64,000 bases of DNA, from NCBI GenBank assembly GCA_049302065.1, contig JBAQLU010000202.1, forward strand, positions 254-64,253. Reading direction: 5' to 3'. Numbering within the stretch: the stretch's first letter is position 1; each line of letters starts with the position of its first letter. Positions 1 through 64,000 of this stretch are shown here, one piece after another. The notes under the pieces are model-generated. The model ran no database searches and was not told where the DNA came from. It saw only the letters and a list, made by a program, of their open reading frames with translations. Made by a program: the position numbers and the translations under genes. Source of the stretch: Thermodesulfovibrionales bacterium (GTDB lineage Bacteria > Nitrospirota > Thermodesulfovibrionia > Thermodesulfovibrionales > SM23-35).

Positions 1-114
1 GGTATTTTTGCTATGTGCACCTACAAGCAGAGAGAATCGTTTTATACAGCAATATTGCGAATTCCCGCTTATAATCTTCATTCTTGCAGGGATTCAGGAA
101 GCAAGAAAACCAGT

Positions 115-141
115 AAAAAAGGGCTTGGTTATTCCAAGCCC
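115..141 (-). terminator. Rho-independent terminator downstream of the 177-620 gene
   Basis: GGGCTTGG (121-128) / CCAAGCCC (134-141) hairpin with a 5-nt loop. On the minus strand it is followed by a T6 run (115-120). It lies 36 nt past the stop codon. Confidence 0.6.
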
Positions 142-176
142 CTTCTTATTCGTTAGTAAATAAATAAGGCCTTAAA

Positions 177-620
177 TCAATCTATAGGCTCTATAATACA
201 AGGAACTTTCATCCCTTGAACTGTGTATCTGGTGTTTTCAGTGCGTACTCCTTCACCTGTGAGCATCAATCCTTCGCCTATGGGTTGTAAGAAACCGGAT
301 TCATCTTCGCCACGGGCTATCCATGTCGTCCATCTGGGATTTCCATTAACAAATCCGGGATACCCGCTCGTATTAAACCATCCAGGACCGCCACCGAATA
401 AATAAAGATCATAGGAGGTCTCTGCATTGTCACTATACAATGAACCAGTACCGTCATTGTTAAGACACACTTCCCAGTAATCACTGTCCGTATTGCCATA
501 TTCATCAGTTGCAATAATGTCATAGCAAATCAATTGATCAATTGAACATTTAGCAAATGCCATATTAGTGACTAATAACAAGGCTGCAACTAAAATTGCC
601 AGTCTAACCGCTACTTTCAT
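177..620 (-). CDS. Secreted/periplasmic hypothetical protein
   Basis: Track ORF 177..647. A GGAGAG Shine-Dalgarno 7 nt before the ATG at 620 favours the shorter start. MKVAVRLAILVAALLLVTNMAFA is a classical signal peptide. No family recognised. Confidence 0.6.
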   Translation of the reverse strand: MKVAVRLAILVAALLLVTNMAFAKCSIDQLICYDIIATDEYGNTDSDYWEVCLNNDGTGSLYSDNAETSYDLYLFGGGPGWFNTSGYPGFVNGNPRWTTWIARGEDESGFLQPIGEGLMLTGEGVRTENTRYTVQGMKVPCIIEPID

Positions 621-850
621 TTCTTTACTCTCCTTTCTTTTTTGCAAGATTTATCAAAATTACATAATTTGTGCAATGCACAAAAACTTTGTAAATTAAA
701 GCACACAAGGATGCCTTTGTCAATGAAATAGAATGAAGACCACAGGAAACCTTATCTTATTGATTTCCATTTGTAATGAGGTATTTTAAGGCAGGATTCA
801 AACATCAACATTTCAGGAAGGAGTGTTGCCTAATACTTATGAAAGGTACT

Positions 851-1825
851 CTATTCTTTTCGTTCTCCCATAATGAGAACTGTCTCCGGTAGATACTTTA
901 TAACAATATTCTTAAACCCTGTTTCTGCCAACCAGCGTTTTATCTCTCTGGGACTATAACACCGTCCTTTTTCTGTTCCTACAAGCATGTTTACTGAAAA
1001 TAGTGCGCTATGGGGCGGAGTTGTCCTTGTCTCGTTGATGGGGAATTCCTGAACCACAACCCTGCCACCAGGATTAATAGCTGTTTTACATTTACGAAGG
1101 AGAGCGATGTTCTCTTCTGCGGAAAAGGCATGGAAGATCTGGCTCAACAGAATCAGATCATACCCGGAACCAATGCTGTCAACATGAAAGTCGCCGGCAA
1201 TGAATCTGATCCCTCTCACGCCCTCACGACGGGCGACTTTTTTGGCAATTTTAATTGTCTCAGGAAGGTCAAAGACGGTTGATTTTACCCCTTTCCTTGC
1301 CATGGCAATAGCGTTCGTGCCCGGTCCTCCTCCCAGGTCAAGCATTGTTTTTACACCTTTAAGTCCTAATGCTTTGGATAGACTTTCCGTGCGGAGTACA
1401 GTGAGGTTATGCATCCCCATGATGAATGACTCGTGATCAAAACCACGCCGTGCAGGGCCGCCTCTCCTGACCACTTCATCCAAAGCAGAAAAGTTCTGCC
1501 ACATGGTAGAAGCATGTTTGACGATATCTCCCTGGTAAAGATGGGAACCTTTTACCAGATAGCGATTGCTTACCGGAGCATTCCGGTACCTGCCCATTCT
1601 GCTCTTACTGACGAGTCCGATACCCGTAAGAGCATCAAGCAGTATCTCTGTTGCCCGCAAGTCAATTCTCAGCTTTCTTGCAATCTCCGTTGCAGATGAT
1701 GCCTTTTTTAGGTTGTCAAATATCCTGAGGTTATTTGCTGTTAATATAACCCTTGATGAGATGAATCCCATATAGAGCTTTCTCAGTCCTGCCAAATCAT
1801 CCGGCACCATTTTTATTCCTCCCAT
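851..1825 (-). CDS. Class I SAM-dependent O-methyltransferase with N-terminal winged-helix/dimerisation domain
   Basis: 324-aa ORF. It has the glycine-rich SAM loop DLGGGPGTNAIAMA, followed by FDLPE and AGDFH motifs. The N-terminal ~100 aa resemble the dimerisation domain of Methyltransf_2-type O-methyltransferases. Confidence 0.75.
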   Translation of the reverse strand: MGGIKMVPDDLAGLRKLYMGFISSRVILTANNLRIFDNLKKASSATEIARKLRIDLRATEILLDALTGIGLVSKSRMGRYRNAPVSNRYLVKGSHLYQGDIVKHASTMWQNFSALDEVVRRGGPARRGFDHESFIMGMHNLTVLRTESLSKALGLKGVKTMLDLGGGPGTNAIAMARKGVKSTVFDLPETIKIAKKVARREGVRGIRFIAGDFHVDSIGSGYDLILLSQIFHAFSAEENIALLRKCKTAINPGGRVVVQEFPINETRTTPPHSALFSVNMLVGTEKGRCYSPREIKRWLAETGFKNIVIKYLPETVLIMGERKE

Positions 1826-1919
1826 GTGATCAGTTATCCTTTGAATCCTATTATAAATAATCCGGCACGACGATTCTATAACTCTCAGGGAGATGGCAGA
1901 AATCTTCCTTAAATCTCGC

Positions 1920-1956
1920 TTGACTTAATTATGGGCATATGCCTATAATTAACCAA
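1920..1956 (+). promoter_or_regulatory. Sigma70-type promoter (TTGACT-N18-TATAAT) with an embedded 28-bp palindromic operator; predicted leaderless transcript
   Basis: -35 TTGACT at 1920-1925 and -10 TATAAT at 1944-1949. The ATG at 1956 is 7 nt past the -10 and has no SD. Palindrome TTAATTATGGGC-ATAT-GCCTATAATTAA spans 1925-1952 with 1 mismatch. It is a near copy of the promoter at 10832. Confidence 0.55.
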
Positions 1957-2519
1957 TGCCAAGACCGAAGAAATATAGCTGTATCAAATGCAAACCTGAT
2001 GCTACCTATTTTAAGCCGATAGGCATTATTCATTCCCCGTTCAAGGATGTGCGTGGTATGCCCATCCAGCCGGCAGGCGCCAAGGGTGTTGCGGGAACTA
2101 TAGAAATTGAACCAGACTATATTGATGGCCTCAGAGATATCGAAGGCTTTTCTCATATTATCCTCATTTATCATTTCCACCTCTCCGGCGCATATTCTCT
2201 CTTGGTGAAACCTTTCCTGGATGACACGCTACGCGGTGTTTTTTCGACAAGGGCGCCGAGACGGCCAAATTCTATAGGCGTATCCGTAGTCAGACTGACA
2301 AGGGTGGAGGGGTGCATGCTTTTCATTGAAGATGTGGATATCGCAGATGGTACGCCTCTGCTGGATATAAAGCCTTATGTGCCGGAATTCGATGATAGAA
2401 AAGACGTGCGGACAGGGTGGCTCGCTCACAAGGCAGATAACGTACAATCGGCAAAAGCGGATGAAAGGTTTGGAAGAACAAAAGATACGGTTCAACAGAA
2501 CTCAAATAAAGGAACATGA
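1956..2519 (+). CDS. TsaA/YaeB (TrmO)-family methyltransferase-fold protein carrying a DUF134-like N-terminal 21-aa module
   Basis: Family blocks PIGIIHSPF, GFSHIILIYHFH, RRPNSIGVSVVRL and GTPLLDIKPY. The first 21 aa, MPRPKKYSCIKCKPDATYFKP, mirror MPRPKKFRCVKCKPDTNYFKP of the DUF134 protein at 10866. The stop overlaps the next start (ATGA). Confidence 0.7.
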   Translation: MPRPKKYSCIKCKPDATYFKPIGIIHSPFKDVRGMPIQPAGAKGVAGTIEIEPDYIDGLRDIEGFSHIILIYHFHLSGAYSLLVKPFLDDTLRGVFSTRAPRRPNSIGVSVVRLTRVEGCMLFIEDVDIADGTPLLDIKPYVPEFDDRKDVRTGWLAHKADNVQSAKADERFGRTKDTVQQNSNKGT

Positions 2520-3853
2520 TTCAGTCAATTACGACAAAAATTATTTTGGACAGTATTGCAGACGGGGTGTTTACTGTTGACGGAGATTGGAATATAACCT
2601 CTTTTAACCGGGCTGCCGAGCGAATAACAGGCATAACTTTCCAAAAGGCGATCGGCCAGAAATGCTTTGATGTTTTTCACGCCAATATTTGTCAGACGGC
2701 GTGTGCGTTGCGAGAGACGCTGAAGACCGGCAAAGAGATCATAGACCGGACGGTGAATATCCTTAACCATGAAGGAAAAGTTATTCCGGTCTCCATCAGC
2801 ACCGCTGTCTTGAAAGACGAAAGACGCAACATTATAGGCGGGGTGGAGACATTCAGGGATCTCTCAGCGTTGGAGGCTCTGAAAAAAGAAATCTCACGTC
2901 AATATTCAGTCGATGATATTATCAGCAAGAATCATAAAATCCAGGAGATTTTCGATATCCTTCAGGACATTGCTGAGAGTGAAAGCACTGTCCTGATTCA
3001 TGGAGAAAGCGGCACCGGCAAAGAACTTTTTGCCAGGGCAATCCATAATCTCAGCAGACGGAAAAAGTTCCCGTTTGTCGCAATAAATTGCGGAGCACTG
3101 CCTGACAACCTCCTGGAATCAGAACTCTTTGGATATAAAAAAGGCGCTTTTACCGATGCCAGAAAAGATAAGCCGGGTCGCTTTGCTATTGCTGAAGGTG
3201 GCACTATTTTTTTAGATGAAATCGGGGACCTCCCGCTTTTCCTTCAGGCCAAGCTTCTCCGTGTCCTGCAGGAGAAAGAGTATGAACCCCTGGGCGCTAT
3301 AAGCCCTGTAAAAGCAAATGTGCGTATCATTGCGGCCACAAATAAGAATCTTCAGTCGATGATTACCCAGGAAAAATTCAGAGAAGATCTTTTCTATCGC
3401 CTCAATATCGTAAAATTGGAACTCCCGCCACTTCGGGGCAGGAAAGAGGACATCCCTCTCCTTGTTGAGCACGTGATAAAAAAATTGAACCTGAAAAAAG
3501 GCAGGAATATAACGGGAATCTCGGACAGTGCACTACAGCTTTTTATGACCTATGATTTCCCTGGTAATATCAGGGAGCTTGAAAATCTTTTGGAGCATGC
3601 TTTTGTTATGTGCCGGAGCGGGGAGATCGGAAGCGGGCATCTGCCCGTGGAATTTCGAGATGCGGTAACAGTACCAAAAACCTCCGAAAATAATATCTCG
3701 TTGCGAGGCCGTTTCAAGGAATCCGAAGCAGAAATCGTCAGGGACACGTTAAAGAGGAACCATGGTCACCGTGGTCAAACGGCCAGAGAACTGGGGATAG
3801 ATTCAAGCACGCTCTGGAGGAAAATGAAACGGCTTGGCATAACGGACACGTAA
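2516..3853 (+). CDS. Sigma54-dependent transcriptional activator (PAS - AAA+ - Fis-type HTH)
   Basis: 445 aa. N-terminal PAS domain, Walker A GESGTGKE and Walker B TIFLDEIG. The sigma54-contact loop reads GAFTDA (canonical GAFTGA). C-terminal HTH TARELGIDSSTLWRKMKRLGI. Confidence 0.9.
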   Translation: MIQSITTKIILDSIADGVFTVDGDWNITSFNRAAERITGITFQKAIGQKCFDVFHANICQTACALRETLKTGKEIIDRTVNILNHEGKVIPVSISTAVLKDERRNIIGGVETFRDLSALEALKKEISRQYSVDDIISKNHKIQEIFDILQDIAESESTVLIHGESGTGKELFARAIHNLSRRKKFPFVAINCGALPDNLLESELFGYKKGAFTDARKDKPGRFAIAEGGTIFLDEIGDLPLFLQAKLLRVLQEKEYEPLGAISPVKANVRIIAATNKNLQSMITQEKFREDLFYRLNIVKLELPPLRGRKEDIPLLVEHVIKKLNLKKGRNITGISDSALQLFMTYDFPGNIRELENLLEHAFVMCRSGEIGSGHLPVEFRDAVTVPKTSENNISLRGRFKESEAEIVRDTLKRNHGHRGQTARELGIDSSTLWRKMKRLGITDT

Positions 3854-3860
3854 TAATTTT

Positions 3861-3901
3861 ATATTGCAATCCTGCATTGTCTCTTTGCAAGACATTGCAT
3901 T
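3861..3901. promoter_or_regulatory. Putative enhancer (UAS) for the sigma54 promoter at 3984
   Basis: ATATTGCAAT (3861-3870) plus the imperfect palindrome TTTGCAAG-AC-ATTGCATT (3884-3901). This is the same motif as at 8780-8816. Its centre lies about 93 bp upstream of the -24 GG. Confidence 0.5.
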
Positions 3902-3983
3902 TTAGCAGTATATTACTCAGCTTAAAATTGTTTCGTCAACTTAACCTTTTGATTTAGTTGGCTTATTTCGCTTAATCCCCATC

Positions 3984-3999
3984 TGGTATTTTTTTTGCT
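3984..3999 (+). promoter_or_regulatory. Sigma54 (-24/-12) promoter
   Basis: TGGTAT-TTTTT-TTGCT, with GG-N10-GC spacing exact. Intergenic and oriented toward the mrp/apbC-like gene. The conserved positions match the site at 8898. Confidence 0.6.
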
Positions 4000-4039
4000 T
4001 TATTCGGAGAGATACATATGTGATTCCCTGTATTCCTGT

Positions 4040-4135
4040 CGCAGGGATCCCATTTAGTACCTCCCCCTTGATGGAGAAACGAGGGATAGAGGACCGGTTG
4101 TTCAGTTTTCCCCCTCCTCTATCACCTCCCCTCAA
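4040..4135. repeat. C-run/G-run hairpin-rich repeat in the 5' UTR of the mrp-like gene
   Basis: CCCCC/GGGG-type segments (ctcccccttgatgg..., ttttccccctcctctatcacctcccctcaaggg) related to elements at 5371, 12739 and 61758. Track ORF 3941..4135 (-) is just a translation of this repeat. Confidence 0.35.
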
Positions 4136-4207
4136 GGGCGGTAGTGTATTATCAATATGCCTTGAGCCTGCTGAAGGATATAAAAATAAATAGTAAGGAG
4201 CTATGCA

Positions 4208-5098
4208 ATGGACAACGTTAGTGAAGGAAAAGAAGCCGCGAACATTTGTTCGTCAAAAAAACGTATCAGCAAGGATGATATCGAGGAACTTAAAGAGAAG
4301 CTTATGCTTGAGCAAAACCTTTGCGATGTAGACCATAAGATAATGGTCATGTCAGGTAAAGGCGGAGTAGGCAAGAGTTCTATTGCCGCGAATATCGCTG
4401 TCGGTCTTTCCCTGAAAGGGAAACAGGTCGGACTCATGGACATTGATATCCACGGACCGAGTATCCCGAAGATGGTCGGGCTTGAAGGGACACCGCTGAA
4501 ACAGTCTGAGGAAGGAATGATGCCTGTTGAATACAGCAATAATCTGAAAGTCATGTCTATCGGATTCCTGATCCGCGACAAGAAAGATGCGGTCATATGG
4601 AGGGCGCCGCTCAAGCACAGCATCATCAGGCAGTTTTTGACCGATGTCAGATGGGGAGATCTCGATTATCTTATTATTGATTGCCCGCCTGGGACCGGAG
4701 ACGAACTCATTTCGATAGCCCAGCTCCTTGAAGGAGCAGATGGCGCCGTTATTGTGACCACTCCTCAGGATGTTGCGCTCAACGATGTCAGGAAATCAAT
4801 TTCTTTCTGCCGTCACGTTGAGGTGCCTATTATCGGCGTAATAGAAAATATGAGCGGTTTTGTCTGTCCGCATTGCGGTATGTCTACTGATATTTTCAAA
4901 ACGGGCGGGGGAGAAAAAATGGCTTCGGAAATGGAAGTCCCTTTTTTGGGAAGGATACCGATCGACGCGAAAATAGTCGAACACAGTGATAGCGGAAGAC
5001 CTTTCTTACAATATGTTTCCGACTCTGAAACAGCGAAGGCGTTTGAATCCGTCATAGGCCCTCTTTTAAACCTGAACAAAGAGAAGGAGAGAAAATAA
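4208..5098 (+). CDS. Mrp/NBP35/ApbC-family Fe-S cluster carrier ATPase
   Basis: Deviant Walker A VMSGKGGVGKSS, DCPPGTGDE, and the CPHCG cluster-ligand motif. AAGGAG SD 7 nt upstream. Confidence 0.9.
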   Translation: MDNVSEGKEAANICSSKKRISKDDIEELKEKLMLEQNLCDVDHKIMVMSGKGGVGKSSIAANIAVGLSLKGKQVGLMDIDIHGPSIPKMVGLEGTPLKQSEEGMMPVEYSNNLKVMSIGFLIRDKKDAVIWRAPLKHSIIRQFLTDVRWGDLDYLIIDCPPGTGDELISIAQLLEGADGAVIVTTPQDVALNDVRKSISFCRHVEVPIIGVIENMSGFVCPHCGMSTDIFKTGGGEKMASEMEVPFLGRIPIDAKIVEHSDSGRPFLQYVSDSETAKAFESVIGPLLNLNKEKERK

Positions 5099-5099
5099 A

Positions 5100-5348
5100 G
5101 TGCCGATCTATGAATATCTTTGTGATGACTGCGGCAGGCGATTCGAGATAAACCAGTCGATGCGCGATCTTCCGATTGAAATATGTCCTGAATGCAAGGG
5201 AACTGTACGGAGGATCATTTCAGGAGGAAGCGGCTTTATTTTAAAGAGCCCCGGTTCCGAACCCCCTCTTCAGCCGCGCTGCGGGAAGAGCGAAACCTGC
5301 TGTGGCAGCAAAACACCCTGTGAGACGCCTTCCTGTGAATCCGGATAA
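5100..5348 (+). CDS. FmdB-family zinc-ribbon protein
   Basis: MPIYEYLCDDCGRRFE...CPECKG is the family signature. Cys-rich C-terminal tail. GTG start 1 nt after the mrp stop. Confidence 0.8.
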   Translation: MPIYEYLCDDCGRRFEINQSMRDLPIEICPECKGTVRRIISGGSGFILKSPGSEPPLQPRCGKSETCCGSKTPCETPSCESG

Positions 5349-5370
5349 TGGGATTAAGATAATTACTTTT

Positions 5371-5388
5371 CCCCTCTATCAAGAGGGG
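5371..5388. repeat. CCCCTCT-N4-AGAGGGG hairpin repeat (possible terminator after the FmdB-like gene)
   Basis: Perfect 7-bp stem. The same stem sequence recurs at 61758-61773. Confidence 0.5.
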
Positions 5389-5856
5389 ATTAAGGAGTGT
5401 GTTCCCGGCAGCAGTAGATGCAAGACTTCACCCTGTAAGGAATAAGCTCTTATTACGGCTAACACAAAGAAAGAGAGAATCTGAGGTATTCAAAATGTGT
5501 CTCACTTTCTCCCTAAAGTTGACAGGGCAGACACATCATCCGAAATTTTAAATACACCTGAAAACCCTCAGGTAGCGTGACATGCAACTTGTGCGGTTTT
5601 CCGGCACAAACCGACAGTCGTGCCGAGAACGGCGCCCACAGCATAAACCTCCATTCTCTTTGGCGCGGCGTGGGACGATGCCGTCTTGACACAACAGAAA
5701 ATAATCCTTGTCTTCCATAGGCATAACGAATTATCATTAAGCACTTTTTTGACTCGAAGAGGTCGGATAGACAGTGATAGCCCAAGCCGTTAATTTGATG
5801 AACTTCCTGAAGGGGCCGAAGCAGTTCATTATTCCCATCGTATTCAAGGCGGGTAG

Positions 5857-6545
5857 ATGAAAGAACTTATTCCCGTCGAAATAATCGAGAAAAAATCTAT
5901 CTGATTCGAGGCCACAAGGTCATGCTTGACAGCGATCTTGCCGAACTTTACGGCGTGGAAACGAAGCGACTCAATGAACAGGTTCACAGGAATCTAAAGC
6001 GATTTCCGGATGATTTCATGTTTCAGCTTACAGAGGAAGAAGCGGAATCTCTAAGGTCGCATTTTGCGACCTTAAAAAGCGGCAGGGGAAGACATCGAAA
6101 ATACTTACCCTATGCTTTTACCGAGCAGGGCGTTTCTATGCTCTCAAGTGTGTTGAACAGCGATCTGGCAATTGAGGTAAATGTCCAGATCATACGGACG
6201 TTTGTGAAGCTCCGCGAGATGCTGGAGCTTTTTAATCAATTCAGAGAGCGGGTCTTGAATCTCGATTCTTCCGTAACCGAGGAAATCCTGAAGCTTTATA
6301 TAGCGTACAAATCCTCAACGAACTTTGTTGATGTTGTGCCCCAGAAAAGCAGGTTGAGGCTCTCTATCAATATGCGTTTCAGCGAGATGGACGACCCGAA
6401 GGGTCTGTGCAAGGATGTGACGAATCTTGGCAGCTGGGGTAATGGAGACGTGGAGGACGGCCTCAGTTCAGCGGAGCAACTTGACGATGTAATGTATCTC
6501 GTTACTCAGTCGTTTGAGAAGAATCTGGATAATGAGGGGCAGTGA
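5857..6545 (+). pseudogene. Frameshifted, chimeric ORF6N (KilA-N-like) / DUF5655-like gene remnant
   Basis: ATG at 5857 gives MKELIPVEIIEKK, then a stop. The family sequence continues as IYLIRGHKVMLDSDLAELYGV in the next frame. The break is an A6 run (5890-5895) where A7 would restore the frame. The C-terminal half (YIAYKSSTNFVDVVPQKSRLRLSINM...DPKGL...WGNGD) resembles DUF5655 rather than an ORF6N C-terminus. Confidence 0.7.
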
Positions 6546-6762
6546 GGTTGATGAGAGGGGGAATTAAGTGATTGGAAAATGCAGAATGCAAGAAACAAGA
6601 CTTGACCCCACGCGTGCGTGGTGATAATCGATATAACAAATGTCATTGGAATCTCAGAGGTAAATGCTGAACAATGGGTGAATAGTCTGAAAGAAGCAGG
6701 TAAGCTTAAAGAAAGGCAATATAAGGAGAAAAAATATTATTCATGCCCTTTGGGGCGATAAA

Positions 6763-7512
6763 ATGGGAGGTATGAAGTCTGAAAGGTATGCAATCTTGAA
6801 TATGAAAATAACAGTCATATATGACAATAACTCTTATAAGGCAGGATTAGACGCCTCATGGGGTTTTTCCTGTTTTATAGAGGGAACTGAGAAAACTATA
6901 CTTTTTGATACCGGCAGTAACCCTTTTTTACTTTTGAGGAATATAAAGTGTTTGAAAATCGATCCTGGAGATATTGATTTGATTTTTCTTTCCCATATGC
7001 ATTGGGATCATATAGGTGGATTATATGGAATTATTGAAAATAACCCTGCTGTTACTGTTTTTCTGTTAGAATCTTTTTCCAAACGATATAAAGATGATAT
7101 TAAGAAATTTGGAACAAAAATATTTGAAGCCGGAAAACCTGTTAGAATCTGCAAGGATGTTTTTTCTACCGGTGAATTAGGGAAATCGATAAAAGAGCAA
7201 TCCTTGATTGTCCATACGAACAGAGGTTCAGTAGTGATAACCGGATGTGCGCATCCAGGCATTGTAACAATAATAAAAAAGGCAAAAGACATTATTAAGG
7301 ATGAAATATTATTGGTAATTGGTGGTTTTCATTTAGGAGCCGAAACTAAAATGGAAAAGATTGTCTCAAATATTAGGAAATTGGGTGTCCGATATGTCGG
7401 TCCCTGTCATTGTACAGGAGATAATGCAAAACAATTGTTCCAAAGAGTATATGGTGAAAATTCTATCCATGTAGGCGCAGGAAAAGTAATAAACATAAAT
7501 GATTTGAAATGA
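6763..7512 (+). CDS. MBL-fold metallo-hydrolase
   Basis: SHMHWDHIGG (HxHxDH) with later conserved His/Cys residues. The start is uncertain; MKITVIYDN at 6802 is an alternative. Confidence 0.8.
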   Translation: MGGMKSERYAILNMKITVIYDNNSYKAGLDASWGFSCFIEGTEKTILFDTGSNPFLLLRNIKCLKIDPGDIDLIFLSHMHWDHIGGLYGIIENNPAVTVFLLESFSKRYKDDIKKFGTKIFEAGKPVRICKDVFSTGELGKSIKEQSLIVHTNRGSVVITGCAHPGIVTIIKKAKDIIKDEILLVIGGFHLGAETKMEKIVSNIRKLGVRYVGPCHCTGDNAKQLFQRVYGENSIHVGAGKVININDLK

Positions 7513-7719
7513 AAACCTTGAATGAGATAGAAGATGGTATGAGTAACGGTAATCCTTGACGGTTTAGATGTGAGACAGCATTTTCATATTCTACAAACAA
7601 TCTTTCATAAACCAGAGGAAATAACCGCTTTGGAGCCTATAAGAGATGGATACGGAGAGGGCCTTTTTGTTGTACTTTCTGCTCAAAAAGAAGAAACAAT
7701 TTCAAGGAGGTAGTTCAAG

Positions 7720-8712
7720 TTGGTAAAGGACATCATCACGAAATCGTTAGACAGAAACATGCTCACCAAAGAAGAGATTGCTTTATTATTTAAGGTTCCC
7801 CTGTTCTCTGAAGAATCGGCGATGATCATTGCAGCATCCCGAAAAAAGAGCGAGTCAGCAAGCAGCGGGTTAGCTGAAGTTCATGCACAGGTGGGATTAA
7901 ATATAGCCCCATGTCCCAAGAACTGTGCTTTCTGTTCTTTCGCAGTCAGAAATAAGGTTTTCACTGAAAAGATTGAGATTTCGGTCGATGAAGCTGTTCA
8001 AAAAGCACAGCAGTTCGAAACCGATGGAGCAAATGCTGTTTTTGTTATGAGCACAGCGGATTATCCATTTGAAAAGTTTATCGATATTTCCCAGGAAATC
8101 AGAAAATCTCTTCATTCAGAAACAATACTTGTTGCAAATGTCGGTGATTTCACCAAAGAACAGGCAAGAAAATTGAAAGATACCGGGTTCTCTGGCATTT
8201 ATCATGCTGTTCGACTGGGCGAAGGAAAAGATACGAACATCCAGGTTGAAACAAGGCTGGAGACATTTAGAAATGCAAGAGAAGTCGGTTTGTCATTAGG
8301 AACGTGTGTAGAACCGGTTGGGAATGAACACAGCGTTGAGGAGTTAGTCGAAAAAACGATCATCACCCGTGATGCGAAACCTGTATACAGTGGTTCAGCA
8401 AGACGCATACCCATCCCTAATACCCAAATGGCGGAATACGGCATTGTCAGCGAGGCCAGGATGGCGCATATACTTGCTGTTGTGAGATTGGCGCTTGGAT
8501 ATGATATCCCAGGGAACTGTACTCATGAACCTAATGTCATAGGAGCAGCAGCCGGAGCGAATCTCTTGTGGGCTGAGGCTGGATCTAACCCCCGTGATAC
8601 GGAGAAGGAAACGGAAGGCAAACGTGGCATGACTGTAAGGGATTGTATGAAAGTATTAGAAGAAGCAGAATGGAAGGCGCTACAAGGTCCGTCAAAATTT
8701 TATGGAGCATAG
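7720..8712 (+). CDS. Radical SAM protein (BioB/HydE-like subgroup)
   Basis: CPKNCAFCSF (CxxxCxxC) near residue 65 and a TIM-barrel-length body. TTG start with an AAGGAGG SD 9 nt upstream. Confidence 0.8.
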   Translation: MVKDIITKSLDRNMLTKEEIALLFKVPLFSEESAMIIAASRKKSESASSGLAEVHAQVGLNIAPCPKNCAFCSFAVRNKVFTEKIEISVDEAVQKAQQFETDGANAVFVMSTADYPFEKFIDISQEIRKSLHSETILVANVGDFTKEQARKLKDTGFSGIYHAVRLGEGKDTNIQVETRLETFRNAREVGLSLGTCVEPVGNEHSVEELVEKTIITRDAKPVYSGSARRIPIPNTQMAEYGIVSEARMAHILAVVRLALGYDIPGNCTHEPNVIGAAAGANLLWAEAGSNPRDTEKETEGKRGMTVRDCMKVLEEAEWKALQGPSKFYGA

Positions 8713-8779
8713 ATTCTTTATTACAATAGCTAATCATCTCACCCTTACTTTTTAAATAATCGCACGTCAGGTTTATTGT

Positions 8780-8816
8780 GATATTGCATTCTATATTTGC
8801 AATACATTGCAAATAT
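8780..8816. promoter_or_regulatory. Putative enhancer (UAS): 24-bp perfect palindrome plus a half-site
   Basis: ATATTTGCAAT-AC-ATTGCAAATAT at 8793-8816 (11-2-11, perfect), preceded by the half-site ATATTGCAT (8781-8789). The centre lies about 95 bp upstream of the -24 GG at 8899. Confidence 0.55.
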
Positions 8817-8897
8817 GCAGTAGGTGATTTTTTATCCGCAAACATCCTCTATACGCTAACGTTTTGATTAATCTGCATATTTCAAATTATTCCTTCC

Positions 8898-8913
8898 TGG
8901 TATATTGTTTGCT
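8898..8913 (+). promoter_or_regulatory. Sigma54 (-24/-12) promoter
   Basis: TGGTAT-ATTGT-TTGCT with exact GG-N10-GC spacing, intergenic. The predicted TSS (about 8923-8926) falls almost on the ATG at 8928, so the mRNA would be nearly leaderless. Confidence 0.6.
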
Positions 8914-8927
8914 TTATGTATTTTGTT

Positions 8928-9293
8928 ATGAAAATAGCCATCCCAATATTCGAAAACAGGATTTCTCCACGGTTTGATTGTGCTCCGGGTTTCAGATTAT
9001 GCGAAATGGAAGGAGACAGGATAACGGGTATCCATGAGATATCCTGTGAGGGATGGAATGATATGGACAGGGTTTCCCGATTAAAGGTACTGGGAATTGA
9101 TACCCTTATTTGCGGTGGTATTCCGGATTATCTGCTCAGCGTCCTTGCGAACAGCGGTATCAAGGTTATCCCCTGGGTAGCGGGCGATACCAGCGAGGCA
9201 TTAACCCTTTTTCTCCGGGGGCAATTGAACTCGGGTACGGTCATCTGCCCGGGAAGGAAAAGACGCCGCTGCAAGAGAGGCATAAAGGTTTAG
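8928..9293 (+). CDS. NifX/NifB-C-terminal-family (FeMo-cofactor-binding fold) protein 1
   Basis: MKIAIPIFENRISPRFDCAPGF is a typical N-terminus for the family. The track start at 8916 adds 4 aa and is less likely. Confidence 0.75.
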   Translation: MKIAIPIFENRISPRFDCAPGFRLCEMEGDRITGIHEISCEGWNDMDRVSRLKVLGIDTLICGGIPDYLLSVLANSGIKVIPWVAGDTSEALTLFLRGQLNSGTVICPGRKRRRCKRGIKV

Positions 9294-9352
9294 ATGGATT
9301 TGATTGAGTTGAGGATTAAAACTGTGAAGCAGAAGAAAGAAGGTGGACAGAA

Positions 9353-9721
9353 ATGAAACTCTGTATTAGTTCTACGGGAAGTGGTCTGGAGTCAACGGTT
9401 GACCCCAGATTTGGAAGGTGTCGGTACTTTCTTTTGATTGACACCGAAACGATGAATGTCGAGACTGTGGGAAATCCCGCTTTTATAGCAGGCGGCGGAG
9501 CAGGGATACAGGCTGCCCAGTTGGTAGTTAATAAAGGGGCAAAAGTGGTTCTCACCGGAGATGTCGGACCGAATGCCTTTCAGGCCCTTCAAGCCGGCGG
9601 TGTAAAGATAGTTACAGGCGCTCAGGGTTCGGTCAAAGATGTAATTGAAAGATTTAACAAAGGTGAACTCGGGTATGCCGGAGCCGCTTCAGTTGAATCG
9701 CACGCCGGGATGAGGAGGTGA
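9353..9721 (+). CDS. NifX/NifB-C-terminal-family protein 2
   Basis: MKLCISSTG...VDPRFGRCRYFLLID...VVLTGDVGPNA are typical family blocks. Confidence 0.8.
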   Translation: MKLCISSTGSGLESTVDPRFGRCRYFLLIDTETMNVETVGNPAFIAGGGAGIQAAQLVVNKGAKVVLTGDVGPNAFQALQAGGVKIVTGAQGSVKDVIERFNKGELGYAGAASVESHAGMRR

Positions 9722-9726
9722 AGACT

Positions 9727-9942
9727 ATGCCGAGAGGAACTGGATCAGGATCAACGAATGCAGGAACTGGAATGGGATCGGGTAAGGGAAGGTGTGGAGG
9801 AGGAAGGGGAGGCAGCAGGTCCGGCGGTCCCGGAGGTGAATGCATCTGCCTCTCCTGCGGAGCGACAGCAATCCACCAGGCAGGCACTCCCTGTTATCAG
9901 GTGAAATGCCCCAAGTGTGGGGTAAGTATGGCAAGGAAATAA
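9727..9942 (+). CDS. DUF5320-family small Gly/Cys-rich protein
   Basis: MPRGTGSGSTNAGTGMGSGKGRCGGGRGG, then CICLSCG...CPKCG. GGAGG SD 8 nt upstream of the ATG at 9727. Confidence 0.7.
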   Translation: MPRGTGSGSTNAGTGMGSGKGRCGGGRGGSRSGGPGGECICLSCGATAIHQAGTPCYQVKCPKCGVSMARK

Positions 9943-9956
9943 GGAGACCGTCTTTT

Positions 9957-10835
9957 ATGATTATCTCAATTGCGAGCGGAAAAGGAGGAACGGGCAAGAC
10001 TACCTTAACCGCTGCATTCGCCCATCTTGCCGATAATGCCATGATTGCTGATTGCGACGTTGATGCAGCCGACCTTCATCTTATACTGACACCGGATATC
10101 ATCAGACAGGAGCCATTTTACGGAGGCCAACTGCCTTCTATTGATTATGATCGATGCACCCAGTGCGGGTTATGTGAACAACAATGCCGTTTTGGAGCCA
10201 TCCAGGCTGTAAAGGTCGATCCTGTCTCCTGCGAAGGTTGCGGGGTCTGTGCTTACGTTTGTCCTGAACAGGCCATATCCATGAAGGAAAGACTTTCCGG
10301 CAACTGGTTTTTATCTGAAACAAGAGAAGGCTGGATGGTTCACGCACGGCTGGGAATAGCAGCGGAAAATTCCGGGAAGCTTGTCTCCATGGTCCGTCAG
10401 CAGGCGAAGGAACTGGCTGAAAAGGAGAAGAAGAATCTCGTTATCATTGACGGTCCGCCCGGCATTGGTTGTCCGGTAATAGCCTCAATAGGCGGTGTAA
10501 ACCTTGTTCTTGTTGTGACAGAGCCGACCCTTTCGGGAATCCACGATTTAAAAAGGATTCTCGAAGTAGCAACCCATTTTAATATCCCGGCGATGGTATG
10601 CGTCAATAAATGTGATATCAATGCTGAAAATACCCTCGCCATAGAAGGTTATTGTGCGGGAAAAGGGATTGCTATAGCAGGCAGCATCCCATATGCACCG
10701 GAAGTAACCAAGGCTATGCTGAACGGGCTCTCCGTAGTGGAATATCCCTGTGCTCAAGTGACCGTCGAAGTGAAAAGGATATGGAGAAAGGTTGAAGAGT
10801 ATCTTTTTGCCGAGTCGCATAATCTTTTCGCTTGA
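9957..10835 (+). CDS. MinD/ParA-type P-loop ATPase with inserted 2x[4Fe-4S] ferredoxin domain
   Basis: IASGKGGTGKTT Walker A, plus CTQCGLCEQQC and CEGCGVCAYVCP ferredoxin motifs. The in-frame ATG at 9957 has an AAGGAGA SD. The track extension back to 9840 overlaps the DUF5320 gene. Confidence 0.85.
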   Translation: MIISIASGKGGTGKTTLTAAFAHLADNAMIADCDVDAADLHLILTPDIIRQEPFYGGQLPSIDYDRCTQCGLCEQQCRFGAIQAVKVDPVSCEGCGVCAYVCPEQAISMKERLSGNWFLSETREGWMVHARLGIAAENSGKLVSMVRQQAKELAEKEKKNLVIIDGPPGIGCPVIASIGGVNLVLVVTEPTLSGIHDLKRILEVATHFNIPAMVCVNKCDINAENTLAIEGYCAGKGIAIAGSIPYAPEVTKAMLNGLSVVEYPCAQVTVEVKRIWRKVEEYLFAESHNLFA

Positions 10836-10866
10836 TTTATTATGAGCTTATGCTCATAATAAACAA
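10832..10866 (+). promoter_or_regulatory. Sigma70-type promoter (TTGATT-N17-CATAAT) with an embedded 28-bp palindromic operator; predicted leaderless transcript
   Basis: -35 at 10832-10837 and -10 at 10855-10860. The ATG at 10866 has no SD. Perfect palindrome TTTATTATGAGC-TTAT-GCTCATAATAAA spans 10836-10863. Confidence 0.55.
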
Positions 10867-11156
10867 TGCCTCGGCCAAAAAAATTCAGATGTGTGAAGTG
10901 CAAACCAGATACTAATTATTTCAAACCAAGGGGAATTCCCCTGATAGAACTTGAGGAAGTCTCGATCTCAATGGATGAACTGGAGGCGCTCAGGCTTGCA
11001 GATTATGAAGAATTCTATCATGAAGAAGCCGCTGCAAATATGAAGATATCAAGGCAGACATTCGGAAGAATCTTGAATGCTGCACACAAAAAAGTTGCTG
11101 AATGTCTGTTAAAGGGCAAGGCATTGAAAATAGAGACTCAAAAAAAGGAGGAATAA
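10866..11156 (+). CDS. DUF134-family predicted DNA-binding protein
   Basis: N-terminus MPRPKKFRCVKCKPDTNYFKPRGIP, followed by an HTH-like ELEALRLADYEEFYHEEAAANMKISRQTFGRIL. Confidence 0.8.
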   Translation: MPRPKKFRCVKCKPDTNYFKPRGIPLIELEEVSISMDELEALRLADYEEFYHEEAAANMKISRQTFGRILNAAHKKVAECLLKGKALKIETQKKEE

Positions 11157-11158
11157 AG

Positions 11159-11539
11159 ATGAAAATATGTTTTCCGGTATCAAAAGTTAATGGGATGGAG
11201 AGCGAGGTTTACGGTCATTTCGGATCAGCGCCCGCATTCCTTGTTATCGAGACGGATGCTAACACCATAACAACAATTAATAACAAAGACCAGCATCATG
11301 TACACGGCGCGTGTAATCCAATGAAAGCCCTGAACAATCAGAACGTCGATGCAATCGTAGTTGGCGGAATCGGTGCAGGTGCATTGAGCAAGCTGAATCA
11401 ATTAGGGATTAAGGTTTTTCAGGCAAAGGCGTCAACTATTAAGGAAAATATTGCGATATTAAAGAATCAGAGCCTGCCTGAATTTTCAACATCACACTGT
11501 TGTTCAGGTCATAGCAAAATCGGTGGCTGTGGACATTAA
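11159..11539 (+). CDS. NifX/NifB-C-terminal-family protein 3
   Basis: MKICFPV...VYGHFGSAPAFLVIE...AIVVGGIGAGA. AAGGAGG SD upstream of the in-frame ATG at 11159. Confidence 0.8.
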   Translation: MKICFPVSKVNGMESEVYGHFGSAPAFLVIETDANTITTINNKDQHHVHGACNPMKALNNQNVDAIVVGGIGAGALSKLNQLGIKVFQAKASTIKENIAILKNQSLPEFSTSHCCSGHSKIGGCGH

Positions 11540-11563
11540 AATTTACCTCAGCAACTTTGTTAT

Positions 11564-11626
11564 TCCTGGAAAGCAGGAATCCAGAAAAAAGAAAAAACTG
11601 GATTCCGCATCAAGTGCGGAATGACA
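11564..11626. repeat. Intergenic hairpin repeat of the GGATTCCG...CGGAATGAC family
   Basis: CTGGAaagcaggaaTCCAG, then GGATTCCGCATCAAGTGCGGAATGAC. Related copies at 14572-14652 and 60544-60619. Confidence 0.6.
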
Positions 11627-11684
11627 AACTTGATCATTCATCTGAGCTTTACAGTATTACATAATAAATAAAAAGGAGGATTTT

Positions 11685-12056
11685 ATGGCAAAGAAAAGAA
11701 TTGCAATACTCGCATGCAAAAACATCAAGGGTATCAGTTGCGTAGCCGGCTGTCTGAAATGTTTTAAGGGCATTTCCGAGAAGGCGGGGGAATACGAGCG
11801 CTGGAAGGATTATGATATAGAAGTCATTGGCATGGATGACTGTGGCGGTTGTCCTGGTATCCTCATGCCGAAAGTTGCACTAATGATGGATATGGGTAAA
11901 TTATATGAAAGGGATTTTGATGCTATTCATCTTGGAACTTGTGTTATGAAGGCTACCCAGACTGCAAAGTGCCCCATTGATGTTGAAGATATTAAGAAAA
12001 AGATTGAAACAAAGTTTAAGAAAGAGGTGATCTTCGGCACGCATCCTTATGCGTAG
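11685..12056 (+). CDS. CGGC-domain protein
   Basis: DDCGGCPG motif plus N-terminal Cys residues. AAGGAGG SD. Confidence 0.75.
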   Translation: MAKKRIAILACKNIKGISCVAGCLKCFKGISEKAGEYERWKDYDIEVIGMDDCGGCPGILMPKVALMMDMGKLYERDFDAIHLGTCVMKATQTAKCPIDVEDIKKKIETKFKKEVIFGTHPYA

Positions 12057-12090
12057 CTGATCTGATTAACTTTCCTGGATACTTTAAACA

Positions 12091-12546
12091 ATGAGCATTT
12101 TAGTCTTCGGCATAGGTAACTTACTGCGCTCTGACGATGGAGTGGGTTTGCAGGTAATTGGAGCTCTCGGGGAGGAAAAGTTAGGAGATACTATTGATGT
12201 AATAGAAGGGTCTTCCTGTATCGATATCCTCGATGCATTAAAAGGTTACAGGAGAATCATTATTGTTGATGCGATACAGACCGGAGGTGAGCCTGGTACA
12301 ATCTATAAATTTTCCCTGGAAGATTTTAAAGATAAGCATACGATCCATTCTTACTCAACCCACCTGAATATGGATTTCCCCACTATGCTCGAATTGAGGG
12401 AAAAACTCTTTCCCGGTGAAATACCCTTAGATATCATAGTTATCGCAATAGAGGCAGAGGACATAACAACGATTTCGGATACCTGCACACCAAAGGTTCG
12501 GAAAGCTATACCAGAAGCTGTTGATATGATTAAGGGATTGATATAA
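12091..12546 (+). CDS. Hydrogenase maturation endopeptidase (HyaD/HybD/FrhD family)
   Basis: ILVFGIGNLLRSDDGVG N-terminal signature, IIIVDA and a downstream His. No hydrogenase structural gene in the window. Confidence 0.8.
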   Translation: MSILVFGIGNLLRSDDGVGLQVIGALGEEKLGDTIDVIEGSSCIDILDALKGYRRIIIVDAIQTGGEPGTIYKFSLEDFKDKHTIHSYSTHLNMDFPTMLELREKLFPGEIPLDIIVIAIEAEDITTISDTCTPKVRKAIPEAVDMIKGLI

Positions 12547-14548
12547 CGAGTTTATATAATTTCGGATATTCGTCTTTTGCAAGATATATATCTTCTTTTA
12601 AAAGCCTTACCCCCTCAGGCACATATTTCAAAAAATACTTCTTGCCTTTTGCAGAGGATAGAAAACCATATGCACCGAGTGCCTGCATATGACGCTGCAG
12701 GCGGCAAGGAAGTATGGATTCTCTGAATTCATTTTCAGTAATCCCCCTTAGTCCCCCTTTAGTAAATGGGGATTGAAGGGGATTTTGTGAGGCCGCATCC
12801 CCCTCAGCATTCAGAATAACATTCCCCCCCTTTTCTAAAGGGGGGGGAGGGGGGATTACTTGTTTAAGATAATAATCCAAAAGCCTTTCTCTCATATCAT
12901 CATTAAGGCGAAAATATGGATCCCATAAGAGTGAGACAACATCATAGGCTGGCGGGCCGATTCTTGCCCCCTGATAATCTATTATTCGTGGATTCCCTCC
13001 CTTTGTAATCATGATATTCTGTGACTGAAAATCACGGTGTATTACCGTCCTATGAAAAGAGTCGACCTTTTCAGCAAGTTTGTGGAAATCATCATTGAGT
13101 AAAAGCTCATTTGCTATTTTAATGTTTCTGATACCCCTGATAAATCTCTCAACAAAATAGCCTGTCTCCCATCTGAGATGTTCATAATCAAATATTCTCT
13201 TCCGGAGCAGAGGGCACTCTGATATATGTTCAGTCACTTCTGTGTGTATTAGGATGAGGATATCAATAACCTTTTTGTACATCTTTTCTATCATTCCCCG
13301 GTCTCGTGGACATTTCAGCCAGCTGTATAAAGAGAGATCACCAAAGTCTTCAAATAATGCGGTCTTGTTATCGGATGATATATCGATTAATTCAGGGACA
13401 GGAATAGAATGCCCTCTGAAGAAGTGTGTGTATTCAATATGCCTCTGAAAATCAGGATCTCCATCAGGAGACTGCATAAGCACTACTGAGTGTTTGTCGA
13501 GCTTGACCCTGGAATATTTCCTGTCAGATCCTCCTGTGCCAATGAGGAAAGAATTGCCTTCAGCTGAATCAAACAAATCTGACTCGCCGAGATCAATCTT
13601 GAATCCGGGACCGAGGATGCAGTTTTCGTAAAATTGCCCTTTATATGGATCAGGTCCTGTCCCCTGGAATGAAGTTAAAAAACATTGAGGAGTCTTGTCA
13701 TCCTGCCCCATTTTTGCGATCTCGGTTCCAGGCAGTACAATACAATTTCTCAGCGAAATGCCTTGACCTAATCTGCTGCCATTTTCAATAACCACATAGC
13801 CATCCATCTCAATATGCCCGCAGCCTTTTGCTGTTGGATGTATATAGACCATCTCGCCATTCCTTCTGAGTTCATTGATGACTGCTTTGGTATACGAAGA
13901 TGGTGTCCCGATGTCAGTCCAGTAACATCCACTTACATGAAATGTCCCGACTGTACCGCCTGCAGTTACAGCTTTCAACCAGGCATCTGTTACACTGGAA
14001 ACACCGGATGGGAGGAATCGGAGGAATTCCGGCTGGTAAACAGCTATGCCGGTAAAGGCCAAATTCTTTTTTTCCCCTGATGATGAGCTAAAACCTCTGA
14101 AGAAACCTCTTTCATCTATCGCAAGTTTATTAAATTCAGGATAATCATGCACAGCAAGGGTTACAAGATTATGGGATGTCAAATGAAAATCAATCAATTG
14201 CTGCAAATCAATATCAGAGACAATGTCTGCATTATGTACAAGGAACGTGCCGTCTTTGAGAAAATCCTCAGCATTTTTTAAAGCGCCACCTGTTCCGAGG
14301 ACAGGGTCTTCGGGAAAGAGTCTAATCTTATTACTGAATGCTGACTGCCTTATCCACTGCCTGATTGCCTCTTTTTTGTAATGAAGATTGACTCCTATTG
14401 ATGTGACAGGCAGTGCGGATATTTTTTTGAGGACGGATTCGAGCACAGGTTTCCCGAGAACCGGAAGTAATGGCTTCGGGATATTATTTGTGATCGGACG
14501 CAGCCTTTCCCCAAGTCCGGCAGCCAAAATGAATACTGAAAGGTTCAA
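12530..14548 (-). CDS. Bifunctional sugar-1-phosphate nucleotidyltransferase / anomeric sugar kinase (MurU/AmgK-like fusion), carrying an in-frame repeat insertion
   Basis: N-terminal ILAAGLGERLRPITNNIPKPLLPV (NTP-transferase), a central hexapeptide-like segment, and a C-terminal APH-type kinase (HRDFQSQNIMI, IDYQGARIGPPAYD). Adjacent to a DUF1343/NamZ-like gene. Confidence 0.65.
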   Translation of the reverse strand: MNLSVFILAAGLGERLRPITNNIPKPLLPVLGKPVLESVLKKISALPVTSIGVNLHYKKEAIRQWIRQSAFSNKIRLFPEDPVLGTGGALKNAEDFLKDGTFLVHNADIVSDIDLQQLIDFHLTSHNLVTLAVHDYPEFNKLAIDERGFFRGFSSSSGEKKNLAFTGIAVYQPEFLRFLPSGVSSVTDAWLKAVTAGGTVGTFHVSGCYWTDIGTPSSYTKAVINELRRNGEMVYIHPTAKGCGHIEMDGYVVIENGSRLGQGISLRNCIVLPGTEIAKMGQDDKTPQCFLTSFQGTGPDPYKGQFYENCILGPGFKIDLGESDLFDSAEGNSFLIGTGGSDRKYSRVKLDKHSVVLMQSPDGDPDFQRHIEYTHFFRGHSIPVPELIDISSDNKTALFEDFGDLSLYSWLKCPRDRGMIEKMYKKVIDILILIHTEVTEHISECPLLRKRIFDYEHLRWETGYFVERFIRGIRNIKIANELLLNDDFHKLAEKVDSFHRTVIHRDFQSQNIMITKGGNPRIIDYQGARIGPPAYDVVSLLWDPYFRLNDDMRERLLDYYLKQVIPPPPPLEKGGNVILNAEGDAASQNPLQSPFTKGGLRGITENEFRESILPCRLQRHMQALGAYGFLSSAKGKKYFLKYVPEGVRLLKEDIYLAKDEYPKLYKLVISIP
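12739..12858. repeat. 120-bp MITE-like element with 9-bp terminal inverted repeats, inserted in-frame in the kinase domain
   Basis: TAATCCCCC (12739-12747) and GGGGGATTA (12850-12858), with internal C-run/G-run hairpins. It translates to ...PPPPPLEKGGNVILNAEGDAASQNPLQSPFTKGGLRGI... Confidence 0.6.
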
Positions 14549-14571
14549 TGGTAATTCCTTTGCTGTTTTAC

Positions 14572-14652
14572 GTCATTCCGACTTATTCGGAATCTTTTTC
14601 TATATTTCCAGTGTAGCAATGAAGAAGGATTCCGGACAAGCTGGAATGACGG
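14572..14652. repeat. About 80-bp MITE-like repeat bounded by GTCATTCCG ... GGAATGAC
   Basis: GTCATTCCGACTTATTCGGAATC ... GGATTCCGGACAAGCTGGAATGAC. Same architecture as 60544-60619. Confidence 0.6.
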
Positions 14653-14676
14653 CTACACAAGATTTAACAATTCATT

Positions 14677-15870
14677 TTATTTGTACATCAAATATTTTTT
14701 TCTATACTGCTTATTGAATTGTAAACACTCTTCCTGCCACCATGCTTCCATCTTATCAAGTTTTTCACCTTTTTCTATATCTTTTCTCAGTCTGTCTGTT
14801 CCTGCGAGGATGTCAATTGGCATCTTCTCATGTTCATATTCGTACGGCGGTTGTTTCCATACAAAGTGCTCTGGATAAAGGTCATGAACAGCTTTAAGGA
14901 CAGCTACTCCGGTTTTAAATGGTTTAAATTTTCCCCTGTGAGTAACGTGGATCTGCGCTCCCCCGCACAATGTGACGGCGTGTTTCTGAAAGGTAGGCTG
15001 GAAATACATCGGCCTGAAAACAAGACCGGGAAGCTTGCATTCCTTAAGATGTCTTACAAGTCTGTCTGGCTCTATAAAAGGAGCGCCGAATATTTCAAAC
15101 GGCTTTGTGGTGCCTCTTCCTTCGCTGAGGTTCGTGCCTTCAAGCAGGCACATACCAGGATATACCAGAGAAGTATCAAGTGTCGGCATATTCGGTGAGG
15201 GCATGACCCAGGGGAGACCGGTTTCATCAAACCAGGTTTTTCTCTTCCAGCCCCGCATAGGAATGACATGAAAATCCAGAGACGGGTAAAATTCATTCCT
15301 CAGATAATTGCCAATTTCTCCGATTGTCATCCCATGCCGGACAGGAAGAGGACGCTGTCCGACAAATGAAGCAAAAGCCATATCTAAAACAGGGCCCTCT
15401 GTAAGATGACCGTTAATGGGATTCGGCCTGTCGATAATTATTACAGATTTGTTCATTTCCATGCATGCCTGCATGCAGAGTTCCATCGTCCATATGAATG
15501 TATAATAGCGCGAGCCGGCATCCTGCATATCTATCACCAGTACATCAATGTCTTTCAGCATAGATGGTCCAGGTTTGCGGGCATGACCATAGAGGCTGAA
15601 TACGGGAAGTCCTGTTTTTGTGTCACGAAAACCCTCCCATTCAATCATGTTGTCCTGTGTCTCACCACGGATGCCATGCTGTGGCCCGAAGAGCGCCTTT
15701 AATTTAAATTTATTAGATTTAATAAACAGGGGGACAGCGTGTTCGAGATTCTTATTAACAGACGCGGGATGAACAAGAAGACCGACCCGTGAGCCCTTTA
15801 ATTTTTTCGGCCATTTTTTATCGATTAAATCAAGTCCGATTCGAACTGCTAAATCAGCCATTTTGCTCAA
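14677..15870 (-). CDS. DUF1343 family protein (NamZ-type exo-beta-N-acetylmuramidase family)
   Basis: 397 aa. Blocks VGLLVHPASV, LFGPQHGIRG and DMQDAGSRYYTF are typical of DUF1343. Confidence 0.75.
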   Translation of the reverse strand: MSKMADLAVRIGLDLIDKKWPKKLKGSRVGLLVHPASVNKNLEHAVPLFIKSNKFKLKALFGPQHGIRGETQDNMIEWEGFRDTKTGLPVFSLYGHARKPGPSMLKDIDVLVIDMQDAGSRYYTFIWTMELCMQACMEMNKSVIIIDRPNPINGHLTEGPVLDMAFASFVGQRPLPVRHGMTIGEIGNYLRNEFYPSLDFHVIPMRGWKRKTWFDETGLPWVMPSPNMPTLDTSLVYPGMCLLEGTNLSEGRGTTKPFEIFGAPFIEPDRLVRHLKECKLPGLVFRPMYFQPTFQKHAVTLCGGAQIHVTHRGKFKPFKTGVAVLKAVHDLYPEHFVWKQPPYEYEHEKMPIDILAGTDRLRKDIEKGEKLDKMEAWWQEECLQFNKQYRKKYLMYK

Positions 15871-16342
15871 TTACATAACTTACCTTAATATCCATATCTT
15901 TTCGCAATGAGTGATAAACAGAGCAATATTTTTCCTGAGAAAGTGAGATTGCCCGGTCAAGCTTTTTGGGAGTTATGCCTTTGCCTGCAATGCGGATTTT
16001 CATATCAACGCCACTGAAATATTTCGGCGGGACAGGATTTCTCTCTCCGATGGTTTCGATCTCGAATTTTGTTATCTCAACCTTCATCTTCTTCAGAAAT
16101 AAAACTACATCTATGGCGAGGCAACCCGGAATGCTCATCAAAAGGCTGTCAGTCGGGATGCACCCCTCCTTTGCATCAGCATCGAAGTCAATTGCATAAC
16201 CGCGGATCCTTGCAGTGAAGACCAGGTCCTTCTCCCAGGTTAAAATTCCTCTGCTAATATTGGCGACATTTTCCTTGTATCCCTCTCCCTTTAGGGTTTT
16301 GTCCAAACCGGTAAGGGAACCTTCAGCTTCCTTTTCCTGCAT
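15854..16342 (-). CDS. OsmC/Ohr-family peroxiredoxin-like protein
   Basis: 162 aa with the OsmC fold pattern and Cys residues in EGCIPTD, PGCLAIDV and EKYCSVYHSL. Confidence 0.75.
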   Translation of the reverse strand: MQEKEAEGSLTGLDKTLKGEGYKENVANISRGILTWEKDLVFTARIRGYAIDFDADAKEGCIPTDSLLMSIPGCLAIDVVLFLKKMKVEITKFEIETIGERNPVPPKYFSGVDMKIRIAGKGITPKKLDRAISLSQEKYCSVYHSLRKDMDIKVSYVIEQNG

Positions 16343-16366
16343 ATTGTTTATTCTCCTTTAGTTTAC

Positions 16367-17125
16367 TTAAGGAATTGTATCAATTGAGGCAAACTTGGGT
16401 TCATGAAGCGGCAAGAGAATATCTGCCATATTTTTCACTTTAAGCACGATATCGTAAGCATCATATACATTGACATGAGTTCCGGGAGGTATTACTTCCA
16501 TCTCCATTGCCTTTATCTTTGGAGGCGGATTGAAATTTTCCATGATTAGACAGAAGCCTGTTATAGCAGCTTTCCCCTGTTCGGTGTCTATGAGGACTGT
16601 CATGCCACCTTCAGTATGTGCAGGGGTGTGAATCATTTTAATGCCGGGAAGGATTTCCGTATCCCCTGTGAGCTTTTTTATCTGACCTTTTTTTTCCACA
16701 TCTGTAATAAAATCTTCGTTGTAGCGGAAATCCAGCGGATGGGGATTATGTATTCTCTCCAGTTCTTTTTCATGGACATAGAATGTAGCGTTAATGCATT
16801 TATCATCGTTTTCACAATGGTCGTTATGTAAATGGGTATGTATAACAATATCGATATCTTCAGGCTTCAATCCCCATCGGCTCAACCCTTCCTCAAACTT
16901 GTAAATTTTTCCGCCGATTCCTTCCTCCCTGTCCCTGGTCTGCATTGGCGCCATTTCTCCTGTATCAACCAGTATTTTCTTGTCACCGCCCTCGAGATAC
17001 CAGCAATAGATGGGTATGGTATAAGGTTTTCCATAGTCATGCTGGTATGTCATCATGCCTTTATCAAAAGCCTTTGTCCCCATAACTATAGGATGTATTT
17101 TGTAGGTCTTAGCTTGCAAATTCAT
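16367..17125 (-). CDS. MBL-fold hydrolase (N-acyl-homoserine-lactonase-like subgroup)
   Basis: HTHLHNDHCEN (HxHxDH), plus later HTPAHTEG and a conserved Asp/His. Confidence 0.75.
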   Translation of the reverse strand: MNLQAKTYKIHPIVMGTKAFDKGMMTYQHDYGKPYTIPIYCWYLEGGDKKILVDTGEMAPMQTRDREEGIGGKIYKFEEGLSRWGLKPEDIDIVIHTHLHNDHCENDDKCINATFYVHEKELERIHNPHPLDFRYNEDFITDVEKKGQIKKLTGDTEILPGIKMIHTPAHTEGGMTVLIDTEQGKAAITGFCLIMENFNPPPKIKAMEMEVIPPGTHVNVYDAYDIVLKVKNMADILLPLHEPKFASIDTIP

Positions 17126-17137
17126 TGTCTTCTCTCC

Positions 17138-17407
17138 TTATCTTTTTATTATATCAAATCTTGCTATCTCTACCTTCATCTTCTTTAAAAATAACCTTAC
17201 GTCAATAGCCAGACAACTTGGTAGGCCCATCAATAGACTATCCGTTGGAATATATCCTTCCTTTGCATCAGCGTCAAAATCAATTGCATATCCACAAATC
17301 CTTGCCGTAAAGACTATGTCTTTTCCCCAGGTTAAAATCCCTCTGCTTGTGTTCGCTGCGTTTTTCTTATAGAGGTTTCGAGTTGAGCGGAGAACCCCGA
17401 ACTTCAT
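17138..17407 (-). pseudogene. Truncated paralogue of the OsmC gene (covers roughly residues 20-105 only)
   Basis: NTSRGILTWGKDIVFTARICGYAIDFDADAKEGYIPTDSLLMGLPSCLAIDVRLFLKKMKVEIARFDI aligns colinearly with the 15854-16342 product. It lacks the C-terminal third. Confidence 0.65.
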
Positions 17408-17689
17408 AGTCTTGCTACAACTTGTCTTTGATGTGGTAATATTATGTGTAAAATGTTAAGGGAGTAAGAAAAGGATATCTTGTGCATAGCAGATTCTTTA
17501 TCACATTGTCTTTCCCGTGAAATACAGGAAAGCGCAATATAAAGTTGACCTAAAATCCATGATGAATAAAAAGTTCTTTATAGTTTGGAAAAAGGAAATA
17601 TGTTATAAATTGTGTTACTATGTTGCTCAATTGACGAAAGAGTTATTTGATTATAGAAATATCCTAATTAATTAGGGGGGCAAGCAAAG

Positions 17690-17914
17690 ATGTCAGTGGT
17701 AAAATTAGACACAACCGGACTCAGATGTCCCGAGCCGATACTGAAGATTGCTGCAAAATTAATGGATATGAAGCCCGGTGATGTTCTTGAAGTGATCGGA
17801 GATTGTTCGACCTTTGAGCGAGATGTCCGTAACTGGTGTAAGAGGATGAAGAAGACACTTTTGTTTATCAAGGATGAAGGCGCCGGCAGGATAAGTTGTC
17901 AGATACAGTTTTAG
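17690..17914 (+). CDS. TusA/SirA-family sulfur-carrier protein
   Basis: 74 aa with LDTTGLRCPEPILK (the CPxP active-site motif). Confidence 0.85.
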   Translation: MSVVKLDTTGLRCPEPILKIAAKLMDMKPGDVLEVIGDCSTFERDVRNWCKRMKKTLLFIKDEGAGRISCQIQF

Positions 17915-18285
17915 ATATCTGGTGAGGAAATCAAGGCTTATCGAAAAAATGAGATGCTGGGGGTTTCTTAAATGCACTGAAAGGGAAGTCCTGTTTACAG
18001 GATGAATAATGATTTCTTCCGGTGATCCGACAGTCAAAATTCCTGAGAGATCGAGAGTCGAGTTGATTACCAAACTGGAGCATATGGCGAACATGAGCTT
18101 TTCTCTCCGGATTATTTTAGCAATATACTTAAACTTGTGAATAGAAAACAACCTATAAACTGAAATATTAGGATTTGTAATCTAATAAAAAGCTATTGAC
18201 ATTTTCAAAGGAACTATGATATTTTTTCACCTATCCAACGAATAGTACAAGTTCTCATATAGAATTTAAGGAAGGGGAACGGTTT

Positions 18286-19542
18286 ATGAGCGAATCAGCA
18301 AAATGGGATTGGGATACAAAAGATAAATTAGTAGCAAACCTCAATGATTGGAAAAAGAAGTTTATCGACCTTCGTGAATTAACCCCCTCTGATGACGGTG
18401 AAAAAATAGCCGCAGTAGTCCAGCCGGAAAAAGGAAAATTTACCACCTGTGTCAATGGAGATGTCTGGGAAGAGAAGTTTGAGAGAGTATACTCGCTTAA
18501 GTTCAAACCTGATAATCAGCTTATATCTTCAACATACAGAGATTATATATGGGCTTTAGCTGTTGATCATGAGATGTGGGAAGAAACATTTGATTTCATA
18601 TGGAACCTGACATTAACTCAGGATGGAAAAGGTATTGCCGTGAACATCAAACGGGATCCGCAACTTGGAGCTGCATTGAATGGACAGGTGTGGGAGGCCC
18701 TATATATGGATGCAAGACATCTTGCTGTAAGCCCAGATGGACAGAAGACTGCTTCATGTATTCAGACACAACCCATGAAGACATTAGATATTTTTACCTA
18801 TCAGAAAGGTATCTGGACCGTTGCAGTAGATGGAACTCCTTGGGAAAAGACTTTCTGGACTGTCTGGGGACCTGTCTTTAGCTCTGATAGTAATCATATA
18901 GCTGCATGCGTAAGGACAGGGTTTGCTCAATATAATATCGCAGTAGATGGAAACACATGGGAAGGGCCATTTGGTTTAGTGTGGGAGCCAATTTTTAAAC
19001 CAAATAGCAATGATGTCATTGCGCCTATCAGAACTCCGAAGGGCACTACACTCGCAATGAACGGAAAGCCGATCTGGGGATTTTTCTTCAATGTATGGCG
19101 TCAGAGATTCAGTCCCGATGGTCAAAAGTTAGCTGCGGTTGTTGTCCCCGCATTTTCTCGGTGGACAATTGCGGTTGATGGTACACCCTGGGGCACTACA
19201 TTCAGCGATGCAGTTCTCTCTCCAGTATTCAGCCCGAATAACAAACGGGTCGCTGCAGTAGTAAAAGATAACAACAGGTGGTTAGTTGCCATTGATGGTA
19301 CACCATGGGCAGAAAAATTCGATAACGTATGGGACCCTGTCTTTAGCCCTGATAGCAATACAGTGATAGCAAAGGCTGAAAGAAACGGTAAGTTTTATAT
19401 AGTTGTTGACGGTAAGGTTGGCAAAAAAGGGTACGAATATCTGTGGAATCCTGTTTTTAGCTCGGACGGAAAGAAATTGTTAATCCGCTGCGTTGATGGT
19501 GGAAAGTATTACCGGAAAGTAATTCCAATCAATGAAATATAA
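18286..19542 (+). CDS. Cytoplasmic beta-propeller-like protein built from about 9-10 PD40-like repeats
   Basis: Roughly 40-aa periodicity of (S/K)PD(G/S)xxIAxxV...(V/I)AVDGxPWxxxFxxVWxPVF. No signal peptide. Only 14 bp upstream of the HmcE-like gene. Confidence 0.6.
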   Translation: MSESAKWDWDTKDKLVANLNDWKKKFIDLRELTPSDDGEKIAAVVQPEKGKFTTCVNGDVWEEKFERVYSLKFKPDNQLISSTYRDYIWALAVDHEMWEETFDFIWNLTLTQDGKGIAVNIKRDPQLGAALNGQVWEALYMDARHLAVSPDGQKTASCIQTQPMKTLDIFTYQKGIWTVAVDGTPWEKTFWTVWGPVFSSDSNHIAACVRTGFAQYNIAVDGNTWEGPFGLVWEPIFKPNSNDVIAPIRTPKGTTLAMNGKPIWGFFFNVWRQRFSPDGQKLAAVVVPAFSRWTIAVDGTPWGTTFSDAVLSPVFSPNNKRVAAVVKDNNRWLVAIDGTPWAEKFDNVWDPVFSPDSNTVIAKAERNGKFYIVVDGKVGKKGYEYLWNPVFSSDGKKLLIRCVDGGKYYRKVIPINEI

Positions 19543-19556
19543 TGCAGGAGTGAGAA

Positions 19557-20231
19557 ATGTATGACTTTATAAAAGACCCGTCATTATATAATTTCGTGAG
19601 AGGACCATTAGTTTGGATTGCATTTTTTGTATTCATTGGTGGCAGTATCTATAAAATAAGAGAACTGCTTTTACTCGCCAAGAAAGAGAAAGTTGTTTAC
19701 CCCTACATGAGTTTAAAATTTACCCTCCGTTCCCTTTTACACTGGTTCGTACCATTTGCCAGTGCTAACTGGAGAAGGCGCCCTGTAATTACAATAGTGA
19801 CCTTTCTCTTCCATATCGGTCTTGTTTTGCTCCCCATATTCCTCCTTGCACATAACATCCTTATCTACGAATCCTGGAGGATAAGTTGGTGGACAGTTTC
19901 CGAAGGATTGGCAGATATCATGACTATGATAGTCATTGGTTGCTGCATTTTCTTTTTCCTGCGGAGAATTTTTGCTCCAGAAGTAAGATTTGTTACCTTT
20001 GCTGATGATTATTTAATACTCGCAATCGCCTTTTTACCTTTCCTTACCGGGTTCCTCGCATATCACCAGTGGTTATTGCCTCATAAAACCATAGTGATAC
20101 TTCATATGCTTTTTGGGGAAGTTATGTTAATTGCTATTCCGTTTACCAGGTTAGGGCATATGTTTTATTTCTTTTTAACACGGGCATATATGGGTTCTGA
20201 TCATGGTTATCGTCATTCAAAGGACTGGTAA
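19557..20231 (+). CDS. NarI/DsrM/HmcE-like dihaem cytochrome b membrane subunit
   Basis: 224 aa with five hydrophobic helices and conserved His residues (FLFHIG, LLAHN, ILHMLFGE, RLGHMFYF). Confidence 0.75.
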   Translation: MYDFIKDPSLYNFVRGPLVWIAFFVFIGGSIYKIRELLLLAKKEKVVYPYMSLKFTLRSLLHWFVPFASANWRRRPVITIVTFLFHIGLVLLPIFLLAHNILIYESWRISWWTVSEGLADIMTMIVIGCCIFFFLRRIFAPEVRFVTFADDYLILAIAFLPFLTGFLAYHQWLLPHKTIVILHMLFGEVMLIAIPFTRLGHMFYFFLTRAYMGSDHGYRHSKDW

Positions 20232-20256
20232 TTTTAAATTATGGAGGATTATATAG

Positions 20257-21639
20257 ATGGCTGAAGTAAGCATTAAAGAAAGCGTCAAGACAAAAGATTG
20301 GATTGAGCTGAAAAGAAAACCGGTTGCTGATCCAGGCTTTGATATAACTGTTAAAGATCTTACTCCGGAAAAGATAGAAAAAGCAGTAAATGCTGTTTTG
20401 AATATTGGGAAAAATGCAGGACGTTTCATGGCACCCTTAGAGACGTGTATTCACTGTGCGCTCTGTTCTGATGCATGTCATTGGTATCTCTCCCATGACA
20501 AAGACCCTACTTATGCACCTGTTGCCAAAGTTAAAATGACTCTTTGGGAGCTGATCAAAAGAAAAGGGAAGGTAAGCCCTGAATTCATGAAACAGGTTGC
20601 AAGGATTGTCTTTTGTGAATGCAATCTCTGCCGTCGTTGCAGCATGTATTGTCCCTTTGGGCTTGATATAGCCTATCAATTGGGCATGGTCCGCCGCATA
20701 TGTTTTATTCTTGGGTTAGTTCCTCAAAACATACTGGATCAGACCCATAGCCTTTCAGCTACCTTAACCCAGTTATGGATCACCCAGGGTGACTGGATCG
20801 ATACCATGCAGTGGCAGGAGGAGGAGGTAAGGGGGGAGATCAAGAATGTCCGGATTCCTATTGATAAGGAAGGGGCAGAGGTAATGTGGTGTCCTCTGGG
20901 AACAGAACCGAAAGTGGCAACCTATCATATTGCCCGTACAGCGAAGATCATGAATGTTGCGGGGATTGACTGGACTGTAGCTGCCCAGGATGGCTGGGAC
21001 AGTGCAAACATGGGGATGTTTATCCGTGACATGGAGACGATGCAGAGGGTTGTACGGGGCATTTATGACAATGCCATGAGGTTAAAGATCAAACGAATAG
21101 TACTGACTGAGTGAGGGCATCCACTGAATGCCACATGTTATGTGGCACCGCCGCTGATGGGATGGAAGGATAGTCCGATAGAGACATTGCATCCGATTGA
21201 GTTTTATTATGAGCTTGTTAGCACTGGAAAAATAAAGATAGATAAAAATAAGAAGATTAAAGGCCCTATTACCATTCAAGATCCGTGTAATCTTGTAAGG
21301 CTGAGAGGGAGAGCAGAGATGATCCGGTACCTTGTAAACGAGACATGTGAAGGTCCTATTATAGAAATGCAACCAAACCGTGAATATAATTATTGCTGTA
21401 ATGGCGGTGGAGGTGGAAATGCCATTGGCTCGCCATGGAAAGGCAATAGATGTGCAGGAGCCCGTATTAAGGCTGAGCAGATTAAGGCTACTGGGTGTCA
21501 CAATATTTGCGCCCCATGTCATAACTGTTATACCAGCATCAATGATGTAATAAAGTATTACAATCTCGAAGGTCATGCCATGTTTATGGATGAAATAATA
21601 ACCAATACCATGGAAGTTCCCGATGAATTTAAACCATGA
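20257..21639 (+). CDS. HdrD/DsrK/HmcF-like Fe-S (CCG-domain) oxidoreductase with an in-frame TGA (putative selenocysteine) at 21112-21114
   Basis: Track ORFs 20257..21114 and 21142..21639 are in the same frame, separated only by TGA. N-terminal half has CIHCALCSDAC and CNLCRRCSMYCP. C-terminal half has DPCNLVR...YCCNGGGG...CAPCHNC. The context is RIVLTE-[TGA]-GHPLNA. There is no SD or ATG for an independent second ORF. Confidence 0.65.
21129..21147 (+). other. SECIS-like hairpin 14 nt downstream of the in-frame TGA
   Basis: TGCCACAT-GTT-ATGTGGCA, an 8-bp perfect stem with a GUU loop. An alternative 5-bp hairpin GGCAT-ccactga-ATGCC lies at 21116-21132. Confidence 0.5.
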
Positions 21640-21666
21640 TAATAAGCCGGGAAGGATGAGAATATT

Positions 21667-23343
21667 ATGAAAAAAGGGTGGATTGTTTTTATTGTTGGAC
21701 TGTGCTATCTCATCTTGATTATTTACGGCATCGGCAGTATATATTCCAATGAAACCCCAATGGAGGTGAAGAAACCTGTTCAGAAAATCCCTGTTCAAAA
21801 ACTGGATGATAAAATTTCTATTGCCCATACAGCTATCTTTGGGGCATTGGAACGTCCGCAGGTGATTTTCGACCATAAGAAACATATTGATGAATTGATA
21901 AAGGATGGCAAAAAAGAATGGGAGACCTGTGACTCCTGCCATCCCTGGAATGAGGACAAAACGCAAATGTCCTTTATCTTCCCCAAAAAAGTTGCGAAAA
22001 AAGATAAAGATTCCTATATGAATGCTTACCACGATGAGTGCATGAATTGTCATAAAGAGAGAAGCCAGCAGAAAAAGAAGGGTGGCCCGGTGACCTGTGG
22101 CGATTGCCATCCGGAAAAGCTTTCCACAGTGCAATATAAATATCCGATCATGGAGTTCACTTACGAACATCATGACAACCACGATAAAAAATTAAAAGAA
22201 AAGAATATTCAGGATAGCTGTATTTACTGCCATCATATATATAATGAAGAAAGTGTTTATGAAAAAGGAAAGGAATGGTCATGTTATTACTGCCACGAGA
22301 TAGGTAGGAAGACAGGACCGGTTCTTGCAGTTGAGACAAGAATTATCGGTAAGAAAGGCCTCGGTTTAGAAAAAGTCTCCCACATGCGCTGCCTGAACTG
22401 CCATCTTTACTTTAAAAAGCAAGATGAAGGAAAGATCAAGGCAAAAGACGAAAAAGAAGCTCCCCTTGAATGTGTGAAATGCCATACTGGCAAATACAAG
22501 ACAGTTGCCGAACTGGAAAAGGTTCCACGCCCTGACAGCGGGCAGTCTGAAAAGGCATTTTTAGAGATAGAAAAGTCCAAGATGAAGGGGGTTCCGTTTG
22601 ACCATAAGGCCCATCAAACCAAATCCAAGACATGCAGGGGATGCCATCACGAAACACTGAACGCATGCAAGGAATGTCATACGCTTGTTGGAAATCCTGA
22701 CGGTAATAACGTCAATCTTGCCGGCGCTTACCATGATATTTCCTCTGAAAAAAGCTGTTCAGGATGTCATTTTGTGCAGCAATCTGCAAAAGATTGTAAT
22801 GGGTGCCACCATGCTCTTATGCCTGTTGATGCCCAGACAAAAGGACCAAAGAAAGCAATCTGTGCAATCTGCCATTCCGGAAAGCGCGAACTTCTTCCTG
22901 CAACAAAGCTTTCTGTGAAAGGACTCGATACAGAGAAGGTCAAAAAGGAGGTTGAAGTAAAGATTCTTGAGAGAGAATATGACCCTTCAAAATTACCTCA
23001 TGTGAAGATCATCGAAAAAATGACACAGATCTCGAACGATGACAAATTGGCTTCCTATTTCCACAGGAATCTCCAGACTCTCTGTGAAGGATGCCACCAC
23101 CAGAGCAGGGCCGAGGCTGAAGCCAAGAAAGACGAGCCGCCCTATTGCAGGAACTGCCATTCCATTGCTTTTGATCCGCAGCGCCTTAACAGGCCGCGGC
23201 TTCTTGCTGCTTATCATCGCCAGTGTATACAGTGTCATGAAAAGATGGAACTCAAGAAACCAAAGGAATGTAAGGAATGTCATAAGGAAAAGGAAGTGCG
23301 CCCGACGGATATTCTTTCAAAACCAGCGGAAACAAGCCGGTAG
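21667..23343 (+). CDS. 16-haem c-type cytochrome (HmcA-like) with N-terminal signal/anchor helix
   Basis: 558 aa. I count sixteen CxxCH motifs (CDSCH, CMNCH, CGDCH, CIYCH, CYYCH, CLNCH, CVKCH, CRGCH, CKECH, CSGCH, CNGCH, CAICH, CEGCH, CRNCH, CIQCH, CKECH). Hydrophobic N-terminus. Confidence 0.85.
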   Translation: MKKGWIVFIVGLCYLILIIYGIGSIYSNETPMEVKKPVQKIPVQKLDDKISIAHTAIFGALERPQVIFDHKKHIDELIKDGKKEWETCDSCHPWNEDKTQMSFIFPKKVAKKDKDSYMNAYHDECMNCHKERSQQKKKGGPVTCGDCHPEKLSTVQYKYPIMEFTYEHHDNHDKKLKEKNIQDSCIYCHHIYNEESVYEKGKEWSCYYCHEIGRKTGPVLAVETRIIGKKGLGLEKVSHMRCLNCHLYFKKQDEGKIKAKDEKEAPLECVKCHTGKYKTVAELEKVPRPDSGQSEKAFLEIEKSKMKGVPFDHKAHQTKSKTCRGCHHETLNACKECHTLVGNPDGNNVNLAGAYHDISSEKSCSGCHFVQQSAKDCNGCHHALMPVDAQTKGPKKAICAICHSGKRELLPATKLSVKGLDTEKVKKEVEVKILEREYDPSKLPHVKIIEKMTQISNDDKLASYFHRNLQTLCEGCHHQSRAEAEAKKDEPPYCRNCHSIAFDPQRLNRPRLLAAYHRQCIQCHEKMELKKPKECKECHKEKEVRPTDILSKPAETSR

Positions 23344-23369
23344 AAATCCGGTAGAAAGAGGAGGATTGG

Positions 23370-23483
23370 ATGTATATCTTTGAACAACTATTTTCCCATC
23401 ACGGATACGAATATGCTGTTGCCGTTTTGGCAATGTTTATTTTTATATTATTCTATTTTATCCTCACTTCAGAAAGAAAATAA
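23370..23483 (+). CDS. 37-aa single-helix membrane peptide (possible HmcD-like small subunit)
   Basis: Absent from the ORF track because it is under 60 aa. AGAGGAGG SD 5-6 nt before the ATG. MYIFEQLFSHHGYEYAVAVLAMFIFILFYFILTSERK has one hydrophobic helix. Confidence 0.45.
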   Translation: MYIFEQLFSHHGYEYAVAVLAMFIFILFYFILTSERK

Positions 23484-23502
23484 ATGGCATGGAGGCTAAC
23501 TC

Positions 23503-24531
23503 ATGAGTATTGATAGAAGAGAATTCCTGAAGCGCTCTTTAACCATGGCAGGCACTACATTGCTCAGTGGTGGAACCATAGCCCATGCTATAGATAAACG
23601 TGATCCGTCCATTCTCTCTACCGGCAACACAGCCAATGAAAGAAACTGGAAGTTATGGGTTGAGAAGTCTGAGACCCTTGTTCCTGAAAAATATGGAGTT
23701 CTTGTTGATACAACGGTCTGTATCGGATGCCGGAGATGTGAGTGGGCATGCAATGAATGGAATAAAAATCCAAACAGACCGATAAAAGAGTTTGAAGCGT
23801 CGGTATCTCAGCAAAAATCTGCTTTCGATACGGTGCGGAGAATGCACGCCGGAAATTTTACCGTAGTAAATCGCTATATGAGCTCCAAAGACGGAAAACC
23901 TATATATGTAAAAAGGCAGTGTATGCACTGCGATGATCCGGGGTGTTTATCTTCGTGCTTTGTTGATGCATACAGGAAGGCGAAAAACGGTCCGGTTCTC
24001 CATAATGCAGGAGTGTGTATAGGGTGCCGTTATTGTATGGTAGCCTGTCCTTTTGACGTGCCTGCCTATGAGTATTACGCACCCCTGAATCCGCAAATCA
24101 CAAAATGTACGTTCTGCTTCGATAGAATCTCGAAAGGAAGTGTGCCGGCCTGTGTCGAGATTTGCCCCGCCGGAGTACTGACCTTCGGAAAAAGAAACGA
24201 TCTCATGAAGCTTGCTTACGAAAGGATAGGAAATAGCCCTAATAAATATGTCGATCATGTATATGGAGAGCACGAGGTAGGAGGTACAAGCTGGCTCTAT
24301 CTGTCATCAGTTCCTTTCCACGAAATAGGTCTGAGAACAGATCTCGGGAAAACACCTATACCGGAACTAACCAAGGGGTTTCTTCTTGGAGTAAAGGTGT
24401 TCGAGATAGTCGCTGCATGGCCTCTTGTTTTCGGGGCCTATTATGCAATCTCAAAGGCTCGTGAAAAAACAAGATCGGGACATGAAACGTCTGTTGAAGG
24501 AAAGGGAGAAGGTCATGGCGAAAAACACTAA
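23503..24531 (+). CDS. Periplasmic 4x[4Fe-4S] ferredoxin subunit (HmcB/DsrO/NrfC-like) with Tat signal and C-terminal anchor helix
   Basis: DRREFLKRSL twin-arginine motif. Cys clusters CIGCRRCEWAC, CMHCDDPGCLSSC, CIGCRYCMVACP and CTFC...CVEICP. Hydrophobic VFEIVAAWPLVFGAYYAI near the C-terminus. Confidence 0.85.
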   Translation: MSIDRREFLKRSLTMAGTTLLSGGTIAHAIDKRDPSILSTGNTANERNWKLWVEKSETLVPEKYGVLVDTTVCIGCRRCEWACNEWNKNPNRPIKEFEASVSQQKSAFDTVRRMHAGNFTVVNRYMSSKDGKPIYVKRQCMHCDDPGCLSSCFVDAYRKAKNGPVLHNAGVCIGCRYCMVACPFDVPAYEYYAPLNPQITKCTFCFDRISKGSVPACVEICPAGVLTFGKRNDLMKLAYERIGNSPNKYVDHVYGEHEVGGTSWLYLSSVPFHEIGLRTDLGKTPIPELTKGFLLGVKVFEIVAAWPLVFGAYYAISKAREKTRSGHETSVEGKGEGHGEKH

Positions 24532-25729
24532 TTCTTGGTTTAGAGAAAAGATACTTCTTGGAAAATCCAATAGAGATTTTATTATCAGTTGTGCTACACC
24601 GGGGAATTTCATTGCAGGTTTTATTCTGTTCTATGCGGTTATCGTAATGATTTATCGTCTTTTCTTTGGCCTTGGACCAGCGACAAATCTAACAGATAAC
24701 TATCCATGGGGTTTCTGGATCGGATTTGATATACTTGTCGGAATCGCGTTAGCAGCTCCGGGTTTAACCCTTGGAACAGCAGTACATCTCTTTGGGATGA
24801 AGCAATATCACCATTTTGTACGTCCGGCGATTCTCTCAAGCCTTCTCGGGTATATTTTTGCGGTATTTGCACTTCTGTTTGACCTTGGCCGTTATTATCG
24901 CATCCCTTACCTCTTAGTATGGTCGTGGGGATTTTCTTCAGTATTGTTCTTAATAGGTTGGCACTTTACGCTTTATATTAATATTTGTCTCATTGAGTGG
25001 AGTCCTGCTCTCTTTGAATGGTTGAATCTCAGGAAGCTCCGGGAATTTTTTCAAAAGATGGCGATATGGGCAACCATTTTCGGAGTCATTATAGCCGGTG
25101 GCCATCAGTCTGCACTTGGTGGTTTGTATCTTATTGCTCCTGCAAAACTCCATCCCCTCTGGTATTCAATGTTCTTGCCTGTATTTTTCCTCCTGTCCGC
25201 TGTATTCGCAGGAATTTCTATGGTGATTTTTGAGAGTACCATTACCCACAGAGTTTTCAAAAGTCAGCTTAAAAATTTCAATCAAGCTGAATTTGACAAA
25301 CGCACCATTGGCCTCGGTACGGCAGCAGCAGCAGGTTTGTTCATCTATTTTATTCTAAAAATATTTGATATTGCTCATTATGGCAACTGGGCATATCTGA
25401 ATACTTTCTATGGATTCTGGTATTTGGTTGAGGTAATTGGGTTTGTTCTCCTGCCGGCTATGCTCTTTACATCGGGAGTAAGAAACCGGAATGCAAAGCT
25501 TATACGTCTTACAGGATTTTTGACCGTATGTGGTGTTATATTAAACCGATTGAATATATCTATCTTTGCATATAATTGGCAATTCCCCGCCTCAATGAAG
25601 TATTACCCAAAATGGATGGAGATTATGCTGTCAATCGGCGTGGTTACTATGGTAGTTATTGCCTATCGGTTTATTGTAAAACGGATGGCTATCATGCACG
25701 ATCACCCTGATTATGAATCAGGGCACTAA
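24515..25729 (+). CDS. NrfD/PsrC/HmcC/DsrP-like polytopic quinone-interacting membrane subunit
   Basis: Highly hydrophobic multi-helix protein. The in-frame ATG at 24515 with a GGGAGAAGG SD gives a 17-nt overlap with the upstream gene. The track start at 24425 is rejected. Confidence 0.8.
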   Translation: MAKNTNSWFREKILLGKSNRDFIISCATPGNFIAGFILFYAVIVMIYRLFFGLGPATNLTDNYPWGFWIGFDILVGIALAAPGLTLGTAVHLFGMKQYHHFVRPAILSSLLGYIFAVFALLFDLGRYYRIPYLLVWSWGFSSVLFLIGWHFTLYINICLIEWSPALFEWLNLRKLREFFQKMAIWATIFGVIIAGGHQSALGGLYLIAPAKLHPLWYSMFLPVFFLLSAVFAGISMVIFESTITHRVFKSQLKNFNQAEFDKRTIGLGTAAAAGLFIYFILKIFDIAHYGNWAYLNTFYGFWYLVEVIGFVLLPAMLFTSGVRNRNAKLIRLTGFLTVCGVILNRLNISIFAYNWQFPASMKYYPKWMEIMLSIGVVTMVVIAYRFIVKRMAIMHDHPDYESGH

Positions 25730-25833
25730 GTTGCTTAGATATTCTTTCTAATCATACCGTTACGAACGATAGAAAGAACTTACTGATAAGTTTATAACTA
25801 AGGATAGGTTGAATGTATTCCCTCAAGATAAAG

Positions 25834-25864
25834 CTATGCAAAAGGTCATTTACCTTCTGCATAG
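25834..25864. terminator. Hairpin between convergent genes (possible bidirectional terminator)
   Basis: CTATGCA-A-AAGGT-cattt-ACCTT-C-TGCATAG. T-rich only on the minus-strand side. Confidence 0.35.
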
Positions 25865-25886
25865 CTCCACACACTCCGGATAAACA

Positions 25887-26255
25887 TTATTTGAGAGAAA
25901 TACTTTTTGCGAGATTCACTTCGCCTTTCTTAGTGTAAACGACAACAACTTTGCCGCCGGCTTTGATATCCTGAAGGCTCTTTTTTTCGTTACCCTTCGC
26001 TATCTTTGTTTCCTTGTCTGTAACTGCAATAACCTCTATTGTCTTATCCTTAAATTTCTTTGTTACTGTAATAGTACCGGCGCCTTCATTTAGTGATTTT
26101 ACCACCCCGGTAATCTGAAATGTTTTAGATGCTTGCTGAAGCTTAAAATCTTGTGACTGCGCCTTTTGATTTTCAGACGCATAAGAAACTGTTGCGATAC
26201 AAAATACAAAAGAAAGAGCCAACAGAACACGTATGCATTTTTTCATGGAAATCAC
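25887..26255 (-). CDS. Small periplasmic hypothetical protein
   Basis: Signal peptide MKKCIRVLLALSFVFCIATVSYA. Lys-rich, beta-strand-like body. GGAGG SD. Confidence 0.6.
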   Translation of the reverse strand: MISMKKCIRVLLALSFVFCIATVSYASENQKAQSQDFKLQQASKTFQITGVVKSLNEGAGTITVTKKFKDKTIEVIAVTDKETKIAKGNEKKSLQDIKAGGKVVVVYTKKGEVNLAKSISLK

Positions 26256-26570
26256 CTCCTTTCGTGTATATGGTAATTAATACATTATTAATCTGATCTT
26301 TATTATGTGTTACAATTATACAAAAAATAAGCATTTCTGGAAAGATTTTTCTTAACAAGATTGATATCTTATTATGGTTCTTCACGCAATTGAGTGGGTG
26401 AATTTCTATCTTCGGAATCTTTCCTGCTTTTGAAGAAAGATTTCCAACACGCTTCGCTTGCGGAAATGACATGCACAATTAGTTATGACGACGTTATGTT
26501 TAAATGCTACATCTTAAATATAATTTTATGGTAAAATCTATGTAATTTTTTAAAGGAGTAATAAAGGCTT

Positions 26571-28301
26571 ATGAAAATGACAGGGGCTGAGATATTCATT
26601 GAAAGTCTGAAGAGAGAAGGGGTAAAGCATATTTTCGGGTATCCCGGTGGCGTGATTTTGAATATCTTTGACCTGCTTTATGATGACAAAGATATACAGT
26701 TAATTCTTACCAGACACGAACAGGGCGCAGTGCATGCAGCTGATGGTTATGCCCGCTCTACAGGGAAAGCGGGTGTCGTGCTGGTGACTTCAGGTCCGGG
26801 TGCTACCAATACGATTACCGGACTTGCTACAGCATCTATGGATTCAATACCGCTCGTTGTTTTTTCAGGGCAGGTTCCGACTATGCTCATCGGGAATGAT
26901 GCTTTCCAGGAAGCTGATATTGTGGGCATTTCCAGACCCTGTACAAAATATAATTTTCTTGCAAAAGATGTAAAAGACATTTCAAAGATTGTCAGAGAAT
27001 CTTTTCATATCGCTACAACAGGACGTCCGGGGCCGGTGCTTATTGATCTTCCCAAGGATGTAACATCAGCCAAGGCAGAGTTCACCTGGCCGGAAATCAA
27101 GATCAGGAGCTATAATCCAACACTTGAAGGCAACAAGTGGATGATCAACCAGGCAGCACAGTTAATAGCCAAGTCAAAGAGGGCTCTCATTGTTGCAGGT
27201 GGCGGTGTCATACTATCGGGAGCACACAGGGAGCTAAAGGAACTTGCTGAAATAGCGAACATACCTGTTACCATGACTCTCATGGGACTGGGAGGATTCC
27301 CCGGCACCCATTCACTTTCCCTCGGTATGCCGGGAATGCATGGGACATATTATGCGAATAAATCCATTCAGGAGTCTGATTTATTAATCGCTATAGGAAT
27401 GCGCTTTGATGACAGAGTGACCGGCAAACTCGATGCCTTTGCGCCAAATGCAAAAATTGTCCATATTGATATTGATCCGACTTCAATAAGGAAAAACGTA
27501 CGTGTTGATGTCCCTATCGTCGGTGATGTGAAAAAGGTGCTGACAGTTTTAAACAGGATAATGAAGGAAGATATCAAAGAGCAGTGGGAAGAAGTCCGAA
27601 AGGCCTGGCTGAAGCAGATAGAGGCCTGGAAACAGGAAAGGCCCATGAGCTATACATACGACGAAGAAGTAATAAAGCCTCAGTTTGTGGTCGAAAAGAT
27701 TTTTGAGCTTACCAAAGGAGATGCAATAATTTCTACCGAAGTCGGTCAGAACCAGATGTGGGCAGCCCAGTTCTATAAATTCGATAAACCCAGAATGTGG
27801 CTGACATCGGGGGGACTGGGCACCATGGGATATGGTTTCCCTGCTGCAATCGGCGCTCAGATTGCTCATCCGAACAAGCTGGTTATTGATATCGCTGGTG
27901 ATGGCAGCATACAGATGAATATTCAGGAACTTGCAACCGCGGTCATTAACAAGCTGCCGGTAAAGGTTGCAATACTCAATAACCGTTATCTCGGGATGGT
28001 ACGTCAGTGGCAGGAACTCTTCTTCGGGGAGCGATATTCACACACACATCTTGAAGTAGTCCCGGATTTTGTGAAACTGGCTGAAGCATATGGTGCAATA
28101 GGTCTCAGGGCTACGAAACCGAGTGAGGTTGAACCTGTCCTGAAAGAGGCTTTTAAGATAAAGAAGACGGTATTTATGGATTTTGTTGTTTACTGGAAGG
28201 AGAAAGTTTACCCCATGGTGCCTGCGGGCGCGCCGATCGATCAGATGCTCTTTGAGGAGAAGAAAGAGAAGGAAGAAAAGAAACTAAAGGCGGTGAAGTA
28301 G
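26571..28301 (+). CDS. ilvB: Acetolactate synthase (biosynthetic), large subunit
   Basis: 576 aa ThDP enzyme. Blocks [13 protein letters not shown], and [16 protein letters not shown]...NN for ThDP-Mg binding. Followed directly by the small subunit. Confidence 0.92.
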
Positions 28302-28790
28302 ATGCGGCATACAATATCACTTCTTGTAGAAAATAAATTTGGTGTCCTTTCCAGGATTTCCGGGCTTTTCAGCGGCAGAGGATATAACATAGAAAGTCTT
28401 TCAGTTGGTGAGACCATTGATCCTCTGATATCAAACATGACAATCGTTACAAGCGGCGATGACCAGATAATAGAACAGATAACAAAGCAGCTCAATAAGC
28501 TTATTGATGTCATAAAGGTTGTTGATATAACCGAACTTGACCATGTCGAAAGAGAGATGGTCCTGATTAAAGTTGCACCGAGGCAGCAGGATAAGGCAGA
28601 GGTTCTCAGGATTGCCGACATATTCAGGGGCAGGGTTGTAGATTCAAGCCAGAAAACATATACCATTGAGATCACCGGCGATGAAAAGAAGATAGAGGCT
28701 ATCATTGAGCTATTCAAACCAATGGGGATCAAGGAATTCGTTAGAACGGGAAAGATCGCCATTGCGCGCGAGGGTATTAAGAAAGTCTGA
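28302..28790 (+). CDS. ilvN: Acetolactate synthase small (regulatory, ACT-domain) subunit
   Basis: [33 protein letters not shown] is the family signature. The start abuts the ilvB stop. Confidence 0.92.
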
Positions 28791-29012
28791 TCCCCATCAG
28801 AAAATCCTGTAAACCTTAAATCCGTAAGCTCACGGTATAAATAATTTCGTATAGAAAGACTCAGCACACTTCTCAGTCGACTGGCGCGATGTTCTCAAAG
28901 AAACAAACACTCCAGGGCATCCTGATAATACTGCGGAGTACGACTCGGAATGGTCAAGTAAGCCCATAAAAGAAAGCCGCCCCCCTATCGACTAAACATT
29001 CCTCAACGTCAG

Positions 29013-29696
29013 TTATATCGCTTGTTCCAGCAGTTGACCATGCTCCTTTAACCAGGCCTTTGCCTTATCCATGGTCGAAGTTCGTGCGCGGACGATGTTC
29101 CAGAACCTGGGCGTGTGGTTGGCCTCCATGAGGTGGGCGAGTTCATGGACGATGACGTAGTCGATGACAAACATCGGCGCTTTAATCAGGCGCCAGTTAA
29201 AATTGACGTTGTCATTCAGGGTGCAGGAACCCCAACGGTAACGGTTGTCCACGATCTTGACCCCGGCAATATCAACGCCGAGGTCGCGGGCGTGAAGCTT
29301 CACTCGTGGGACAAGCTTTTCTTTGGCCTTGCCGATATACCATTCCAACAAGGCCTCTGTCCGCTTCTCCCCACGTGCAGCCGGAATAAGGAACCGCTGG
29401 CTGAACTGAACCCCGGCCAGCCCCGTTTTGACTACCTCGATCCGGTATTGACGGCCCAGATAGAGCGCAGATTCGCCGCTGACCAGTTCCTTCCCAGGGG
29501 CATGGGGCAGGTCCTGATATTTCTGCGAATGACCGATTTTTTCGTAAATCCATTGGCGCTTTGATTCCACCACCTGTTGGATTGTTTCGTCGGATATTCC
29601 TTCCGGAGCATGTACCGCTACCCTACGATCTCGCTCGACGGTGATGGTCAGTTTGCGTCGCTTGACAGATTTTTGGATGGTGTATACCAATTTCAT
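29013..29696 (-). CDS. DUF45/YgjP-type zinc metallopeptidase (M48-like)
   Basis: HELAHLMEANH (HExxH) near the C-terminus. Immediately downstream of hsdR, a common association. Confidence 0.8.
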   Translation of the reverse strand: MKLVYTIQKSVKRRKLTITVERDRRVAVHAPEGISDETIQQVVESKRQWIYEKIGHSQKYQDLPHAPGKELVSGESALYLGRQYRIEVVKTGLAGVQFSQRFLIPAARGEKRTEALLEWYIGKAKEKLVPRVKLHARDLGVDIAGVKIVDNRYRWGSCTLNDNVNFNWRLIKAPMFVIDYVIVHELAHLMEANHTPRFWNIVRARTSTMDKAKAWLKEHGQLLEQAI

Positions 29697-29700
29697 TCAA

Positions 29701-32700
29701 CTATTCCGCGTAGAGAATGATATCGTTTTTCTTCTCTGCGATTTCCATGAGCCGGCTGATGATATGTGCACGGTTCTTCACGATACGGGGGAGCTTTGCA
29801 AACTCCGGCGCAAGCAATATCTTTTGAAGCTCCGCCCTTAATTTACTGCGCGCAGGAATGCTCTCCCAGAAACCGGTGAGTTTCAACTCTCGCTCTACAG
29901 CCAGAAAAGCCTTCTGCGTCAGGTCAACCAAATGGCTGATCCTGTCCTCCCGGCTTATACCATAGGGCGGTGTCGCCTCAGCAACCTTCAACAGATCAAA
30001 GACATTTCCTGCAGTTCCTTCACCAAATATCTCCCGCTCAAACATACGGAAGAACGGCATTTGCTTCTTCCGGTGAAGCCCATAAGTCGGCTCCTTTCCG
30101 GCGTTGATGATCCGTGCCCTGAGCTTTTCGAGCTCTTCGTAAATCTTTTTCCAGTTGTTGCGGAACTCCTCAAAGATCTTCGCCAATGCCTCGGCAAAAG
30201 AGGCCTGCAAATCCGGGTCGTCGTCCAATTCTATGTCGAGGTGGTGGCGAATGGCGTGTTCAACCTCCGCAGCCTTGGTCTTGGTGCGGTTTCGTTTGCC
30301 CACCTGCTTCTCAAAGTCTTGATCAAGGATCGAGATCGGTTCGATCTTCACGTCGATCCCTTTTGACTCAAGCCAGGCGTCAGTAATACTACGCAGCTTG
30401 GGCGGGATGCCTTTCATGCTCAGCCGCTCGTCCCGAAAGTGCTTCCCGGCCAGCACATTGATCTCGTTAAGTGCATTGTAGTCACGCATGTACTCCAGAG
30501 CCTGCCTGGCAGGGAAAACCAGATTCAGGCACTTGGTCAGCTTCTTGAACGCCAGCATGAAGTCGAACCGCAGGTCTTCGTCATAAAACAGGTCGAAAAA
30601 CGCATCATGATCGGTCAGGTCTGTCAGGCCGTGCTTTTTGAGCAGGTCCATGATCGCCGCATGGCTCGCCTTGAGTTCGCGCAGTTCTTCCTCGGGAAAA
30701 CTGAGGGCATCGAGCACTTCCTTCTGTTCCCGCTCGTCGTAGTTGTCGATCGCCTTTTTGAGGTGGTGCCCGACACCGACATAATCGACCACAAAGCCCT
30801 TGTCCTTGGCTTCACCTGCCACGCGGTTCACACGGGCAATGGCCTGAAGGAGGCTGTGCGCAACGATCACCTTATCGAGATACATCACCTGTTCCACCGG
30901 CGCATCGAAGCCTGTCAGGAGCATGTTATTGACGATCACAATACCCATATCGCCCGTAACCCCTTCATCTTCATTACCAAAGGCCATCTTAAAGCTCTTG
31001 ATGCTGGTCTCGTGCTTTGACCTGTCCGAAAAGGCCTTGAGGTGCGGCAGGTCATTGTGGCTGCCAGAGATGATAACGTCTGTTTTCAGCCTTTTGAGTT
31101 GGTCAAGATCGAGCTTCTGCGGGTTGGCCTTTTCCAGATCAACAAAGGTATCCGCCAAGGCGGCATCGATATATGTTTTATATCGCACCGCAGCCTCTCG
31201 TGAGGTGGCAACTACCTGTGCCTTATATCCGTTGGGGAAGACATGCGTCAGGTAGTGGTCCACCATGTCTTTGGCCTTGGCCTCGATGGTAGTCTTGGAT
31301 TCCAGATAGGCATCGCGGGAGCCGTAACCAAGGATCTCCATACGCTGCTTCAGGTTATAGTCGCTGAACACATCCTCAAACGCCGCGTCCATCCCTTGCC
31401 GGTCCTTGACCTCGGCCTTATGCGTCCGGCCTTCATAAACGATCTCCAGGGTCACTCCGTCTTCGATAGACTGGCGCATGGTGTACTTGTCTATGTAGTC
31501 GCCGAAGACCCGTTCGGTCTTGTCAATGGGAGTGCCGGTGTAGCCTATCCGGGCAGCATTGGGCAGGCCTTTGTCAAAGTTTGCGCCAAGCTGCGCGTAT
31601 TGGGAACGGTGCGCCTCGTCGGTCATCACCAGAATGTTAGGGCTGGTGTTCAGCTCTGGGAAGACCTCGGTCAAGTCGGCTTCGCGGAACTTGTGGATCA
31701 TAGCCATGACCAGATCAGAGGAGTCTGAACGCAGGAGTTCCTTCAACTTTTTAATGCTGTCAGCTACTTTCACGGTAAAGCCGATGCTCTGGCTGGTCTC
31801 GGAGAGCTGGCCTTCCAGTTGGGTCCGGTCAGTAACAAAGACCACCTTCCAATGCGATAGATGGGCGTGGCGATACATCTCGCGCACCATAAACATCATG
31901 GTCAGCGATTTGCCCGATCCCTGAGTATGCCAGATGACGCCACTCCTCTCGCGCGGGCTCTTTCCTTCCAACAGTCGCTTGACCGCCAGTTTGACGGCGC
32001 GGAATTGCTGGTAGCGACCCACGATCTTGATGGTCTCGCCCTTATCGTTCGTTCCGAAGAGGGTAAAGGTTCGAATGAGGTCAAGCAGGTTGTCGCGGTC
32101 CAGCATCCCTGCAACCAGTCGCTGCTGATCATTCGGTCCGCTCGTGCCGTGATACAGGTCGTCAACGGTTCGGGGATAAGGGTCAGCCCAGCGATAGAAG
32201 TATTTCTCGCTGTGGGTTGTGATGGTGCCGAACTTTGCTTCCTGGCGGCAGGTGGCGATAACGATCTGGTTGTAATAAAACAGCGGTGCGCTGCCTTCGC
32301 CTTTTGCACCGCGCTGTTCGCTATATCGAAGCATCTGGTCAATGGCTTCAGGAATGGCGTCTTTCACCTTGGGTGATTTGCACTCGATTACAACCACAGG
32401 CAGGCCGTTCAGAAACAGCACGATGTCTGGGACGATGTGGTATTCAGTGCCAAGGATGCGCACCTTGAATTGGCAGACAGCAATAAAGCGGTTGTTGTAC
32501 CGATGTGTGAAGTCCACAAAACGAACTGTCGGACTTTTCTCGCCGGTCTGGCGGTTTTCGCTGACACTGGTGTTTTCGAGCAAGAGGGTGAAGACGTGGC
32601 GGTTGTTCTGGATCAGGCCAGTGCCAGGGAAACTGGCAGTGAGTTGCTTGACAACCTCTTCCACCTGATCGTCTTCCAACCAGTCATTGATGACTTTGAT

Positions 32701-32892
32701 TTGCTCACGCAAGACCGACAGCATCACCACTTCGGTAAAGCTCTGGCGAAAGCTGTCACTCGGGTGCTGTTTGCTGTCGAGGTCGAGGATTTCCCAGCCC
32801 AAGCCCGCAAGCTGGTCGAGTAAGGGTTTCTCGACGTGCTTGCGCTCGTCTATTCTCAAGTACGAAGTTTGAGGGGTAAAGTTTGAAGTCAC
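29701..32892 (-). CDS. hsdR: Type I restriction enzyme R subunit
   Basis: 1063 aa. N-terminal PD-(D/E)xK region VPDIVLFLNGLPVVVIECK, SF2 motifs HTQGSGKS and MTDEAHRSQ, and a helical C-terminus. GTG start overlaps the upstream stop (GTGA). Confidence 0.92.
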   Translation of the reverse strand: MTSNFTPQTSYLRIDERKHVEKPLLDQLAGLGWEILDLDSKQHPSDSFRQSFTEVVMLSVLREQIKVINDWLEDDQVEEVVKQLTASFPGTGLIQNNRHVFTLLLENTSVSENRQTGEKSPTVRFVDFTHRYNNRFIAVCQFKVRILGTEYHIVPDIVLFLNGLPVVVIECKSPKVKDAIPEAIDQMLRYSEQRGAKGEGSAPLFYYNQIVIATCRQEAKFGTITTHSEKYFYRWADPYPRTVDDLYHGTSGPNDQQRLVAGMLDRDNLLDLIRTFTLFGTNDKGETIKIVGRYQQFRAVKLAVKRLLEGKSPRERSGVIWHTQGSGKSLTMMFMVREMYRHAHLSHWKVVFVTDRTQLEGQLSETSQSIGFTVKVADSIKKLKELLRSDSSDLVMAMIHKFREADLTEVFPELNTSPNILVMTDEAHRSQYAQLGANFDKGLPNAARIGYTGTPIDKTERVFGDYIDKYTMRQSIEDGVTLEIVYEGRTHKAEVKDRQGMDAAFEDVFSDYNLKQRMEILGYGSRDAYLESKTTIEAKAKDMVDHYLTHVFPNGYKAQVVATSREAAVRYKTYIDAALADTFVDLEKANPQKLDLDQLKRLKTDVIISGSHNDLPHLKAFSDRSKHETSIKSFKMAFGNEDEGVTGDMGIVIVNNMLLTGFDAPVEQVMYLDKVIVAHSLLQAIARVNRVAGEAKDKGFVVDYVGVGHHLKKAIDNYDEREQKEVLDALSFPEEELRELKASHAAIMDLLKKHGLTDLTDHDAFFDLFYDEDLRFDFMLAFKKLTKCLNLVFPARQALEYMRDYNALNEINVLAGKHFRDERLSMKGIPPKLRSITDAWLESKGIDVKIEPISILDQDFEKQVGKRNRTKTKAAEVEHAIRHHLDIELDDDPDLQASFAEALAKIFEEFRNNWKKIYEELEKLRARIINAGKEPTYGLHRKKQMPFFRMFEREIFGEGTAGNVFDLLKVAEATPPYGISREDRISHLVDLTQKAFLAVERELKLTGFWESIPARSKLRAELQKILLAPEFAKLPRIVKNRAHIISRLMEIAEKKNDIILYAE

Positions 32893-33743
32893 GTTTTTTT
32901 CCTGGATAGTGGCAATGCCTTTTTTGATCCCGGCGGCAGGAAGCTCTCTCCGGTAACAATCTTTTTACCTGTTTTTGCTTCCAGTTCACGCCTTGCCTTT
33001 TTGGCAATGCCGCCGCCTTTTTTACCGGCAACCTTGTTTTCTTTCATTCCGGCGGCTTTCATGGTCTCCGCTATTTGCCGCGTGGAAAGTTCGGCAAGAG
33101 CGGTAAAGATCAGTTCGGCCTCGGTCATATGATCTCTGAGGTTTTGCGTTTTCAGCCCTTTCATTTCCTTATGCTTTTTTACGGAGACATCAGCCCATTC
33201 CTGATGAATAATATTGATCAATATAGCGTATTCCTCTTCTTCTTTAATCTCATGATCTTTCCAATAATCCGTCAGTTTGTTGCGGGTCTCCTGCCCCATC
33301 ATCCGCTGCTGAATCCATTTTTCGCTTCTTCCATGCTGTTGCCAGTATTCCCGCGCCCTGTCTAAAGAACGCGCCGGGTCCGCCATGTCCTGCATACGTT
33401 CATAGCCGACTTTAGCCAGCCATAGTTTGATCGGCTCCGCCTTGGGGCTGGGAACGGACTGGATAAGACGCAAAAGCGTTTCAGGATCAGCGACATCGGT
33501 AAGGTATTTTTTACCGTCGGCCGCTTCCATTTTCAGTCGGTGACAATTTGTCACCGACTGACTTCCTTCCTTTTTCAGCCGTTCCTTCAGTTTGTTCCAG
33601 TATTTCCGCGCAGTCTGGTAATCAGGCTGCTGGATTAACACCTGAATAATATCCACTACAGAGAAATACCATGTTTCAGATTTCTCATCATAAACTCTCC
33701 GTATTTTATAATCTTCAAATACAGCCAGCGAGTTTTCTTTCAT
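32889..33743 (-). CDS. Bro-N domain protein (antirepressor-like)
   Basis: LAVFEDYKIRRVYDEKSETWYFSVVDIIQVL matches the Bro-N pattern. Long helical C-terminal part. Translationally coupled to hsdR. Confidence 0.65.
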   Translation of the reverse strand: MKENSLAVFEDYKIRRVYDEKSETWYFSVVDIIQVLIQQPDYQTARKYWNKLKERLKKEGSQSVTNCHRLKMEAADGKKYLTDVADPETLLRLIQSVPSPKAEPIKLWLAKVGYERMQDMADPARSLDRAREYWQQHGRSEKWIQQRMMGQETRNKLTDYWKDHEIKEEEEYAILINIIHQEWADVSVKKHKEMKGLKTQNLRDHMTEAELIFTALAELSTRQIAETMKAAGMKENKVAGKKGGGIAKKARRELEAKTGKKIVTGESFLPPGSKKALPLSRKKT

Positions 33744-33769
33744 CTTCCGCTCCCTTTATCCCTTTTCTA

Positions 33770-33952
33770 TCAGGGTTTGATATAGGCATTCAGGCCGATG
33801 ATGACAGGTTTGTCGTTTACTTTGGCGGTGGTAACAGCATTTCCCCTCGTGCTCGCAACCACAAGTGTTTTGCCGGATGCCGACGGAGTGGGCGTTTCCA
33901 GGTCAATTTCGATATAAAGCTTGTTGTCCTTGATTTCAACTTTCATTGCCAT
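33770..33952 (-). CDS. 60-aa hypothetical protein
   Basis: AAGGAGA SD 7 nt before the ATG at 33952. MAMKVEIKDNKLYIEIDLETPTPSASGKTLVVAST... The track ORF upstream extension is read-through from the hsdR fragment. Confidence 0.5.
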   Translation of the reverse strand: MAMKVEIKDNKLYIEIDLETPTPSASGKTLVVASTRGNAVTTAKVNDKPVIIGLNAYIKP

Positions 33953-34016
33953 TGGTATATCTCCTTTTCTTGATTGATTTTGATTCCATTGCTTTGCTGC
34001 GTGCCTCAATGAAGCC

Positions 34017-34127
34017 GTCGAGGTCGAGAATCTCCCAGCCCAGCCCGGCAAGCTGGTCGAGCAAGGGTTCCTCGACGTGGTTGCGTTCGTCGAGTTTGAT
34101 GTGCTGATGTGTTTTGTCCAGGGTCAT
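34017..34127 (-). pseudogene. Remnant of an hsdR 5' end (first ~37 codons)
   Basis: MTLDKTHQHIKLDERNHVEEPLLDQLAGLGWEILDLD compares with hsdR ...YLRIDERKHVEKPLLDQLAGLGWEILDLD. The nucleotide sequences of 34017-34090 and 32775-32850 are visibly near-identical. Confidence 0.75.
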
Positions 34128-34159
34128 ATATTTGCCTATTTTAATAACCTACAGACCGC

Positions 34160-35269
34160 TTATCGTAAAGTTCTCGTCTCGATCTCTCGAACGAGGCTTT
34201 CGATGTCCTGCCCAGCAAAGGTATTATTTCTTCGCCAGCCAGATCTGATTTGTTTCTCAACATAAAGTTCCCTGTCCCTAGCACTTGCGCAGATGCGGTA
34301 GCTGGTTTTAGCAATTAATGTTGGGAACCCGTCCACAACCTGCCAGTCATGGATAGACGGAGCCAGTCTTCCGAGATGCGCGAGAAAAGCAGCTGTGGAC
34401 TCAAAGCGCTGTCGTGGTAACCTGTTACATGCTTTTGTAACCGTGCGACGTAATGGACCGCAAACCCACGGTGGTAGCGTCCCGCTATCAATGACACGGC
34501 CTCGCTCAATCTTAGCTGAGATGGTTTGAGTAGCGTAGATTGATCTATCAACATCTCCTTGAATTGCAAAATACTTCTTCTTTTCCCTCTTATTGAGCCA
34601 GGCGTTCTCGTCATATGGTAAGTAGCCTCCCAGAAGTTGAAACAGTAGTACCCCAACCTGGTAGAGATCGCCTGCGACACCGTACTGATTGCTGCTGATC
34701 GATTCCGGTGGTCGATATATTAGCGAGTGGCCAGACCCTGGAACTGTTTCCATTCCATGTGGTATTGCTTTGACCGATCCGAAATCGCCAATAAGTGCCC
34801 GTCCTCTTTGATCGATCAGGATGTTCTGTGGTTTCAAGTCCCGATGAAGAAGTCTATGGGAGTGTAAATCAACAAGCCCGGCCAAAACTTCCTGTGTGAG
34901 TTTCACTGCATGCTTGTTGCCAGAGACACCTCCCGTGCCAATGAGATCTTCCATGTCGCCGTTCGGATAAAACGGAGTAACGAAATAGGCGTACTCATGG
35001 TCGACGTATGCAGCATCGAGAATCTGAACCACGTGATCGGACCGAATGGCTGCCAAGTTACGTGGTTCTGCGTGGTACTGAGGGTCGTTTCCCCAGTAGT
35101 AAAATTTGACTGCGACTCTGCGATTATGGACCCGATTCTTGCCGAAGAACGTGTATCCGTTCGCTCCCTTGTCGCAGACCTTGTCAATGTCAATGCTTGC
35201 GGACAGGTCACCGAGCTTCAGTTTGATACTCTCCGGAATAGCGAGAAGATTTACATTAATTTTGCTCAT
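34160..35269 (-). CDS. Hanks-type Ser/Thr protein kinase with a unique C-terminal domain
   Basis: VAVKFY (catalytic Lys), HRDLKPQNILI, GDFGS and YRPPE. About 100 aa of C-terminal sequence with no recognised family. Confidence 0.85.
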   Translation of the reverse strand: MSKINVNLLAIPESIKLKLGDLSASIDIDKVCDKGANGYTFFGKNRVHNRRVAVKFYYWGNDPQYHAEPRNLAAIRSDHVVQILDAAYVDHEYAYFVTPFYPNGDMEDLIGTGGVSGNKHAVKLTQEVLAGLVDLHSHRLLHRDLKPQNILIDQRGRALIGDFGSVKAIPHGMETVPGSGHSLIYRPPESISSNQYGVAGDLYQVGVLLFQLLGGYLPYDENAWLNKREKKKYFAIQGDVDRSIYATQTISAKIERGRVIDSGTLPPWVCGPLRRTVTKACNRLPRQRFESTAAFLAHLGRLAPSIHDWQVVDGFPTLIAKTSYRICASARDRELYVEKQIRSGWRRNNTFAGQDIESLVREIETRTLR

Positions 35270-35682
35270 TCATCTTCCAGTGCGGTAAGGGCCGTGAAGA
35301 AGGCATCGCGTTGGTACTGATTGAGAGCAGCGGGCGCTGCATCGGGATTCTTCTTTGATACAGTTGCTATTGTCTGTGGTGACAACAGGTGTGTATCGCA
35401 TATTTCAATGAGCTGAATGATCCCCTCCATCTTAAAACTGACAGGTCCCCCCGCGAATTTACCCTTTCTCCCTCGCTTTTTGATCGCGATCCGGTCAATT
35501 CCATGGTATTTGATTAACGCAGTCATCGCATCCCGGAAGGCCCGTACTTGTCCAGAGTCCTCATCATCAGGTAGAGTGATCTTCCGTGGTTCGCTGTCAA
35601 TCAAGCTCCATGACGTCTGTGTGCCATCCAGAATAACAACTATTGCATCATGCCCTACCAATTCAATTCCGCAAATCTTCAT
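35266..35682 (-). CDS. 138-aa hypothetical protein (DUF3010-like by recollection)
   Basis: MKICGIELVGHDAIVVILDG... AGGGAGA SD. The stop overlaps the kinase start by 4 nt. The family assignment is from memory only. Confidence 0.5.
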   Translation of the reverse strand: MKICGIELVGHDAIVVILDGTQTSWSLIDSEPRKITLPDDEDSGQVRAFRDAMTALIKYHGIDRIAIKKRGRKGKFAGGPVSFKMEGIIQLIEICDTHLLSPQTIATVSKKNPDAAPAALNQYQRDAFFTALTALEDE

Positions 35683-35762
35683 TATCTCCCTTGCGAACGG
35701 GGCAATTCACGGCTTACCCCGAAGTCTTTTATGTTGGGTAGTTGCCCAATTGCCCAAACGAC

Positions 35763-36929
35763 TCAACCTCTACCCTTGGTATATTTCACGATTCGTGCCT
35801 TCTTTTCTTCAAAAGCTTTGATCGGCTCAGGGATCGGCGGAAATAGCTGATGGAAGCCGCCGTGGATATTGCAGGCCATCTTTAATAGTGAACTCAACAG
35901 ATTGTGTGAGCTTTGCTGCGTCTCGTGTATGTGCTGCTTCAAGCGTACAGTTGTGTCGCCGCTGTCATCAATATACTGTTGATCCACCTCGCCACCGTTG
36001 TGTTCGTACACGTGGCGACGATGAAACATCAGGGAGACGAAACGGCATTCGTTTTCTTTCATGCCCGAGCATACATCGATATCAAACCAGTTCCGGAGGG
36101 TCTCGCGCACCTCTGATAGATTGTGAAAGCGCTGCTTTAACAACCGGTTTTTTCGGCGCTCCGTTAGAGGTACCCTATCGGCCAGTTGTTTTGCATACTG
36201 CGCCACGAAGGAATCGAAAGATGACACAGCATCCCTGACGCAATCCTCTGGAGCATTGCCAGCGTTGAGGCGTTCACGTATGGTCGGCACTGTTTCGCCT
36301 TCGAAGTCTGCCAGATCATTGCGGGTTCCACACTTTGAGCAGTAGCCAAATCGGCCTAAGATATCGTTGAATTCCTCACAGGCCCTACAGGTGAATTTGC
36401 GCTGTTGACTTTGTTCGGACACATAGAAGCTGGGCTTTTCGCCTTCCTTGCCCACGGCTTCGGCGACCGCATCCATGTCGATCACGACTTCGCCATCCTC
36501 CACGGAATCCAGAGCCTCGCTCAGGACTTCACAGTAGTGACGCACATAGCGTAGTTGAGCTTCCGAAAGGAATTGATAGCCAGGTTCCGTGGTAGCGCAA
36601 TAAGGGCATATGTTGGGCAATGGGCCACTGCGCCAATACCCGTTGCAGTGCGGGCAGTGCTGCCCAAACTTGCCTTGACTATCGGAGGCAATGAATACAG
36701 GAAAGCAGCCGGGGATAGGCGGAGGGTTCCACGGCTGCCCTATTCCACCTAGTTGGATCTGAGCGACGGGCACACCTTGTGGCAAAGCGTATATCGCGAA
36801 GATCACCAGCGGCACAGGACGGCTTGAGCTAAAGCCCACTTGATACGAGCGATGGCCTTTATCGTCAGTCTTAATGCCGAAAGTGATTTTGCCCCCTGAG
36901 TGACCGATTTCCTCAAATTCGCTGACCAC
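35763..36929 (-). CDS. 388-aa hypothetical protein with two zinc-ribbon motifs
   Basis: CPHCNGYW-x-CPYC and CRACEEF-x-CSKCG pairs, with a helical C-terminal half. GTG start with a GGAGAG SD. Confidence 0.6.
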   Translation of the reverse strand: MVSEFEEIGHSGGKITFGIKTDDKGHRSYQVGFSSSRPVPLVIFAIYALPQGVPVAQIQLGGIGQPWNPPPIPGCFPVFIASDSQGKFGQHCPHCNGYWRSGPLPNICPYCATTEPGYQFLSEAQLRYVRHYCEVLSEALDSVEDGEVVIDMDAVAEAVGKEGEKPSFYVSEQSQQRKFTCRACEEFNDILGRFGYCSKCGTRNDLADFEGETVPTIRERLNAGNAPEDCVRDAVSSFDSFVAQYAKQLADRVPLTERRKNRLLKQRFHNLSEVRETLRNWFDIDVCSGMKENECRFVSLMFHRRHVYEHNGGEVDQQYIDDSGDTTVRLKQHIHETQQSSHNLLSSLLKMACNIHGGFHQLFPPIPEPIKAFEEKKARIVKYTKGRG

Positions 36930-36987
36930 GTTGCTCTCCTAATATACAAAGTCTAATAGAATTTATCGTATAATCCATGGTTTCCCA

Positions 36988-38265
36988 TCAAATCGCACTC
37001 TTCAGCAAAGCAGTAACGCGTTTCTTGCCCGTGAGCAGATCTTGCATGAGAGCGGTTTTGAGTCGCATCAGCTTCTCAAGATCAGCAGAAGATCTCTGAA
37101 GTGCACGGTCTGCATTACTCAAGGTTTTCGAAATCTGTGTTTGTTCCGCAACTGTTATAGGGACGGCGATTACGTACTCTCTGAAGAACTGAAGGCCAAT
37201 GGTGACAATAGTGCTACCAGAAGCGATGCCTTCGAACTTGGGTTTATCTCGCTGTAGCCAATAATACAGATAGTAATTATCGAGTTTTGCAGGTTTGCAG
37301 CGCCACGCCATGAAATGCTGGCTAACAGCCATATCGTCTGCGAGTATCGCGCTTTTTCCTACACCAGCATCTCGTGACAATACCACTGTCCCTTTCGGGT
37401 GTAAGACGGCGGACGAGTATCTGATTCCGAGGGCGCTGATTTTTTTATCTGTCTCTGTAATCAATACTTGATCAAGCTTGCTTGAATCAGCGAGGGAAAC
37501 CCATTTGATGCCACCGTTCCAATAAGCTGCCTTTCTCTTATTTGGAGTATGACCGCTACCTCGTGTAGCTAATGCGTCGAGCTGAACCACGTCCCACTCC
37601 ACCGGAATCCTGCCCAGCGAAGAGTCTTTGAATTTATGGGTTTGTTCGGAGCGGAGGTTGCCGTGTTCGTCGATGCCACGGGTGAGAAGGTCTTGCATCA
37701 GGCCGGTCTTGATGCGCTGCTGCTTGGCAATCAACGCCTCGGTCTGTTCAATCGCTCGGTCCACCGTCGAGAGTATCTCGGCGATTTTGGTTTGTTCGGG
37801 TTTCGACTGCGGCAACTCAAAAGAGATGCAAGATAGCTGAGCCTGATTTATCGATGGAACAGCACCGGACTGAACAAAAATAGCAAAGTCTAAATCTTCA
37901 AGTAAATAAAACAAAAATAAGGGAGCAATACCATGTGGTACAGCCGCCATCATATTATTATCAATACATGTTGGCCTTGTTAAAATTCGCCTGCGATTGA
38001 GTAAAAGAGCAGCTCCGACTTTAGCAAAGACAACAGAATTTTCCGGAAATGCTTTGAACGCATCGTTCCTTCTTGTTTTTTCGTCTATCCAATTATTAGC
38101 TTCTACAATCATCTTCTTGTTGCTCGGCAATTCCATATCACTAACTTTGATAAATGGATAATCGCCATCTTTCTGTCCTTGAAGTTCCTCTCGAAATCCA
38201 TTACCACCGGTAAATTTACAGACCTCGCCAAATGTTATGGATCGCCAGCCTTCCACGGCACTCAT
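36988..38265 (-). CDS. hsdS: Type I restriction enzyme specificity subunit
   Basis: Two target-recognition domains separated by conserved helices (EQTKIAEILSTVDRAIEQTEALIAKQQRIKTGLMQDLLTRG and ...LEKLMRLKTALMQDLLTGK). The ATG at 38265 is chosen because the track start at 38403 overlaps the fic gene. Confidence 0.88.
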   Translation of the reverse strand: MSAVEGWRSITFGEVCKFTGGNGFREELQGQKDGDYPFIKVSDMELPSNKKMIVEANNWIDEKTRRNDAFKAFPENSVVFAKVGAALLLNRRRILTRPTCIDNNMMAAVPHGIAPLFLFYLLEDLDFAIFVQSGAVPSINQAQLSCISFELPQSKPEQTKIAEILSTVDRAIEQTEALIAKQQRIKTGLMQDLLTRGIDEHGNLRSEQTHKFKDSSLGRIPVEWDVVQLDALATRGSGHTPNKRKAAYWNGGIKWVSLADSSKLDQVLITETDKKISALGIRYSSAVLHPKGTVVLSRDAGVGKSAILADDMAVSQHFMAWRCKPAKLDNYYLYYWLQRDKPKFEGIASGSTIVTIGLQFFREYVIAVPITVAEQTQISKTLSNADRALQRSSADLEKLMRLKTALMQDLLTGKKRVTALLKSAI

Positions 38266-38305
38266 TTCACTCTTCCCCCTGCAAACTTCACCCCTGATCC
38301 TGCAC

Positions 38306-39523
38306 TCATCTCGCCAATGTCGGATACAGGTCCGGGAAAAAAAATCCTGCCGCATGGATGGGAAATCCCAATCTGACCTCTCCCTTCGGAGTGTCCGAAA
38401 CAAGCAATCCCTCCTCGAGAAGCAGCCCTAGAAGATTTCGTCCTGTCCGTTCCTTCAGACCGGAGGCATGAATGACGTCACCCCGCGTTGAAACACCGTG
38501 TATCAGGACTTCCTGAAGCATCCGGGACGCCTCGGGCCGGAGCGGTTGTTTTTTCCCCGACGGGCCGGGGACCATGCCCCTGTTTCGAAGATCGACATAG
38601 TGCCTGATCCGTTGGATGAGTTCTTCCAACTTAAGTAGATTGCCCATATATTCCACCTGGTCAAGGCAGATTTCGAGAAAAAAACGGCAGAACAGTATCA
38701 GCCCTTCATTCGACAGATTCCCCCTGCCGTCGAGGTCATTTTGCCGGGGTGCATCCGCCCAGGTCAGCGCCGCCTTATAATCGACGTTCCGGCGGGCAAG
38801 TCCGCGGCTCACTGACCAGAGACCGTAACCAAGGACGGGAATCCGTTGGAAATAGGCCTCTGTGAAAAGACGTGCAACACGGCCGTTGCCGTCAAGAAAG
38901 GGATGAATCCACATGAGTCGATGGTGTGCGGCTGCTGCCGCAACGAGCTTTGTCGCGCCATGATGACGGTCCGGCGCATAAAATTCCTTGAACCGGTCAA
39001 GAAATGTATCCAGAGAGTCGCTTTCCGGCGGCAGATGGCGTCCGACTTTTACCGCTTCTTTGCGAAACTCGCCCGGGAAAACCCGGCTTTCGCGCCCTGT
39101 ATCAGGGTCTTTCACGATCAGATATTCCTCCGGCAGTTGCTTATAAAATTCCCTGTGAAGATGGCAAAGGAATGTTCGACCAGCGATATTGATTCCGGGT
39201 TCTTCCTGTAATCTTTTTTCCATATCCCTTTGAACGGTAATATGGGCAACACTCTCCAACTGGAGGTTATGCTTTGCCGGTTCGGTATCGTACTGCCTCT
39301 GCATTGCGCGGACAATGTCATAAGGATGCGTGTTATGGCCCTCGATCAGATTGGAATAATAACTGTTAATGATCCGGAGCAATTCATGCAGAGAATTGAG
39401 CGTGACAGGATGCTGCCGGCTGCCAAGGGCCGCTGATTTCTGGATTACAACAAGGGCAAGGTCATGAAGCTCCTCAGCCCTTTCGGGATACAGGGGTGTC
39501 ATTTTGTGTATTTGCGAAGTCAT
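38306..39523 (-). CDS. Fic-family protein with C-terminal winged-helix
   Basis: HPFLDGNGRVARL (HxFx[D/E]GNGRxxR). The start is uncertain. The track start at 39565 is a TTG lying in a repeat-bearing AT-rich spacer, and the first ATG is at 39523. Confidence 0.85.
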   Translation of the reverse strand: MTSQIHKMTPLYPERAEELHDLALVVIQKSAALGSRQHPVTLNSLHELLRIINSYYSNLIEGHNTHPYDIVRAMQRQYDTEPAKHNLQLESVAHITVQRDMEKRLQEEPGINIAGRTFLCHLHREFYKQLPEEYLIVKDPDTGRESRVFPGEFRKEAVKVGRHLPPESDSLDTFLDRFKEFYAPDRHHGATKLVAAAAAHHRLMWIHPFLDGNGRVARLFTEAYFQRIPVLGYGLWSVSRGLARRNVDYKAALTWADAPRQNDLDGRGNLSNEGLILFCRFFLEICLDQVEYMGNLLKLEELIQRIRHYVDLRNRGMVPGPSGKKQPLRPEASRMLQEVLIHGVSTRGDVIHASGLKERTGRNLLGLLLEEGLLVSDTPKGEVRLGFPIHAAGFFFPDLYPTLAR

Positions 39524-39570
39524 ATCTATCGTATTATTGCCGATATTATTACCTATTCTTAACAATTCTA

Positions 39571-39599
39571 AGTATATATTAAATAATAATAATTAACAA
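39571..39599 (-). promoter_or_regulatory. Possible internal sigma70-type promoter in the AT-rich hsdM-fic spacer
   Basis: On the minus strand, TTGTTA-N17-TATACT. Flanked by three ATCGGCAA(A/T)A direct repeats. Confidence 0.3.
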
Positions 39600-39650
39600 T
39601 ACAAAAGAATACTATTGATACTTTATTGCCGATATATTTGCCGATGTTTT

Positions 39651-42341
39651 TCAAGCCTCCCCCAAATACCCCAACCCTGCCAGGAACCCCTCAAGCACCT
39701 TCAGCGTCTCACCACGCGCACGTTCCAACTCCCGGCTTGAGACGGCGTATTTGTCCCAAAGGTTTTCAACGACCTGAACCAGCCCACGCTTTTCGGCGTT
39801 GAGGTAACGATTCAGTTCGCTGTTGGCCAAGTCGTAGATCTTTTTCAGGATTAACTGACGAGCCTGTTCCTCGGTAAGCTGCCCGCCGATGGAGGCGAAA
39901 AGGGCGTCGGTTTTGGCAAGGCGTTCTTCGAGTACTGTCTTGTCCTTGTTCAGGGCTGTGATCTTCTTCTTGTCGACCTTGTTGGCGCTATCGAGATTTG
40001 TCAGTTGGGTGTCCACCTGTTGGATCAATTCCCGGCTCTCTGCCTTGAACTCATCGCCACCCAGGCGCTTGAGCTGGAGCTTGAGTTCCAGTTCATCGGC
40101 TTTGGTTTTGAGCGCGGACTTGCTGTCCTTGATGCGCTTCTCTATGGTGGTGACGGCCTTTTCCTGTGCTTGCAGATTTTTCAGCTCTTTGAGGGCAGAA
40201 TCGCCCTTGCTGTTTTGCAGATCGTCGATCAGTTCCTTAAGCGCTTTTTTAATGACAGCGGCAGTAACTGTCTCATCCTCTTCCGGTTCATAAGCAGCCA
40301 CTTCCTGCGCTGCTTCTACTGCCTCGGCAAGTTCACTCTGGGCCTCGCTGATCTGCGCTTCCAGCTTTTCGATATCATCGGCTTCCTTCTGGAAAAACTC
40401 CGCTATCAGGTAATCATCGGGAATCAGGCTGTGATGCCAGCCAATGGAGATGATGGTCTTGAGGTCGTAGCGTATCTGCTGCCACCAGTTCACGAACACT
40501 CCGGCGCTCTTGAATTCATCGAGTACGCTCAAGGGAATGAGCTTGGTCTTAAGCGTGGTCAATAGCTCGTGCCGCACCTCGGGCATCTTTTTGCCGTCGC
40601 GCAACTGGGCAAAGTCATTTCGGGCTACATTCCACCAGGCTTCGAGCGCGTCGTGATGGCTTGTAAGAGTTTGCTGGAGAGCGGGGTTGTCTTCGAGAGT
40701 GGTTTTGATCGCGTGCCTGGCCTCGATTCCCGCATTGAAAACAAGATAGCCAGGGCGCGCGGGCTTAAAGAGCGTGTCAGGATTTATCCCGAAGCGGCTG
40801 AAATCATCATTCAGCGCATAGACTTCGGACTCGGGTGTGCCACCAATGAGATGTGCCTGCACATCCTCGGGTTCAGGATCTGGAGTGTTGTCCACGTAGC
40901 GCCGGATGTTCAGGTTGTAGTCGTGCTTATTAACAATCTCATCCTTACTGACCAGGCGGCTGTATTTGGGAATCTCCAGCTTGCGGGTAAAGACAAAATC
41001 TATCTTCTCTATGTCTTCAGGTCGCAGTTTGTTCTGGGCCTTGCCCTCGGCGTATTCGCGGTCAGCATTGATGAACAGCACCTTGTCCTTCATGATGTCA
41101 GGTTTGTTCTTGCTACATAGGAGCACACAGGCGGGGATGCCCGTGCCGTAGAACAGGCCCGGGGGCAAGCTTATGATAGCCTCGATCATATCGTCATTGA
41201 TAAAGATCTCGCGGATCAGCTTTTCCTTACCCCCGCGAAACAGCACGCCGTGGGGCATGATGGTGGCCATGTGGCCGCGGGTCTTGAGGCTGGCGAGCAT
41301 GTGTTGCACGAACATCAGGTCTGCTTTCTTGCCGGTCTCAGGGCACCATTCGCGGAAGCGGCTGGGGAATTTCATGTTCGCCCTGCTGTAGTTCTGCGAG
41401 AAGGGTGGATTGGCTAACACGCGGTCAAACTTTCTCACCTGCCCTTTATCAAGGATCAGAGGGTCCTCCAGGGTGTCCCCGTTCTCGATCGTGAAGCGGG
41501 TGATGTTGTGGAGGATCATGTTCATGTTGCAGATCGACCAGACCGTGCCGTTTGAGTCCTGGCCAAAGAGGGCGAGATCGTTCGGGTCCTGCCCCTGTTC
41601 TTCCACATACTGATGAGACTGTATCAGGAAGCCGCCGGAACCGCACGTGGGGTCGTAGATTTCATTGCCTGCCTTGGGCTTGGTGAGCTGCACCAGCAAG
41701 CGGACCACTTCTGCAGGCGTATAGAATTCACCCCCTTTCTTGCCGGCACTGTCAGCAAAGTACTTGATCAAATATTCGTAGGCCGCGCCAAGGAGATCGG
41801 GGAATTCGAAGTTTTCATTCACCAGCACGAACCGGGGATCATTGAAGTGATCGAGCAAATCCTTCCACTTCTGGTCCGGGATTTTGGTCTTGCCTTTGAC
41901 CGCGTTGAAGTCGATGTTGTTTTTGAGCACGCCGGCAAGGGCATCGTTCTCCTCTTCCACCGCTGCGATTGCCTTGTTCAGCATGTTGCCGATGTCGTGC
42001 TTGAGGTCCTTCAATGCCGGTACCCGGTCGCCGTTCTCGTCGATCCAGGACTCATGCCAGCGGGCGCGCACAGGAACGAAAAACGTCTCGCCATAGGAGG
42101 TCTTGTCTTCCAGCAGTTCCTTAATCAGCTCGGGCTTGTCTTTCAGATGGGCGAAATCCTTCTTGCGCAATTGCTCGCGCTTGCGGTCGAACTCGTCAGA
42201 GAGGCGCTTCAGAAACAGCATCCCGAAGATGAATTCTTTGAATTCAGAGGCATCCATCTTACCACGCAGGATGTCTGCGGCTTTGAACAGAAATGATTCG
42301 AGCTGGGAGAGGGTGATTTTATCAGTGATCAAGACTGGCAA
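39651..42341 (-). CDS. hsdM: Type I R-M N6-adenine DNA methyltransferase subunit with a ~400-aa coiled-coil C-terminal extension
   Basis: HsdM_N-like N-terminus, [13 protein letters not shown] motif and LANPPFS catalytic motif. The C-terminal half is Glu/Lys/Leu-rich heptad-like sequence. Confidence 0.9.
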
Positions 42342-42567
42342 CCTTTCAGAAAGTTCAACATATTAACGGCCTGTCTTCTCACTTTCTATCTTATCCCCAT
42401 GTTGAAAAAGTGATTAATGATAATACGTTATGTCGATCAAAGACAAGGCCTATTTGCTTTTTGGGTCAAGACGAAAGTGTTCCGTGCCTATCAAAAGCAG
42501 GGACGAGGGCTTTTTTATTGCACATCATTGGATGATGCAGGTTCAACACTGGCTTTCAAATCTGAAT

Positions 42568-43614
42568 TTACAATAGTTGTCCTGATTTAATTATTCCGTA
42601 AACCTTTTCGACAGATAAGTCCTTCATACACTTCATGTCGTCACATGATTTCCTGAAACAGGGTGAACAAAGAATGTCTTCCCTAATAATAGTATGCCCT
42701 TTACCGTAGGGGCCTGTTCTGAATGGATCGGTGGGACCGAAAACAGCAAAGACCGGGACATTCAGTGCTGCAGCAATATGCATCGGACCTGAGTCATTGC
42801 TGACAGTAAAATTCGCTCTGCTTATTATGGCTATCAGTTCTCTGAGATTCGTTTTGCCTGCTAATGATACAGCCCTGCCACCTGACAGGGAAACGATTTC
42901 ATCAGCAATAGCTTTATCACTTTTGCTCCCGACAATAATTGATTCGATAGGAAGAAGAGAAGCAAGTTTCCCGAACTTTTCTGCAGGCCATATTTTTGTC
43001 TTCCACCGCGCACCGGGGACTATGACGATATAGTCTTTTAAGGATGAGAGATCAGGGATGAAGGATAAAGAAGAGTCAGAAGGAGGGAACGGGAAAGAGA
43101 TATCTGCAATATTGCATCCTAAAGATTCAGCGACTTTCAGATATCTGTCGACAGCATGGATATCCTTTCCGCCTGCAACTTTATGGGTATAGAAAACACT
43201 GCTTCCCTCTCTTGCCTCCCTAAACCCAATTCTTACCGGAGCACCGGTAGCGCCAGTAATGACACCACTTCTCAGGAGACCCTGCAGATCGACTACAAGG
43301 TCGTATTTTTCCTGTTTCAACTTTTTAAACAAGACTTTGATTTCCTGGATTGTGCTCTTTACATTCTGAATGTTTTTCCAGGAGTCTTTATCGATTACCC
43401 ATAGCTTGTTGATCATTGGATGGCTTTCAAGAATGCCTTCAAGCCCTTTTGCAATAATCCAGTGTATCTCAGATTTTGGCAAACAGGTTTTCACTGCATT
43501 TAGAAAAGGAAGGCTGTGTATAACATCACCGAGAGAGCTTGGTTTGACAATGAGGATTTTCTGAATTTGCGATGTCAGCTCTGTAAGTTCTTGGTTCATA
43601 AAACTTTTACTCAC
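42568..43614 (-). CDS. Glycosyltransferase family 9 (LPS heptosyltransferase)
   Basis: ILIVKPSSLGDVIHSLP and VSNDSGPMHIAAAL blocks. Confidence 0.85.
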   Translation of the reverse strand: MSKSFMNQELTELTSQIQKILIVKPSSLGDVIHSLPFLNAVKTCLPKSEIHWIIAKGLEGILESHPMINKLWVIDKDSWKNIQNVKSTIQEIKVLFKKLKQEKYDLVVDLQGLLRSGVITGATGAPVRIGFREAREGSSVFYTHKVAGGKDIHAVDRYLKVAESLGCNIADISFPFPPSDSSLSFIPDLSSLKDYIVIVPGARWKTKIWPAEKFGKLASLLPIESIIVGSKSDKAIADEIVSLSGGRAVSLAGKTNLRELIAIISRANFTVSNDSGPMHIAAALNVPVFAVFGPTDPFRTGPYGKGHTIIREDILCSPCFRKSCDDMKCMKDLSVEKVYGIIKSGQLL

Positions 43615-43651
43615 CCCCGGCCCCTCTTTTTAGAAGGGACACGTCTTAACC

Positions 43652-45208
43652 TTAACTCCTATTCTTTTGCTTTATTATCCAATTGACTGTCTCTGTAAGG
43701 TTCTTCGCAATAAAATCAGCATCTTGTGATTCTTTCAATTCTCCTGTCTGAACCAGTATGCCTTTTGCACCGACAGCCTTCGCAAGGAGCATATCAGCTT
43801 CTTTATCACCAACTACGTATGATTTTTTCAGGTTGATTCCATGTTGGGCCCTTGCCCTGAGAAGCATCTCAGGCTCGGGTTTTCTGCATGGGCAATGTTC
43901 ATCAGGATGATGAGGGCAGTAATAAAAATCATCAAATCCATACTCTTTCATGAACATATTGTTAACGTCTTTCACAAACCCCTCGTCAACTATGCCTCTT
44001 GCAATACCGGATTGATTGGAAATGCCGATAAGTTGCATGCTTTTTTCTTTTAAACGATTTATTGTATTTATGTCTTCAAAGATATGAAGGTCATCATACT
44101 TATTTGTATACCCTTTGTCTCTATTTAAGGTCCCGTCTCTGTCAAAAAACACTGCAGAGTTATTCGGCAGTATCTTTTTAATATCATAATAAACTTCATC
44201 TGATGTTATCGCATACATGCATCTCAGATCATTCGTTTTACATGAGCGCTCAAAACATGGACTGCATGAAAGATCAGGCTTTATTACTATGCGGTTATTC
44301 CCATCAACTCCGGGAGGCGGCCCTGTTAATACAGGATCGGTTGACCCGAATATTGCTATCAGAGGTGTTCTGACTGCATATGCAATATGCATTGGCCCTG
44401 AATCATTTGTGACAAAGACATCACATTCTGAAATCAGAGAAATAAGCTCTCTGAGGGATGTCTTTCCAGCCAGGCTCAGGAGGGAGTCCGGTGTCCGGAA
44501 GCCGGGTATCACTTTTTTGTATATCTCATCTGCGATATCGACTTCTGTCTTTCCACCAAAAATAATTGCACTTCCACCTGTATCACTTATAAACCAGGTT
44601 GCAATTTCGGCAAACCTGTCAGGAAACCATCTCTTTGCTGAGCCATATGTAGCACCAGGGTTAATCGCTAATATTGGTTTCCTTATGTGTTTTAACATTT
44701 CACGCGCATGCAATCTCTCTTCAAGCTTAAGGTAAATGTATGGTTCTGAATATCCGGATTTTAATCCTAACTGTTCAAGAAGGTTCAGGTAGTAATAAAT
44801 TTGATGTGCTTTATCTTTAGTATGAGGCAGTGGCAGGGCAGAGGTTAAAAGAAAGCCTCTGCCATCTCTGTTATACCCAAAACGGTTCCTTATCCCTGCA
44901 AGAAAGGTTATCAGGGCGGCATCAAAGGCATTCTGGAACAGGATAGCACTGCAAAAATCTTTTTTGTTCAACATTCTTGAGAGTTTCAGCTTTCCGATAA
45001 TCCCTTTGTGGTTATCATCATAGAGGATAACTTCATCAATATTCGGATTATTCTCAAAAACAGGAGCCACCCATGGTTTCACGAGGAGAGAGATTTTTGT
45101 CTCCGGCAAAGCCTTCCTCAAAGCTGTTAATGCAGGAAGGGTCATAACACCATCCCCTATCCAGTTTACTCCTCTCACGAGAAGATTCCTGCAAGATCTG
45201 TCAAACAT
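43652..45208 (-). CDS. Fusion of GT9 heptosyltransferase (WaaF-like) and D,D-heptose 1,7-bisphosphate phosphatase (GmhB-like HAD)
   Basis: N-terminal part has LVRGVNWIGDGVMTLPAL and VTNDSGPMHIAYAV. C-terminal part has FFDRDGTLN, GISNQSG, CPHHPDEHCPCRKP and VVGDKEADM. Confidence 0.85.
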   Translation of the reverse strand: MFDRSCRNLLVRGVNWIGDGVMTLPALTALRKALPETKISLLVKPWVAPVFENNPNIDEVILYDDNHKGIIGKLKLSRMLNKKDFCSAILFQNAFDAALITFLAGIRNRFGYNRDGRGFLLTSALPLPHTKDKAHQIYYYLNLLEQLGLKSGYSEPYIYLKLEERLHAREMLKHIRKPILAINPGATYGSAKRWFPDRFAEIATWFISDTGGSAIIFGGKTEVDIADEIYKKVIPGFRTPDSLLSLAGKTSLRELISLISECDVFVTNDSGPMHIAYAVRTPLIAIFGSTDPVLTGPPPGVDGNNRIVIKPDLSCSPCFERSCKTNDLRCMYAITSDEVYYDIKKILPNNSAVFFDRDGTLNRDKGYTNKYDDLHIFEDINTINRLKEKSMQLIGISNQSGIARGIVDEGFVKDVNNMFMKEYGFDDFYYCPHHPDEHCPCRKPEPEMLLRARAQHGINLKKSYVVGDKEADMLLAKAVGAKGILVQTGELKESQDADFIAKNLTETVNWIIKQKNRS

Positions 45209-45273
45209 AAATTATTGTAACATTTCGTTGCTGTTTTCTTGAGATTCCCAAGAGGTATCGCTATACTTTAACT

Positions 45274-46116
45274 ATGTACAAAAGGATCCTTGCTGCGGTG
45301 AACGAGTTTACCAATTCAGAGATAGCAGCGAGGTATGCCATAGCCCTTGCGAAATCCAGCCAGGCCAAGCTCTCCCTGGTATTTGTTGCTGAAGATAAAC
45401 TGAACGGCGCCGCATTCAGACATGCTGAGAATGCGCTTGAGAGACTTTTCATAGATGCTGAAGATCAGGGCATTGAGGTCGAAAGTATAACTGAAAAGGG
45501 AAGTCCATTCGAAAAAATAAGTGATATTGTGAGGAAAGGCAGGATTGATATTGTTTTTACAGCTACAAGAAGAGAGGATATAGAGAAAAGATATTTTAAA
45601 AAAACACTTGCAAGAGAGTTTATGGTTAAACTGCCGTGCTCTGTGGCAATGGCAAGGATAGTCCACATGGGAAGGACACATCCCAAAAATATCCTTGTGC
45701 CGTTGAGAGGTCAAATGACTCATCTTGAAGAAAGAGGGTGCTTTGCAGCAAGGCTTGCAGAGGTGTTCAATGCCTCAGTAACGCTTTTCCATTTATCAAA
45801 TCCTATAACAAGCTTTTTCCATGGAGAGATCCACCTGAAACCTGCCCAGAGAGATAAGCGAATCCCAAGGGATATAGAGCAGTTCACTGAATGCTTATAC
45901 AGATATCAAATACACCATGAGAAAAAGACAGGGTATGGCGCTGTTTCAAGATCTATAACCATAGAAGCTGCCCATAGACGAAATGACCTTATCATCATGG
46001 GAGCAAGTGAACGGTCCATTTTGAGAAGTATTATAAGCGGCAATCCTGTTGAAGAAGTCCTCCGGGAAACTCCCTCGAATCTGATAATCCTCAAACCAAG
46101 ACTTGAACATCTGTGA
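45274..46116 (+). CDS. Tandem universal stress protein (UspA-family) domains
   Basis: 280 aa with two Usp-like halves, each ending in a G-x2-G...S motif region (IIMGASERSILRSIISGNPVEEV). Confidence 0.75.
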   Translation: MYKRILAAVNEFTNSEIAARYAIALAKSSQAKLSLVFVAEDKLNGAAFRHAENALERLFIDAEDQGIEVESITEKGSPFEKISDIVRKGRIDIVFTATRREDIEKRYFKKTLAREFMVKLPCSVAMARIVHMGRTHPKNILVPLRGQMTHLEERGCFAARLAEVFNASVTLFHLSNPITSFFHGEIHLKPAQRDKRIPRDIEQFTECLYRYQIHHEKKTGYGAVSRSITIEAAHRRNDLIIMGASERSILRSIISGNPVEEVLRETPSNLIILKPRLEHL

Positions 46117-48779
46117 AAATACAAAGCCTGTCAAAAGCAGAAGTTTTAAGAACCCTTGTTAGTTCTGATAAAGGTCTATCTCATGAAGACGCTCAGAGAC
46201 GTCTCAATGAGTACGGTCTTAATGAAATAAAAGATGTCAGAAAAAAGCCTCTTTATTTGAAGCTTGTCTCTCAATTCATTCATTTCTTAGCCATCCTCCT
46301 CTGGATCGCCGCTGCCTTAAGTTTTTTATCAGAGTATCTCCATCCCGGTGAAGGTATGCTCACCCTCGGTTTTGCAATCATAGCGGTTATATTTATAAAT
46401 GCGGTTTTTACTTTTATTCAGGAATACCGTGCTGAAAAGGCGCTTGAAGCTCTCAAGAAGATGTTGCCTTTTTATGTAAAGGTTTTCAGAGACGGAAATG
46501 AAAAAGAGATTCATGCAAGAGAAGTAGTCCCCGGTGATGTTTTCCTCTTGAATGAAGGGGACAAGATTCCTGCTGATTCGAGACTTATAGATGCCTCTGA
46601 ATTAAAGGTGAATAATGCACCGCTCACAGGTGAATCTGAACCAGTGATGCGGGATCCACAGTCTTTTGATGGTGAACTTATCGAAAGTCCGAATATTCTC
46701 TTCGCAGGGACAACGGTTATCAGTGGCTCAGGAAAGGCAGTAGCATTTGCAACAGGGATGACTACGGAGTTCGGCCGCATCGCTCACTTAACAAGTGCTG
46801 TTGAGGCAGGGATCAGCCCTCTCCAGAAAGAGATTACAAGGGCGACGAGACTTGTTGCCACAATAGCTTCGGCAGTTGGTCTGTCCTTTTTTGTTCTCGG
46901 TTTTTTGATAGGCAGAAATTTCTGGGACAATTTTATCTTTGCTATTGGAATAACCGTTGCCCTTATCCCTGAAGGCATGCTTCCCACAATGACGCTCTCT
47001 CTTGCGATGGGAAGTCAGAGGATGGCGAAGAGAAAGGCGTTAATAAAAACGCTTACGTCTGTTGAGACACTCGGCGCTGTAAGCGTCATCTGCACAGATA
47101 AGACAGGTACACTTACACAGAATAAAATGGCTGTAACAAAATTATGGGTTAATGACAGGATAGTTGATGTAAAAGATTTATATTTATATAAGGATAAGAC
47201 ATATGAACTCTTAAGAATAGCCTATTATTGCAACAATGCTCGATTCATGGACGGGCAATATAAGGGCGAGCCGACTGAAGTTGCGCTTCTGAAGGCTGTG
47301 AGGGAAGCCCTTGGGGATTTAAAGTCAGAACGGATAAAAGAGTTTCCGTTTGATTCAGAGCGGAAACGGATGACGACAGTTAATATGATCGAAGGGAAAC
47401 AATTTGTTTTCACAAAGGGGGCTATAGAAGGGCTTTTGCCGTTATGCAGTCACTTGCTGATGAACGGAGAAAAAGTGCCTGCAGACGAAGACCTCGCAAA
47501 AAATATTATTGATGCATCTCATGCAATGATGGATATGGGACTGAGGGTGCTCTCATTTGCTTATAGAGAGATAGAAAGCATTAATAATATAAGCATGGTT
47601 AAGGGGGCAGACATTGAAAACAGCATGGTATTTGCCGGATTGATTGGCCTTGAAGACCCTCCAAGACCGGAAGTTTCTGAAGCAATAAAAAAATGTACTG
47701 AAGCAGGGATAAAAGTAATCATGATTACCGGAGACGGGAGCAGAACTGCGGGCGCAATTGCAAGGGAAATAGGTCTTATTAAAGGTGCCCCTGTTGTTGT
47801 TGAAGGACATGGATTCAATCAGATGAGTGATACTGAACTGAGAGCAAAACTCCTGGAAAAAGAAGTCATATTTGCGCGAATGACGCCGAAAGATAAAATG
47901 AGGATTGTCTCGATCTTGAAAGACGAAGGTGAGATAGTTGCTGTAACAGGTGACGGCGTGAATGATGCACCTGCTCTCAAGAAGGCAGATATCGGCATAG
48001 CAATGGGGATATCAGGCACTGATGTGGCTAAAGAGGCCTCGGACATGATTCTCCTTGATGACAATTTTGCGACTATTGTCAATGCAGTTGAAGAGGGGAG
48101 GACTGTATATGAGAATATAAAAAAATTCATCACCTATATCTTTGCATCAAATATACCGGAGGCAGTACCTTATCTTGCTTATATCCTGTTCAAAATTCCA
48201 CTTCCTCTGACAATAATCCAGATACTTGCAGTAGACCTCGGTACTGATATGCTGCCTGCACTTGCGCTTGGGGCAGAGAAGCCAACACCCGGTATAATGA
48301 AACAGCCACCGCGAAAATTAAAAGAACGGCTTTTGGACCTTCCCTTAATCATCAGGTCCTATCTATTTCTCGGTCCTATGGAGGCTATCGCATGTATGTT
48401 CGGATTTTTCTGGATTTTGTATAATGGTGGATGGATATGGGGAGTAATGCTCCATCCAAATGACATGCTTTATCTTCAGGCAACAACAGCATGCCTTACA
48501 GCAATAATAATCACGCAGATAGGGAATGTCTTTGCATGTCGTTCGTCAAAGGACTCTATATTCAGCATAGGGTTTTTCTCAAACAAGCTTATATTCGCTG
48601 CTATCATGGCTGAACTCCTGCTTCAGCTGTTTATCGTGTACCATCCCTTTGGAAACAGGATTTTTGGTACAGCTCCATTAGGTCTGGATGTTTGGCTGAT
48701 TCTTATTCCCTTCAGCATTCTGTTGCTTGCAGCAGAAGAACTGAGGAAAGTTTATGTAAGGAAACATGAAGTTAAATAA
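46113..48779 (+). CDS. P2-type cation-transporting P-type ATPase
   Basis: LTGESEP, CTDKTGTLTQN, TGDGVNDAPALKKADIG and IPEGMLPT, with 10 predicted helices. GTG start overlaps the usp stop. Confidence 0.9.
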   Translation: MKIQSLSKAEVLRTLVSSDKGLSHEDAQRRLNEYGLNEIKDVRKKPLYLKLVSQFIHFLAILLWIAAALSFLSEYLHPGEGMLTLGFAIIAVIFINAVFTFIQEYRAEKALEALKKMLPFYVKVFRDGNEKEIHAREVVPGDVFLLNEGDKIPADSRLIDASELKVNNAPLTGESEPVMRDPQSFDGELIESPNILFAGTTVISGSGKAVAFATGMTTEFGRIAHLTSAVEAGISPLQKEITRATRLVATIASAVGLSFFVLGFLIGRNFWDNFIFAIGITVALIPEGMLPTMTLSLAMGSQRMAKRKALIKTLTSVETLGAVSVICTDKTGTLTQNKMAVTKLWVNDRIVDVKDLYLYKDKTYELLRIAYYCNNARFMDGQYKGEPTEVALLKAVREALGDLKSERIKEFPFDSERKRMTTVNMIEGKQFVFTKGAIEGLLPLCSHLLMNGEKVPADEDLAKNIIDASHAMMDMGLRVLSFAYREIESINNISMVKGADIENSMVFAGLIGLEDPPRPEVSEAIKKCTEAGIKVIMITGDGSRTAGAIAREIGLIKGAPVVVEGHGFNQMSDTELRAKLLEKEVIFARMTPKDKMRIVSILKDEGEIVAVTGDGVNDAPALKKADIGIAMGISGTDVAKEASDMILLDDNFATIVNAVEEGRTVYENIKKFITYIFASNIPEAVPYLAYILFKIPLPLTIIQILAVDLGTDMLPALALGAEKPTPGIMKQPPRKLKERLLDLPLIIRSYLFLGPMEAIACMFGFFWILYNGGWIWGVMLHPNDMLYLQATTACLTAIIITQIGNVFACRSSKDSIFSIGFFSNKLIFAAIMAELLLQLFIVYHPFGNRIFGTAPLGLDVWLILIPFSILLLAAEELRKVYVRKHEVK

Positions 48780-48807
48780 AAGTTAGCTGTTCCCCTTGCC
48801 CGGATCA

Positions 48808-49872
48808 TTATTTTCTTAAGCGGATGACTTTTTCAGTGTTCTCCAGTATCAGTTGAGGAAAACCATGTGCCTGTTTGATTCTCACATCTCTGTCAAAAGG
48901 ATTTTTTGTCCTGCATATCTTTATATATTCCCCGGGTGTAATATCATGGGTAACCAGGGGAAGATGCGGCCAGCTGTCGATGGGGATAGGGAAATCAGAG
49001 CCGTGCACAAGCCACTCAGATGGAAAGGTTTCGAGGATTTCGGATATGAACGGCAGCCTTGTTGATAAGGAGAGTGCAGAAGTATCTGCCCACAGCCGTA
49101 TGCCGTCTGAATTTACACTCTTCATGAAGGAATAAAAGTCCCGAATCATATTTTTGTCGATAATAGGGAATACCGGGGTGGCACAATGTGCTGCGATCAC
49201 AGTAACCCCGCACTCAAGCGGTCTTTCAAGGTTCCTGTAATTATCCAGTCCCTTTTCCCGAATGCCTTCAGGAAAGGAATACTCAGGCCCCACATGACAG
49301 AGGAGGGGTATATTTGCTGAATGCAGTGCGTTATAGAAATCCCTGTGGCTTGCGTCCATTAGATGCACATGCTGTGTTGAGGGGATCAGTTTTATGAGAA
49401 CGGCTTCTGTCCGGTTAAGAACATATTCGAGTTCCTTATCCCAGTCTTTCCTGTTTGGGCTTACCGATGCTCCAAAGAAAAACCTTTTGGCTGATCCTTC
49501 ATCCTGCAGCCGCCTGTTCAACTCCTTAACTTTCTCTGATAGAAACCTGTTTGAAACCCACAGGTCTGTTTTCCGTTCATCGAGCTCTCCTGTTTTTGGT
49601 GAATAGACCGCATCAAGAGCGAGAAGAACGATCCCATCAATTTCTTCAGACGTAAGCAGCAATTTATGAATAAATCCGAAATATTCATCTGTTGAAATTG
49701 TCCGGTCATTGTTTAAATCAGCTTCCATCCTCACCAGGTCATCTTCAAGCAGGTTATAGAGAATCCTCGTGAACCAGTGCTGGTTATCTTCTGCATTAAA
49801 GTAGACTTCTGTGTCGACCTTGCGTATATCTGTTCCTTTACCGGTTGCGTGACAATGTATGTCTATCCTCAT
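48808..49872 (-). CDS. Amidohydrolase-2-type (TIM-barrel) metal-dependent hydrolase
   Basis: MRIDIHCHA N-terminal metal motif. GAGAGGA SD before the ATG at 49872. Further conserved His/Asp residues (AAHCATP, HGSDFP). Confidence 0.7.
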   Translation of the reverse strand: MRIDIHCHATGKGTDIRKVDTEVYFNAEDNQHWFTRILYNLLEDDLVRMEADLNNDRTISTDEYFGFIHKLLLTSEEIDGIVLLALDAVYSPKTGELDERKTDLWVSNRFLSEKVKELNRRLQDEGSAKRFFFGASVSPNRKDWDKELEYVLNRTEAVLIKLIPSTQHVHLMDASHRDFYNALHSANIPLLCHVGPEYSFPEGIREKGLDNYRNLERPLECGVTVIAAHCATPVFPIIDKNMIRDFYSFMKSVNSDGIRLWADTSALSLSTRLPFISEILETFPSEWLVHGSDFPIPIDSWPHLPLVTHDITPGEYIKICRTKNPFDRDVRIKQAHGFPQLILENTEKVIRLRK

Positions 49873-49922
49873 ATTTATTCCTCTCAATCAGGTCTTATGC
49901 AAAATAGTCTTTCAGATAATGC

Positions 49923-51032
49923 TTAGAAATCTACATGTTCTTCACCTAATTGTTTAATCGCACCATCTTCCCACGCCATCAATCTGACGTAGTGAATTCT
50001 GTTTTTATTGTTCTTTTGAGTTTCAATAAATGTGTACGGTTTATTTTTGTCACACCATGAACCACAGTTCGCATATATTCTATCCTCTACAAACCAGGAA
50101 TCTTTATCAATCTCACTGTCGTGAGAGTGTCCAAAAATAATGATATTCGTATCCCCTTTTTTGCTGATCGTATCTGCAAGATCGCCGAGATACCCGATCT
50201 CTGCCATTACAGATTTGAAGGCTATGCCCTTCCCATGATATGTTTCCCACTGTTCATACAGATTTGCATATTTATCTTTAATATCCTTTACCTTAACAGC
50301 ATATGCCCTGTTCATTCTTATCTCTTCATTTTCACTTATATGCGCCTCTTCCAAAATAGCTTCAAATACTGATTCCGGGAGTTTCTGTGGGCCGAGCATC
50401 TCCAAAAAATCATCAATATATGTCCAGTAATGACGATCTGCACTCCCTGTTTTGGATGCTTTTGTTGCGACAACACGAGATATGAAATACCCGATTGGCA
50501 ATCTGTTTCCAGGGTTATTAACCGGATCCGGTGCATTGAACATTGCATGTGCGCTTCCGTGTTCTGCCAGGAGACGACTGGTTCTATAGATGCTCTTATT
50601 TGCTGCGCTTCCGCCAAAAACGATTCCCGGAAAGTATTTCTTGATAATTTCCCCGGTAATATGCATATCATGATTGCCTGGCATATAAATGACTTTTTTA
50701 CCTTCCTTTGAAGCAAGAGCCCTGAGGTTTTCAACAATATCTTTATTATGTTCAGCTTCTATAATCTCATTGAATGTGGGAGGCACTTCATTGATTGGGC
50801 AGACCCAGTTATCCATAGTGTCACCGAGCAAGATTATTTCCTGAACATCACCTGCTGAAATTAAGTAGCCCAAAAAATCTGCAAAGGCTTTTGCCTCTTT
50901 CTGCCCAAGCCAGTCATAGACATTTTCTGAATTCAGACTTCTGCCTGCTCCCATATGAATATCGCTGACATAAATGCGCTTTTCTGATTTAGAATCCGGA
51001 GATATTTTTGTTTTTGCCATTCTCGCCTCCAT
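49923..51032 (-). CDS. Calcineurin-like metallophosphoesterase (LpxH-like layout)
   Basis: SDIHMG, LLGDTMDNW, PGNHD and FGHSH motifs. Confidence 0.8.
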   Translation of the reverse strand: MEARMAKTKISPDSKSEKRIYVSDIHMGAGRSLNSENVYDWLGQKEAKAFADFLGYLISAGDVQEIILLGDTMDNWVCPINEVPPTFNEIIEAEHNKDIVENLRALASKEGKKVIYMPGNHDMHITGEIIKKYFPGIVFGGSAANKSIYRTSRLLAEHGSAHAMFNAPDPVNNPGNRLPIGYFISRVVATKASKTGSADRHYWTYIDDFLEMLGPQKLPESVFEAILEEAHISENEEIRMNRAYAVKVKDIKDKYANLYEQWETYHGKGIAFKSVMAEIGYLGDLADTISKKGDTNIIIFGHSHDSEIDKDSWFVEDRIYANCGSWCDKNKPYTFIETQKNNKNRIHYVRLMAWEDGAIKQLGEEHVDF

Positions 51033-51068
51033 ATATGATTACGTTAAAGTTTCCCAATTATTCATACT

Positions 51069-52400
51069 TCAGGACCTTTTCAGTGTGATGTGCATGGTAT
51101 CTTCCACGCCGATATAAATAAGACCGTACCCGTTTGTTGTTCTTTTAGTGACATCCAGACGGAACTGATAGGCGCATGTCGGCATCTTGGCAGCAGTGTA
51201 TGTTGCCGCAGCATAATTAACTGTGAATACCCCGCCGTTCCAATGCCGTGTGGGGCCGATATGGTTTGGGTTTGAATAATTGTCTGTTCCATTAGCGGGT
51301 ACGGGAGATACAACGACATTGTGCCCGTACATAGCATTCAGCACATACTCTCTGAGATGGCCATTGCTGTCGCTTGCCTCAAATTCGATGCTCAGATCCC
51401 CTGAGGTGAAATCAACAATGTCGCAGACGTTTACATCGCTACCGTTGTGTTTAATCTTGTTTAACTTTGATACAGGAGGAGTGTTATCAAGCATGAGTTT
51501 CAGGGTTCCATAGGATGGGTCGATGAACAATGCAACAGAAGGCGCCAGGACAGTACCTGCTGCATTCCATTTAAATCCCTGTATCCTGAGCGTAACCCTT
51601 CCATTAATGACTTTTGTTGTATCCCATTTGGCAATCAGGTCAGGGAATATCCATGGCTGTCCCGGCTTTTCAATATAAGGCATCTTGTAGACATTGCTTT
51701 GCCCGCCCTCAGTAAAAGGCCCCATGGCCACTGTTATCCAGTTTCCGCCATCCGGGCTGAACTCATAGTAACTGTTGTAAAGAGGGTCTGAGATGTCGGA
51801 AAAGTTTATGCCGTCTGATGAATACTGTATCTTGTACCGTACAGTATCAGTAAACTGTCCGAACCATCCTGCTATATCAATGGTTGAGCCAAAAGGCGAA
51901 TTTGCCTCTCTGCTGTTGGGCGCAGCCGGATTGATATCAGGATAAGCATAGCCGCTTGCTCCTGCGCCGGTTGTGTGTATATTATTGACTCCGATAACAC
52001 CAACCCTTGTAAAAACGAAAAGGGTGTCATACGGTCTCCCTGTGGGCGTAGGCATAATGGATATGCAGTTTTCCGCTTCTAATGTAACAGAGAGAATATC
52101 GCCGATGTTCCATCTCGTCTCTGTTGCCGGATTTTCATTGTAGATAACCTTGTCAGCTCCATCTATTTTTTGGGTTGCCTTAAATATAATATCCGGCCGG
52201 TTCCCCGGGATTGAGATATCATAAGACCATGCAAAGGTCAGATTAAAATTGCCGTTAAGATCCGTTAGTCCCTCAACTACTAAATCGGTGTTATATCCTG
52301 CGCCGACTTTGTCTATTTCATATGCTTTCACAAGGGCCATGGGAACGCCTAACTTAGTATCTTTATTTACAACCTTTCCCTGGATATTAAAAGTAGCCAT
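51069..52400 (-). CDS. Hypothetical protein with N-terminal carboxypeptidase-regulatory-like beta-sandwich
   Basis: AAGGAGA SD 6 nt before the ATG at 52400. NIQGKVVNKDTKLGVPMALVKAY pattern. No signal peptide. The remainder is unrecognised. Confidence 0.55.
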   Translation of the reverse strand: MATFNIQGKVVNKDTKLGVPMALVKAYEIDKVGAGYNTDLVVEGLTDLNGNFNLTFAWSYDISIPGNRPDIIFKATQKIDGADKVIYNENPATETRWNIGDILSVTLEAENCISIMPTPTGRPYDTLFVFTRVGVIGVNNIHTTGAGASGYAYPDINPAAPNSREANSPFGSTIDIAGWFGQFTDTVRYKIQYSSDGINFSDISDPLYNSYYEFSPDGGNWITVAMGPFTEGGQSNVYKMPYIEKPGQPWIFPDLIAKWDTTKVINGRVTLRIQGFKWNAAGTVLAPSVALFIDPSYGTLKLMLDNTPPVSKLNKIKHNGSDVNVCDIVDFTSGDLSIEFEASDSNGHLREYVLNAMYGHNVVVSPVPANGTDNYSNPNHIGPTRHWNGGVFTVNYAAATYTAAKMPTCAYQFRLDVTKRTTNGYGLIYIGVEDTMHITLKRS

Positions 52401-52446
52401 GTTCAATCTCCTTTTTTCTCAATAACTGTTAAATGTAAGATTTATT

Positions 52447-53727
52447 TTATTTGCAAATTTTCCAGATATATTTGAGATCATCCGTCAGTATCTCCGCAGG
52501 TATTTGATGCAAAGCAGTTTCTGTAGCGCCCATTTCTTTAAAGAAAATCCTTTGGTTTCCAACCAGTCCTGTTTCCGGTATGTCTTCCTTCTCATTTAAT
52601 GAGACAACCTTCACAACACCGAACTTGGCAGGAAGCTCAATTTTGCGCACGTCTATCTCCAGCAGATCATTTGGGCTCAGCTTATCTTTAATACACTTTA
52701 AAGGCTTCTCATTATCATCAAAAAAGGCTGCCATTATCCTGAGATATTTTGCTGTCGGATTGATGATCTGGAGAATAGTTTTTGCGCCTTCCCTTGAGTC
52801 AAATGTGCCTATTATATAAGGACTTAAGATCCCGCCAGATGGTGTGAATATTATGGGACGCTCTTTTTCCACAGTCGCCACAAAGGAAATGCCGCCGGCA
52901 ACATCCTTATTGAGCTTTAAAGAGATATCCACATTCTTTTTTATCCGTTCCGATGCGCCTTTAAGTGGAGGCGTGAATGTTAGCGTAAGCAACCTGAATT
53001 CCCTCGGCTTCAGTACAAAATTTCCGTGATTTTCAACACCTTTAACCGATGGTTTCCAGTCCTCAGGCAGACCCTTAATGATCAATTCAGCGTTCATCTT
53101 TTCTTTTTTTGGATTTGCAACGATAAATTTCAATGAATACGGTTGACCAAAGACCGTCTGGACATTGGTAAAGTTATTCCTTGCATCATTGTTGCTGGTA
53201 TTCGAATCTCCTGAGTGCTCAATCTTCACCCAAACACAAAAGTGATCAAAATCACCAACTGTATAGCCTCCCCATTTACCTGCGTTGCTTTCAGACAAAT
53301 CCCTCAGGTCCCATTCAACCTCTATTGTCTTTTCTGCATCTGCAGTCCCTGCCTGGGTCAGGTTAATGCCTGTTACAGCGCTGATCTCCTTGAAATCCGG
53401 GTATGATGCCCATCCCCATGCCCCGTAAGGTGCGTATGCAAATCTTACGGTGATATTGCTTACAGAAGTTGATCCCAGATTTCTGATTTTTGCAAAGAGC
53501 CTGTTCTTTATCCCTTTTGAAGGCTCGCCGGCTTCATTAAGTATCCCGTCTCCATCATTGTCTGTCCAGATATCTGTTGTCTGCCAAGGTGGTGGTGAGC
53601 CCGGAGGACTGCCCCAGTCGTTAATTGATGGGTCAGTGGCTGTAAGACCTGAGGATGCAAGAAAGCATGATAATACAAAGGACAATACAGTCAGGATTAA
53701 TACCTTCTGATTTCTGCACGGTTTCAT
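52447..53727 (-). CDS. Secreted hypothetical multi-domain protein
   Basis: Signal peptide, a DNDGDGILNE calcium-binding-like loop, and a CARDB/Ig-like segment (IRNLGSTSVSNITVRFAY). Confidence 0.6.
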   Translation of the reverse strand: MKPCRNQKVLILTVLSFVLSCFLASSGLTATDPSINDWGSPPGSPPPWQTTDIWTDNDGDGILNEAGEPSKGIKNRLFAKIRNLGSTSVSNITVRFAYAPYGAWGWASYPDFKEISAVTGINLTQAGTADAEKTIEVEWDLRDLSESNAGKWGGYTVGDFDHFCVWVKIEHSGDSNTSNNDARNNFTNVQTVFGQPYSLKFIVANPKKEKMNAELIIKGLPEDWKPSVKGVENHGNFVLKPREFRLLTLTFTPPLKGASERIKKNVDISLKLNKDVAGGISFVATVEKERPIIFTPSGGILSPYIIGTFDSREGAKTILQIINPTAKYLRIMAAFFDDNEKPLKCIKDKLSPNDLLEIDVRKIELPAKFGVVKVVSLNEKEDIPETGLVGNQRIFFKEMGATETALHQIPAEILTDDLKYIWKICK

Positions 53728-53785
53728 CTTATTTCCCTCCTTGGGGTTTTTCTGTTTATAAAATGCCCTAAAAATCTCCTGAAAA

Positions 53786-54574
53786 CTATTTCATTTCTTT
53801 CACACACCTGAAACCCAGCCACTCGGCGCCGTTCCTTTCGTTCTCTGCTTTTGTACACCAGCGTACGGTTGTGCGTACAAATACCGCCCTGCTTAAAAAG
53901 GCGCCACCCCGCATGACTTTGCATCTCTCACCTCTGAATCCCCACTCACCATCGCACATTTCCCAGACATTACCTGCCATATCATGAACACCGTATGGAC
54001 TGACACCCTTTGGGAATTGGCCAACAGGCGAGGGTAGAGCCAGGCCATATTCTGCTGTGTTTGCATAACCCACCCTGAATTCATTTCCCCATGGCCACCA
54101 CCTTTCATCTGTCCCCCGGGCTGCCTTCTCCCATTCAGATTCTTTGGGAAGCCTCTTCCGTGCCCAATTGCAGTAAGCCGCTGCATCTGCCCAGTTGACT
54201 CCTACCACCGGCTGAGCCGGCTGATTGTATGACCTCCAGCCCCAGTACCTCGGCATCCTGTGCCCTGTTTCCCTCATGAACTTCTCATACTGTCTGTTTG
54301 TAACCTCATATTTATCTATATAGAAGCCTGGAAGGTGTATGATTTTTTTGTAGAGTTCCGACTCAAAGATATCCACCCTGTAGCCATCATATCTATAGAC
54401 CTTCTCAAGGGTTGCCTTATCAATTCCCATGGTAAAGCTGCCGGCAGGGATGAAGACCATAGTGGACTCATCTCGGGGTGTATTAATATCTCTGTTCTGT
54501 CCGTATGCAGAGGGTAATAACATGACCAGAATGATCAAGCATAGGGCAAGGATGATACCTGAGACATTGTTCAT
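53786..54574 (-). CDS. Formylglycine-generating-enzyme (SUMF1) fold protein, exported/anchored
   Basis: FYIDKYEVTNRQY, PVVGVNW, GVHDMAGNVWEM and RGGAF blocks, with an N-terminal hydrophobic helix. Confidence 0.8.
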   Translation of the reverse strand: MNNVSGIILALCLIILVMLLPSAYGQNRDINTPRDESTMVFIPAGSFTMGIDKATLEKVYRYDGYRVDIFESELYKKIIHLPGFYIDKYEVTNRQYEKFMRETGHRMPRYWGWRSYNQPAQPVVGVNWADAAAYCNWARKRLPKESEWEKAARGTDERWWPWGNEFRVGYANTAEYGLALPSPVGQFPKGVSPYGVHDMAGNVWEMCDGEWGFRGERCKVMRGGAFLSRAVFVRTTVRWCTKAENERNGAEWLGFRCVKEMK

Positions 54575-54575
54575 C

Positions 54576-55073
54576 TCAATGCCCTCCTTTAGGTGTCAGT
54601 TCCCACAGGATGGTGCGTTGCCCTAAAGAAGCTCCCTTTGTTACCTCTTCATATCCTTCTTTTTCGAGTTTAACCGTAAACTGTTTACCCCATGCATTCG
54701 AGATAGTGAGAGAAACCACGCCTTCAGAGTCTGTGATCCCTTCAGATATCTTTTTATCCCCTTCGTATATGCTTACTCTTACATCCTTGATTTTCGTTAT
54801 TACGTTCAGATCCATCTGAATGTCGGATTTAAGGATGTAGTCTTTCTTTACCGTTGATTCAGGTATTTTTTTGCATATAGTCGAATAGGAATAGTAAAGG
54901 GTGCTGTAGATTATAATGAACCCTGCCAATGCACCGCCTGCCTGATAACCTGCCTTTTTGATTATGGCTGTAGATTTGAGAACCTTAAAAAGGACTATGG
55001 CAGCTATAAGGCTCAGAGAAAAAATAAGGGTCAGTATGAATACTATGTCATAGGTATCTTTTATCTTCTCCAT
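54576..55073 (-). CDS. Two-helix membrane protein with C-terminal beta-sandwich (carboxypeptidase-regulatory-like) domain
   Basis: Hydrophobic segments IVFILTLIFSLSLIAAIVLF and GGALAGFIIIYSTLYY. C-terminal VRVSIYEGDKKISEGITDSEGVVSLTI. Confidence 0.55.
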   Translation of the reverse strand: MEKIKDTYDIVFILTLIFSLSLIAAIVLFKVLKSTAIIKKAGYQAGGALAGFIIIYSTLYYSYSTICKKIPESTVKKDYILKSDIQMDLNVITKIKDVRVSIYEGDKKISEGITDSEGVVSLTISNAWGKQFTVKLEKEGYEEVTKGASLGQRTILWELTPKGGH

Positions 55074-55176
55074 ATGCTACTCCGAAGTCGATTATTACAG
55101 TAACCAGTTCCGGCATGGTACAAATACTTTTAAGGTACCAATGCTTATAATCTCCTATAGAAAATATCATCCATAT

Positions 55177-56052
55177 TTAAACCTTAAACTCTCCTGTATC
55201 CACCCACTCTTTCTTCAATATTGACCAAAAGTCTACAGCAAGACCTTTTAGAACATATTCATATGGTAACCAGCCATAGCCTGCATTTCCCCAGTCGGTT
55301 CCCCAGGAATTTCTTATGAGGAGAGCGCCTGTTGTTTCTGCTCCGCATGAACCTGAATTTTTGATTTTCATCTTGTCATCATATCCGGCGGCAACGATGG
55401 CATGCCCTCCTAATATCTTTTCTCCCTTGCACGGATAAGGTATCTTCCCTGTCTTATTCGCCTGACTTATGGAGCTGTATACAGTGAAGCCGAACATTGA
55501 AGGATGACCTGCTGCGAGGTATGACTTTATTTGATTCAGCAGGATATTCTTTGCGATACCCGGAGGATCATGTCTGAAATATTTCAGGGTCTGGTAATTT
55601 TGTGCGAACGCATAACAGAATGCAGTTGGTTCAATATCAAAGTCCGATATTTCATATGGCCAGTACTCCTCCGGCGGAACCCCGAATAAAACAAGTGCAC
55701 CCATAGTGCTGCGCAGAAATGCGCCGGTATCTCCAGTCCAGTGAAGAAGGTTACGGGTAATCTTGTAAAGAAACAGTCGTGACGCATCAATATATTTTCC
55801 AAATGCCCTGTTTTCATAATATTCCACAACTCCAGCTCCTGCCTGAGCAGTACATGATCCGAGTGATCCCTGATCATCAACAGGTGAGCACCATACCCTT
55901 AAATCAACTGCTGCAGGAATTTTCAGAGTTCTCTTAAGAAGCCTTGTCGGCGCAAGGACTTGATAAATCTCCTCGTGCTTTTCCGTGTAATCCCTGAAAT
56001 CCGGATAGTCAGGAAGCCAACCCATGCCTGATATTTCACTAAAATGGTGCAT
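55177..56052 (-). CDS. Papain-like (C1 family) cysteine peptidase, no signal peptide
   Basis: DQGSLGSCTAQA (catalytic Cys), GGHAIVAAGYD (His) and IRNSWG. Confidence 0.85.
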   Translation of the reverse strand: MHHFSEISGMGWLPDYPDFRDYTEKHEEIYQVLAPTRLLKRTLKIPAAVDLRVWCSPVDDQGSLGSCTAQAGAGVVEYYENRAFGKYIDASRLFLYKITRNLLHWTGDTGAFLRSTMGALVLFGVPPEEYWPYEISDFDIEPTAFCYAFAQNYQTLKYFRHDPPGIAKNILLNQIKSYLAAGHPSMFGFTVYSSISQANKTGKIPYPCKGEKILGGHAIVAAGYDDKMKIKNSGSCGAETTGALLIRNSWGTDWGNAGYGWLPYEYVLKGLAVDFWSILKKEWVDTGEFKV

Positions 56053-56371
56053 AATACCTCCTTGTCAGAAACATTGTTTAGGTACATTAATAAAATAAAG
56101 CACTTGCTAATATTATTATAAAGAATAAAACACAAATGTAAAGCAATATTTTTAGTTAAATTATCTGTTTGAATGTTTTTATCGAAAGTATTTTGTGAAA
56201 TAAATTGGCATGTTGGAAGGATACACAGCTTTTATCATATTTATTCTAATTAATTTAATTTCAATAAACAGAATAAATGATAATTATCTTATGCTTAATT
56301 ATTATAGTGGGTATAAAAGAAGTGATTTTTACAATCTAATGAAACTAAAGTGTAAAAAGGCGGAGAAAAAA

Positions 56372-57127
56372 CTAAGAAGATTTGTCGATCAGAGCTATTA
56401 AGGAATCGGCATCTTTGGAGCCGGGGATAACAAGACCATTCGGAAGAATAATTGCCGGGGTGCCTCTTATACCGAGTTTTTCAGCAAGCTTTATATTTTC
56501 ATCAAGTGCAGATGTCTCACACTTTGGCGCAGGTAAAGTTTTCTTTGCAAAAGCATCCTCAAGGAGGGCAAGGGATTTTTCACATACGATTGTTTTAGAT
56601 TTCTCATATGCACCTTTGTGCATTGGCAACGGATATAATTTTATAAAAAAGGCAATATCTTTTCTTTTCTCTATGACCTTCTTCATCTCCTGATGAAGTT
56701 TTTCACAGTAGGGTCAGTCAGGGTCATCGAAGACAATGACACGATACTTCGCATCCTTATCTCCTAATACAAGGGCGTCATCGAGTGGAATTGATGACAC
56801 ATCTACTTTATTAAGTTCGCTGGTTCTCTCCTGTGTTAAATTTGTTTTTGTCTTCAAGTCTAGAACAGAACCAAAAACAGCGAAATTCCTGGAAGAATCA
56901 AGATAAATTATCCCTTTCTGGCCTTTTGCTTCTACAGCGATCTCCCATAATCCCTGAATCTTTGCCGGACGAACCTCGAGAATCTTTACATCAGGGATTA
57001 CGTCCTTTAGTGCATTTTGCGCATCTTCATTTGTTATCTTCGCACTCTCTTCTGCACCAAATACGTAAGGAATATTTGAGATTATGGCTGTAGTTGCCAG
57101 GAGAAGAATAATAAGTAATTTTTGCAT
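56372..57127 (-). CDS. DsbC/DsbG-like periplasmic thiol:disulfide interchange protein with an in-frame TGA (putative Sec) giving a UxxC redox motif
   Basis: Track ORFs 56714..57184 and 56372..56686 share a frame. Read-through gives VIVFDDPD-[TGA]-PYCEKLHQEM, which is the CxxC position of DsbC/G. Signal peptide MQKLLIILLLATTAIISNIPYVFG starts at 57127. Confidence 0.7.
56681..56698 (-). other. SECIS-like hairpin 15 nt downstream of the in-frame TGA
   Basis: mRNA sequence CUUCAUC-AGGA-GAUGAAG, a perfect 7-bp stem with a G-containing tetraloop. Confidence 0.5.
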
Positions 57128-57202
57128 TGAGTAGTATAACATACTTCTATAATAAAAAGTAAATAAAAATTTCATGAACATCAATTTGTATAAATAGTTT
57201 GA

Positions 57203-58264
57203 TCAAAGTTCCTTGAGCCTTTCAGTCTGGTAATGGGTAATCAGGCTTTCCAGTATCTCATCAATGTCTCCCTCAAGCACGCGGTCAAGTTTATGAAGTG
57301 TAAAGCCAATCCTGTGGTCAGTAACGCGGTTCTGGGGGAAATTGTATGTCCTTATCTTTTCACTCCTGTCTCCTGAGCCTACCTGTGATTTCCTATCTGA
57401 TGCCCTCTCTTTTTCCTGCCTTTCCATCTCGATCTCATAAAGCCTTGAACGGAGAACCTTCATGGCTTTTTCCCTATTCTTGATCTGTGAGCGTTCGTCC
57501 TGGCACTGGACAACCAGTCCTGTAGGGACATGGACAATCCTGACAGCAGAATATGTGGTGTTAACCCCCTGTCCACCGGGACCTGAGGAGCAGAATGTAT
57601 CTACTCTCAGATCTTTTTCTTCAACCTTGATGTCAACCTCCTGGGCTTCGGGCAGGACAGCAACTGTTGCTGCAGATGTATGAATCCTTCCGGAGGCTTC
57701 TGTGACAGGTACCCGCTGAACTCTGTGAACGCCGCTTTCATACTTGAGCCTGCTGTATGCGTTTTTACCTAATATTGAAATTATTACTTCCTTGATCCCC
57801 CCAAGGCCTGTTGAGTTAAGATCAATTGTCTCAATCTTCCATCTTCTTTGTTCAGCGTATTTCATATACATGCGAAGGAGCTCTGCTGCAAAGAGGGCAG
57901 CTTCTTCACCGCCGGTGCCTGCCCGTATCTCAAGTATTACATTCTTTTCATCACGGGGATCTTTTGGAAGCAGCATTAGCTTGAGTTCTTCTTCTATCCC
58001 GGGTTTTTTCTCTCTGAGTTCATGAAGTTCTGCCTCTGCAAGTTCACGCAGGTCTCCGTCACCACTTTTCAGGATATCTTCTGCGCCTTCAATATCAGAG
58101 AGGAGCTTGTTGTATTCCCTTATCTTCCCGACAAGCGGCAGAAGATCAGACTGTTCTTTTGCATATTTCTGGAGTTCAGAGGGTTTTGAGAAGATCTCCG
58201 GTTCCATCAGCAGTCTCGTCAATTCTTCATATTTGTTTTCTATGGTTTTAAGTTTCTCAAACAT
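57203..58264 (-). CDS. prfA: Peptide chain release factor 1
   Basis: PVT tripeptide ([14 protein letters not shown]) and a GGQ motif ([10 protein letters not shown]). The start is probably [12 protein letters not shown] at 58264; the track gives 58282. Confidence 0.92.
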
Positions 58265-59135
58265 TTGCGTCCTCAAGTACAAGAACTTCTTCGAGCGCTT
58301 TAATAGCTACCTCGATCTGCGCTTCGTCAGGCTCTCTTGTTGTGAGCCGCTGCAGGAATAAACCGGGCTGTATTAATATATGCATAATCTGATTATGTTT
58401 CATCTTTGCAGAGAGTCTAAGAAATTCATATGAGAGTCCGGCAATCAAAGGAATGAGGACGAGCCTTGAAAGGAATTTATAAATGAACGACCATGACTGC
58501 GGAATAAATGAAAATGTAAAAATACTTATGACCATAACAATAAGAAGAAAACTCGTTCCGCAGCGGGGATGCAGGGGGCTGTAATCTTTTATATTCTTTA
58601 ACGTCAGTTCTTTCCCATTCTCATAAGCATGGATTACCTTGTGCTCAGCGCCGTGGTACTCGAATATCCTCCTCATTTCTTTCCACGTGCCGATTGCAAT
58701 AATATAGAGCAGAAAAATGAATACCCTGATGATGCCGTCAACAAGATTGAACATGAATGAGCTTGTTGCTACAGATGCAAATACAGCTCCGAGGAGTTTT
58801 GTTGCATACAGCGGGAGGAGTATAAACAGGGCTATCCCTATAATAATGGATAAACCGATAGTAGCAGTGATCGCAACAGGACTTAAAGGTTTTCCTTCTT
58901 CCTCTTCATACGCCTTGTTTGCCGAAAATTCAATCGCCTTAATGCCAATAAACATAGCGTGAAACAGGGCAATAAAACCCCTTACTATGGGGAGAAGTAG
59001 AATCTTCGGAAGTTCTGACAGCTTCTCCTTTTTTACGTGGATTTCCCCTTTAGGGCCCCGGACTGCAACTGTCCAGCCCTTTTTGCCCTTCATCATGACA
59101 CCTTCAATAACTGCCTGTCCGCCTACGTTTTTCAT
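58257..59135 (-). CDS. DUF1385-family membrane protein
   Basis: [15 protein letters not shown]-terminus and [13 protein letters not shown] motif. Classic position upstream of prfA. Confidence 0.85.
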
Positions 59136-59146
59136 ATCAAATTCTA

Positions 59147-59345
59147 AACCACAGAGAACACAGAGGAAAAATTAGGTAATTTGAAAACCCCTGATAGTTT
59201 TGAGTATCGTCCTATGTTCTCAACAGAATCGATGCGTAATATACTATTCATTGAGTAAAAAACAATGAGTTCACCGGGTAGAAGATGTAAGGATATCTTA
59301 TTGATTCCACGAGGTATAGTTTTTTACTCTGTGTGCTCTGTGGTT
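59147..59345. repeat. About 200-bp element bounded by 17-19-bp inverted repeats (MITE-like)
   Basis: AACCACAGAGAACACAGAG (59147-59165) versus CTCTGTGTGCTCTGTGGTT (59327-59345), with 1 mismatch. AT-rich, non-coding interior. Confidence 0.5.
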
Positions 59346-59372
59346 AATCGCCTTTCTCTTATCTCGTTATTC

Positions 59373-59411
59373 AAAAAAAAGCCGTTAGCCATAAAACAAT
59401 AGACTAACGAC
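59373..59411 (-). terminator. Rho-independent terminator of rpmE
   Basis: The minus strand reads GTCGTTAG-loop-CTAACGGC followed by T8. It begins 19 nt after the stop. Confidence 0.55.
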
Positions 59412-59429
59412 TATTCCCTGTTAGCGTAT

Positions 59430-59651
59430 CTACTTTTTGGTGCGCGCAGCTTCAGCCTTTGCGTACTTTCTCTTGAACTTCTCTACTCTTCCTTCAGCGT
59501 CAACGATCTTCTGTTTCCCTGTGAAAAACGGATGACACTTAGAGCAGATATCTACCTGGATCTGCTGCCTTGTTGACTTTGTTGTGAATTTCTCACCGCA
59601 GGCACAGACAACCACCGTTTCTTTATATGCTGGATGAATACCTTCTTTCAA
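59430..59651 (-). CDS. rpmE: 50S ribosomal protein L31
   Basis: [27 protein letters not shown]...[13 protein letters not shown]. Confidence 0.95.
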
Positions 59652-59833
59652 ACTGAACCTCCTTAGAATTAGGTTGAACTATATATTAATAAATTGAATA
59701 TATTTTTCGCAAGATACCTTGTAGGAAAAGATTATAGCTGGTATTATTTAGAGTATGAATATACCAGAACTGCTTGAAATAATAAAGAAAACCGAATCTG
59801 CCATAGGATATCGAAGAAGAAAAGAAAAATTCC

Positions 59834-60250
59834 ATGAAGAGTTATCGTAAAGAATTGTGGTTCAATGTTCCGGCACGCCGGGCTTTTATCAATATTACTC
59901 CTGAGGTAGAGAAGTGTCTCAGGGAAAGTGATATTAAGGAGGGGTTAATCCTTGTCAATGCCATGCATATAACCGCATCTGTTTTTATAAACGATGATGA
60001 ATCAGGACTTCACCATGATTATGATATCTGGCTTGAGAAACTCGCACCCCATGAACCGGTTTCTCAATACCGTCATAACGTTGGAGAGGATAATGCCGAT
60101 GCCCATATGAAGCGCCAGATCATGGGCAGGGAGGTTGTGGTTGCTATCACAAATGGAAAACTCGACTTCGGCCCATGGGAGCAGATATTTTACGGTGAAT
60201 TTGACGGCAGACGGAAAAAGAGGGTGCTTGTGAAGATAATCGGGGAATGA
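59834..60250 (+). CDS. YjbQ/UPF0047-family protein (secondary thiamine-phosphate synthase family)
   Basis: 138 aa with [34 protein letters not shown] and [16 protein letters not shown] blocks. Confidence 0.85.
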
Positions 60251-60346
60251 AGTTTGCGTTGCTTCCTTCATGTAAGCTTCCTGAATAAATTTGCTAAAAT
60301 AGTAAATATTTCAACTAATAATCAATGAGCGTAAAGGAGTAGCGAT

Positions 60347-60478
60347 ATGGTGAAAAAATTAATTTTAGCAGTCTTAATCATTATTCATTTGACAGCATTA
60401 ACAGGTTGCCACACATTTCATGGAGTAGGGCAGGATATAGAAAGTGCTGGAGAGTCGATTCAAAAAGCTACTGATTAA
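60347..60478 (+). CDS. Entericidin-type small lipoprotein (43 aa)
   Basis: Not in the ORF track. AAAGGAG SD. MVKKLILAVLIIIHLTALTGC has the LTGC lipobox, followed by HTFHGVGQDIESAGESIQKATD, typical of EcnA/B. Confidence 0.7.
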   Translation: MVKKLILAVLIIIHLTALTGCHTFHGVGQDIESAGESIQKATD

Positions 60479-60543
60479 AAAATAAAGGCTATTCAATAAC
60501 TATTATTTTTTAAAGATTATTAATAAACTACAGCGTATTTTTT

Positions 60544-60619
60544 GTCATTCCCGAAGTTCGTAATCGGGAATCCATAGTTTTTAATGCTTTCTGGATTCCG
60601 GATCAAGTCCGGAATGACG
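60544..60619. repeat. About 76-bp MITE-like repeat bounded by GTCATTCC ... GGAATGAC
   Basis: GTCATTCCCGAAGTTCGTAATCGGGAATCC ... GGATTCCGGATCAAGTCCGGAATGAC. Confidence 0.6.
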
Positions 60620-60684
60620 ACTAAAAGCCATTGATTAGCGGTTTTTATTGAAAAGTTCGTTGTAGTGATAAATATAATCGTGAT

Positions 60685-61731
60685 ATGAAAAAACTTGCTA
60701 TCACAATGGGAGACCCGGGAGGGGTAGGGCCGGAGATAATTGTAAAGGCACTGAACTCTCCTGAGGTAAAAAATCTTTGTGTCCCAATAGTTATTGGGGA
60801 TGCATCTGTAATAGAAGAAGCGTTAAAGCTTTGCAAAAGCCCTCTGAGTTTACGGATTATCAGATCACCGGAAGAAGCAATTACAACTAAAGGACTTATA
60901 AATTTTATTCATGTACCGCCGCCTCACCCTCCTTTTCCGCACTCGGGCGGATTCGCTGAGGCGAAACAAAAGTGGGGAAAGGAAAAATCCAAAGTTGAAA
61001 CTTTTAAGAAGAATAAACCTACTGCAGAGGGTGGCAGGGCTTGCGTGGGCTATATAAGAAAGGCCGCTAAGTTTGCGTTGAGCAAGCAGGTTGATGGCAT
61101 GGTTACTGCTCCGATATCGAAGGAAGCTTTAAAAATGGCTGGTTTAAAATGGCCGGGGCACACAGAGATGCTTGCTGATCTCACCAGAACAAGGGATTAT
61201 GCAATGATGCTTGTTGGCGGGCCTTTGAGGGTTATTCTTGTCACCATTCATACTGCATTAAAGAATGTACCTGATCTGATTACCAAACAAAAAATAGCAA
61301 AAACACTCCATCTTGCTCAAAGGGCATGTGACATGCTCAGGATTAAAAAGCCAAAGATTGCTGTTGCAGGGCTGAATCCTCATGCTGGAGAGGCAGGAAT
61401 ATTCGGAGATGAGGAAATAAAAAAAATTATTCCAGCAATCAGACAAGCAATGAATGAAGGCATTCCTGTCTCTGGCCCTTATCCGCCGGACACTATTTTC
61501 CATAAGGCATATAAAGGTGAAGTGGATATCATTGTCTGCATGTATCATGACCAGGGATTGATTCCCTTGAAGATGATTGCCTTTGATAAAGGTGTGAATG
61601 TTACAGTCGGCCTGCCTTTTATCCGTACTTCACCAGACCACGGGACAGCATATGATATAGCATGGAAGGGTATTGCAGATCCATCGAGCATGAGTGAGGC
61701 GATAAAACTGGCGGTAAAGTTAAAGGCATAG
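60685..61731 (+). CDS. pdxA: 4-hydroxythreonine-4-phosphate dehydrogenase, with a ~29-aa in-frame insertion
   Basis: GDPGGVGPEI, TAPISKEA, GHTEML, NPHAGE and FIRTSPDHGTA blocks. The segment PPPHPPFPHSGGFAEAKQKWGKEKSKVET has no counterpart in the PdxA sequences I recall. Confidence 0.88.
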   Translation: MKKLAITMGDPGGVGPEIIVKALNSPEVKNLCVPIVIGDASVIEEALKLCKSPLSLRIIRSPEEAITTKGLINFIHVPPPHPPFPHSGGFAEAKQKWGKEKSKVETFKKNKPTAEGGRACVGYIRKAAKFALSKQVDGMVTAPISKEALKMAGLKWPGHTEMLADLTRTRDYAMMLVGGPLRVILVTIHTALKNVPDLITKQKIAKTLHLAQRACDMLRIKKPKIAVAGLNPHAGEAGIFGDEEIKKIIPAIRQAMNEGIPVSGPYPPDTIFHKAYKGEVDIIVCMYHDQGLIPLKMIAFDKGVNVTVGLPFIRTSPDHGTAYDIAWKGIADPSSMSEAIKLAVKLKA

Positions 61732-61757
61732 TAAGGAAAGGGATACACACCCCTGCA

Positions 61758-61773
61758 CCCCTCTCAAGAGGGG
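61758..61773. repeat. CCCCTCT-CA-AGAGGGG hairpin repeat after pdxA
   Basis: Same stem as 5371-5388. Confidence 0.5.
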
Positions 61774-61907
61774 ACTAAGAAAGATTCCGGACCCTCCACA
61801 CAGACGGCCGGACAAGCAAGCCGGACAACGACAAACCAAGACTTTATGGACAGGCTCATATTAACCATTTTTTATAAATGTTATGATAACTGGAATATTG
61901 TCATAAA

Positions 61908-63134
61908 ATGGGCCTGAATAAAAAACATATTATCAGTTGGACACTCTTTGATTTTGCAAACTCGAGCTACTCTGCTGTAATAATTGCTGTTGTATTCCCT
62001 GTATATTACGCCAATGTTATTGTTGGAAATGATGCAGGCATTGGAGACTTGTGGTGGGGAAGGGCTATATCAGTCAGTATGGCGGTTGTTGCCTTAAGTT
62101 CACCTTTCCTTGGCGGTATATCAGATTATGGAGGCCTCAGAAAAAAATTCCTGTTCCTCTATACCGCTTTAAGTGTAAGCGCAATCGCGAGTCTCTTCAT
62201 TCTTGAAAAAGGAATGGTCGTGGAAGGATTCATGTTGATTGTCGCTGCTAACATCGGCATGGAAGGAGGTCTTGTCTTCTACAACTCTTTCCTGCCGCGG
62301 ATAGCGCCTCGTGAATATCAGGGCAGGGTCTCTGCCTGGGGATTCATGGTCGGTTATGCAGGCTCTATCTTATCGCTCCTGATAGCCATCCCGTTAGTGA
62401 AGGCAGGTCAATTTAAGGTAACATGGGTTATGGTTGCTTTTTTCTTTGCGATTTGCTCTTTGCCAGCCTTTGCTTTTTTACCTGCAGACAGAAGGACAAA
62501 TCTCTCAATGGTTCATTCAGCAATGATGGGTCTTCGATATACCACAAAAACTCTGAAGGAAATATGGAAAAGAACAGAGCCGAGAAAGTTTTTGTTTTCT
62601 TATCTTATATATGAAGACGGAGTAAACACTGTAATAGTATTTTCAAGCATATTTGCGGCTACTACCCTTGGATTCAAACCGCAGGAGTTGATTTTTCTTT
62701 ATCTTGTTGTTCAGTCAACAGCCCTTCTGGGTTCTTTGGTCATGGCGAAACCAATTGATTCCTGGGGACCGAAAAAGGTTGTTGTACTGTCACTCCTCAT
62801 GTGGTCATCTGTTGCAATTCTTGCCTTCTTTATTCAGACAAAAACCCATTTCTGGATGCTTGCTTCATTGGCTGGACTTGGACTTGGAACAGTCCAGGCA
62901 GCTTCACGGGCATTTTATACCCAGTTTATCCCGGAAGGAAGGGAAGCCGAATATTTTGGCGTTTATTCTTTGGTTGGTAAATCATCTGCTATTCTCGGGC
63001 CATTGGTCTTTGGGTATATATCGACAACATTTGGCAGTCAAAGGCCTGCTATACTTTCAGTAGCTGCATTTTTTCTCATTGGTTTAGTAATCCTGAAATT
63101 TGTGAGAGGAGGCGGACCGAACGTTAAGACCTGA
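61908..63134 (+). CDS. MFS transporter (UMF1/Atg22-like subgroup)
   Basis: 408 aa, about 12 hydrophobic helices. WTLFDFANSSYS N-terminal motif. Confidence 0.8.
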   Translation: MGLNKKHIISWTLFDFANSSYSAVIIAVVFPVYYANVIVGNDAGIGDLWWGRAISVSMAVVALSSPFLGGISDYGGLRKKFLFLYTALSVSAIASLFILEKGMVVEGFMLIVAANIGMEGGLVFYNSFLPRIAPREYQGRVSAWGFMVGYAGSILSLLIAIPLVKAGQFKVTWVMVAFFFAICSLPAFAFLPADRRTNLSMVHSAMMGLRYTTKTLKEIWKRTEPRKFLFSYLIYEDGVNTVIVFSSIFAATTLGFKPQELIFLYLVVQSTALLGSLVMAKPIDSWGPKKVVVLSLLMWSSVAILAFFIQTKTHFWMLASLAGLGLGTVQAASRAFYTQFIPEGREAEYFGVYSLVGKSSAILGPLVFGYISTTFGSQRPAILSVAAFFLIGLVILKFVRGGGPNVKT

Positions 63135-63154
63135 ATTGGATAATCTTTGTAGCC

Positions 63155-63197
63155 GCAGGCTTCCCGCCTCGGCGGGTCGCCCGAGGAGACAGCCTGC
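63155..63197. repeat. GC-rich nested hairpin element
   Basis: GCAGGCT...AGCCTGC outer stem enclosing CCCGCC-tc-GGCGGG / CCTCGG...CCGAGG. Sharply GC-rich in an AT-rich spacer. Confidence 0.45.
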
Positions 63198-63233
63198 GTT
63201 TCAATGGAAATCAAAGAAAGATAAAATTATCAA

Positions 63234-63995
63234 ATGGCAAAAAAACATCTTGGACAACACTTTCTTTATGATCCTTCAATAATCGAAAGGATTATTGAGG
63301 CTGCACAGCTTGATCCTGAGGATCTTGTCGTTGAGATAGGGCCTGGACCGGGTAAAATGACAAGGGTACTATCTGGAAAGGCAGAACAGGTCATTGCAAT
63401 TGAACTTGACGACAAATTGTATGAAAAATTAAAGACCGGACTTGCCGGTTACAATAATATCCAGCTAATACATGGAGATGCCCTTGAATATCCTTACGAG
63501 AACCTTCCTGAGTTCAAGGTTGTTGCGAATATACCTTACTATATTACTACTCCCATTATCTTCAAACTCCTCGATGCAAGAAAATACCTCAGGACCATAA
63601 CTCTGACTGTCCAGAAAGAGATTGCTGAGAGAATAGTGGCAGGGCCTGGTGGCAAAGATTACGGTGTGCTTTCGATCATGGTTCAGTATTATGCAAAACC
63701 AAGCCTTAAATTCATGATACCTAAAGAGGCATTCAGACCGGTTCCAAAGGTTGACTCTGCTGTTGTTCATATTAGAATCCTTAAGGAACCTTCTGTTTAT
63801 GTGAAAGATCAGGAATTTTTCTTCAAGGTGGTAAAAACTGCTTTCTCCCAAAGACGAAAAATGATCTCAAATTCACTAAAGAGTATAAGGTTAGATGTTA
63901 CTGAATGGCTGGATAAGGCGGGAATAGATCCGCAGAGAAGACCTGAGACACTGAGTATCGAGGAATTTGCACGTCTTGCGGATATGCCTCTTTGA
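63234..63995 (+). CDS. rsmA: 16S rRNA (adenine1518/1519-N6)-dimethyltransferase
   Basis: LGQHFL, VVEIGPGPGKMT and ANIPYYITTP. pdxA-rsmA linkage is conserved in many bacteria. Confidence 0.92.
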   Translation: MAKKHLGQHFLYDPSIIERIIEAAQLDPEDLVVEIGPGPGKMTRVLSGKAEQVIAIELDDKLYEKLKTGLAGYNNIQLIHGDALEYPYENLPEFKVVANIPYYITTPIIFKLLDARKYLRTITLTVQKEIAERIVAGPGGKDYGVLSIMVQYYAKPSLKFMIPKEAFRPVPKVDSAVVHIRILKEPSVYVKDQEFFFKVVKTAFSQRRKMISNSLKSIRLDVTEWLDKAGIDPQRRPETLSIEEFARLADMPL

Positions 63996-64000
63996 AAGCA

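Follow-up and report, generated by a model that had tools for sequence, protein, structure and literature searches.

A DUF134-Type Promoter, Palindrome and 5′ Coding End in Front of a TrmO-Like Gene: A Probable Deletion Scar in an ORP-Like Cluster of a Thermodesulfovibrionales Bacterium

Introduction

Small helix-turn-helix (HTH) repressors that control their own synthesis through a palindromic operator placed over their own promoter are well known from the LexA, TetR and ArsR-type circuits, and leaderless regulator genes are represented by lambda cI and by the tetR gene of Tn1721. Much less can be said about DUF134/UPF0251 (COG1342, PF02001), since literature searches on this family returned only irrelevant mentions, and those on a DUF134 palindrome or operator returned nothing; the founding paper on the ORP system (PMC3133258) lay outside the search.

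The closest described relative of the gene cluster studied here is the orp cluster of Desulfovibrio vulgaris Hildenborough (PMC8359166, PMC3897727, PMC6345978, PMC4641369). Its activator, OrpR (DVU2106), is distinguished by a PAS domain with the cysteines C52, C61 and C65, an AAA+ domain with a GAFTDA motif and a C-terminal HTH (PMC8359166, PMC4641369), and represses its own sigma-70 promoter (PMC3897727). In the searched portions of these four papers DUF134 was not found, and a TrmO-like member of the cluster is discussed in none of them.

Results

An ORP-Like Cluster With an OrpR-Like Activator

The stretch of DNA analyzed (the window) comprises 64,000 nucleotides, and the genes and promoters described below lie on its forward strand. 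Its gene set matches that of the D. vulgaris orp cluster, MrpORP, MinD-like/ferredoxin ATPases, NifX-like orange proteins and a PAS sigma-54 activator being present in both; the Mrp gene of the window hit the MrpORP model. The activator gene (2516–3853) encodes a sigma-54 enhancer-binding protein with the Pfam domains PAS, Sigma54_activat (AAA+) and HTH_8. Its translation, which contains ...QKCFDVFHANICQTAC... and ...KKGAFTDARK..., has the cysteine pattern C-x8-C-x3-C within the PAS domain as well as the GAFTDA motif, so that domains, cysteine triad and motif all agree with an OrpR-type protein.

Both clusters also include two operons with a sigma-54-type promoter and a palindrome upstream of each. 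In the window, TTTGCAAnACATTGCA was found at 3884 and 8796 (three matches including the reverse-strand one at 8798; 0.28 expected), and the sigma-54-like sequence CTGGTAT-N5-TTGCTTT at 3983 and 8897. Both operons would thus have a putative activator site upstream of a −24/−12 promoter, with a motif that differs from the D. vulgaris site. The strict sigma-54 consensus TGGCAC-N5-TTGCW, searched with one mismatch, gave no match, and the two sites came from reading the intergenic regions. The activator gene is read from a sigma-70 promoter in both organisms. Nevertheless, the D. vulgaris orpR promoter is repressed via the OrpR site GGGCGYRTTTTGCGCCC, whereas that of the window carries a DUF134-type palindrome, and the orpR-like gene of the window comes after a DUF134 remnant followed by a TrmO-like gene, with which it is predicted to be co-transcribed.

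Two Copies of a Promoter, a Palindrome and 21 Codons

The regions 1920–2018 (copy A) and 10832–10928 (copy B), 8.9 kb apart, were found to be colinear far above chance. Each consists of a sigma-70-type promoter, a 28-bp palindrome, an ATG 5–6 nt after the −10 and 21 similar codons; copy A precedes the TrmO-like gene and copy B heads an intact DUF134-NifX operon. The likeness was scored by +1/−1 local alignment with an empirical background. Module A aligned to the chunk carrying module B with a score of 48, against a mean of 8.6 (sd 1.4) for 1148 other chunks of the window and a maximum of 14 outside the module-B region. The upstream 41 nt alone scored 22 (background maximum 10) and the 63 coding nt alone 28 (background maximum 13). 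Default blastn and blastn-short missed this similarity, as an identity of ~74% is penalised.

The promoter of module A (1920–1949) has the −35 TTGACT at 1920–1925, an 18-nt spacer and the −10 TATAAT at 1944–1949, and matched the consensus at 11/12 positions in a promoter scan. In module B (10832–10860), the −35 TTGATT (10832–10837), which overlaps the stop codon of the MinD/Fer4 gene upstream, and the −10 CATAAT (10855–10860) are separated by 17 nt, with 9/12 matches. At both loci the hexamers, 18 and 17 nt apart in A and B, are overlapped by a symmetric 12-4-12 site covering the spacer and the −10. Palindrome A (1925–1952), TTAATTATGGGC-ATAT-GCCTATAATTAA, has a single G/T asymmetry and the conserved core TTATGGGCATATGCCTATAA (1929–1948), and palindrome B (10836–10863), TTTATTATGAGC-TTAT-GCTCATAATAAA, is perfect. 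Only two matches to the palindrome pattern were found in the 64 kb (approximately none expected from shuffles). Folded as single-stranded DNA, palindrome B gave z = −6.6 to −7.1, a value that merely restates its symmetry. The palindrome was considered as a hairpin or terminator and rejected, no T-run being present behind it.

The start codons lie at 1956 (copy A, 6 nt past the −10) and 10866 (copy B, 5 nt past the −10), both lacking a Shine-Dalgarno sequence. The N-termini MPRPKKYSCIKCKPDATYFKP and MPRPKKFRCVKCKPDTNYFKP are identical at 16/21 residues, and 9 of the 14 codons that differ do so synonymously, which indicates that the duplication is old rather than recent. A sequence-only reading of the window had claimed this duplication, with a −35/−10 pair, an overlapping palindrome, a start codon directly behind the −10 and matching N-termini at both loci, and all of these elements were recovered here.

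The Intact DUF134 Gene

The gene behind copy B (10866–11156) encodes 96 amino acids and matched Pfam DUF134 (PF02001) with 84.2 bits (cut-off 27) over profile positions 6–91 of 98, that is, as a whole protein including the HTH core. The protein comprises an N-terminal MPRPKK..CxxC..YFKPRGIP arm and a sigma-region-4-like HTH. In its AlphaFold2 model, residues 30–90 were confident and residues 1–29 had low pLDDT, and the best PDB matches found with Foldseek were sigma region 4 domains (rmsd 0.7–1.0 Å over ~50 residues); a sequence search of the PDB gave no match at E ≤ 1. A NifX/orange-protein-like gene with a Nitro_FeMo-Co domain (11159–11539; Pfam) follows. This is the usual downstream partner of DUF134, and the pair recurs in relatives.

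In all 15 Thermodesulfovibrionia DUF134 genes sampled, including that of the window, the start codon lies 5–8 nt past the −10 and has no Shine-Dalgarno sequence, whereas 59/65 DUF134 genes of other phyla have a leader with one. A unit of ~100 bp, with the promoter, the palindrome over spacer and −10, the start codon right after the −10 and the 21 initial codons, is how DUF134 genes normally begin in Thermodesulfovibrionia. The leaderless layout proposed earlier holds at the level of sequence, and the transcript is probably leaderless.

The Fused TrmO-Like Gene

The open reading frame 1956–2519 encodes 187 amino acids and overlaps the next gene by ATGA. Its first 21 codons (1956–2018; MPRPKKYSCIKCKPDATYFKP) are of DUF134 origin, and the remainder (2019–2519) is a TrmO/TsaA-homologous body. 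The fused protein scored 137.3 bits against Pfam TrmO_N (PF01980; cut-off 26.8; residues 34–146) and 126.4 bits against NCBIfam TIGR00104 (cut-off 93.25), and residues 22–187 thus match the models of the TrmO/TsaA tRNA m6t6A37 methyltransferase family above the curated cut-offs, a predicted membership. No other Pfam match was obtained, and DUF134 was not hit at E ≤ 0.01. Only residues 1–24 aligned to DUF134 (tblastn), and the HTH is absent. On these results, the protein carries a fragment of DUF134 and does not belong to that family. The TrmO of E. coli is longer, with a C-terminal domain; the window protein is of a short, ~160-aa form that occurs within the orp/DUF134 cluster, and in this allele 21 foreign N-terminal residues replace the native 8. 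Its AlphaFold2 model was poor (mean pLDDT 46.8 with 38 close homologues), with residues 1–19 at low confidence.

Usual TrmO homologues begin M-x-E-I-R-Y-K-P-IGIIHSPF, and the DUF134 N-terminus was found on TrmO in only five alleles, so that this start is not a general feature of the enzyme family, in line with the earlier reading. The fused junction was present in independent assemblies (L001, L002/L003 and L004; proteins P0003 and P0005). A scan of metagenome contigs with the junction pattern TAYTTYARRCCNATHGGNATHATHCAYTC gave no match; L004, which contains the pattern, evidently lies outside that collection. Promoter and operator of module A show no change in the fused relative L002, whose palindrome has the same sequence; in L004, palindrome A differs only by one symmetric pair, the two changes being symmetric to each other.

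Taking as invariant those positions conserved in at least 95% of 82 DUF134 genes, the five fused alleles show 7 changes at 45 such positions, against 1/738 in true DUF134 genes (Fisher p = 1e-8). The substitutions fall on R3, P4, R8, C9, P14 and K20, residues almost never changed in DUF134 genes; in the window allele, R8 has become S. The CxxC pair is kept in 4/5 fused alleles, one of its cysteines being absent from P0006. The five alleles differ by ~20% in protein sequence.

Gene Order in Relatives

Comparing the fused gene codon by codon with the 5′ ends of DUF134 and TrmO in L006, L010 and L014 placed the junction at the CCG-A of positions 2016–2019, which is common to DUF134 codon 21 plus the next base and to TrmO codon 8 plus the next base. 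DUF134 codons 1–21 are thereby joined to TrmO codon 9 at an AAGCCGA (Y-(F)-K-P) microhomology, of which L010 has the form AAGCCAA; the stretch missing at the fusion amounts to 669 nt in L006 coordinates. In these three relatives, a full DUF134 gene with this same 5′ end stands ahead of TrmO on the same strand, and an OrpR-like sigma-54 activator follows. The order is operator-DUF134-NifX-TrmO-EBP in L006, the same plus a CGGC gene in L010, and DUF134 upstream of NifX-TrmO in L014; L116 likewise has operator-DUF134-NifX, without TrmO. The window gene corresponds to this layout minus DUF134 from codon 22 to its end, NifX, and TrmO codons 1–8. The fused N-terminus agrees with that of L014 DUF134 at 20/21 residues (21/21 in P0005) and with the window's own DUF134 at 16/21. 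Copy A is therefore most likely the 5′ end that a second DUF134 gene left behind when an in-frame deletion removed the rest of it.

The sequence-only reading had further claimed that the module was recombined onto a different enzyme, which the gene order does not support. Since TrmO was already downstream of such a DUF134 gene in L006, L010 and L014, the promoter most likely served TrmO and the activator beforehand, and no new link was created.

Two copies of [operator-DUF134-NifX-CGGC] were found on one contig (L016 and L017). L207 has kept the upstream copy and lacks one between MinD/Fer4 and CGGC, the reverse of the window, so that copy loss looks reciprocal between the two. In L130 and L007, OMT is followed by operator-DUF134-NifX-CGGC and the 8.9-kb block is missing, a layout that would also fit a history of insertion or repeat-mediated deletion. 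Among the loci examined, none carried both full copies at exactly the positions of the window, and the layouts of L207, L130, L007, L016 and L017 could be connected by more than one route between the three types of arrangement. The TrmO-orpR region of the window is itself a mosaic of two lineages, which could reflect real recombination or strain co-assembly.

The Palindrome Marks DUF134 Genes in Several Phyla

DUF134 genes of Nitrospirota, Smithella, Omnitrophota and other groups have the palindrome core TTATGrGCATATGCyTATAA in front of them, and this core was found at DUF134 5′ ends in 80 genome loci. All 86 palindrome sites in ~600 kb of loci lie at a DUF134 5′ end or at its fused remnant, except in L085, where the site is between DUF134 and NifX. 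Of the metagenome matches, 47/80 are followed by a DUF134 gene. The core GCATATGC is near-invariant across phyla. A −35-like hexamer (TTGA[C/T/G] or TTGT[A/C]) stands at the same position in 14/15 Thermodesulfovibrionia loci and 52/65 DUF134 loci of other phyla.

Half-site position 5 covaries with DUF134 residue 68, in the predicted recognition helix: G occurs with Arg68 in 108/111 cases and T with Asn68 in 11/13, in few clades, so that shared ancestry may contribute. Co-occurrence and covariation together suggest that the palindrome is probably the autoregulatory operator of DUF134. Palindrome B would then be the probable operator at the DUF134 gene's own promoter, and the site in front of the fused gene probably gates the orpR-like gene of the ORP cluster as well. 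The DUF134 protein of the window is likely the repressor acting on both palindromes; its control of operator A is an assumption, given that operators A and B differ at several core positions.

Discussion

Taken together, the explanation that we consider probable is that copy A is the deletion scar of a DUF134 paralogue and that the palindrome is the DUF134 operator. According to this explanation, the lost paralogue would formerly have headed a DUF134-NifX-(CGGC)-TrmO-orpR operon. A deletion between ...TAT TTT AAG CCG A... (DUF134 codons 18–21) and ...TAY AAR CCG A... (TrmO codons 6–8) would have taken the DUF134 HTH, NifX and the start of TrmO itself, so that TrmO would now be read in frame from the DUF134 start codon. 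If the transcript is leaderless, promoter, operator and start codon would form one inseparable unit, and since the TrmO ribosome-binding site would have been lost too, TrmO could presumably stay expressed only when fused in frame. The peptide of 21 residues would be a slowly decaying passenger, with promoter and operator still under selection. DUF134, taken to act as a dimer solely from the two-fold symmetry of the site, would bind TTATGrGC-ATAT-GCyyATAA, block the −10 and repress its own operon, and the surviving paralogue would repress the TrmO-orpR operon in trans; OrpR, in turn, would switch on both sigma-54 orp-like operons of the cluster.

The event resembles microhomology-mediated in-frame deletion fusions, in which two same-strand genes are likewise joined at 4–7 nt of identity, with the intervening genes lost and the upstream expression signals kept. 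The difference would lie in the probably leaderless start, which would make the in-frame outcome near-obligatory. As in the LexA, TetR and ArsR-type circuits, a symmetric site covers the spacer and −10 of a strong sigma-70 promoter and the operon begins with the regulator gene; as in lambda cI and Tn1721 tetR, the start codon in this clade is at the predicted transcript start. DUF134 differs from those repressors in its sigma-region-4-like HTH, in its conserved Cys-bearing N-terminal arm and in belonging to a family without a characterised member, its binding being predicted.

A different view would be that a portable promoter-operator-leader module was copied from DUF134 onto an unrelated enzyme, bringing it under new DUF134 control and giving it a functional peptide. 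Two copies 8.9 kb apart in one genome, the CxxC pair of 4/5 fused alleles, and L130 and L007, in which the upstream flank of module A is joined to a full DUF134 gene without the TrmO block and which may reflect a duplicative rearrangement, all agree with it. Nevertheless, synteny had already weakened this view, since the regulatory link is older than the fusion; the fused N-terminus is nearest to the upstream DUF134 copies (20–21/21) and not to the window's own, constraint is relaxed at family-invariant residues, and, judged from the list of open reading frames, the module is flanked neither by a transposase nor by terminal repeats. We regard such copying as distinctly unlikely. That the peptide works on TrmO, through its CxxC as a metal or Fe-S ligand or as a docking arm for ORP/NifX-like proteins, and that the fusion was adaptive, seems quite improbable. 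The peptide has persisted through the divergence of the five alleles, 9/14 codon differences between the window copies are synonymous, and YF(K/R)P before IGIIHSPF resembles the native Y(K/R)P; however, much of that synonymous divergence is probably older than the fusion, residues that DUF134 almost never changes are substituted, P0006 has lost a cysteine of the pair, and the N-terminal arm is of low confidence in both AlphaFold2 models. The excess of changes at invariant positions speaks against the functional leader peptide of the sequence-only reading, although persistence across five alleles and the CxxC of four of them may point to a residual role of the peptide.

With regard to the palindrome, we give equally little credence to a nucleic-acid hairpin (RNA or cruciform) or to a site for another regulator (OrpR or a global factor, for example). 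The arms stay symmetric through paired changes, position 3/26 being A/T in window A, G/C in L004 and T/A in window B; in RNA, the G/T asymmetry would pair as a wobble; folding is strong (z down to −7); and D. vulgaris OrpR does repress its own sigma-70 promoter (PMC3897727). Against a hairpin, the right arm is the −10 of the predicted promoter, which puts the palindrome ahead of the transcript start; it is followed by no T-run, Rfam gave no hit at E ≤ 1 in positions 1–16000 of the window, and the sequence itself is conserved across phyla beyond its pairing. Against another regulator, the palindrome tracks DUF134 genes with or without an activator gene nearby, and the different repeat TTTGCAAnACATTGCA at the sigma-54 promoters suits OrpR better; the covariation with DUF134 residue 68 argues against both. 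Finally, it is extremely improbable that the fusion is an artefact of assembly or gene calling in a metagenome-assembled genome. The region is a mosaic between two lineages and one gene caller placed the start of P0001 at Met35, but an identical in-frame junction recurs in assemblies made independently from different samples and sources (Logan SRR28063028; Logan SRR22388160 and SRR22388168; JGI 3300056873 and 3300075153; ENA) in which the DNA of the fused alleles differs, and there is no in-frame start codon between 1956 and the essential IGIIHSPF strand.

A more far-reaching but unlikely proposal is that DUF134, as a family of small repressors spread over several phyla, would be the missing sigma-70-level switch of the anaerobe-specific ORP system. 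Its conserved Cys-bearing arm would sense a metal or Fe-S signal, its binding to TTATGrGCATATGCyTATAA would gate orpR, NifX-like, DUF5320-like and ARMT1-like genes, and the arm of the fused TrmO would still recognize this ligand or partner and so couple the enzyme to the signal.

Returning to the probable deletion, the fusion as such is an ordinary scar of evolution, and the palindrome marking DUF134 genes across phyla is the more useful result. The probably leaderless start would couple promoter, operator and start codon into a unit that outlasts deletions as an in-frame fusion. The DUF134/UPF0251 proteins, widespread small proteins of anaerobes without known function, now have a sharply defined cross-phylum motif, which ties them to the regulation of the ORP cluster and of its redox-sensing activator OrpR.

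A duplicated promoter and palindrome module

A promoter, a 28-bp palindrome and an N-terminus shared between a TrmO-like gene (copy A, 1920-2018) and an intact DUF134 gene (copy B, 10832-10928), as described in the sequence-only reading, were read directly in the window. Copy A consists of a -35 TTGACT (1920-1925) and a -10 TATAAT (1944-1949) spaced by 18 nt, a palindrome with one G/T asymmetry at 1925-1952 (TTAATTATGGGC-ATAT-GCCTATAATTAA), and an ATG at 1956, 6 nt 3' of the -10. The equivalent elements of copy B are TTGATT (10832-10837) and CATAAT (10855-10860) with a 17-nt spacer, a perfectly symmetric palindrome at 10836-10863 (TTTATTATGAGC-TTAT-GCTCATAATAAA), and an ATG at 10866, 5 nt 3' of the -10. 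Both promoters were recovered by a promoter scan, and no Shine-Dalgarno sequence was found at the ATG of either copy. The reading frames, which begin MPRPKKYSCIKCKPDATYFKP and MPRPKKFRCVKCKPDTNYFKP, respectively, were assigned by Pfam to TrmO_N (1956-2519) and DUF134 (10866-11156).

When module A was searched against the rest of the window by +1/-1 local alignment, a score of 48 was obtained with module B, compared with a top score of 14 outside that region and a background mean of 8.6 (sd 1.4), so the similarity is real. Taken separately, its 41 noncoding nt and its 63 coding nt each remained far over background, and the palindrome pattern was present at only two sites in the 64 kb, A and B, with approximately none expected. 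The copies differ at 14 codons, 9 of them by synonymous changes, and the duplication is therefore old.

The module at the 5' end of DUF134 genes

Sought outside the window, the palindrome recurred at DUF134 5' ends in several phyla. A set of 80 DUF134 loci was taken from species-representative genomes of Thermodesulfovibrionia/Nitrospirota, Smithella/Syntrophaceae, Omnitrophota, Planctomycetia, Spirochaetota and Desulfobacterales. In nearly all of them, TTGAC(a/t) followed by TTATG[GA]GCATATGC[CT]TATAAT was located immediately 5' of DUF134; the centre of the palindrome, GCATATGC, was almost invariant, and the variant ATTATTrGCATATGCyAATAAT was found in Omnitrophota and Planctomycetia. Allowing up to two mismatches, the core occurred at 86 sites in about 600 kb of DUF134 loci, 85 of them at a DUF134 5' end or fused remnant; the lone exception lay between DUF134 and NifX (L085). 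An unbiased core scan of metagenome contigs gave 80 loci, with a DUF134 gene detected by HMM directly downstream in 47. Conservation of the family was highest in the first 25 residues, and M1, R3, P4, R8, P14, Y18, F19, K20 and P21 were at least 95% conserved in 82 DUF134 sequences. These comparisons identify the module as the usual 5' end of a DUF134 gene.

The leaderless layout proposed earlier was supported at the sequence level. The 15 Thermodesulfovibrionia DUF134 genes all start 12-15 nt past the core, that is, 5-8 nt past the -10, and none has a Shine-Dalgarno, whereas in other phyla the start was 17-38 nt past the core and a Shine-Dalgarno-like motif was found in 59 of 65. Because of this difference, the leaderless layout would be a conserved, clade-specific trait. 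Elsewhere in the window, within 8897-8930, the second of two sigma-54-like promoters places the expected transcript start a few nt 5' of ATG 8928 (MKIAIPIF...), which has no Shine-Dalgarno; ATG 8916, the listed ORF start, would fall upstream of the expected transcript. The organism may thus commonly use leaderless or near-leaderless starts.

Origin and fate of the TrmO fusion

Ordinary TrmO homologues begin M-x-E-I-R-Y-K-P-IGIIHSPF, without the DUF134 module. The DUF134 N-terminus was found only on the window TrmO and on four further alleles (P0003 to P0006), and hence is not general among TrmO homologues. It had been proposed that the module was recombined onto a different enzyme, a view now considered unlikely, since relatives already have operator-DUF134 upstream of TrmO. 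In L006, whose unfused TrmO is 86% identical to that of the window, the order is palindrome, DUF134 (MSRPRKCRIVQCRPDATYFKPRGIP...), NifX-like, TrmO (MEEIRYRPIGVIHSPF...) and PAS sigma-54 activator; in L010 it is operator-DUF134-NifX-CGGC-TrmO-activator-Mrp, and in L014 operator-DUF134-NifX-TrmO-CGGC. The fused N-terminus was traced to a DUF134 gene upstream of TrmO because of this synteny. The order operator-DUF134-NifX-activator was seen in L116. The window fused peptide matches the L014 DUF134 at 20 of 21 residues, and just 16 of 21 match the window's own DUF134; the P0005 N-terminus is identical to that of the L014 DUF134.

At the window junction (...GAT GCT ACC TAT TTT AAG CCG / ATA GGC ATT ATT CAT TCC...), codon-level comparison showed the relatives' DUF134 5' end on the left and their TrmO from codon 9 on the right. 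CCGA is common to both parents (AAGCCAA in L010), and the missing stretch amounts to 669 nt in L006 coordinates. These features are most simply explained by a microhomology-mediated deletion in frame, with the loss of DUF134 from codon 22 onwards, of NifX (possibly together with CGGC) and of TrmO codons 1-8. The fusion would then be an ordinary deletion scar.

A functional role for the leader peptide was not supported. The five fused alleles carry seven different substitutions among the nine invariant residues of the family (window, R8S; P0003, R3K and R8G; P0004, P4T; P0006, R3G, P14T and K20R), and Cys9 is also lost in P0006 (C9S). Invariant positions were changed in 7/45 cases, against 1/738 among genuine DUF134 genes (p = 1e-8, Fisher test), and the peptide on TrmO is probably not functional in the DUF134 sense. 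The promoter and operator of copy A were identical in L002 and differed in L004 solely by one symmetric A>G / T>C pair. As the promoter and operator remain almost unchanged while the peptide varies, it seems to be the DNA element that is under selection rather than the peptide. A leaderless transcript would make a single unit of promoter, operator and ATG; with TrmO's own ribosome-binding site deleted, TrmO translation would be preserved only by the in-frame join, and the DUF134 codons would have been kept on TrmO for that reason.

A probable second DUF134 copy and instability of the locus

An [operator-DUF134-NifX-CGGC] unit was found twice on one contig, 27 kb apart (L016, L017), and the arrangement of window copy B, MinD/Fer4 followed by operator-DUF134-NifX-CGGC, was present in L012 and L019. 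The reciprocal was observed in L207 (a longer version of L005): its 8821-10999, compared with window 9840-12056, has MinD/Fer4 directly before CGGC with no DUF134-NifX between, and DUF134-NifX is retained upstream of TrmO. L130 and L007 carry O-methyltransferase/module-A flank-DUF134-NifX-CGGC-protease with a full DUF134, equivalent to the window minus the 8.9-kb orp block between modules A and B. Such an arrangement could be ancestral or could result from a repeat-mediated deletion, so that more than one order of events would fit. Large deletions reaching into the activator and Mrp genes were found in L016 and L123, and the locus is generally unstable.

Several other rearrangements were recorded. 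The L007 O-methyltransferase has a large internal deletion; in L143 (2595-2860) the operator is followed by a decayed DUF134 pseudogene with an ACG start and frameshifts, and then by the activator; in L140 (3340-3500) the TrmO and activator genes diverge from either side of the operator. Activator residues 1-36 are joined to Mrp residues 184-296 in L016 (5211-5645), and in L123 (5056-5416) CGGC is followed by just the last ~40 residues of Mrp. The TrmO-orpR region of the window (2015-3500) is a mosaic: 2015-2200 is 92-94% identical to L002/L004 and 70-83% to L005, 2240-2870 is 88-100% identical to L005 (96-100% to ~2550) and 52-88% to L002, and 2870-3500 is again L002-like (92-98%). Recombination between lineages would account for it, as would co-assembly of strains.

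The candidate binder of the palindrome

The palindrome accompanies DUF134 with or without an activator gene nearby, and DUF134 is the best candidate binder. OrpR is an unlikely one, as a different repeated motif is found at the window's sigma-54 promoters. A hairpin or terminator role is also unlikely: no T-run follows the palindrome, no Rfam match to it was obtained, and its right arm is the -10 of the predicted promoter itself. No solved structure for DUF134 was found. In the AlphaFold2 model, residues 30-90 were confident, and the top Foldseek PDB matches were sigma region 4 -35-binding domains (e.g. 2h27_D, 5fgm), with rmsd 0.7-1.0 A over ~50 residues and weak E-values (0.05-0.1). Among 125 operator-protein pairs, half-site position 5 showed its strongest association with DUF134 residue 68 (window codon 11067-11069): Arg68 occurred with G in 108/111 and Asn68 with T in 11/13, the T-class pairs coming from few clades, mostly Omnitrophota, Planctomycetia and Desulfobacterales, so that phylogeny confounds the covariation. 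Residue 68 lies within model helix 63-83, taken to be the recognition helix. Arg-guanine and Asn-adenine are usual residue-base pairings, and the covariation suggests a direct base contact.

The ORP cluster and a proposed cascade

The gene cluster was recognized as an orange-protein (ORP) cluster, with MrpORP (4208-5098, NCBIfam name), MinD/ferredoxin ATPases and NifX-like proteins (Pfam). The activator (2516-3853) has the same C-x8-C-x3-C triad and GAFTDA motif as described for OrpR/DVU2106 (PMC8359166, PMC4641369). At two operons (3884/3983 and 8796/8897), TTTGCAAnACATTGCA was located ~85-100 nt 5' of CTGGTAT-N5-TTGCTTT. A 16-nt imperfect palindrome (3884-3899) and a sigma-54 -24/-12-like element (3983-4001) lie upstream of MrpORP, and the same element types (8796-8811 and 8897-8915) upstream of the NifX-NifX-DUF5320-like-MinD/Fer4 operon. 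The palindromes, TTTGCAAGACATTGCA and TTTGCAATACATTGCA, are near-identical, and both pairs are probably OrpR-type activator sites with sigma-54 promoters.

Two further ORFs were noted in the cluster. A 207-aa ORF at 5922-6545 (MLDSDLAELYGVETKRLNEQ...), without an NCBIfam match, lies inside a stretch where L002 fails to align (L002 3658-6196 versus window 5341-6624) and may be a strain-variable insert. A 74-aa Gly-rich ORF with two CxxC pairs (9718-9942) overlaps the annotated MinD/Fer4 ORF start and gave no Pfam match; the gene at the equivalent position in L207 gave a weak DUF5320 match. It could be the counterpart of a small Fe-S protein that has been reported from the ORP operon.

Transcription of D. 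vulgaris orpR starts at a sigma-70 promoter that OrpR itself represses (PMC3897727), whereas in the window that position holds a DUF134-type promoter and operator. In a likely cascade, inferred throughout, DUF134 would repress its own operon and TrmO-orpR, and OrpR with sigma-54 would then drive the orp operons.

In other metagenome contigs, the operator and promoter were additionally found upstream of ARMT1-like/DUF89 genes (L124, - strand, site 2832; L133, site 284; L163, - strand, site 3151), Zn-ribbon proteins with Gly/Arg-rich tails (L121, L147), a NifX-like gene (L100) and an OsmC-like gene (L112). These sites hint at a small regulon, although some matches may be due to chance. L105 1852-2350 encodes a DUF134 protein extended at its C-terminus by a Zn-ribbon (Zn_ribbon_8, E = 1e-5), and this ribbon is similar to the stand-alone Zn-ribbon proteins downstream of the operator in L121 and L147.

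The combined explanation, a deletion scar of a DUF134 paralogue with the palindrome as putative DUF134 operator, is considered quite probable. Confidence is greater that the fused 5' end derives from DUF134, and smaller for the precise route of rearrangement and for the surviving paralogue controlling operator A in trans. Autoregulated HTH repressors whose operator lies across their own -10 are a well-known type of circuit. No literature on a DUF134/UPF0251 operator or on a link to orpR was found; what appears to be new is that DUF134/UPF0251 can be assigned a precise, cross-phylum candidate operator, together with its putative link to orpR.

Follow-up and report, generated by a model that had tools for sequence, protein, structure and literature searches.

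The locus analysed here lies in a 64,000-nt stretch of DNA from a Thermodesulfovibrionales bacterium (the whole of this stretch is called the window below), and it raises the question of how the genes for an Mrp-type Fe-S carrier and its FmdB-family neighbor are controlled. The two genes follow a gene for an enhancer-binding protein (EBP). A preliminary description of the sequence placed a sigma-54 promoter with an upstream enhancer between the EBP gene and mrp, paired it with a near-identical promoter at 8898, and saw in the two a small regulon served by a long, repeat-containing mrp leader. Our analysis indicates that positions 3861-3999 are, with high probability, the mrp-fmdB control region in an orp-like regulon under the adjacent OrpR-type EBP. 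The features that bear on this reading are:

2516-3853, plus strand: OrpR-like enhancer-binding protein gene, with PAS, AAA+ sigma-54 interaction and HTH_8 domains (Pfam)
3865-3876, plus strand: predicted activator-site box A, TGCAATCCTGCA, of the form TGCA-N4-TGCA, with both TGCA invariant in nine sequences
3886-3899, plus strand: predicted activator-site box B, the palindrome TGCAAGACATTGCA, of the form TGCAA-N4-TTGCA, one of two such matches in the window
3896-3907, plus strand: predicted activator-site box C, TGCATTTTAGCA, whose first TGCA is shared with box B and whose GCA at 3905-3907 is invariant
3942-3954, minus strand: IHF-like site AATCAAAAGGTTA, a perfect match to WATCARNNNNTTR
3984-3999, plus strand: sigma-54 −24/−12 promoter TGGTATTTTTTTTGCT, from motif search and conservation in nine sequences
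4208-5098, plus strand: Mrp/NBP35 Fe-S carrier gene, coding for a MrpORP-like P-loop domain only (Pfam ParA/NUBPL, 3.8e-104)
5100-5348, plus strand: FmdB-family zinc-ribbon gene, 2 nt past mrp (Pfam Zn_ribbon_8, TIGR02605)
8798-8913, plus strand: partner composite promoter upstream of the NifX-like cluster, with TGCA boxes, an IHF site and TGGTAT-N5-TTGCT
8928-9293, 9353-9721 and 11102-11539: genes for Di-Nase (NifX-like) proteins (Pfam PF02579)
9840-10835: gene for a CbiA ATPase with Fer4, carrying two ferredoxin motifs (Pfam)

The promoter upstream of mrp is composed of TGGTAT (3984-3989), a TTTTT spacer (3990-3994) and TTGCT (3995-3999). The 12-nt distance between its GG and GC corresponds to the −24/−12 register, and the coordinates originally given for it are correct. 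The −24 hexamer reads TGGTAT, the canonical one being TGGCAC. Counting 12 nt past the C of the −12 GC would put the transcription start at about 4010. The TGCA boxes are found 77-119 bp upstream of the TGG at 3984, in a segment where ATATTGCAAT occupies 3861-3870 and TTTGCAAGACATTGCATT occupies 3884-3901; in relatives, box A takes the form of the perfect palindrome TGCAATATTGCA. Relative to the predicted start, box A would be centered at about −139, box B at about −117, and the IHF-like site at about −62. In Desulfovibrio vulgaris, the documented positions are −131 or −88 for the EBP site and −79 or −43 for IHF (PMC3897727).

Searching the entire window for these motifs retrieved very few matches. 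The pattern TGGTATNNNNNTTGC occurs twice, at 3984 and 8898, as compared to 0.21 occurrences expected, and the looser TGGYAYNNNNNTTGCW retrieves the same two positions only, so that the TGGTAT-N5-TTGC pair, initially found by eye, is indeed unique in the window. The palindrome TGCAANNNNTTGCA also has two window matches (3886 and 8798, with 0.18 expected), the TGG following at a distance of 98 and 100 bp, respectively, in agreement with the earlier claim that the palindrome stands at the same distance from both promoters. The IHF consensus WATCARNNNNTTR is more common, with seven matches in the window, two of which, both on the minus strand, precede the two TGGs by 42 and 41 bp (3942-3954 and 8857-8869, respectively). 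When the three elements were required in order (TGCA-N6-TGCA, IHF site, TGGYAY-N5-TTGC), the composite had two matches in the window and none in any of 100 dinucleotide-preserving shuffles. Aligned pairwise, the two control regions have their shared blocks in one and the same order. The IHF sites, as well as the identity of the system with OrpR/orp discussed below, are additions to the preliminary description. Two further sequences were considered as extra regulon members and judged to be chance matches: TGGTAATTCCTTTGCT at 14549, which has neither TGCA boxes nor an IHF site, and TGCAATATTGCA at 43105, which is inside an ORF and has no nearby promoter.

The EBP gene upstream of the boxes is the only EBP gene in the 64 kb window, and an exact look-up of its product gave no match. 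Its product matches the Pfam domains PF13426, PF00158, PF25601 and PF02954, and carries the unusual loop GAFTDA, a variant of GAFTGA that is also listed for DVU2106 in the D. vulgaris regulome table (PMC4641369). The PAS domain contains three cysteines (C50, C59 and C63) together with D52, all in KCFDVFHANICQTAC. OrpR carries a redox-sensitive [4Fe-4S] cluster, held by the PAS cysteines C52, C61 and C65 and the acidic residue 54, and its activation is switched off as the redox potential rises (PMC8359166, PMC3897727). As compared by published positions rather than by alignment, the two proteins have the same C-x8-C-x3-C spacing and an acidic residue at +2. By analogy, this cysteine triad suggests that the EBP encoded in the window may also hold a redox-sensitive [4Fe-4S] cluster.

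The cysteine arrangement extends well beyond this genome. The PAS motif C-x-[DE]-x6-C-x3-C was present in at least 75 loci (74 retrieved ones, from metagenome-assembled genomes (MAGs) labelled as several phyla, and the window), and in 71 of 77 matches it preceded GAFT[DG]A by exactly 160 residues. In many retrieved loci, counted irrespective of the Cys-PAS motif, TGGCAY-N5-TTGC appeared 150-300 nt past the EBP gene.

Since the matches listed in such broad scans were mostly distant relatives, close homologues, with EBPs 78-90% identical, were taken individually. In eight of these relatives a gap of 282-358 nt separates the EBP gene from Mrp downstream, and we aligned the EBP-Mrp spacers of the window and the eight relatives (nine sequences, mean column identity 66%). 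Within the boxes, the invariant positions were TGCA at 3865-3868, TGCA at 3873-3876, ATTGCA at 3894-3899 and GCA at 3905-3907. The IHF-like site (3943-3955 in the alignment) had invariant AAC, A and TT, with an additional T at 3959 downstream of it, and the promoter had invariant GGTAT and TTTTTGC. Upstream of the predicted start there were no invariant columns apart from the boxes, the IHF-site bases with that one T, and the −24/−12 elements. The leader had few invariant positions: a small number of isolated bases, the Shine-Dalgarno AGGAG and the region of the ATG. The predicted elements are thus cleanly outlined by phylogenetic footprinting.

Both promoters and their spacing are kept in the relatives, as would be expected for the paired promoter and enhancer that had been put forward. 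The Mrp promoter was found in all eight Mrp-carrying relatives, and the NifX promoter in all six whose loci reach far enough (the L164 and L168 loci stop short of its position). Offsets from the TGG were constant within 1-3 bp across relatives. At the Mrp promoter, box A was found at −119 to −123 in 9/9 sequences and box B at −98 to −102 in 7/9; in the other two (L165 and L169), which did not match the pattern, GCA is all that is left of the diverged first half-site of box B, while box C is present at −89. At the NifX promoter, the boxes are found at −100 and −90, and TGCAAATATGCA, the counterpart of box C, occupies −90 at the 8898 promoter in every relative that carries this promoter. An exact match to the IHF consensus was present at −41/−42 in 9/16 promoters, and was absent from the Mrp promoter in L164, L165, L168, L169 and L170 and from the NifX promoter in L167. 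In every relative the boxes start 12 nt past the EBP stop codon. In one further locus, L166, mrp has been lost from its place downstream of the EBP gene, and the promoter is gone too.

The best NCBIfam match of the Mrp protein was NF041136 (MrpORP), with 399.9 bits over profile positions 3-257 of 365, as compared to 242 bits for ApbC. This score is below the MrpORP cut-off of 450 because the Mrp of the window has the P-loop domain only and lacks the Di-Nase domain that is fused to it in the Desulfovibrio protein (PMC6345978). The Mrp-zinc-ribbon pair was found in seven of the eight Mrp-carrying relatives with DNA, as well as in the gene table of P0020; in L165, an unannotated 44-aa ORF takes the place of fmdB. 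The cluster that starts at 8928 codes for two NifX-like proteins, the CbiA-ferredoxin protein, a DUF134 protein, another Di-Nase protein, a CGGC protein and a HycI-like protease. Between the two operons are ORF6N, metallo-beta-lactamase-fold and radical SAM genes, and in relatives a PAS histidine kinase gene follows fmdB where the window has the ORF6N gene.

This arrangement largely follows that of the orp system of D. vulgaris Hildenborough, in which OrpR (DVU2106), sigma-54 RNA polymerase and IHF together activate two operons (PMC8359166, PMC3897727), these two sigma-54 operons being the only OrpR targets detected by ChIP-seq (PMC8359166). Both systems have a single-component PAS-AAA+-HTH EBP with a GAFTDA loop, two sigma-54 promoters by the EBP gene, and palindromic activator sites about 90-130 bp upstream with an IHF site in between, which are predicted in the window and documented for D. 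vulgaris (PMC3897727, PMC8359166). The predicted targets, like those in D. vulgaris, are Mrp/NBP35, Di-Nase (ORP/NifX-like) proteins and CbiA-ferredoxin ATPases. The small regulon originally suspected beside the activator gene is supported by a conserved promoter pair whose genes match the OrpR/orp regulon.

The two systems differ in several respects. The host of the window sequence belongs to the Nitrospirota (Thermodesulfovibrionales) and that of OrpR to the Desulfobacterota. The operons in the window are co-directional and about 5 kb apart, whereas the D. vulgaris orp operons are divergent around the EBP gene; the Di-Nase proteins are separate in the window, whereas in Desulfovibrio the domain is fused to Mrp. 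The window has in addition the FmdB gene, the mrp leader of about 200 nt with its palindromic element, and the unrelated genes between the operons. The 17-bp OrpR palindrome GGGCGYRTTTTGCGCCC is absent from 3854-3983, where TGCA-N4/6-TGCA dyads are found instead, a difference in activator site that is expected between phyla.

A more general likeness is found with NtrC/NifA-type promoters such as glnAp2 and nifH, which share the GG and GC 12 nt apart, the dyad sites about 100-140 bp upstream and the IHF site in between. NtrC sites are TGCA-rich dyads. The window differs from these systems in its −24 TGGTAT, in having a Cys-rich PAS rather than a receiver or GAF domain, and in its Fe-S/metallocluster targets.

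Adjacency and conservation point to the TGCA boxes as the sites of the neighboring EBP. The boxes could instead be bound by another regulator encoded elsewhere, either an EBP or a repressor, with the adjacent EBP acting on other targets. Such a reading would fit the divergence of the site from the D. vulgaris OrpR palindrome (PMC8359166), and the view offered by the window spans 64 kb of the genome. We nevertheless consider it very unlikely, given that the boxes travel with the EBP gene at a fixed 12 nt from its stop codon, that the window has no second EBP, that mrp and promoter were lost together in L166, and that in D. vulgaris EBP genes mostly adjoin their cognate promoter (PMC8359166, citing Kazakov et al. 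2015). More improbable still is that the −24/−12 sequence is a chance look-alike in AT-rich DNA, in which case mrp transcription would come from a sigma-70 promoter or from read-through out of the EBP gene. TGGTAT is indeed not the canonical −24 hexamer, and there is one weak sigma-70-like match at 3885-3914. No terminator was found between the EBP stop codon (3853) and the promoter, and read-through could therefore also transcribe mrp. A chance origin is, however, difficult to reconcile with the invariance of GGTAT and TTTTTGC in nine diverged spacers, with the same hexamer pair at the partner promoter in every relative reaching it, and with the failure of the shuffles to produce the composite; also against it, the sigma-70-like matches numbered 5, as compared to 2.9 +/- 1.8 expected.

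Control by the adjacent EBP would proceed as follows. The HTH_8 domain of the EBP would bind the TGCA-box palindromes at 3865-3907, whose centers precede the predicted start by about 117-139 bp, and a protein of the IHF/HU type would bend the DNA at the WATCARNNNNTTR site (3942-3954). The AAA+ ring could then contact sigma-54 RNA polymerase in the closed complex at 3984-3999, and ATP hydrolysis would open the promoter, with transcription from about 4010. By analogy with D. vulgaris OrpR, a [4Fe-4S] cluster on the three PAS cysteines would permit activation at low redox potential only. The same EBP would co-fire the 8898 promoter, and with it the NifX-like, CbiA-ferredoxin and DUF134 genes. Neither rpoN (an ORF with an RpoN box) nor IHF/HU genes were found within the 64 kb window, and their presence in the genome is therefore assumed.

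The region between the predicted start and mrp presents a second question, that of the role of its long leader. Its features are:

4010-4207, plus strand: predicted 5' leader of about 198 nt, from the inferred start to the ATG at 4208
4022-4049, plus strand: small hairpin CCCTG...CAGGG in the minimum-energy fold, its stem kept in six type-1 leaders
4036-4171, plus strand: palindromic C-run/G-run element (nhmmer envelope and fold), forming a long imperfect hairpin at about 4050-4151
4195-4200, plus strand: Shine-Dalgarno AAGGAG, 7 nt before the ATG at 4208, with AGGAG invariant

The predicted length agrees well with the leader of about 200 nt initially noted, and the C-run/G-run hairpin reported within it also stands: the RNA of 4010-4215 has a folding energy of −64.8 kcal/mol (z = −3.2 as compared to dinucleotide shuffles). 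The accompanying suggestion that this hairpin modulates expression found no evidence in Rfam, in covariation or in strand asymmetry. In the minimum-energy fold the Shine-Dalgarno at 4195-4200 is in a hairpin loop and is not sequestered. No intrinsic terminator or attenuator was found in the leader, terminator-like matches being present only inside mrp. An upstream ORF (4020-4193, with an in-frame ATG at 4071) was rejected, as it has no Pfam match and no Shine-Dalgarno and carries 1-nt and 4-nt indels in relatives. A known riboswitch or other RNA family was rejected as well: in Rfam 15 nothing reached the gathering threshold, and the best matches at E <= 10, sR18 (17 bits) and KDPG-aldolase (13 bits), were far below their own thresholds.

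All nine Mrp leaders are 133-200 nt long and contain a large stable hairpin (z of −1.9 to −4.8). These hairpins belong to two types. Type 1 is found in six sequences (the window, L161, L162, L164, L167 and L168), and type 2, a hairpin unrelated to it in sequence and with a C-rich loop, in L165, L169 and L170, whose leaders are shorter. There was no nhmmer match to the type-1 element in the leaders of these last three, a 7-bit match in L170 (219-283) being outside the leader. L152 has a homologous copy at 3322-3459 (single-sequence nhmmer, E = 5.9e-9), flanked by the genes for a prepilin peptidase and a HAMP-HisKA kinase, a context unrelated to mrp; this was the sole clear extra copy in about 1.3 Mb of mixed loci. 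The leader element also has weak similarity to window positions 12800-12929 (E = 0.029). Separately, we observed a weakly related C/G-run palindrome at 12737-12860 of the window, in-frame within an ORF, with copies in L170 and L045.

The leader could contain a functional cis-regulatory RNA (a translational or stability switch, a protein site or a ligand sensor) that sets Mrp output independently of the NifX operon. The presence of a long leader with a stable hairpin in all nine sequences would fit such a role, and the near-leaderless partner promoter makes the long leader specific to mrp. GATGGAG, the CCUCC-like tracts and the CCCTG/CAGGG hairpin are conserved, and the indels described above rule out a coding explanation. 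In addition, the type-1 stem, with its structure specified by hand, is 86% paired across seven sequences, as compared to about 60% with slid partners; column shuffling, however, gave 85%. Covariation of this stem was likewise not above the control, with 133 of 500 column shuffles reaching the observed score, and the RNAalifold covariation term for the leader was positive (unfavorable); C-runs facing G-runs account for the pairing. Also against this role are the lack of any Rfam match even at E <= 10, the comparable folding energies of the plus and minus strands, the unpaired Shine-Dalgarno in the minimum-energy folds, the unrelated sequences of type-1 and type-2 hairpins and the homologous element in the unrelated L152 locus. 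A cis-regulatory RNA is accordingly an unlikely reading of the leader. It is also unlikely that type-1 (six lineages) and type-2 (three lineages) leaders together make up an undescribed class of cis-acting RNA that recruited a palindromic repeat. If true, this RNA class would adjust how well the Fe-S carrier mRNA is translated or how stable it is, apart from the near-leaderless NifX operon, for example by binding a protein or by responding to metal or redox conditions.

Most likely, the leader element is a palindromic, REP/MITE-like repeat situated in the 5' UTR. We favor this because of the lack of an Rfam match, the unrelated type-2 hairpins, the L152 copy, the strand symmetry and the lack of covariation. 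The element resembles REP/BIME, MITE-like and Rickettsia-palindromic-element repeats in its length of about 100-135 nt, its imperfectly palindromic sequence and its equal folding on both strands. Like dispersed palindromic repeats, it differs in presence or absence between orthologous loci, has a copy in an unrelated intergenic region, and has a related C/G-run element in-frame in an ORF (12737-12860). It differs from them in having no defined terminal inverted repeats or target-site duplications, and it matched no known repeat family. The C/G-run palindrome of about 135 nt would thus have arrived in the 5' UTR as a repeat and been retained in this sub-lineage, leaving the ribosome-binding site exposed. 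A role of the leader hairpin in mRNA stability or translation is possible, since every relative has some long hairpin here, perhaps through selection for structure.

The reading of 3861-3999 as the mrp-fmdB control region under the adjacent OrpR-type EBP would extend the OrpR/sigma-54/IHF design, so far characterized in Desulfovibrio only, to the Thermodesulfovibrionales (Nitrospirota). It would also provide an activator-site code for this lineage, consisting of TGCA-N4-TGCA and TGCAA-N4-TTGCA dyads at fixed distances from the promoter. For the genes at this locus and their two promoters the result is better annotation, and it is confirmatory rather than surprising. The occurrence of the Cys-PAS EBP family by sigma-54 promoters in MAGs labelled as many phyla suggests a widespread redox-gated Fe-S/metallocluster module in anaerobes.

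The NifX-like gene that opens the second operon is placed very close to its sigma-54 promoter (region 8898-8930): its ATG at 8928 (protein MKIAIP...) nearly abuts this partner promoter, about 4 nt downstream of the predicted transcription start near 8924, and no Shine-Dalgarno sequence precedes this ATG in the window. The start chosen by the ORF caller, 8916, lies 3 nt past the -12 element and upstream of the predicted transcription start. Since an ATG or GTG is kept at the same position as 8928 in five relatives' loci that carry a homologue of the OrpR-like enhancer-binding protein (EBP; L162, L165, L167, L169 and L170), these sequences suggest that the NifX-like mRNA, with the start as predicted, would be near-leaderless.

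A C-run/G-run palindrome was also found within a coding sequence:

12737-12860, inside an ORF on the minus strand (12530-14548): C-run/G-run palindrome, 124 nt

The ORF belongs to the nucleotidyltransferase/aminoglycoside-phosphotransferase family, and the palindrome sits in-frame, contributing the peptide IPPPPPLEKGG...SPFTKGGLRGI behind the kinase domain while leaving the reading frame intact, an arrangement reminiscent of the Rickettsia palindromic elements. Related copies occur in L170 (184-295) and in another fetched locus, L045 (1780-1898).

Other parts of the window stand out by their repeats or composition, the relevant features being:

5371-5388: hairpin CCCCTCTATCAAGAGGGG, 3' of fmdB, without a T-run
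16059-16279 and 17151-17371: direct repeat, 221 nt, 76% identical, copies 1092 nt apart

Past the hairpin, a non-coding stretch of ~570 nt leads to an ORF6N-DUF5655 gene, in the place of which relatives have a PAS-HisKA kinase gene; an inverted copy (82%) of 42405-42461 lies at 5693-5749. The segment 5349-6545 has the look of an insertion or of DNA that was rearranged locally. Near the 221-nt repeat are further repeats of 33-75 nt (18812-19359), whose starts are 117 and 348 nt apart, and both sets probably reflect repeated protein domains. Between 28000 and 42000 the GC content is raised (0.48-0.54 vs ~0.42 elsewhere) and the AT skew is strongly negative; this block is possibly an acquired island, or else a gene cluster that differs in composition.

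Upstream of mrp in L170 (7465-7501), the -24/-12 element is present as a tandem duplicate, TGGTATTCTTTTTGC and TGGTATCCTTTTTGC, 22 nt apart. At L166 (8001-9900) the OrpR-like EBP is present (79% identity), and both the Mrp-FmdB genes and the sigma-54 promoter are missing downstream of it. Because their place is taken by an antitoxin gene together with a small ORF, the target operon of this EBP seems to have been lost or rearranged.

In several relatives (L161, L164, L168 and L169) a DUF134 gene and a NifX-like gene lie as a pair directly upstream of the EBP gene; the window counterpart of this pair (10866-11539) falls within the second operon. The regulon keeps its gene content, with the order shuffled.

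Follow-up and report, generated by a model that had tools for sequence, protein, structure and literature searches.

In the window analysed here, which is the whole stretch of 64 kb, a NifX-like gene starting at position 8928 is preceded by a long perfect palindrome and, closer to its start codon, by a sequence of the sigma-54 promoter type. This arrangement raises the question of whether the two elements act together, which protein would act through them, and what kind of genes would be controlled. The data presented below indicate that the interval 8783-8913 very probably comprises the enhancer and the promoter of an orp operon, which a neighbouring OrpR-like activator would control together with IHF and sigma-54.

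Architecture of the promoter region P1

The region ahead of the NifX-like gene, hereafter P1, contains the following elements.

8783-8789: auxiliary half-site of P1 with a TGCA core, ATTGCAT
8793-8816: main predicted OrpR-like site of P1, ATATTTGCAAT-AC-ATTGCAAATAT, a perfect 11-2-11 palindrome
8857-8869, minus strand: IHF-like site of P1, AATCAAAACGTTA, 41 nt upstream of the TGG of the -24 element
8898-8913, plus strand: sigma-54 -24/-12 element of P1, TGGTATATTGTTTGCT (TGGTAT-N5-TTGCT, GG-N10-GC)

An earlier, sequence-only reading of this DNA had described a perfect 11-2-11 palindrome with an extra half-site beside it, located about 95 bp upstream of a sigma-54 element with exact -24/-12 spacing. 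Each of these elements could be recovered. The sequence and coordinates of the palindrome are exact, the half-site is found at 8783-8789, the GG-N10-GC spacing is verified, and the centre of the palindrome lies 93.5 nt upstream of the T of TGG. The palindrome as a whole spans 82-105 nt upstream of TGG, which places it inside the 80-160 nt zone where the corresponding motifs peak in related loci. The -24 element reads TGGTAT, not TGGCAC. The IHF-like site between enhancer and promoter had gone unmentioned in the earlier reading.

Both main elements are rare within the window. The pattern TGGYAY-N5-TTGCW has two matches, compared with 0.23 expected. Only three places hold a perfect inverted repeat whose arms reach 11 nt or more and whose spacer does not exceed 6 nt. 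Dinucleotide shuffles yield 0.1 such places each, which rules out chance as the origin of the palindrome. Scanning the plus strand from 8600 to 9000 revealed neither a sigma-70-like promoter nor a terminator. Within the 64-kb window no RpoN box is encoded, and ihf genes are likewise absent from it.

A second promoter copy, P2

The second match to the sigma-54 pattern belongs to a promoter region, P2, located in the gap straight after the gene of the enhancer-binding protein (EBP) and ahead of a gene for an Mrp/NBP35-type ATPase.

3864-3900: upstream activating sequence of P2, with TTGCAA (3864-3869), TGCAT (3873-3877) and TTGCAAGACATTGCAT (3885-3900)
3942-3954, minus strand: IHF-like site of P2, AATCAAAAGGTTA (consensus WATCAANNNNTTR), 42 nt upstream of TGG
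3984-3999, plus strand: sigma-54 -24/-12 element of P2, TGGTATTTTTTTTGCT (TGGTAT-N5-TTGCT)

The two regions share 63% identity over 153 aligned nt, and their elements are placed at offsets that agree to within 1-2 nt. TGCA cores are spaced by 13 and 10 nt at both promoters, the distance from the palindrome centre to the T of TGG is 93.5 nt at P1 and 91.5 nt at P2, and the IHF-like sites lie 41 and 42 nt from TGG, respectively. The extended -12 region TTGCTTTAT is common to both. Among 16 loose sigma-54 candidates in the window, only P1 and P2 carry five TTGCA/TGCAA cores in the zone from -160 to -30. The IHF consensus WATCAANNNNTTR has only six matches in 64 kb; the occurrence of two of them at equal offset in P1 and P2 is telling because there are so few in the whole window. 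Matches of this type occur also in the promoters of relatives.

For P2, the canonical start site is predicted at about 4010, which would give a structured leader of 198 nt. We considered whether this leader of about 200 nt could be a repeated mobile element and rejected the idea, since the window contains it only once. Neither the Rfam scan nor the tRNA scan gave a match in the 64 kb.

The regulator and the genes of the two operons

The candidate for the protein acting on both promoters is encoded directly upstream of P2.

2516-3853, plus strand: OrpR-like EBP with a PAS domain carrying Cys50, Cys59 and Cys63, a sigma-54 AAA+ domain and a C-terminal HTH_8 domain (Pfam, translation)

Its start codon overlaps the stop codon of a TrmO-like gene (2516-2519). 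The claim of the sequence-only reading that this PAS-AAA+ regulator is the only EBP in the window is borne out, as a single Walker-A/GAFT(D)A signature is present in the six reading frames. The three cysteines form a C-x8-C-x3-C pattern, with spacing identical to that of C52/C61/C65 in OrpR of D. vulgaris. In the latter protein, these residues ligate a [4Fe-4S] cluster and are required for the sensor function of the PAS domain (PMC3897727, PMC8359166). The loop contacting sigma-54 reads GAFTDA (KGAFTDA), a rare variant of GAFTGA, and DVU2106/OrpR is listed with the same GAFTDA loop (PMC4641369). This loop is a weak criterion for the OrpR type because homologues vary between GAFTDA and GAFTGA. 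The HTH_8 domain contains the recognition helix STLWRKMKR. Domain composition, spacing of the cysteine triad and the GAFTDA loop, with DVU2106 compared through its published features, together support assignment of the EBP to the OrpR type.

The genes located behind P2 and P1 are listed below.

4208-5098, plus strand: Mrp/NBP35 (NUBPL/ParA) P-loop ATPase, Orp9-like, 296 aa (Pfam), P2 operon
5100-5348, plus strand: Zn-ribbon protein, P2 operon
8928-9293, plus strand: NifX-like divergent Nitro_FeMo-Co protein in Orp5 position, beginning MKIAIP, first gene of the P1 operon
9353-9721, plus strand: homologue of ORP (orange protein, Orp8) (Pfam; best PDB match 2WFB 'ORP', E = 4e-23)
9727-9942, plus strand: small protein rich in Gly, C-terminal CxxC...CxxC motif, conserved across orp loci
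9957-10835, plus strand: MinD/CbiA ATPase with two 4Fe-4S ferredoxin motifs, Orp3/Orp4-like (Pfam CbiA, Fer4 twice)
10866-11156, plus strand: DUF134 protein
11159-11539, plus strand: third Nitro_FeMo-Co protein, with likely start MKICFP at 11159
11685-12056, plus strand: CGGC-domain protein
12091-12546, plus strand: HycI-like maturation protease, end of the co-directional cluster

Both operons are located downstream of the orpR-like gene on the same strand, with three unrelated genes (5922-8712) between them. Where the sequence-only reading had spoken of a NifX-like cluster behind P1, Pfam indeed returns Nitro_FeMo-Co, and the cluster can be identified further. The gene sets behind P1 and P2 are of the orp type, comprising ORP/Orp8, MinD-ferredoxin, Mrp/NBP35 and DUF134 members. 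This orp/OrpR identity is another point that the earlier reading did not contain. The Mrp protein encoded at 4208-5098 is single-domain and displays no Nitro_FeMo-Co domain in Pfam. Annotation of the Gly-rich reading frame as DUF5320 was considered and dropped, since no Pfam match appears even at E = 1. The MinD-ferredoxin reading frame is listed from 9840, and its likely start is MIISIASGKGG at 9957.

Conservation among related loci

Comparison with relatives offers a greater level of detail about the proposed enhancer. Two scans of a contig collection yielded 160 loci with relatives of the regulator. The order regulator, NifX-like, ORP, MinD-Fer4 (twice) and Mrp is also seen in Desulfobacterota, Spirochaetota, Lentisphaerota and other MAGs. 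In most of the homologues bearing the cysteine triad, it precedes GAFT(G/D)A by 160 residues, and across the 160 loci the triad co-occurs with orp neighbours.

We applied an unbiased hexamer test to the zones from -200 to -30 of 44 non-redundant sigma-54 promoters preceding a NifX-like gene. The most enriched hexamer is GTTGCA, present in 21 regions versus 4.2 expected (z = 8.8), and TTGCAA is found in 18 regions versus 5.2 expected (z = 6.3). The cores TTGCA/TGCAA are not evenly placed, with 78 out of 112 falling 80-160 nt upstream of TGG. The closest relatives of the window are L081 (78%, a metagenome contig) and L001 (65%, a Thermodesulfobacteriota MAG). In both, the cores, TAAC..TTTGA and the spacing are preserved, and the DNA separating these elements has diverged. 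The L001 promoter displays TTGCAA-tgca-TTGCAA, TAACAATTTGATA and TGGCATCCAAAATGCA. In L081, four ATTGCA units lie past the stop codon of the regulator, and TAACCATTTGAAT follows exactly 48 nt after the last of them, as at P2.

Enhancer composition also varies together with the DNA-binding domain of the regulator. TGCAA-rich enhancers accompany 8 of the 14 regulators with the helix TLWRKMK, which is that of the window, versus none of the 27 with F, Y or R at the corresponding position of the helix. With core counts below three set to zero, the Mann-Whitney test gives p = 5e-4 for this co-variation, although the test is crude and the loci are phylogenetically non-independent. The EBP-type enhancer geometry proposed in the sequence-only reading thus gains support from the second promoter copy, the OrpR hallmarks, the conserved cores in 44 promoters and the co-variation with the helix. 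Because the operator differs wholly from the site of D. vulgaris OrpR, we infer only from its position, duplication and co-variation that the palindrome would be the cognate site of the EBP.

The same comparisons bear on the idea that the palindrome is the operator of another protein, either DUF134 or an unlinked repressor, with a sigma-54 promoter located nearby by coincidence. DUF134 is a putative DNA-binding family encoded in the P1 operon itself, and an operator unlike that of the D. vulgaris regulator would fit a different binding protein. We nevertheless regard this explanation as unlikely, since these cores recur with an unchanged offset behind the EBP gene itself, show their maximum at -80 to -160 in the 44 loci and co-vary with the recognition helix of the EBP. 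Moreover, many motif-bearing loci carry no DUF134 homologue within the DNA fetched, and the palindrome just before the DUF134 gene (10836-10863) is unrelated in sequence.

Transcription might alternatively start from a sigma-70 promoter that uses TTGCAA as its -35 element, in which case the -24/-12 match would be fortuitous or secondary. The resemblance of TTGCAA to TTGACA fits this idea, as does the stretch TTGCAA-18-TATATT at 3885-3914 of P2, which matches 9 of 12 positions. Nothing comparable is present on the plus strand at P1, where such a start would imply a leader of roughly 85 nt, again devoid of a Shine-Dalgarno sequence. The identity of TGGTAT-N5-TTGCTTTAT at P1 and P2 and the conservation of sigma-54 elements in relatives would both be left unexplained, which makes a sigma-70 promoter very unlikely.

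Formation of an RNA hairpin by the palindrome, serving as terminator or stabiliser of the upstream radical-SAM transcript, appears more improbable still. The RNA from 8780 to 8840 does fold at -15.2 kcal/mol (z = -2.6), with a T-run 14 nt later, but the stem is A/U-rich, the U-tract is not adjacent and the terminator scan finds none. In addition, hairpin potential is not conserved at P2 or in the relatives, whereas the TGCA cores are. Finally, the region around P1 is AT-rich and its motifs are short, yet a mere chance juxtaposition in intergenic DNA, devoid of a regulatory role, is scarcely credible given the shuffle controls, the duplication with matching offsets and the cross-phylum conservation.

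Relation to known systems

The reading of P1 and P2 as enhancer-dependent promoters of an OrpR-like protein has a close precedent. Two orp operons of D. vulgaris are transcribed under the joint control of OrpR, sigma-54 and IHF, through palindromic OrpR sites at -131 and -88 and IHF sites between (PMC3897727). Like OrpR of D. vulgaris Hildenborough (Fievet 2014, 2021), the regulator of the window is a single-component PAS-AAA+-HTH protein with equal cysteine spacing and GAFTDA. Either system has two sigma-54 promoters, which in the window are predicted ones. Each is preceded at 90-130 nt by a palindrome for the EBP, with an IHF site, in the window a candidate, in the interval, and the genes behind them are of the ORP, MinD-ferredoxin, Mrp/NBP35 and DUF134 types. 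The hallmarks of the EBP, the orp-type genes and this precedent together indicate that the window holds a member of the known OrpR/sigma-54/IHF system. The descriptions of the orp1 and orp2 operons and of OrpR in D. vulgaris Hildenborough are said to include Fievet 2011 as well.

The two systems also display several differences. The operator of D. vulgaris Hildenborough OrpR is experimentally defined as GGGCGYRTTTTGCGCCC (PMC3897727, PMC8359166), whereas the window carries TTGCAAT-N2-ATTGCAA with TGCA cores. The sequence GGGCGYRTTTTGCGCCC is absent from both promoter regions of the window and from all 160 loci, indicating that DNA specificity has diverged within the OrpR family. The operons of the window are co-directional and located downstream of orpR, in contrast to the divergent operons flanking orpR in D. 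vulgaris Hildenborough. There, MrpORP (Orp9) is a P-loop Mrp/NBP35 protein fused to a Di-Nase domain, which the Mrp of the window lacks, and the Orp3/Orp4-type ATPase is present in two copies rather than one. The window has as extra members three NifX-like genes, CGGC, HycI-like and the Gly-rich Zn-ribbon protein, and its first gene is predicted to be nearly leaderless, unlike the orp model of D. vulgaris Hildenborough. A literature search for OrpR outside Desulfovibrio gave nothing relevant.

The classical IHF-assisted sigma-54 promoters, nifH with NifA and Pu with XylR, have ordinary leaders with Shine-Dalgarno sequences. P1 resembles them in its upstream activating sequence at a distance of about 100 nt, in the IHF bend predicted in the interval, and in its TGGTAT/TTGCT-type -24/-12 element. 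It differs from them in regulator family, signal and regulon, and in the absence of a Shine-Dalgarno sequence before the first gene of the window.

Start of the first gene and a recurrent, apparently near-leaderless class

With the C of the -12 element at 8912, the canonical start site of P1 is predicted at T8924 or G8925, which would leave a leader of only 3-4 nt before the ATG at 8928. The stretch ahead of this ATG (tgctttatgtatttt) contains no Shine-Dalgarno-like word, and no purine-rich Shine-Dalgarno sequence is present in the last 15 nt. Elsewhere in the organism Shine-Dalgarno sequences are in use, as exemplified by AAGGAG before 4208 and AAAGGAGG before 11685, and they are present before about two thirds of the long reading frames in the window. 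The sequence-only reading had predicted a nearly leaderless transcript lacking a Shine-Dalgarno sequence, a prediction in line with these positions and with a pattern that recurs in relatives. An ATG further upstream in the same frame, at 8916, was discarded as start codon, being located inside the -12 element or right next to it; moreover, the homologues all begin at MK(I/L)A(I/V), corresponding to MKIAIP in the window.

The interval between the T of TGG and the start codon is bimodally distributed over 45 related promoters. In a group of 14 it amounts to 27-33 nt, and a clear Shine-Dalgarno sequence is missing; a weak AAGG is present in one of them (L005), where it would coincide with the predicted 5' end of the transcript. 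ATG serves as the start codon at all but one of these 14. Seven loci, most of them from Spirochaetota, share a distance of exactly 27 nt; TTGCW and ATG are 11 nt apart in them, although the spacers are unrelated to each other. In this group the ATG would lie within 1 nt of the predicted start site. None of the 45 related promoters has a distance below 27 nt. The remaining loci are spread over 36-127 nt, mostly with clear GGAG-type sites. A pile-up at the shortest physically possible distance is what leaderless genes would be expected to show.

At 30 nt, the window belongs to the short class and lies outside the 27-nt peak. Its ATG is located 16 nt past the -12 C, versus 13 nt in the clean leaderless class, so that a strictly leaderless P1 transcript would need a non-canonical start. 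Leaderless mRNAs have been described chiefly for sigma-70-type promoters, in Actinobacteria, Deinococcus and archaea. The first gene of the window resembles them in its ATG start, the absence of a Shine-Dalgarno sequence and a start codon within a few nt of the predicted 5' end; it differs in that its promoter is predicted to be sigma-54-dependent and in a leader of 3-4 nt rather than 0. None of the literature searched describes leaderless transcripts from sigma-54 promoters. Tentatively, and with slightly less than an even chance in our estimation, the first orp gene may be expressed from a leaderless or near-leaderless sigma-54 mRNA that represents a selected, recurrent design. If this is true, enhancer-dependent transcription would be coupled directly to leaderless initiation of the 70S type.

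Proposed mechanism

Taken together, the features of the locus suggest the following course of events. The regulator would be made from its own upstream transcript. Dimers of the OrpR-like protein would bind, via their Fis-type HTH, to three sites with TGCA cores, namely those of the palindrome (8793-8816) and of the half-site (8783-8789). The centre of these EBP sites of P1 would lie some 120 nt before the start site. A protein of the IHF type would bend the DNA at 8857-8869, around -61, and the AAA+ ring could then contact sigma-54 RNA polymerase in the closed complex on TGGTAT-N5-TTGCT (8898-8913). Hydrolysis of ATP would lead to promoter opening.

By analogy with OrpR of D. vulgaris, the PAS domain is expected to harbour a redox-sensitive [4Fe-4S] cluster on Cys50/59/63. 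The reduced state of this cluster would be needed, and expression of the operon would be confined to low redox potential. This regulator would also drive the paralogous P2 (3864-3999) for the Mrp/NBP35 gene. Under reducing conditions, the Mrp operon of P2 and the NifX/ORP/MinD-Fer4/DUF134 operon of P1 would thus be switched on together. Transcription from P1 would begin at about 8924-8925, and the first gene would be translated in leaderless fashion from its leader of 3-4 nt without a Shine-Dalgarno sequence.

Implications for the Orp system

The evidence supports P1 and P2 as a case of the OrpR/sigma-54/IHF control of orp genes already characterised in Desulfovibrio. It places the NifX-like cluster of an uncharacterised anaerobe in the OrpR/sigma-54/IHF redox regulon, and suggests that this regulon spans several phyla, namely Desulfobacterota, Spirochaetota, Lentisphaerota and Planctomycetota. 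For OrpR proteins outside Desulfovibrio, it offers a candidate operator consensus of TTGCA cores, typically TTGCAAT-N2-ATTGCAA, that is tied to the recognisable helix TLWRKMK. The apparent leaderless class among sigma-54 promoters would be an unusual combination. Proposed roles of the Orp complex are in the handling of Fe-S or Mo-Cu clusters and in cell division. The regulatory principle described here is not new; better definitions of the regulon help the study of Orp biology.

Small Gly-rich ORF in the orp cluster

Closer inspection of the orp (orange-protein) gene set reveals a small reading frame that had previously escaped annotation, located between the ORP gene and the MinD-Fer4 gene:

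9727-9942: previously unannotated ORF of 71 aa, MPRGTGSGS..., Gly-rich, with a C-terminal CxxC...CxxC

The ORF is kept in at least nine related orp loci and has no Pfam match, even at E = 1. Its presence implies ~9957, instead of 9840, as the start of the MinD-Fer4 gene. Further downstream, the stop codon of MinD-Fer4 and the start of DUF134 are 30 nt apart, and a perfect 12-4-12 palindrome at 10836-10863, TTTATTATGAGC-TTAT-GCTCATAATAAA, takes up exactly this gap. In sequence, it is unrelated to the OrpR-type cores, the TTGCA/TGCAA words of the predicted operator of the OrpR-like regulator, and it could either serve the DUF134 protein as an operator or form a hairpin inside the operon.

Operator and promoter variants in relatives

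Some loci carrying relatives of the regulator display distinct repeats at their promoters. In locus L086 (1860-2210, minus strand), the regulator is 61% identical, with recognition helix VTLWRKLK, and the repeats upstream of the sigma-54 promoter read TTGAAAT/ATTTCAA in place of TTGCAA. Judged from these repeats, a one-base operator switch may have occurred. In two further loci, L083 (1640-1880) and L084 (9300-9540), the NifX-like gene is preceded by promoters of the sequence TGGCACGCGTCTTGTT, in which GT replaces GC at -12, and CTGCAC/GTGCAG takes the place of TTGCAA in the repeats upstream.

Gene neighborhood of the regulator and the Mrp-operon leader

At 2516-2519, the sequence ATGA joins the stop of an upstream TrmO-like gene to the overlapping ATG of the regulator, an arrangement that suggests co-transcription of the two genes. 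The related orp locus L019 likewise contains a TrmO homologue, which is separated from the regulator by ~8 kb. In the window, three non-orp genes lie between the OrpR-type promoters:

5922-8712: ORF6N/DUF5655 gene; gene for a metallo-beta-lactamase fold protein; radical SAM gene

In the related locus L006, a radical SAM homologue (53%) is encoded immediately upstream of the regulator. The Mrp operon has a predicted leader of 198 nt (4008-4208), for which folding gives a long, imperfectly paired hairpin (-64.8 kcal/mol, z = -2.7). No Rfam family matches this leader, which occurs as a single copy within the 64-kb window.

Other features of the window

A perfect 14-1-14 palindrome, TCAGTCGGTGACAA-T-TTGTCACCGACTGA, is present at 33533-33561 within a Bro-N-domain ORF (32889-33743, minus strand), which adjoins an island at 29701-42341 harboring type I restriction-modification, Fic and Ser/Thr-kinase genes. 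At 21667-25729, consecutive genes encode a class III multihaem cytochrome c, a Fer4_11 protein and an NrfD-like membrane protein. This row is a predicted membrane redox complex of the Qrc/Hmc type, which would fit a Desulfobacterota-like host, and such complexes are typical of anaerobic respirers.
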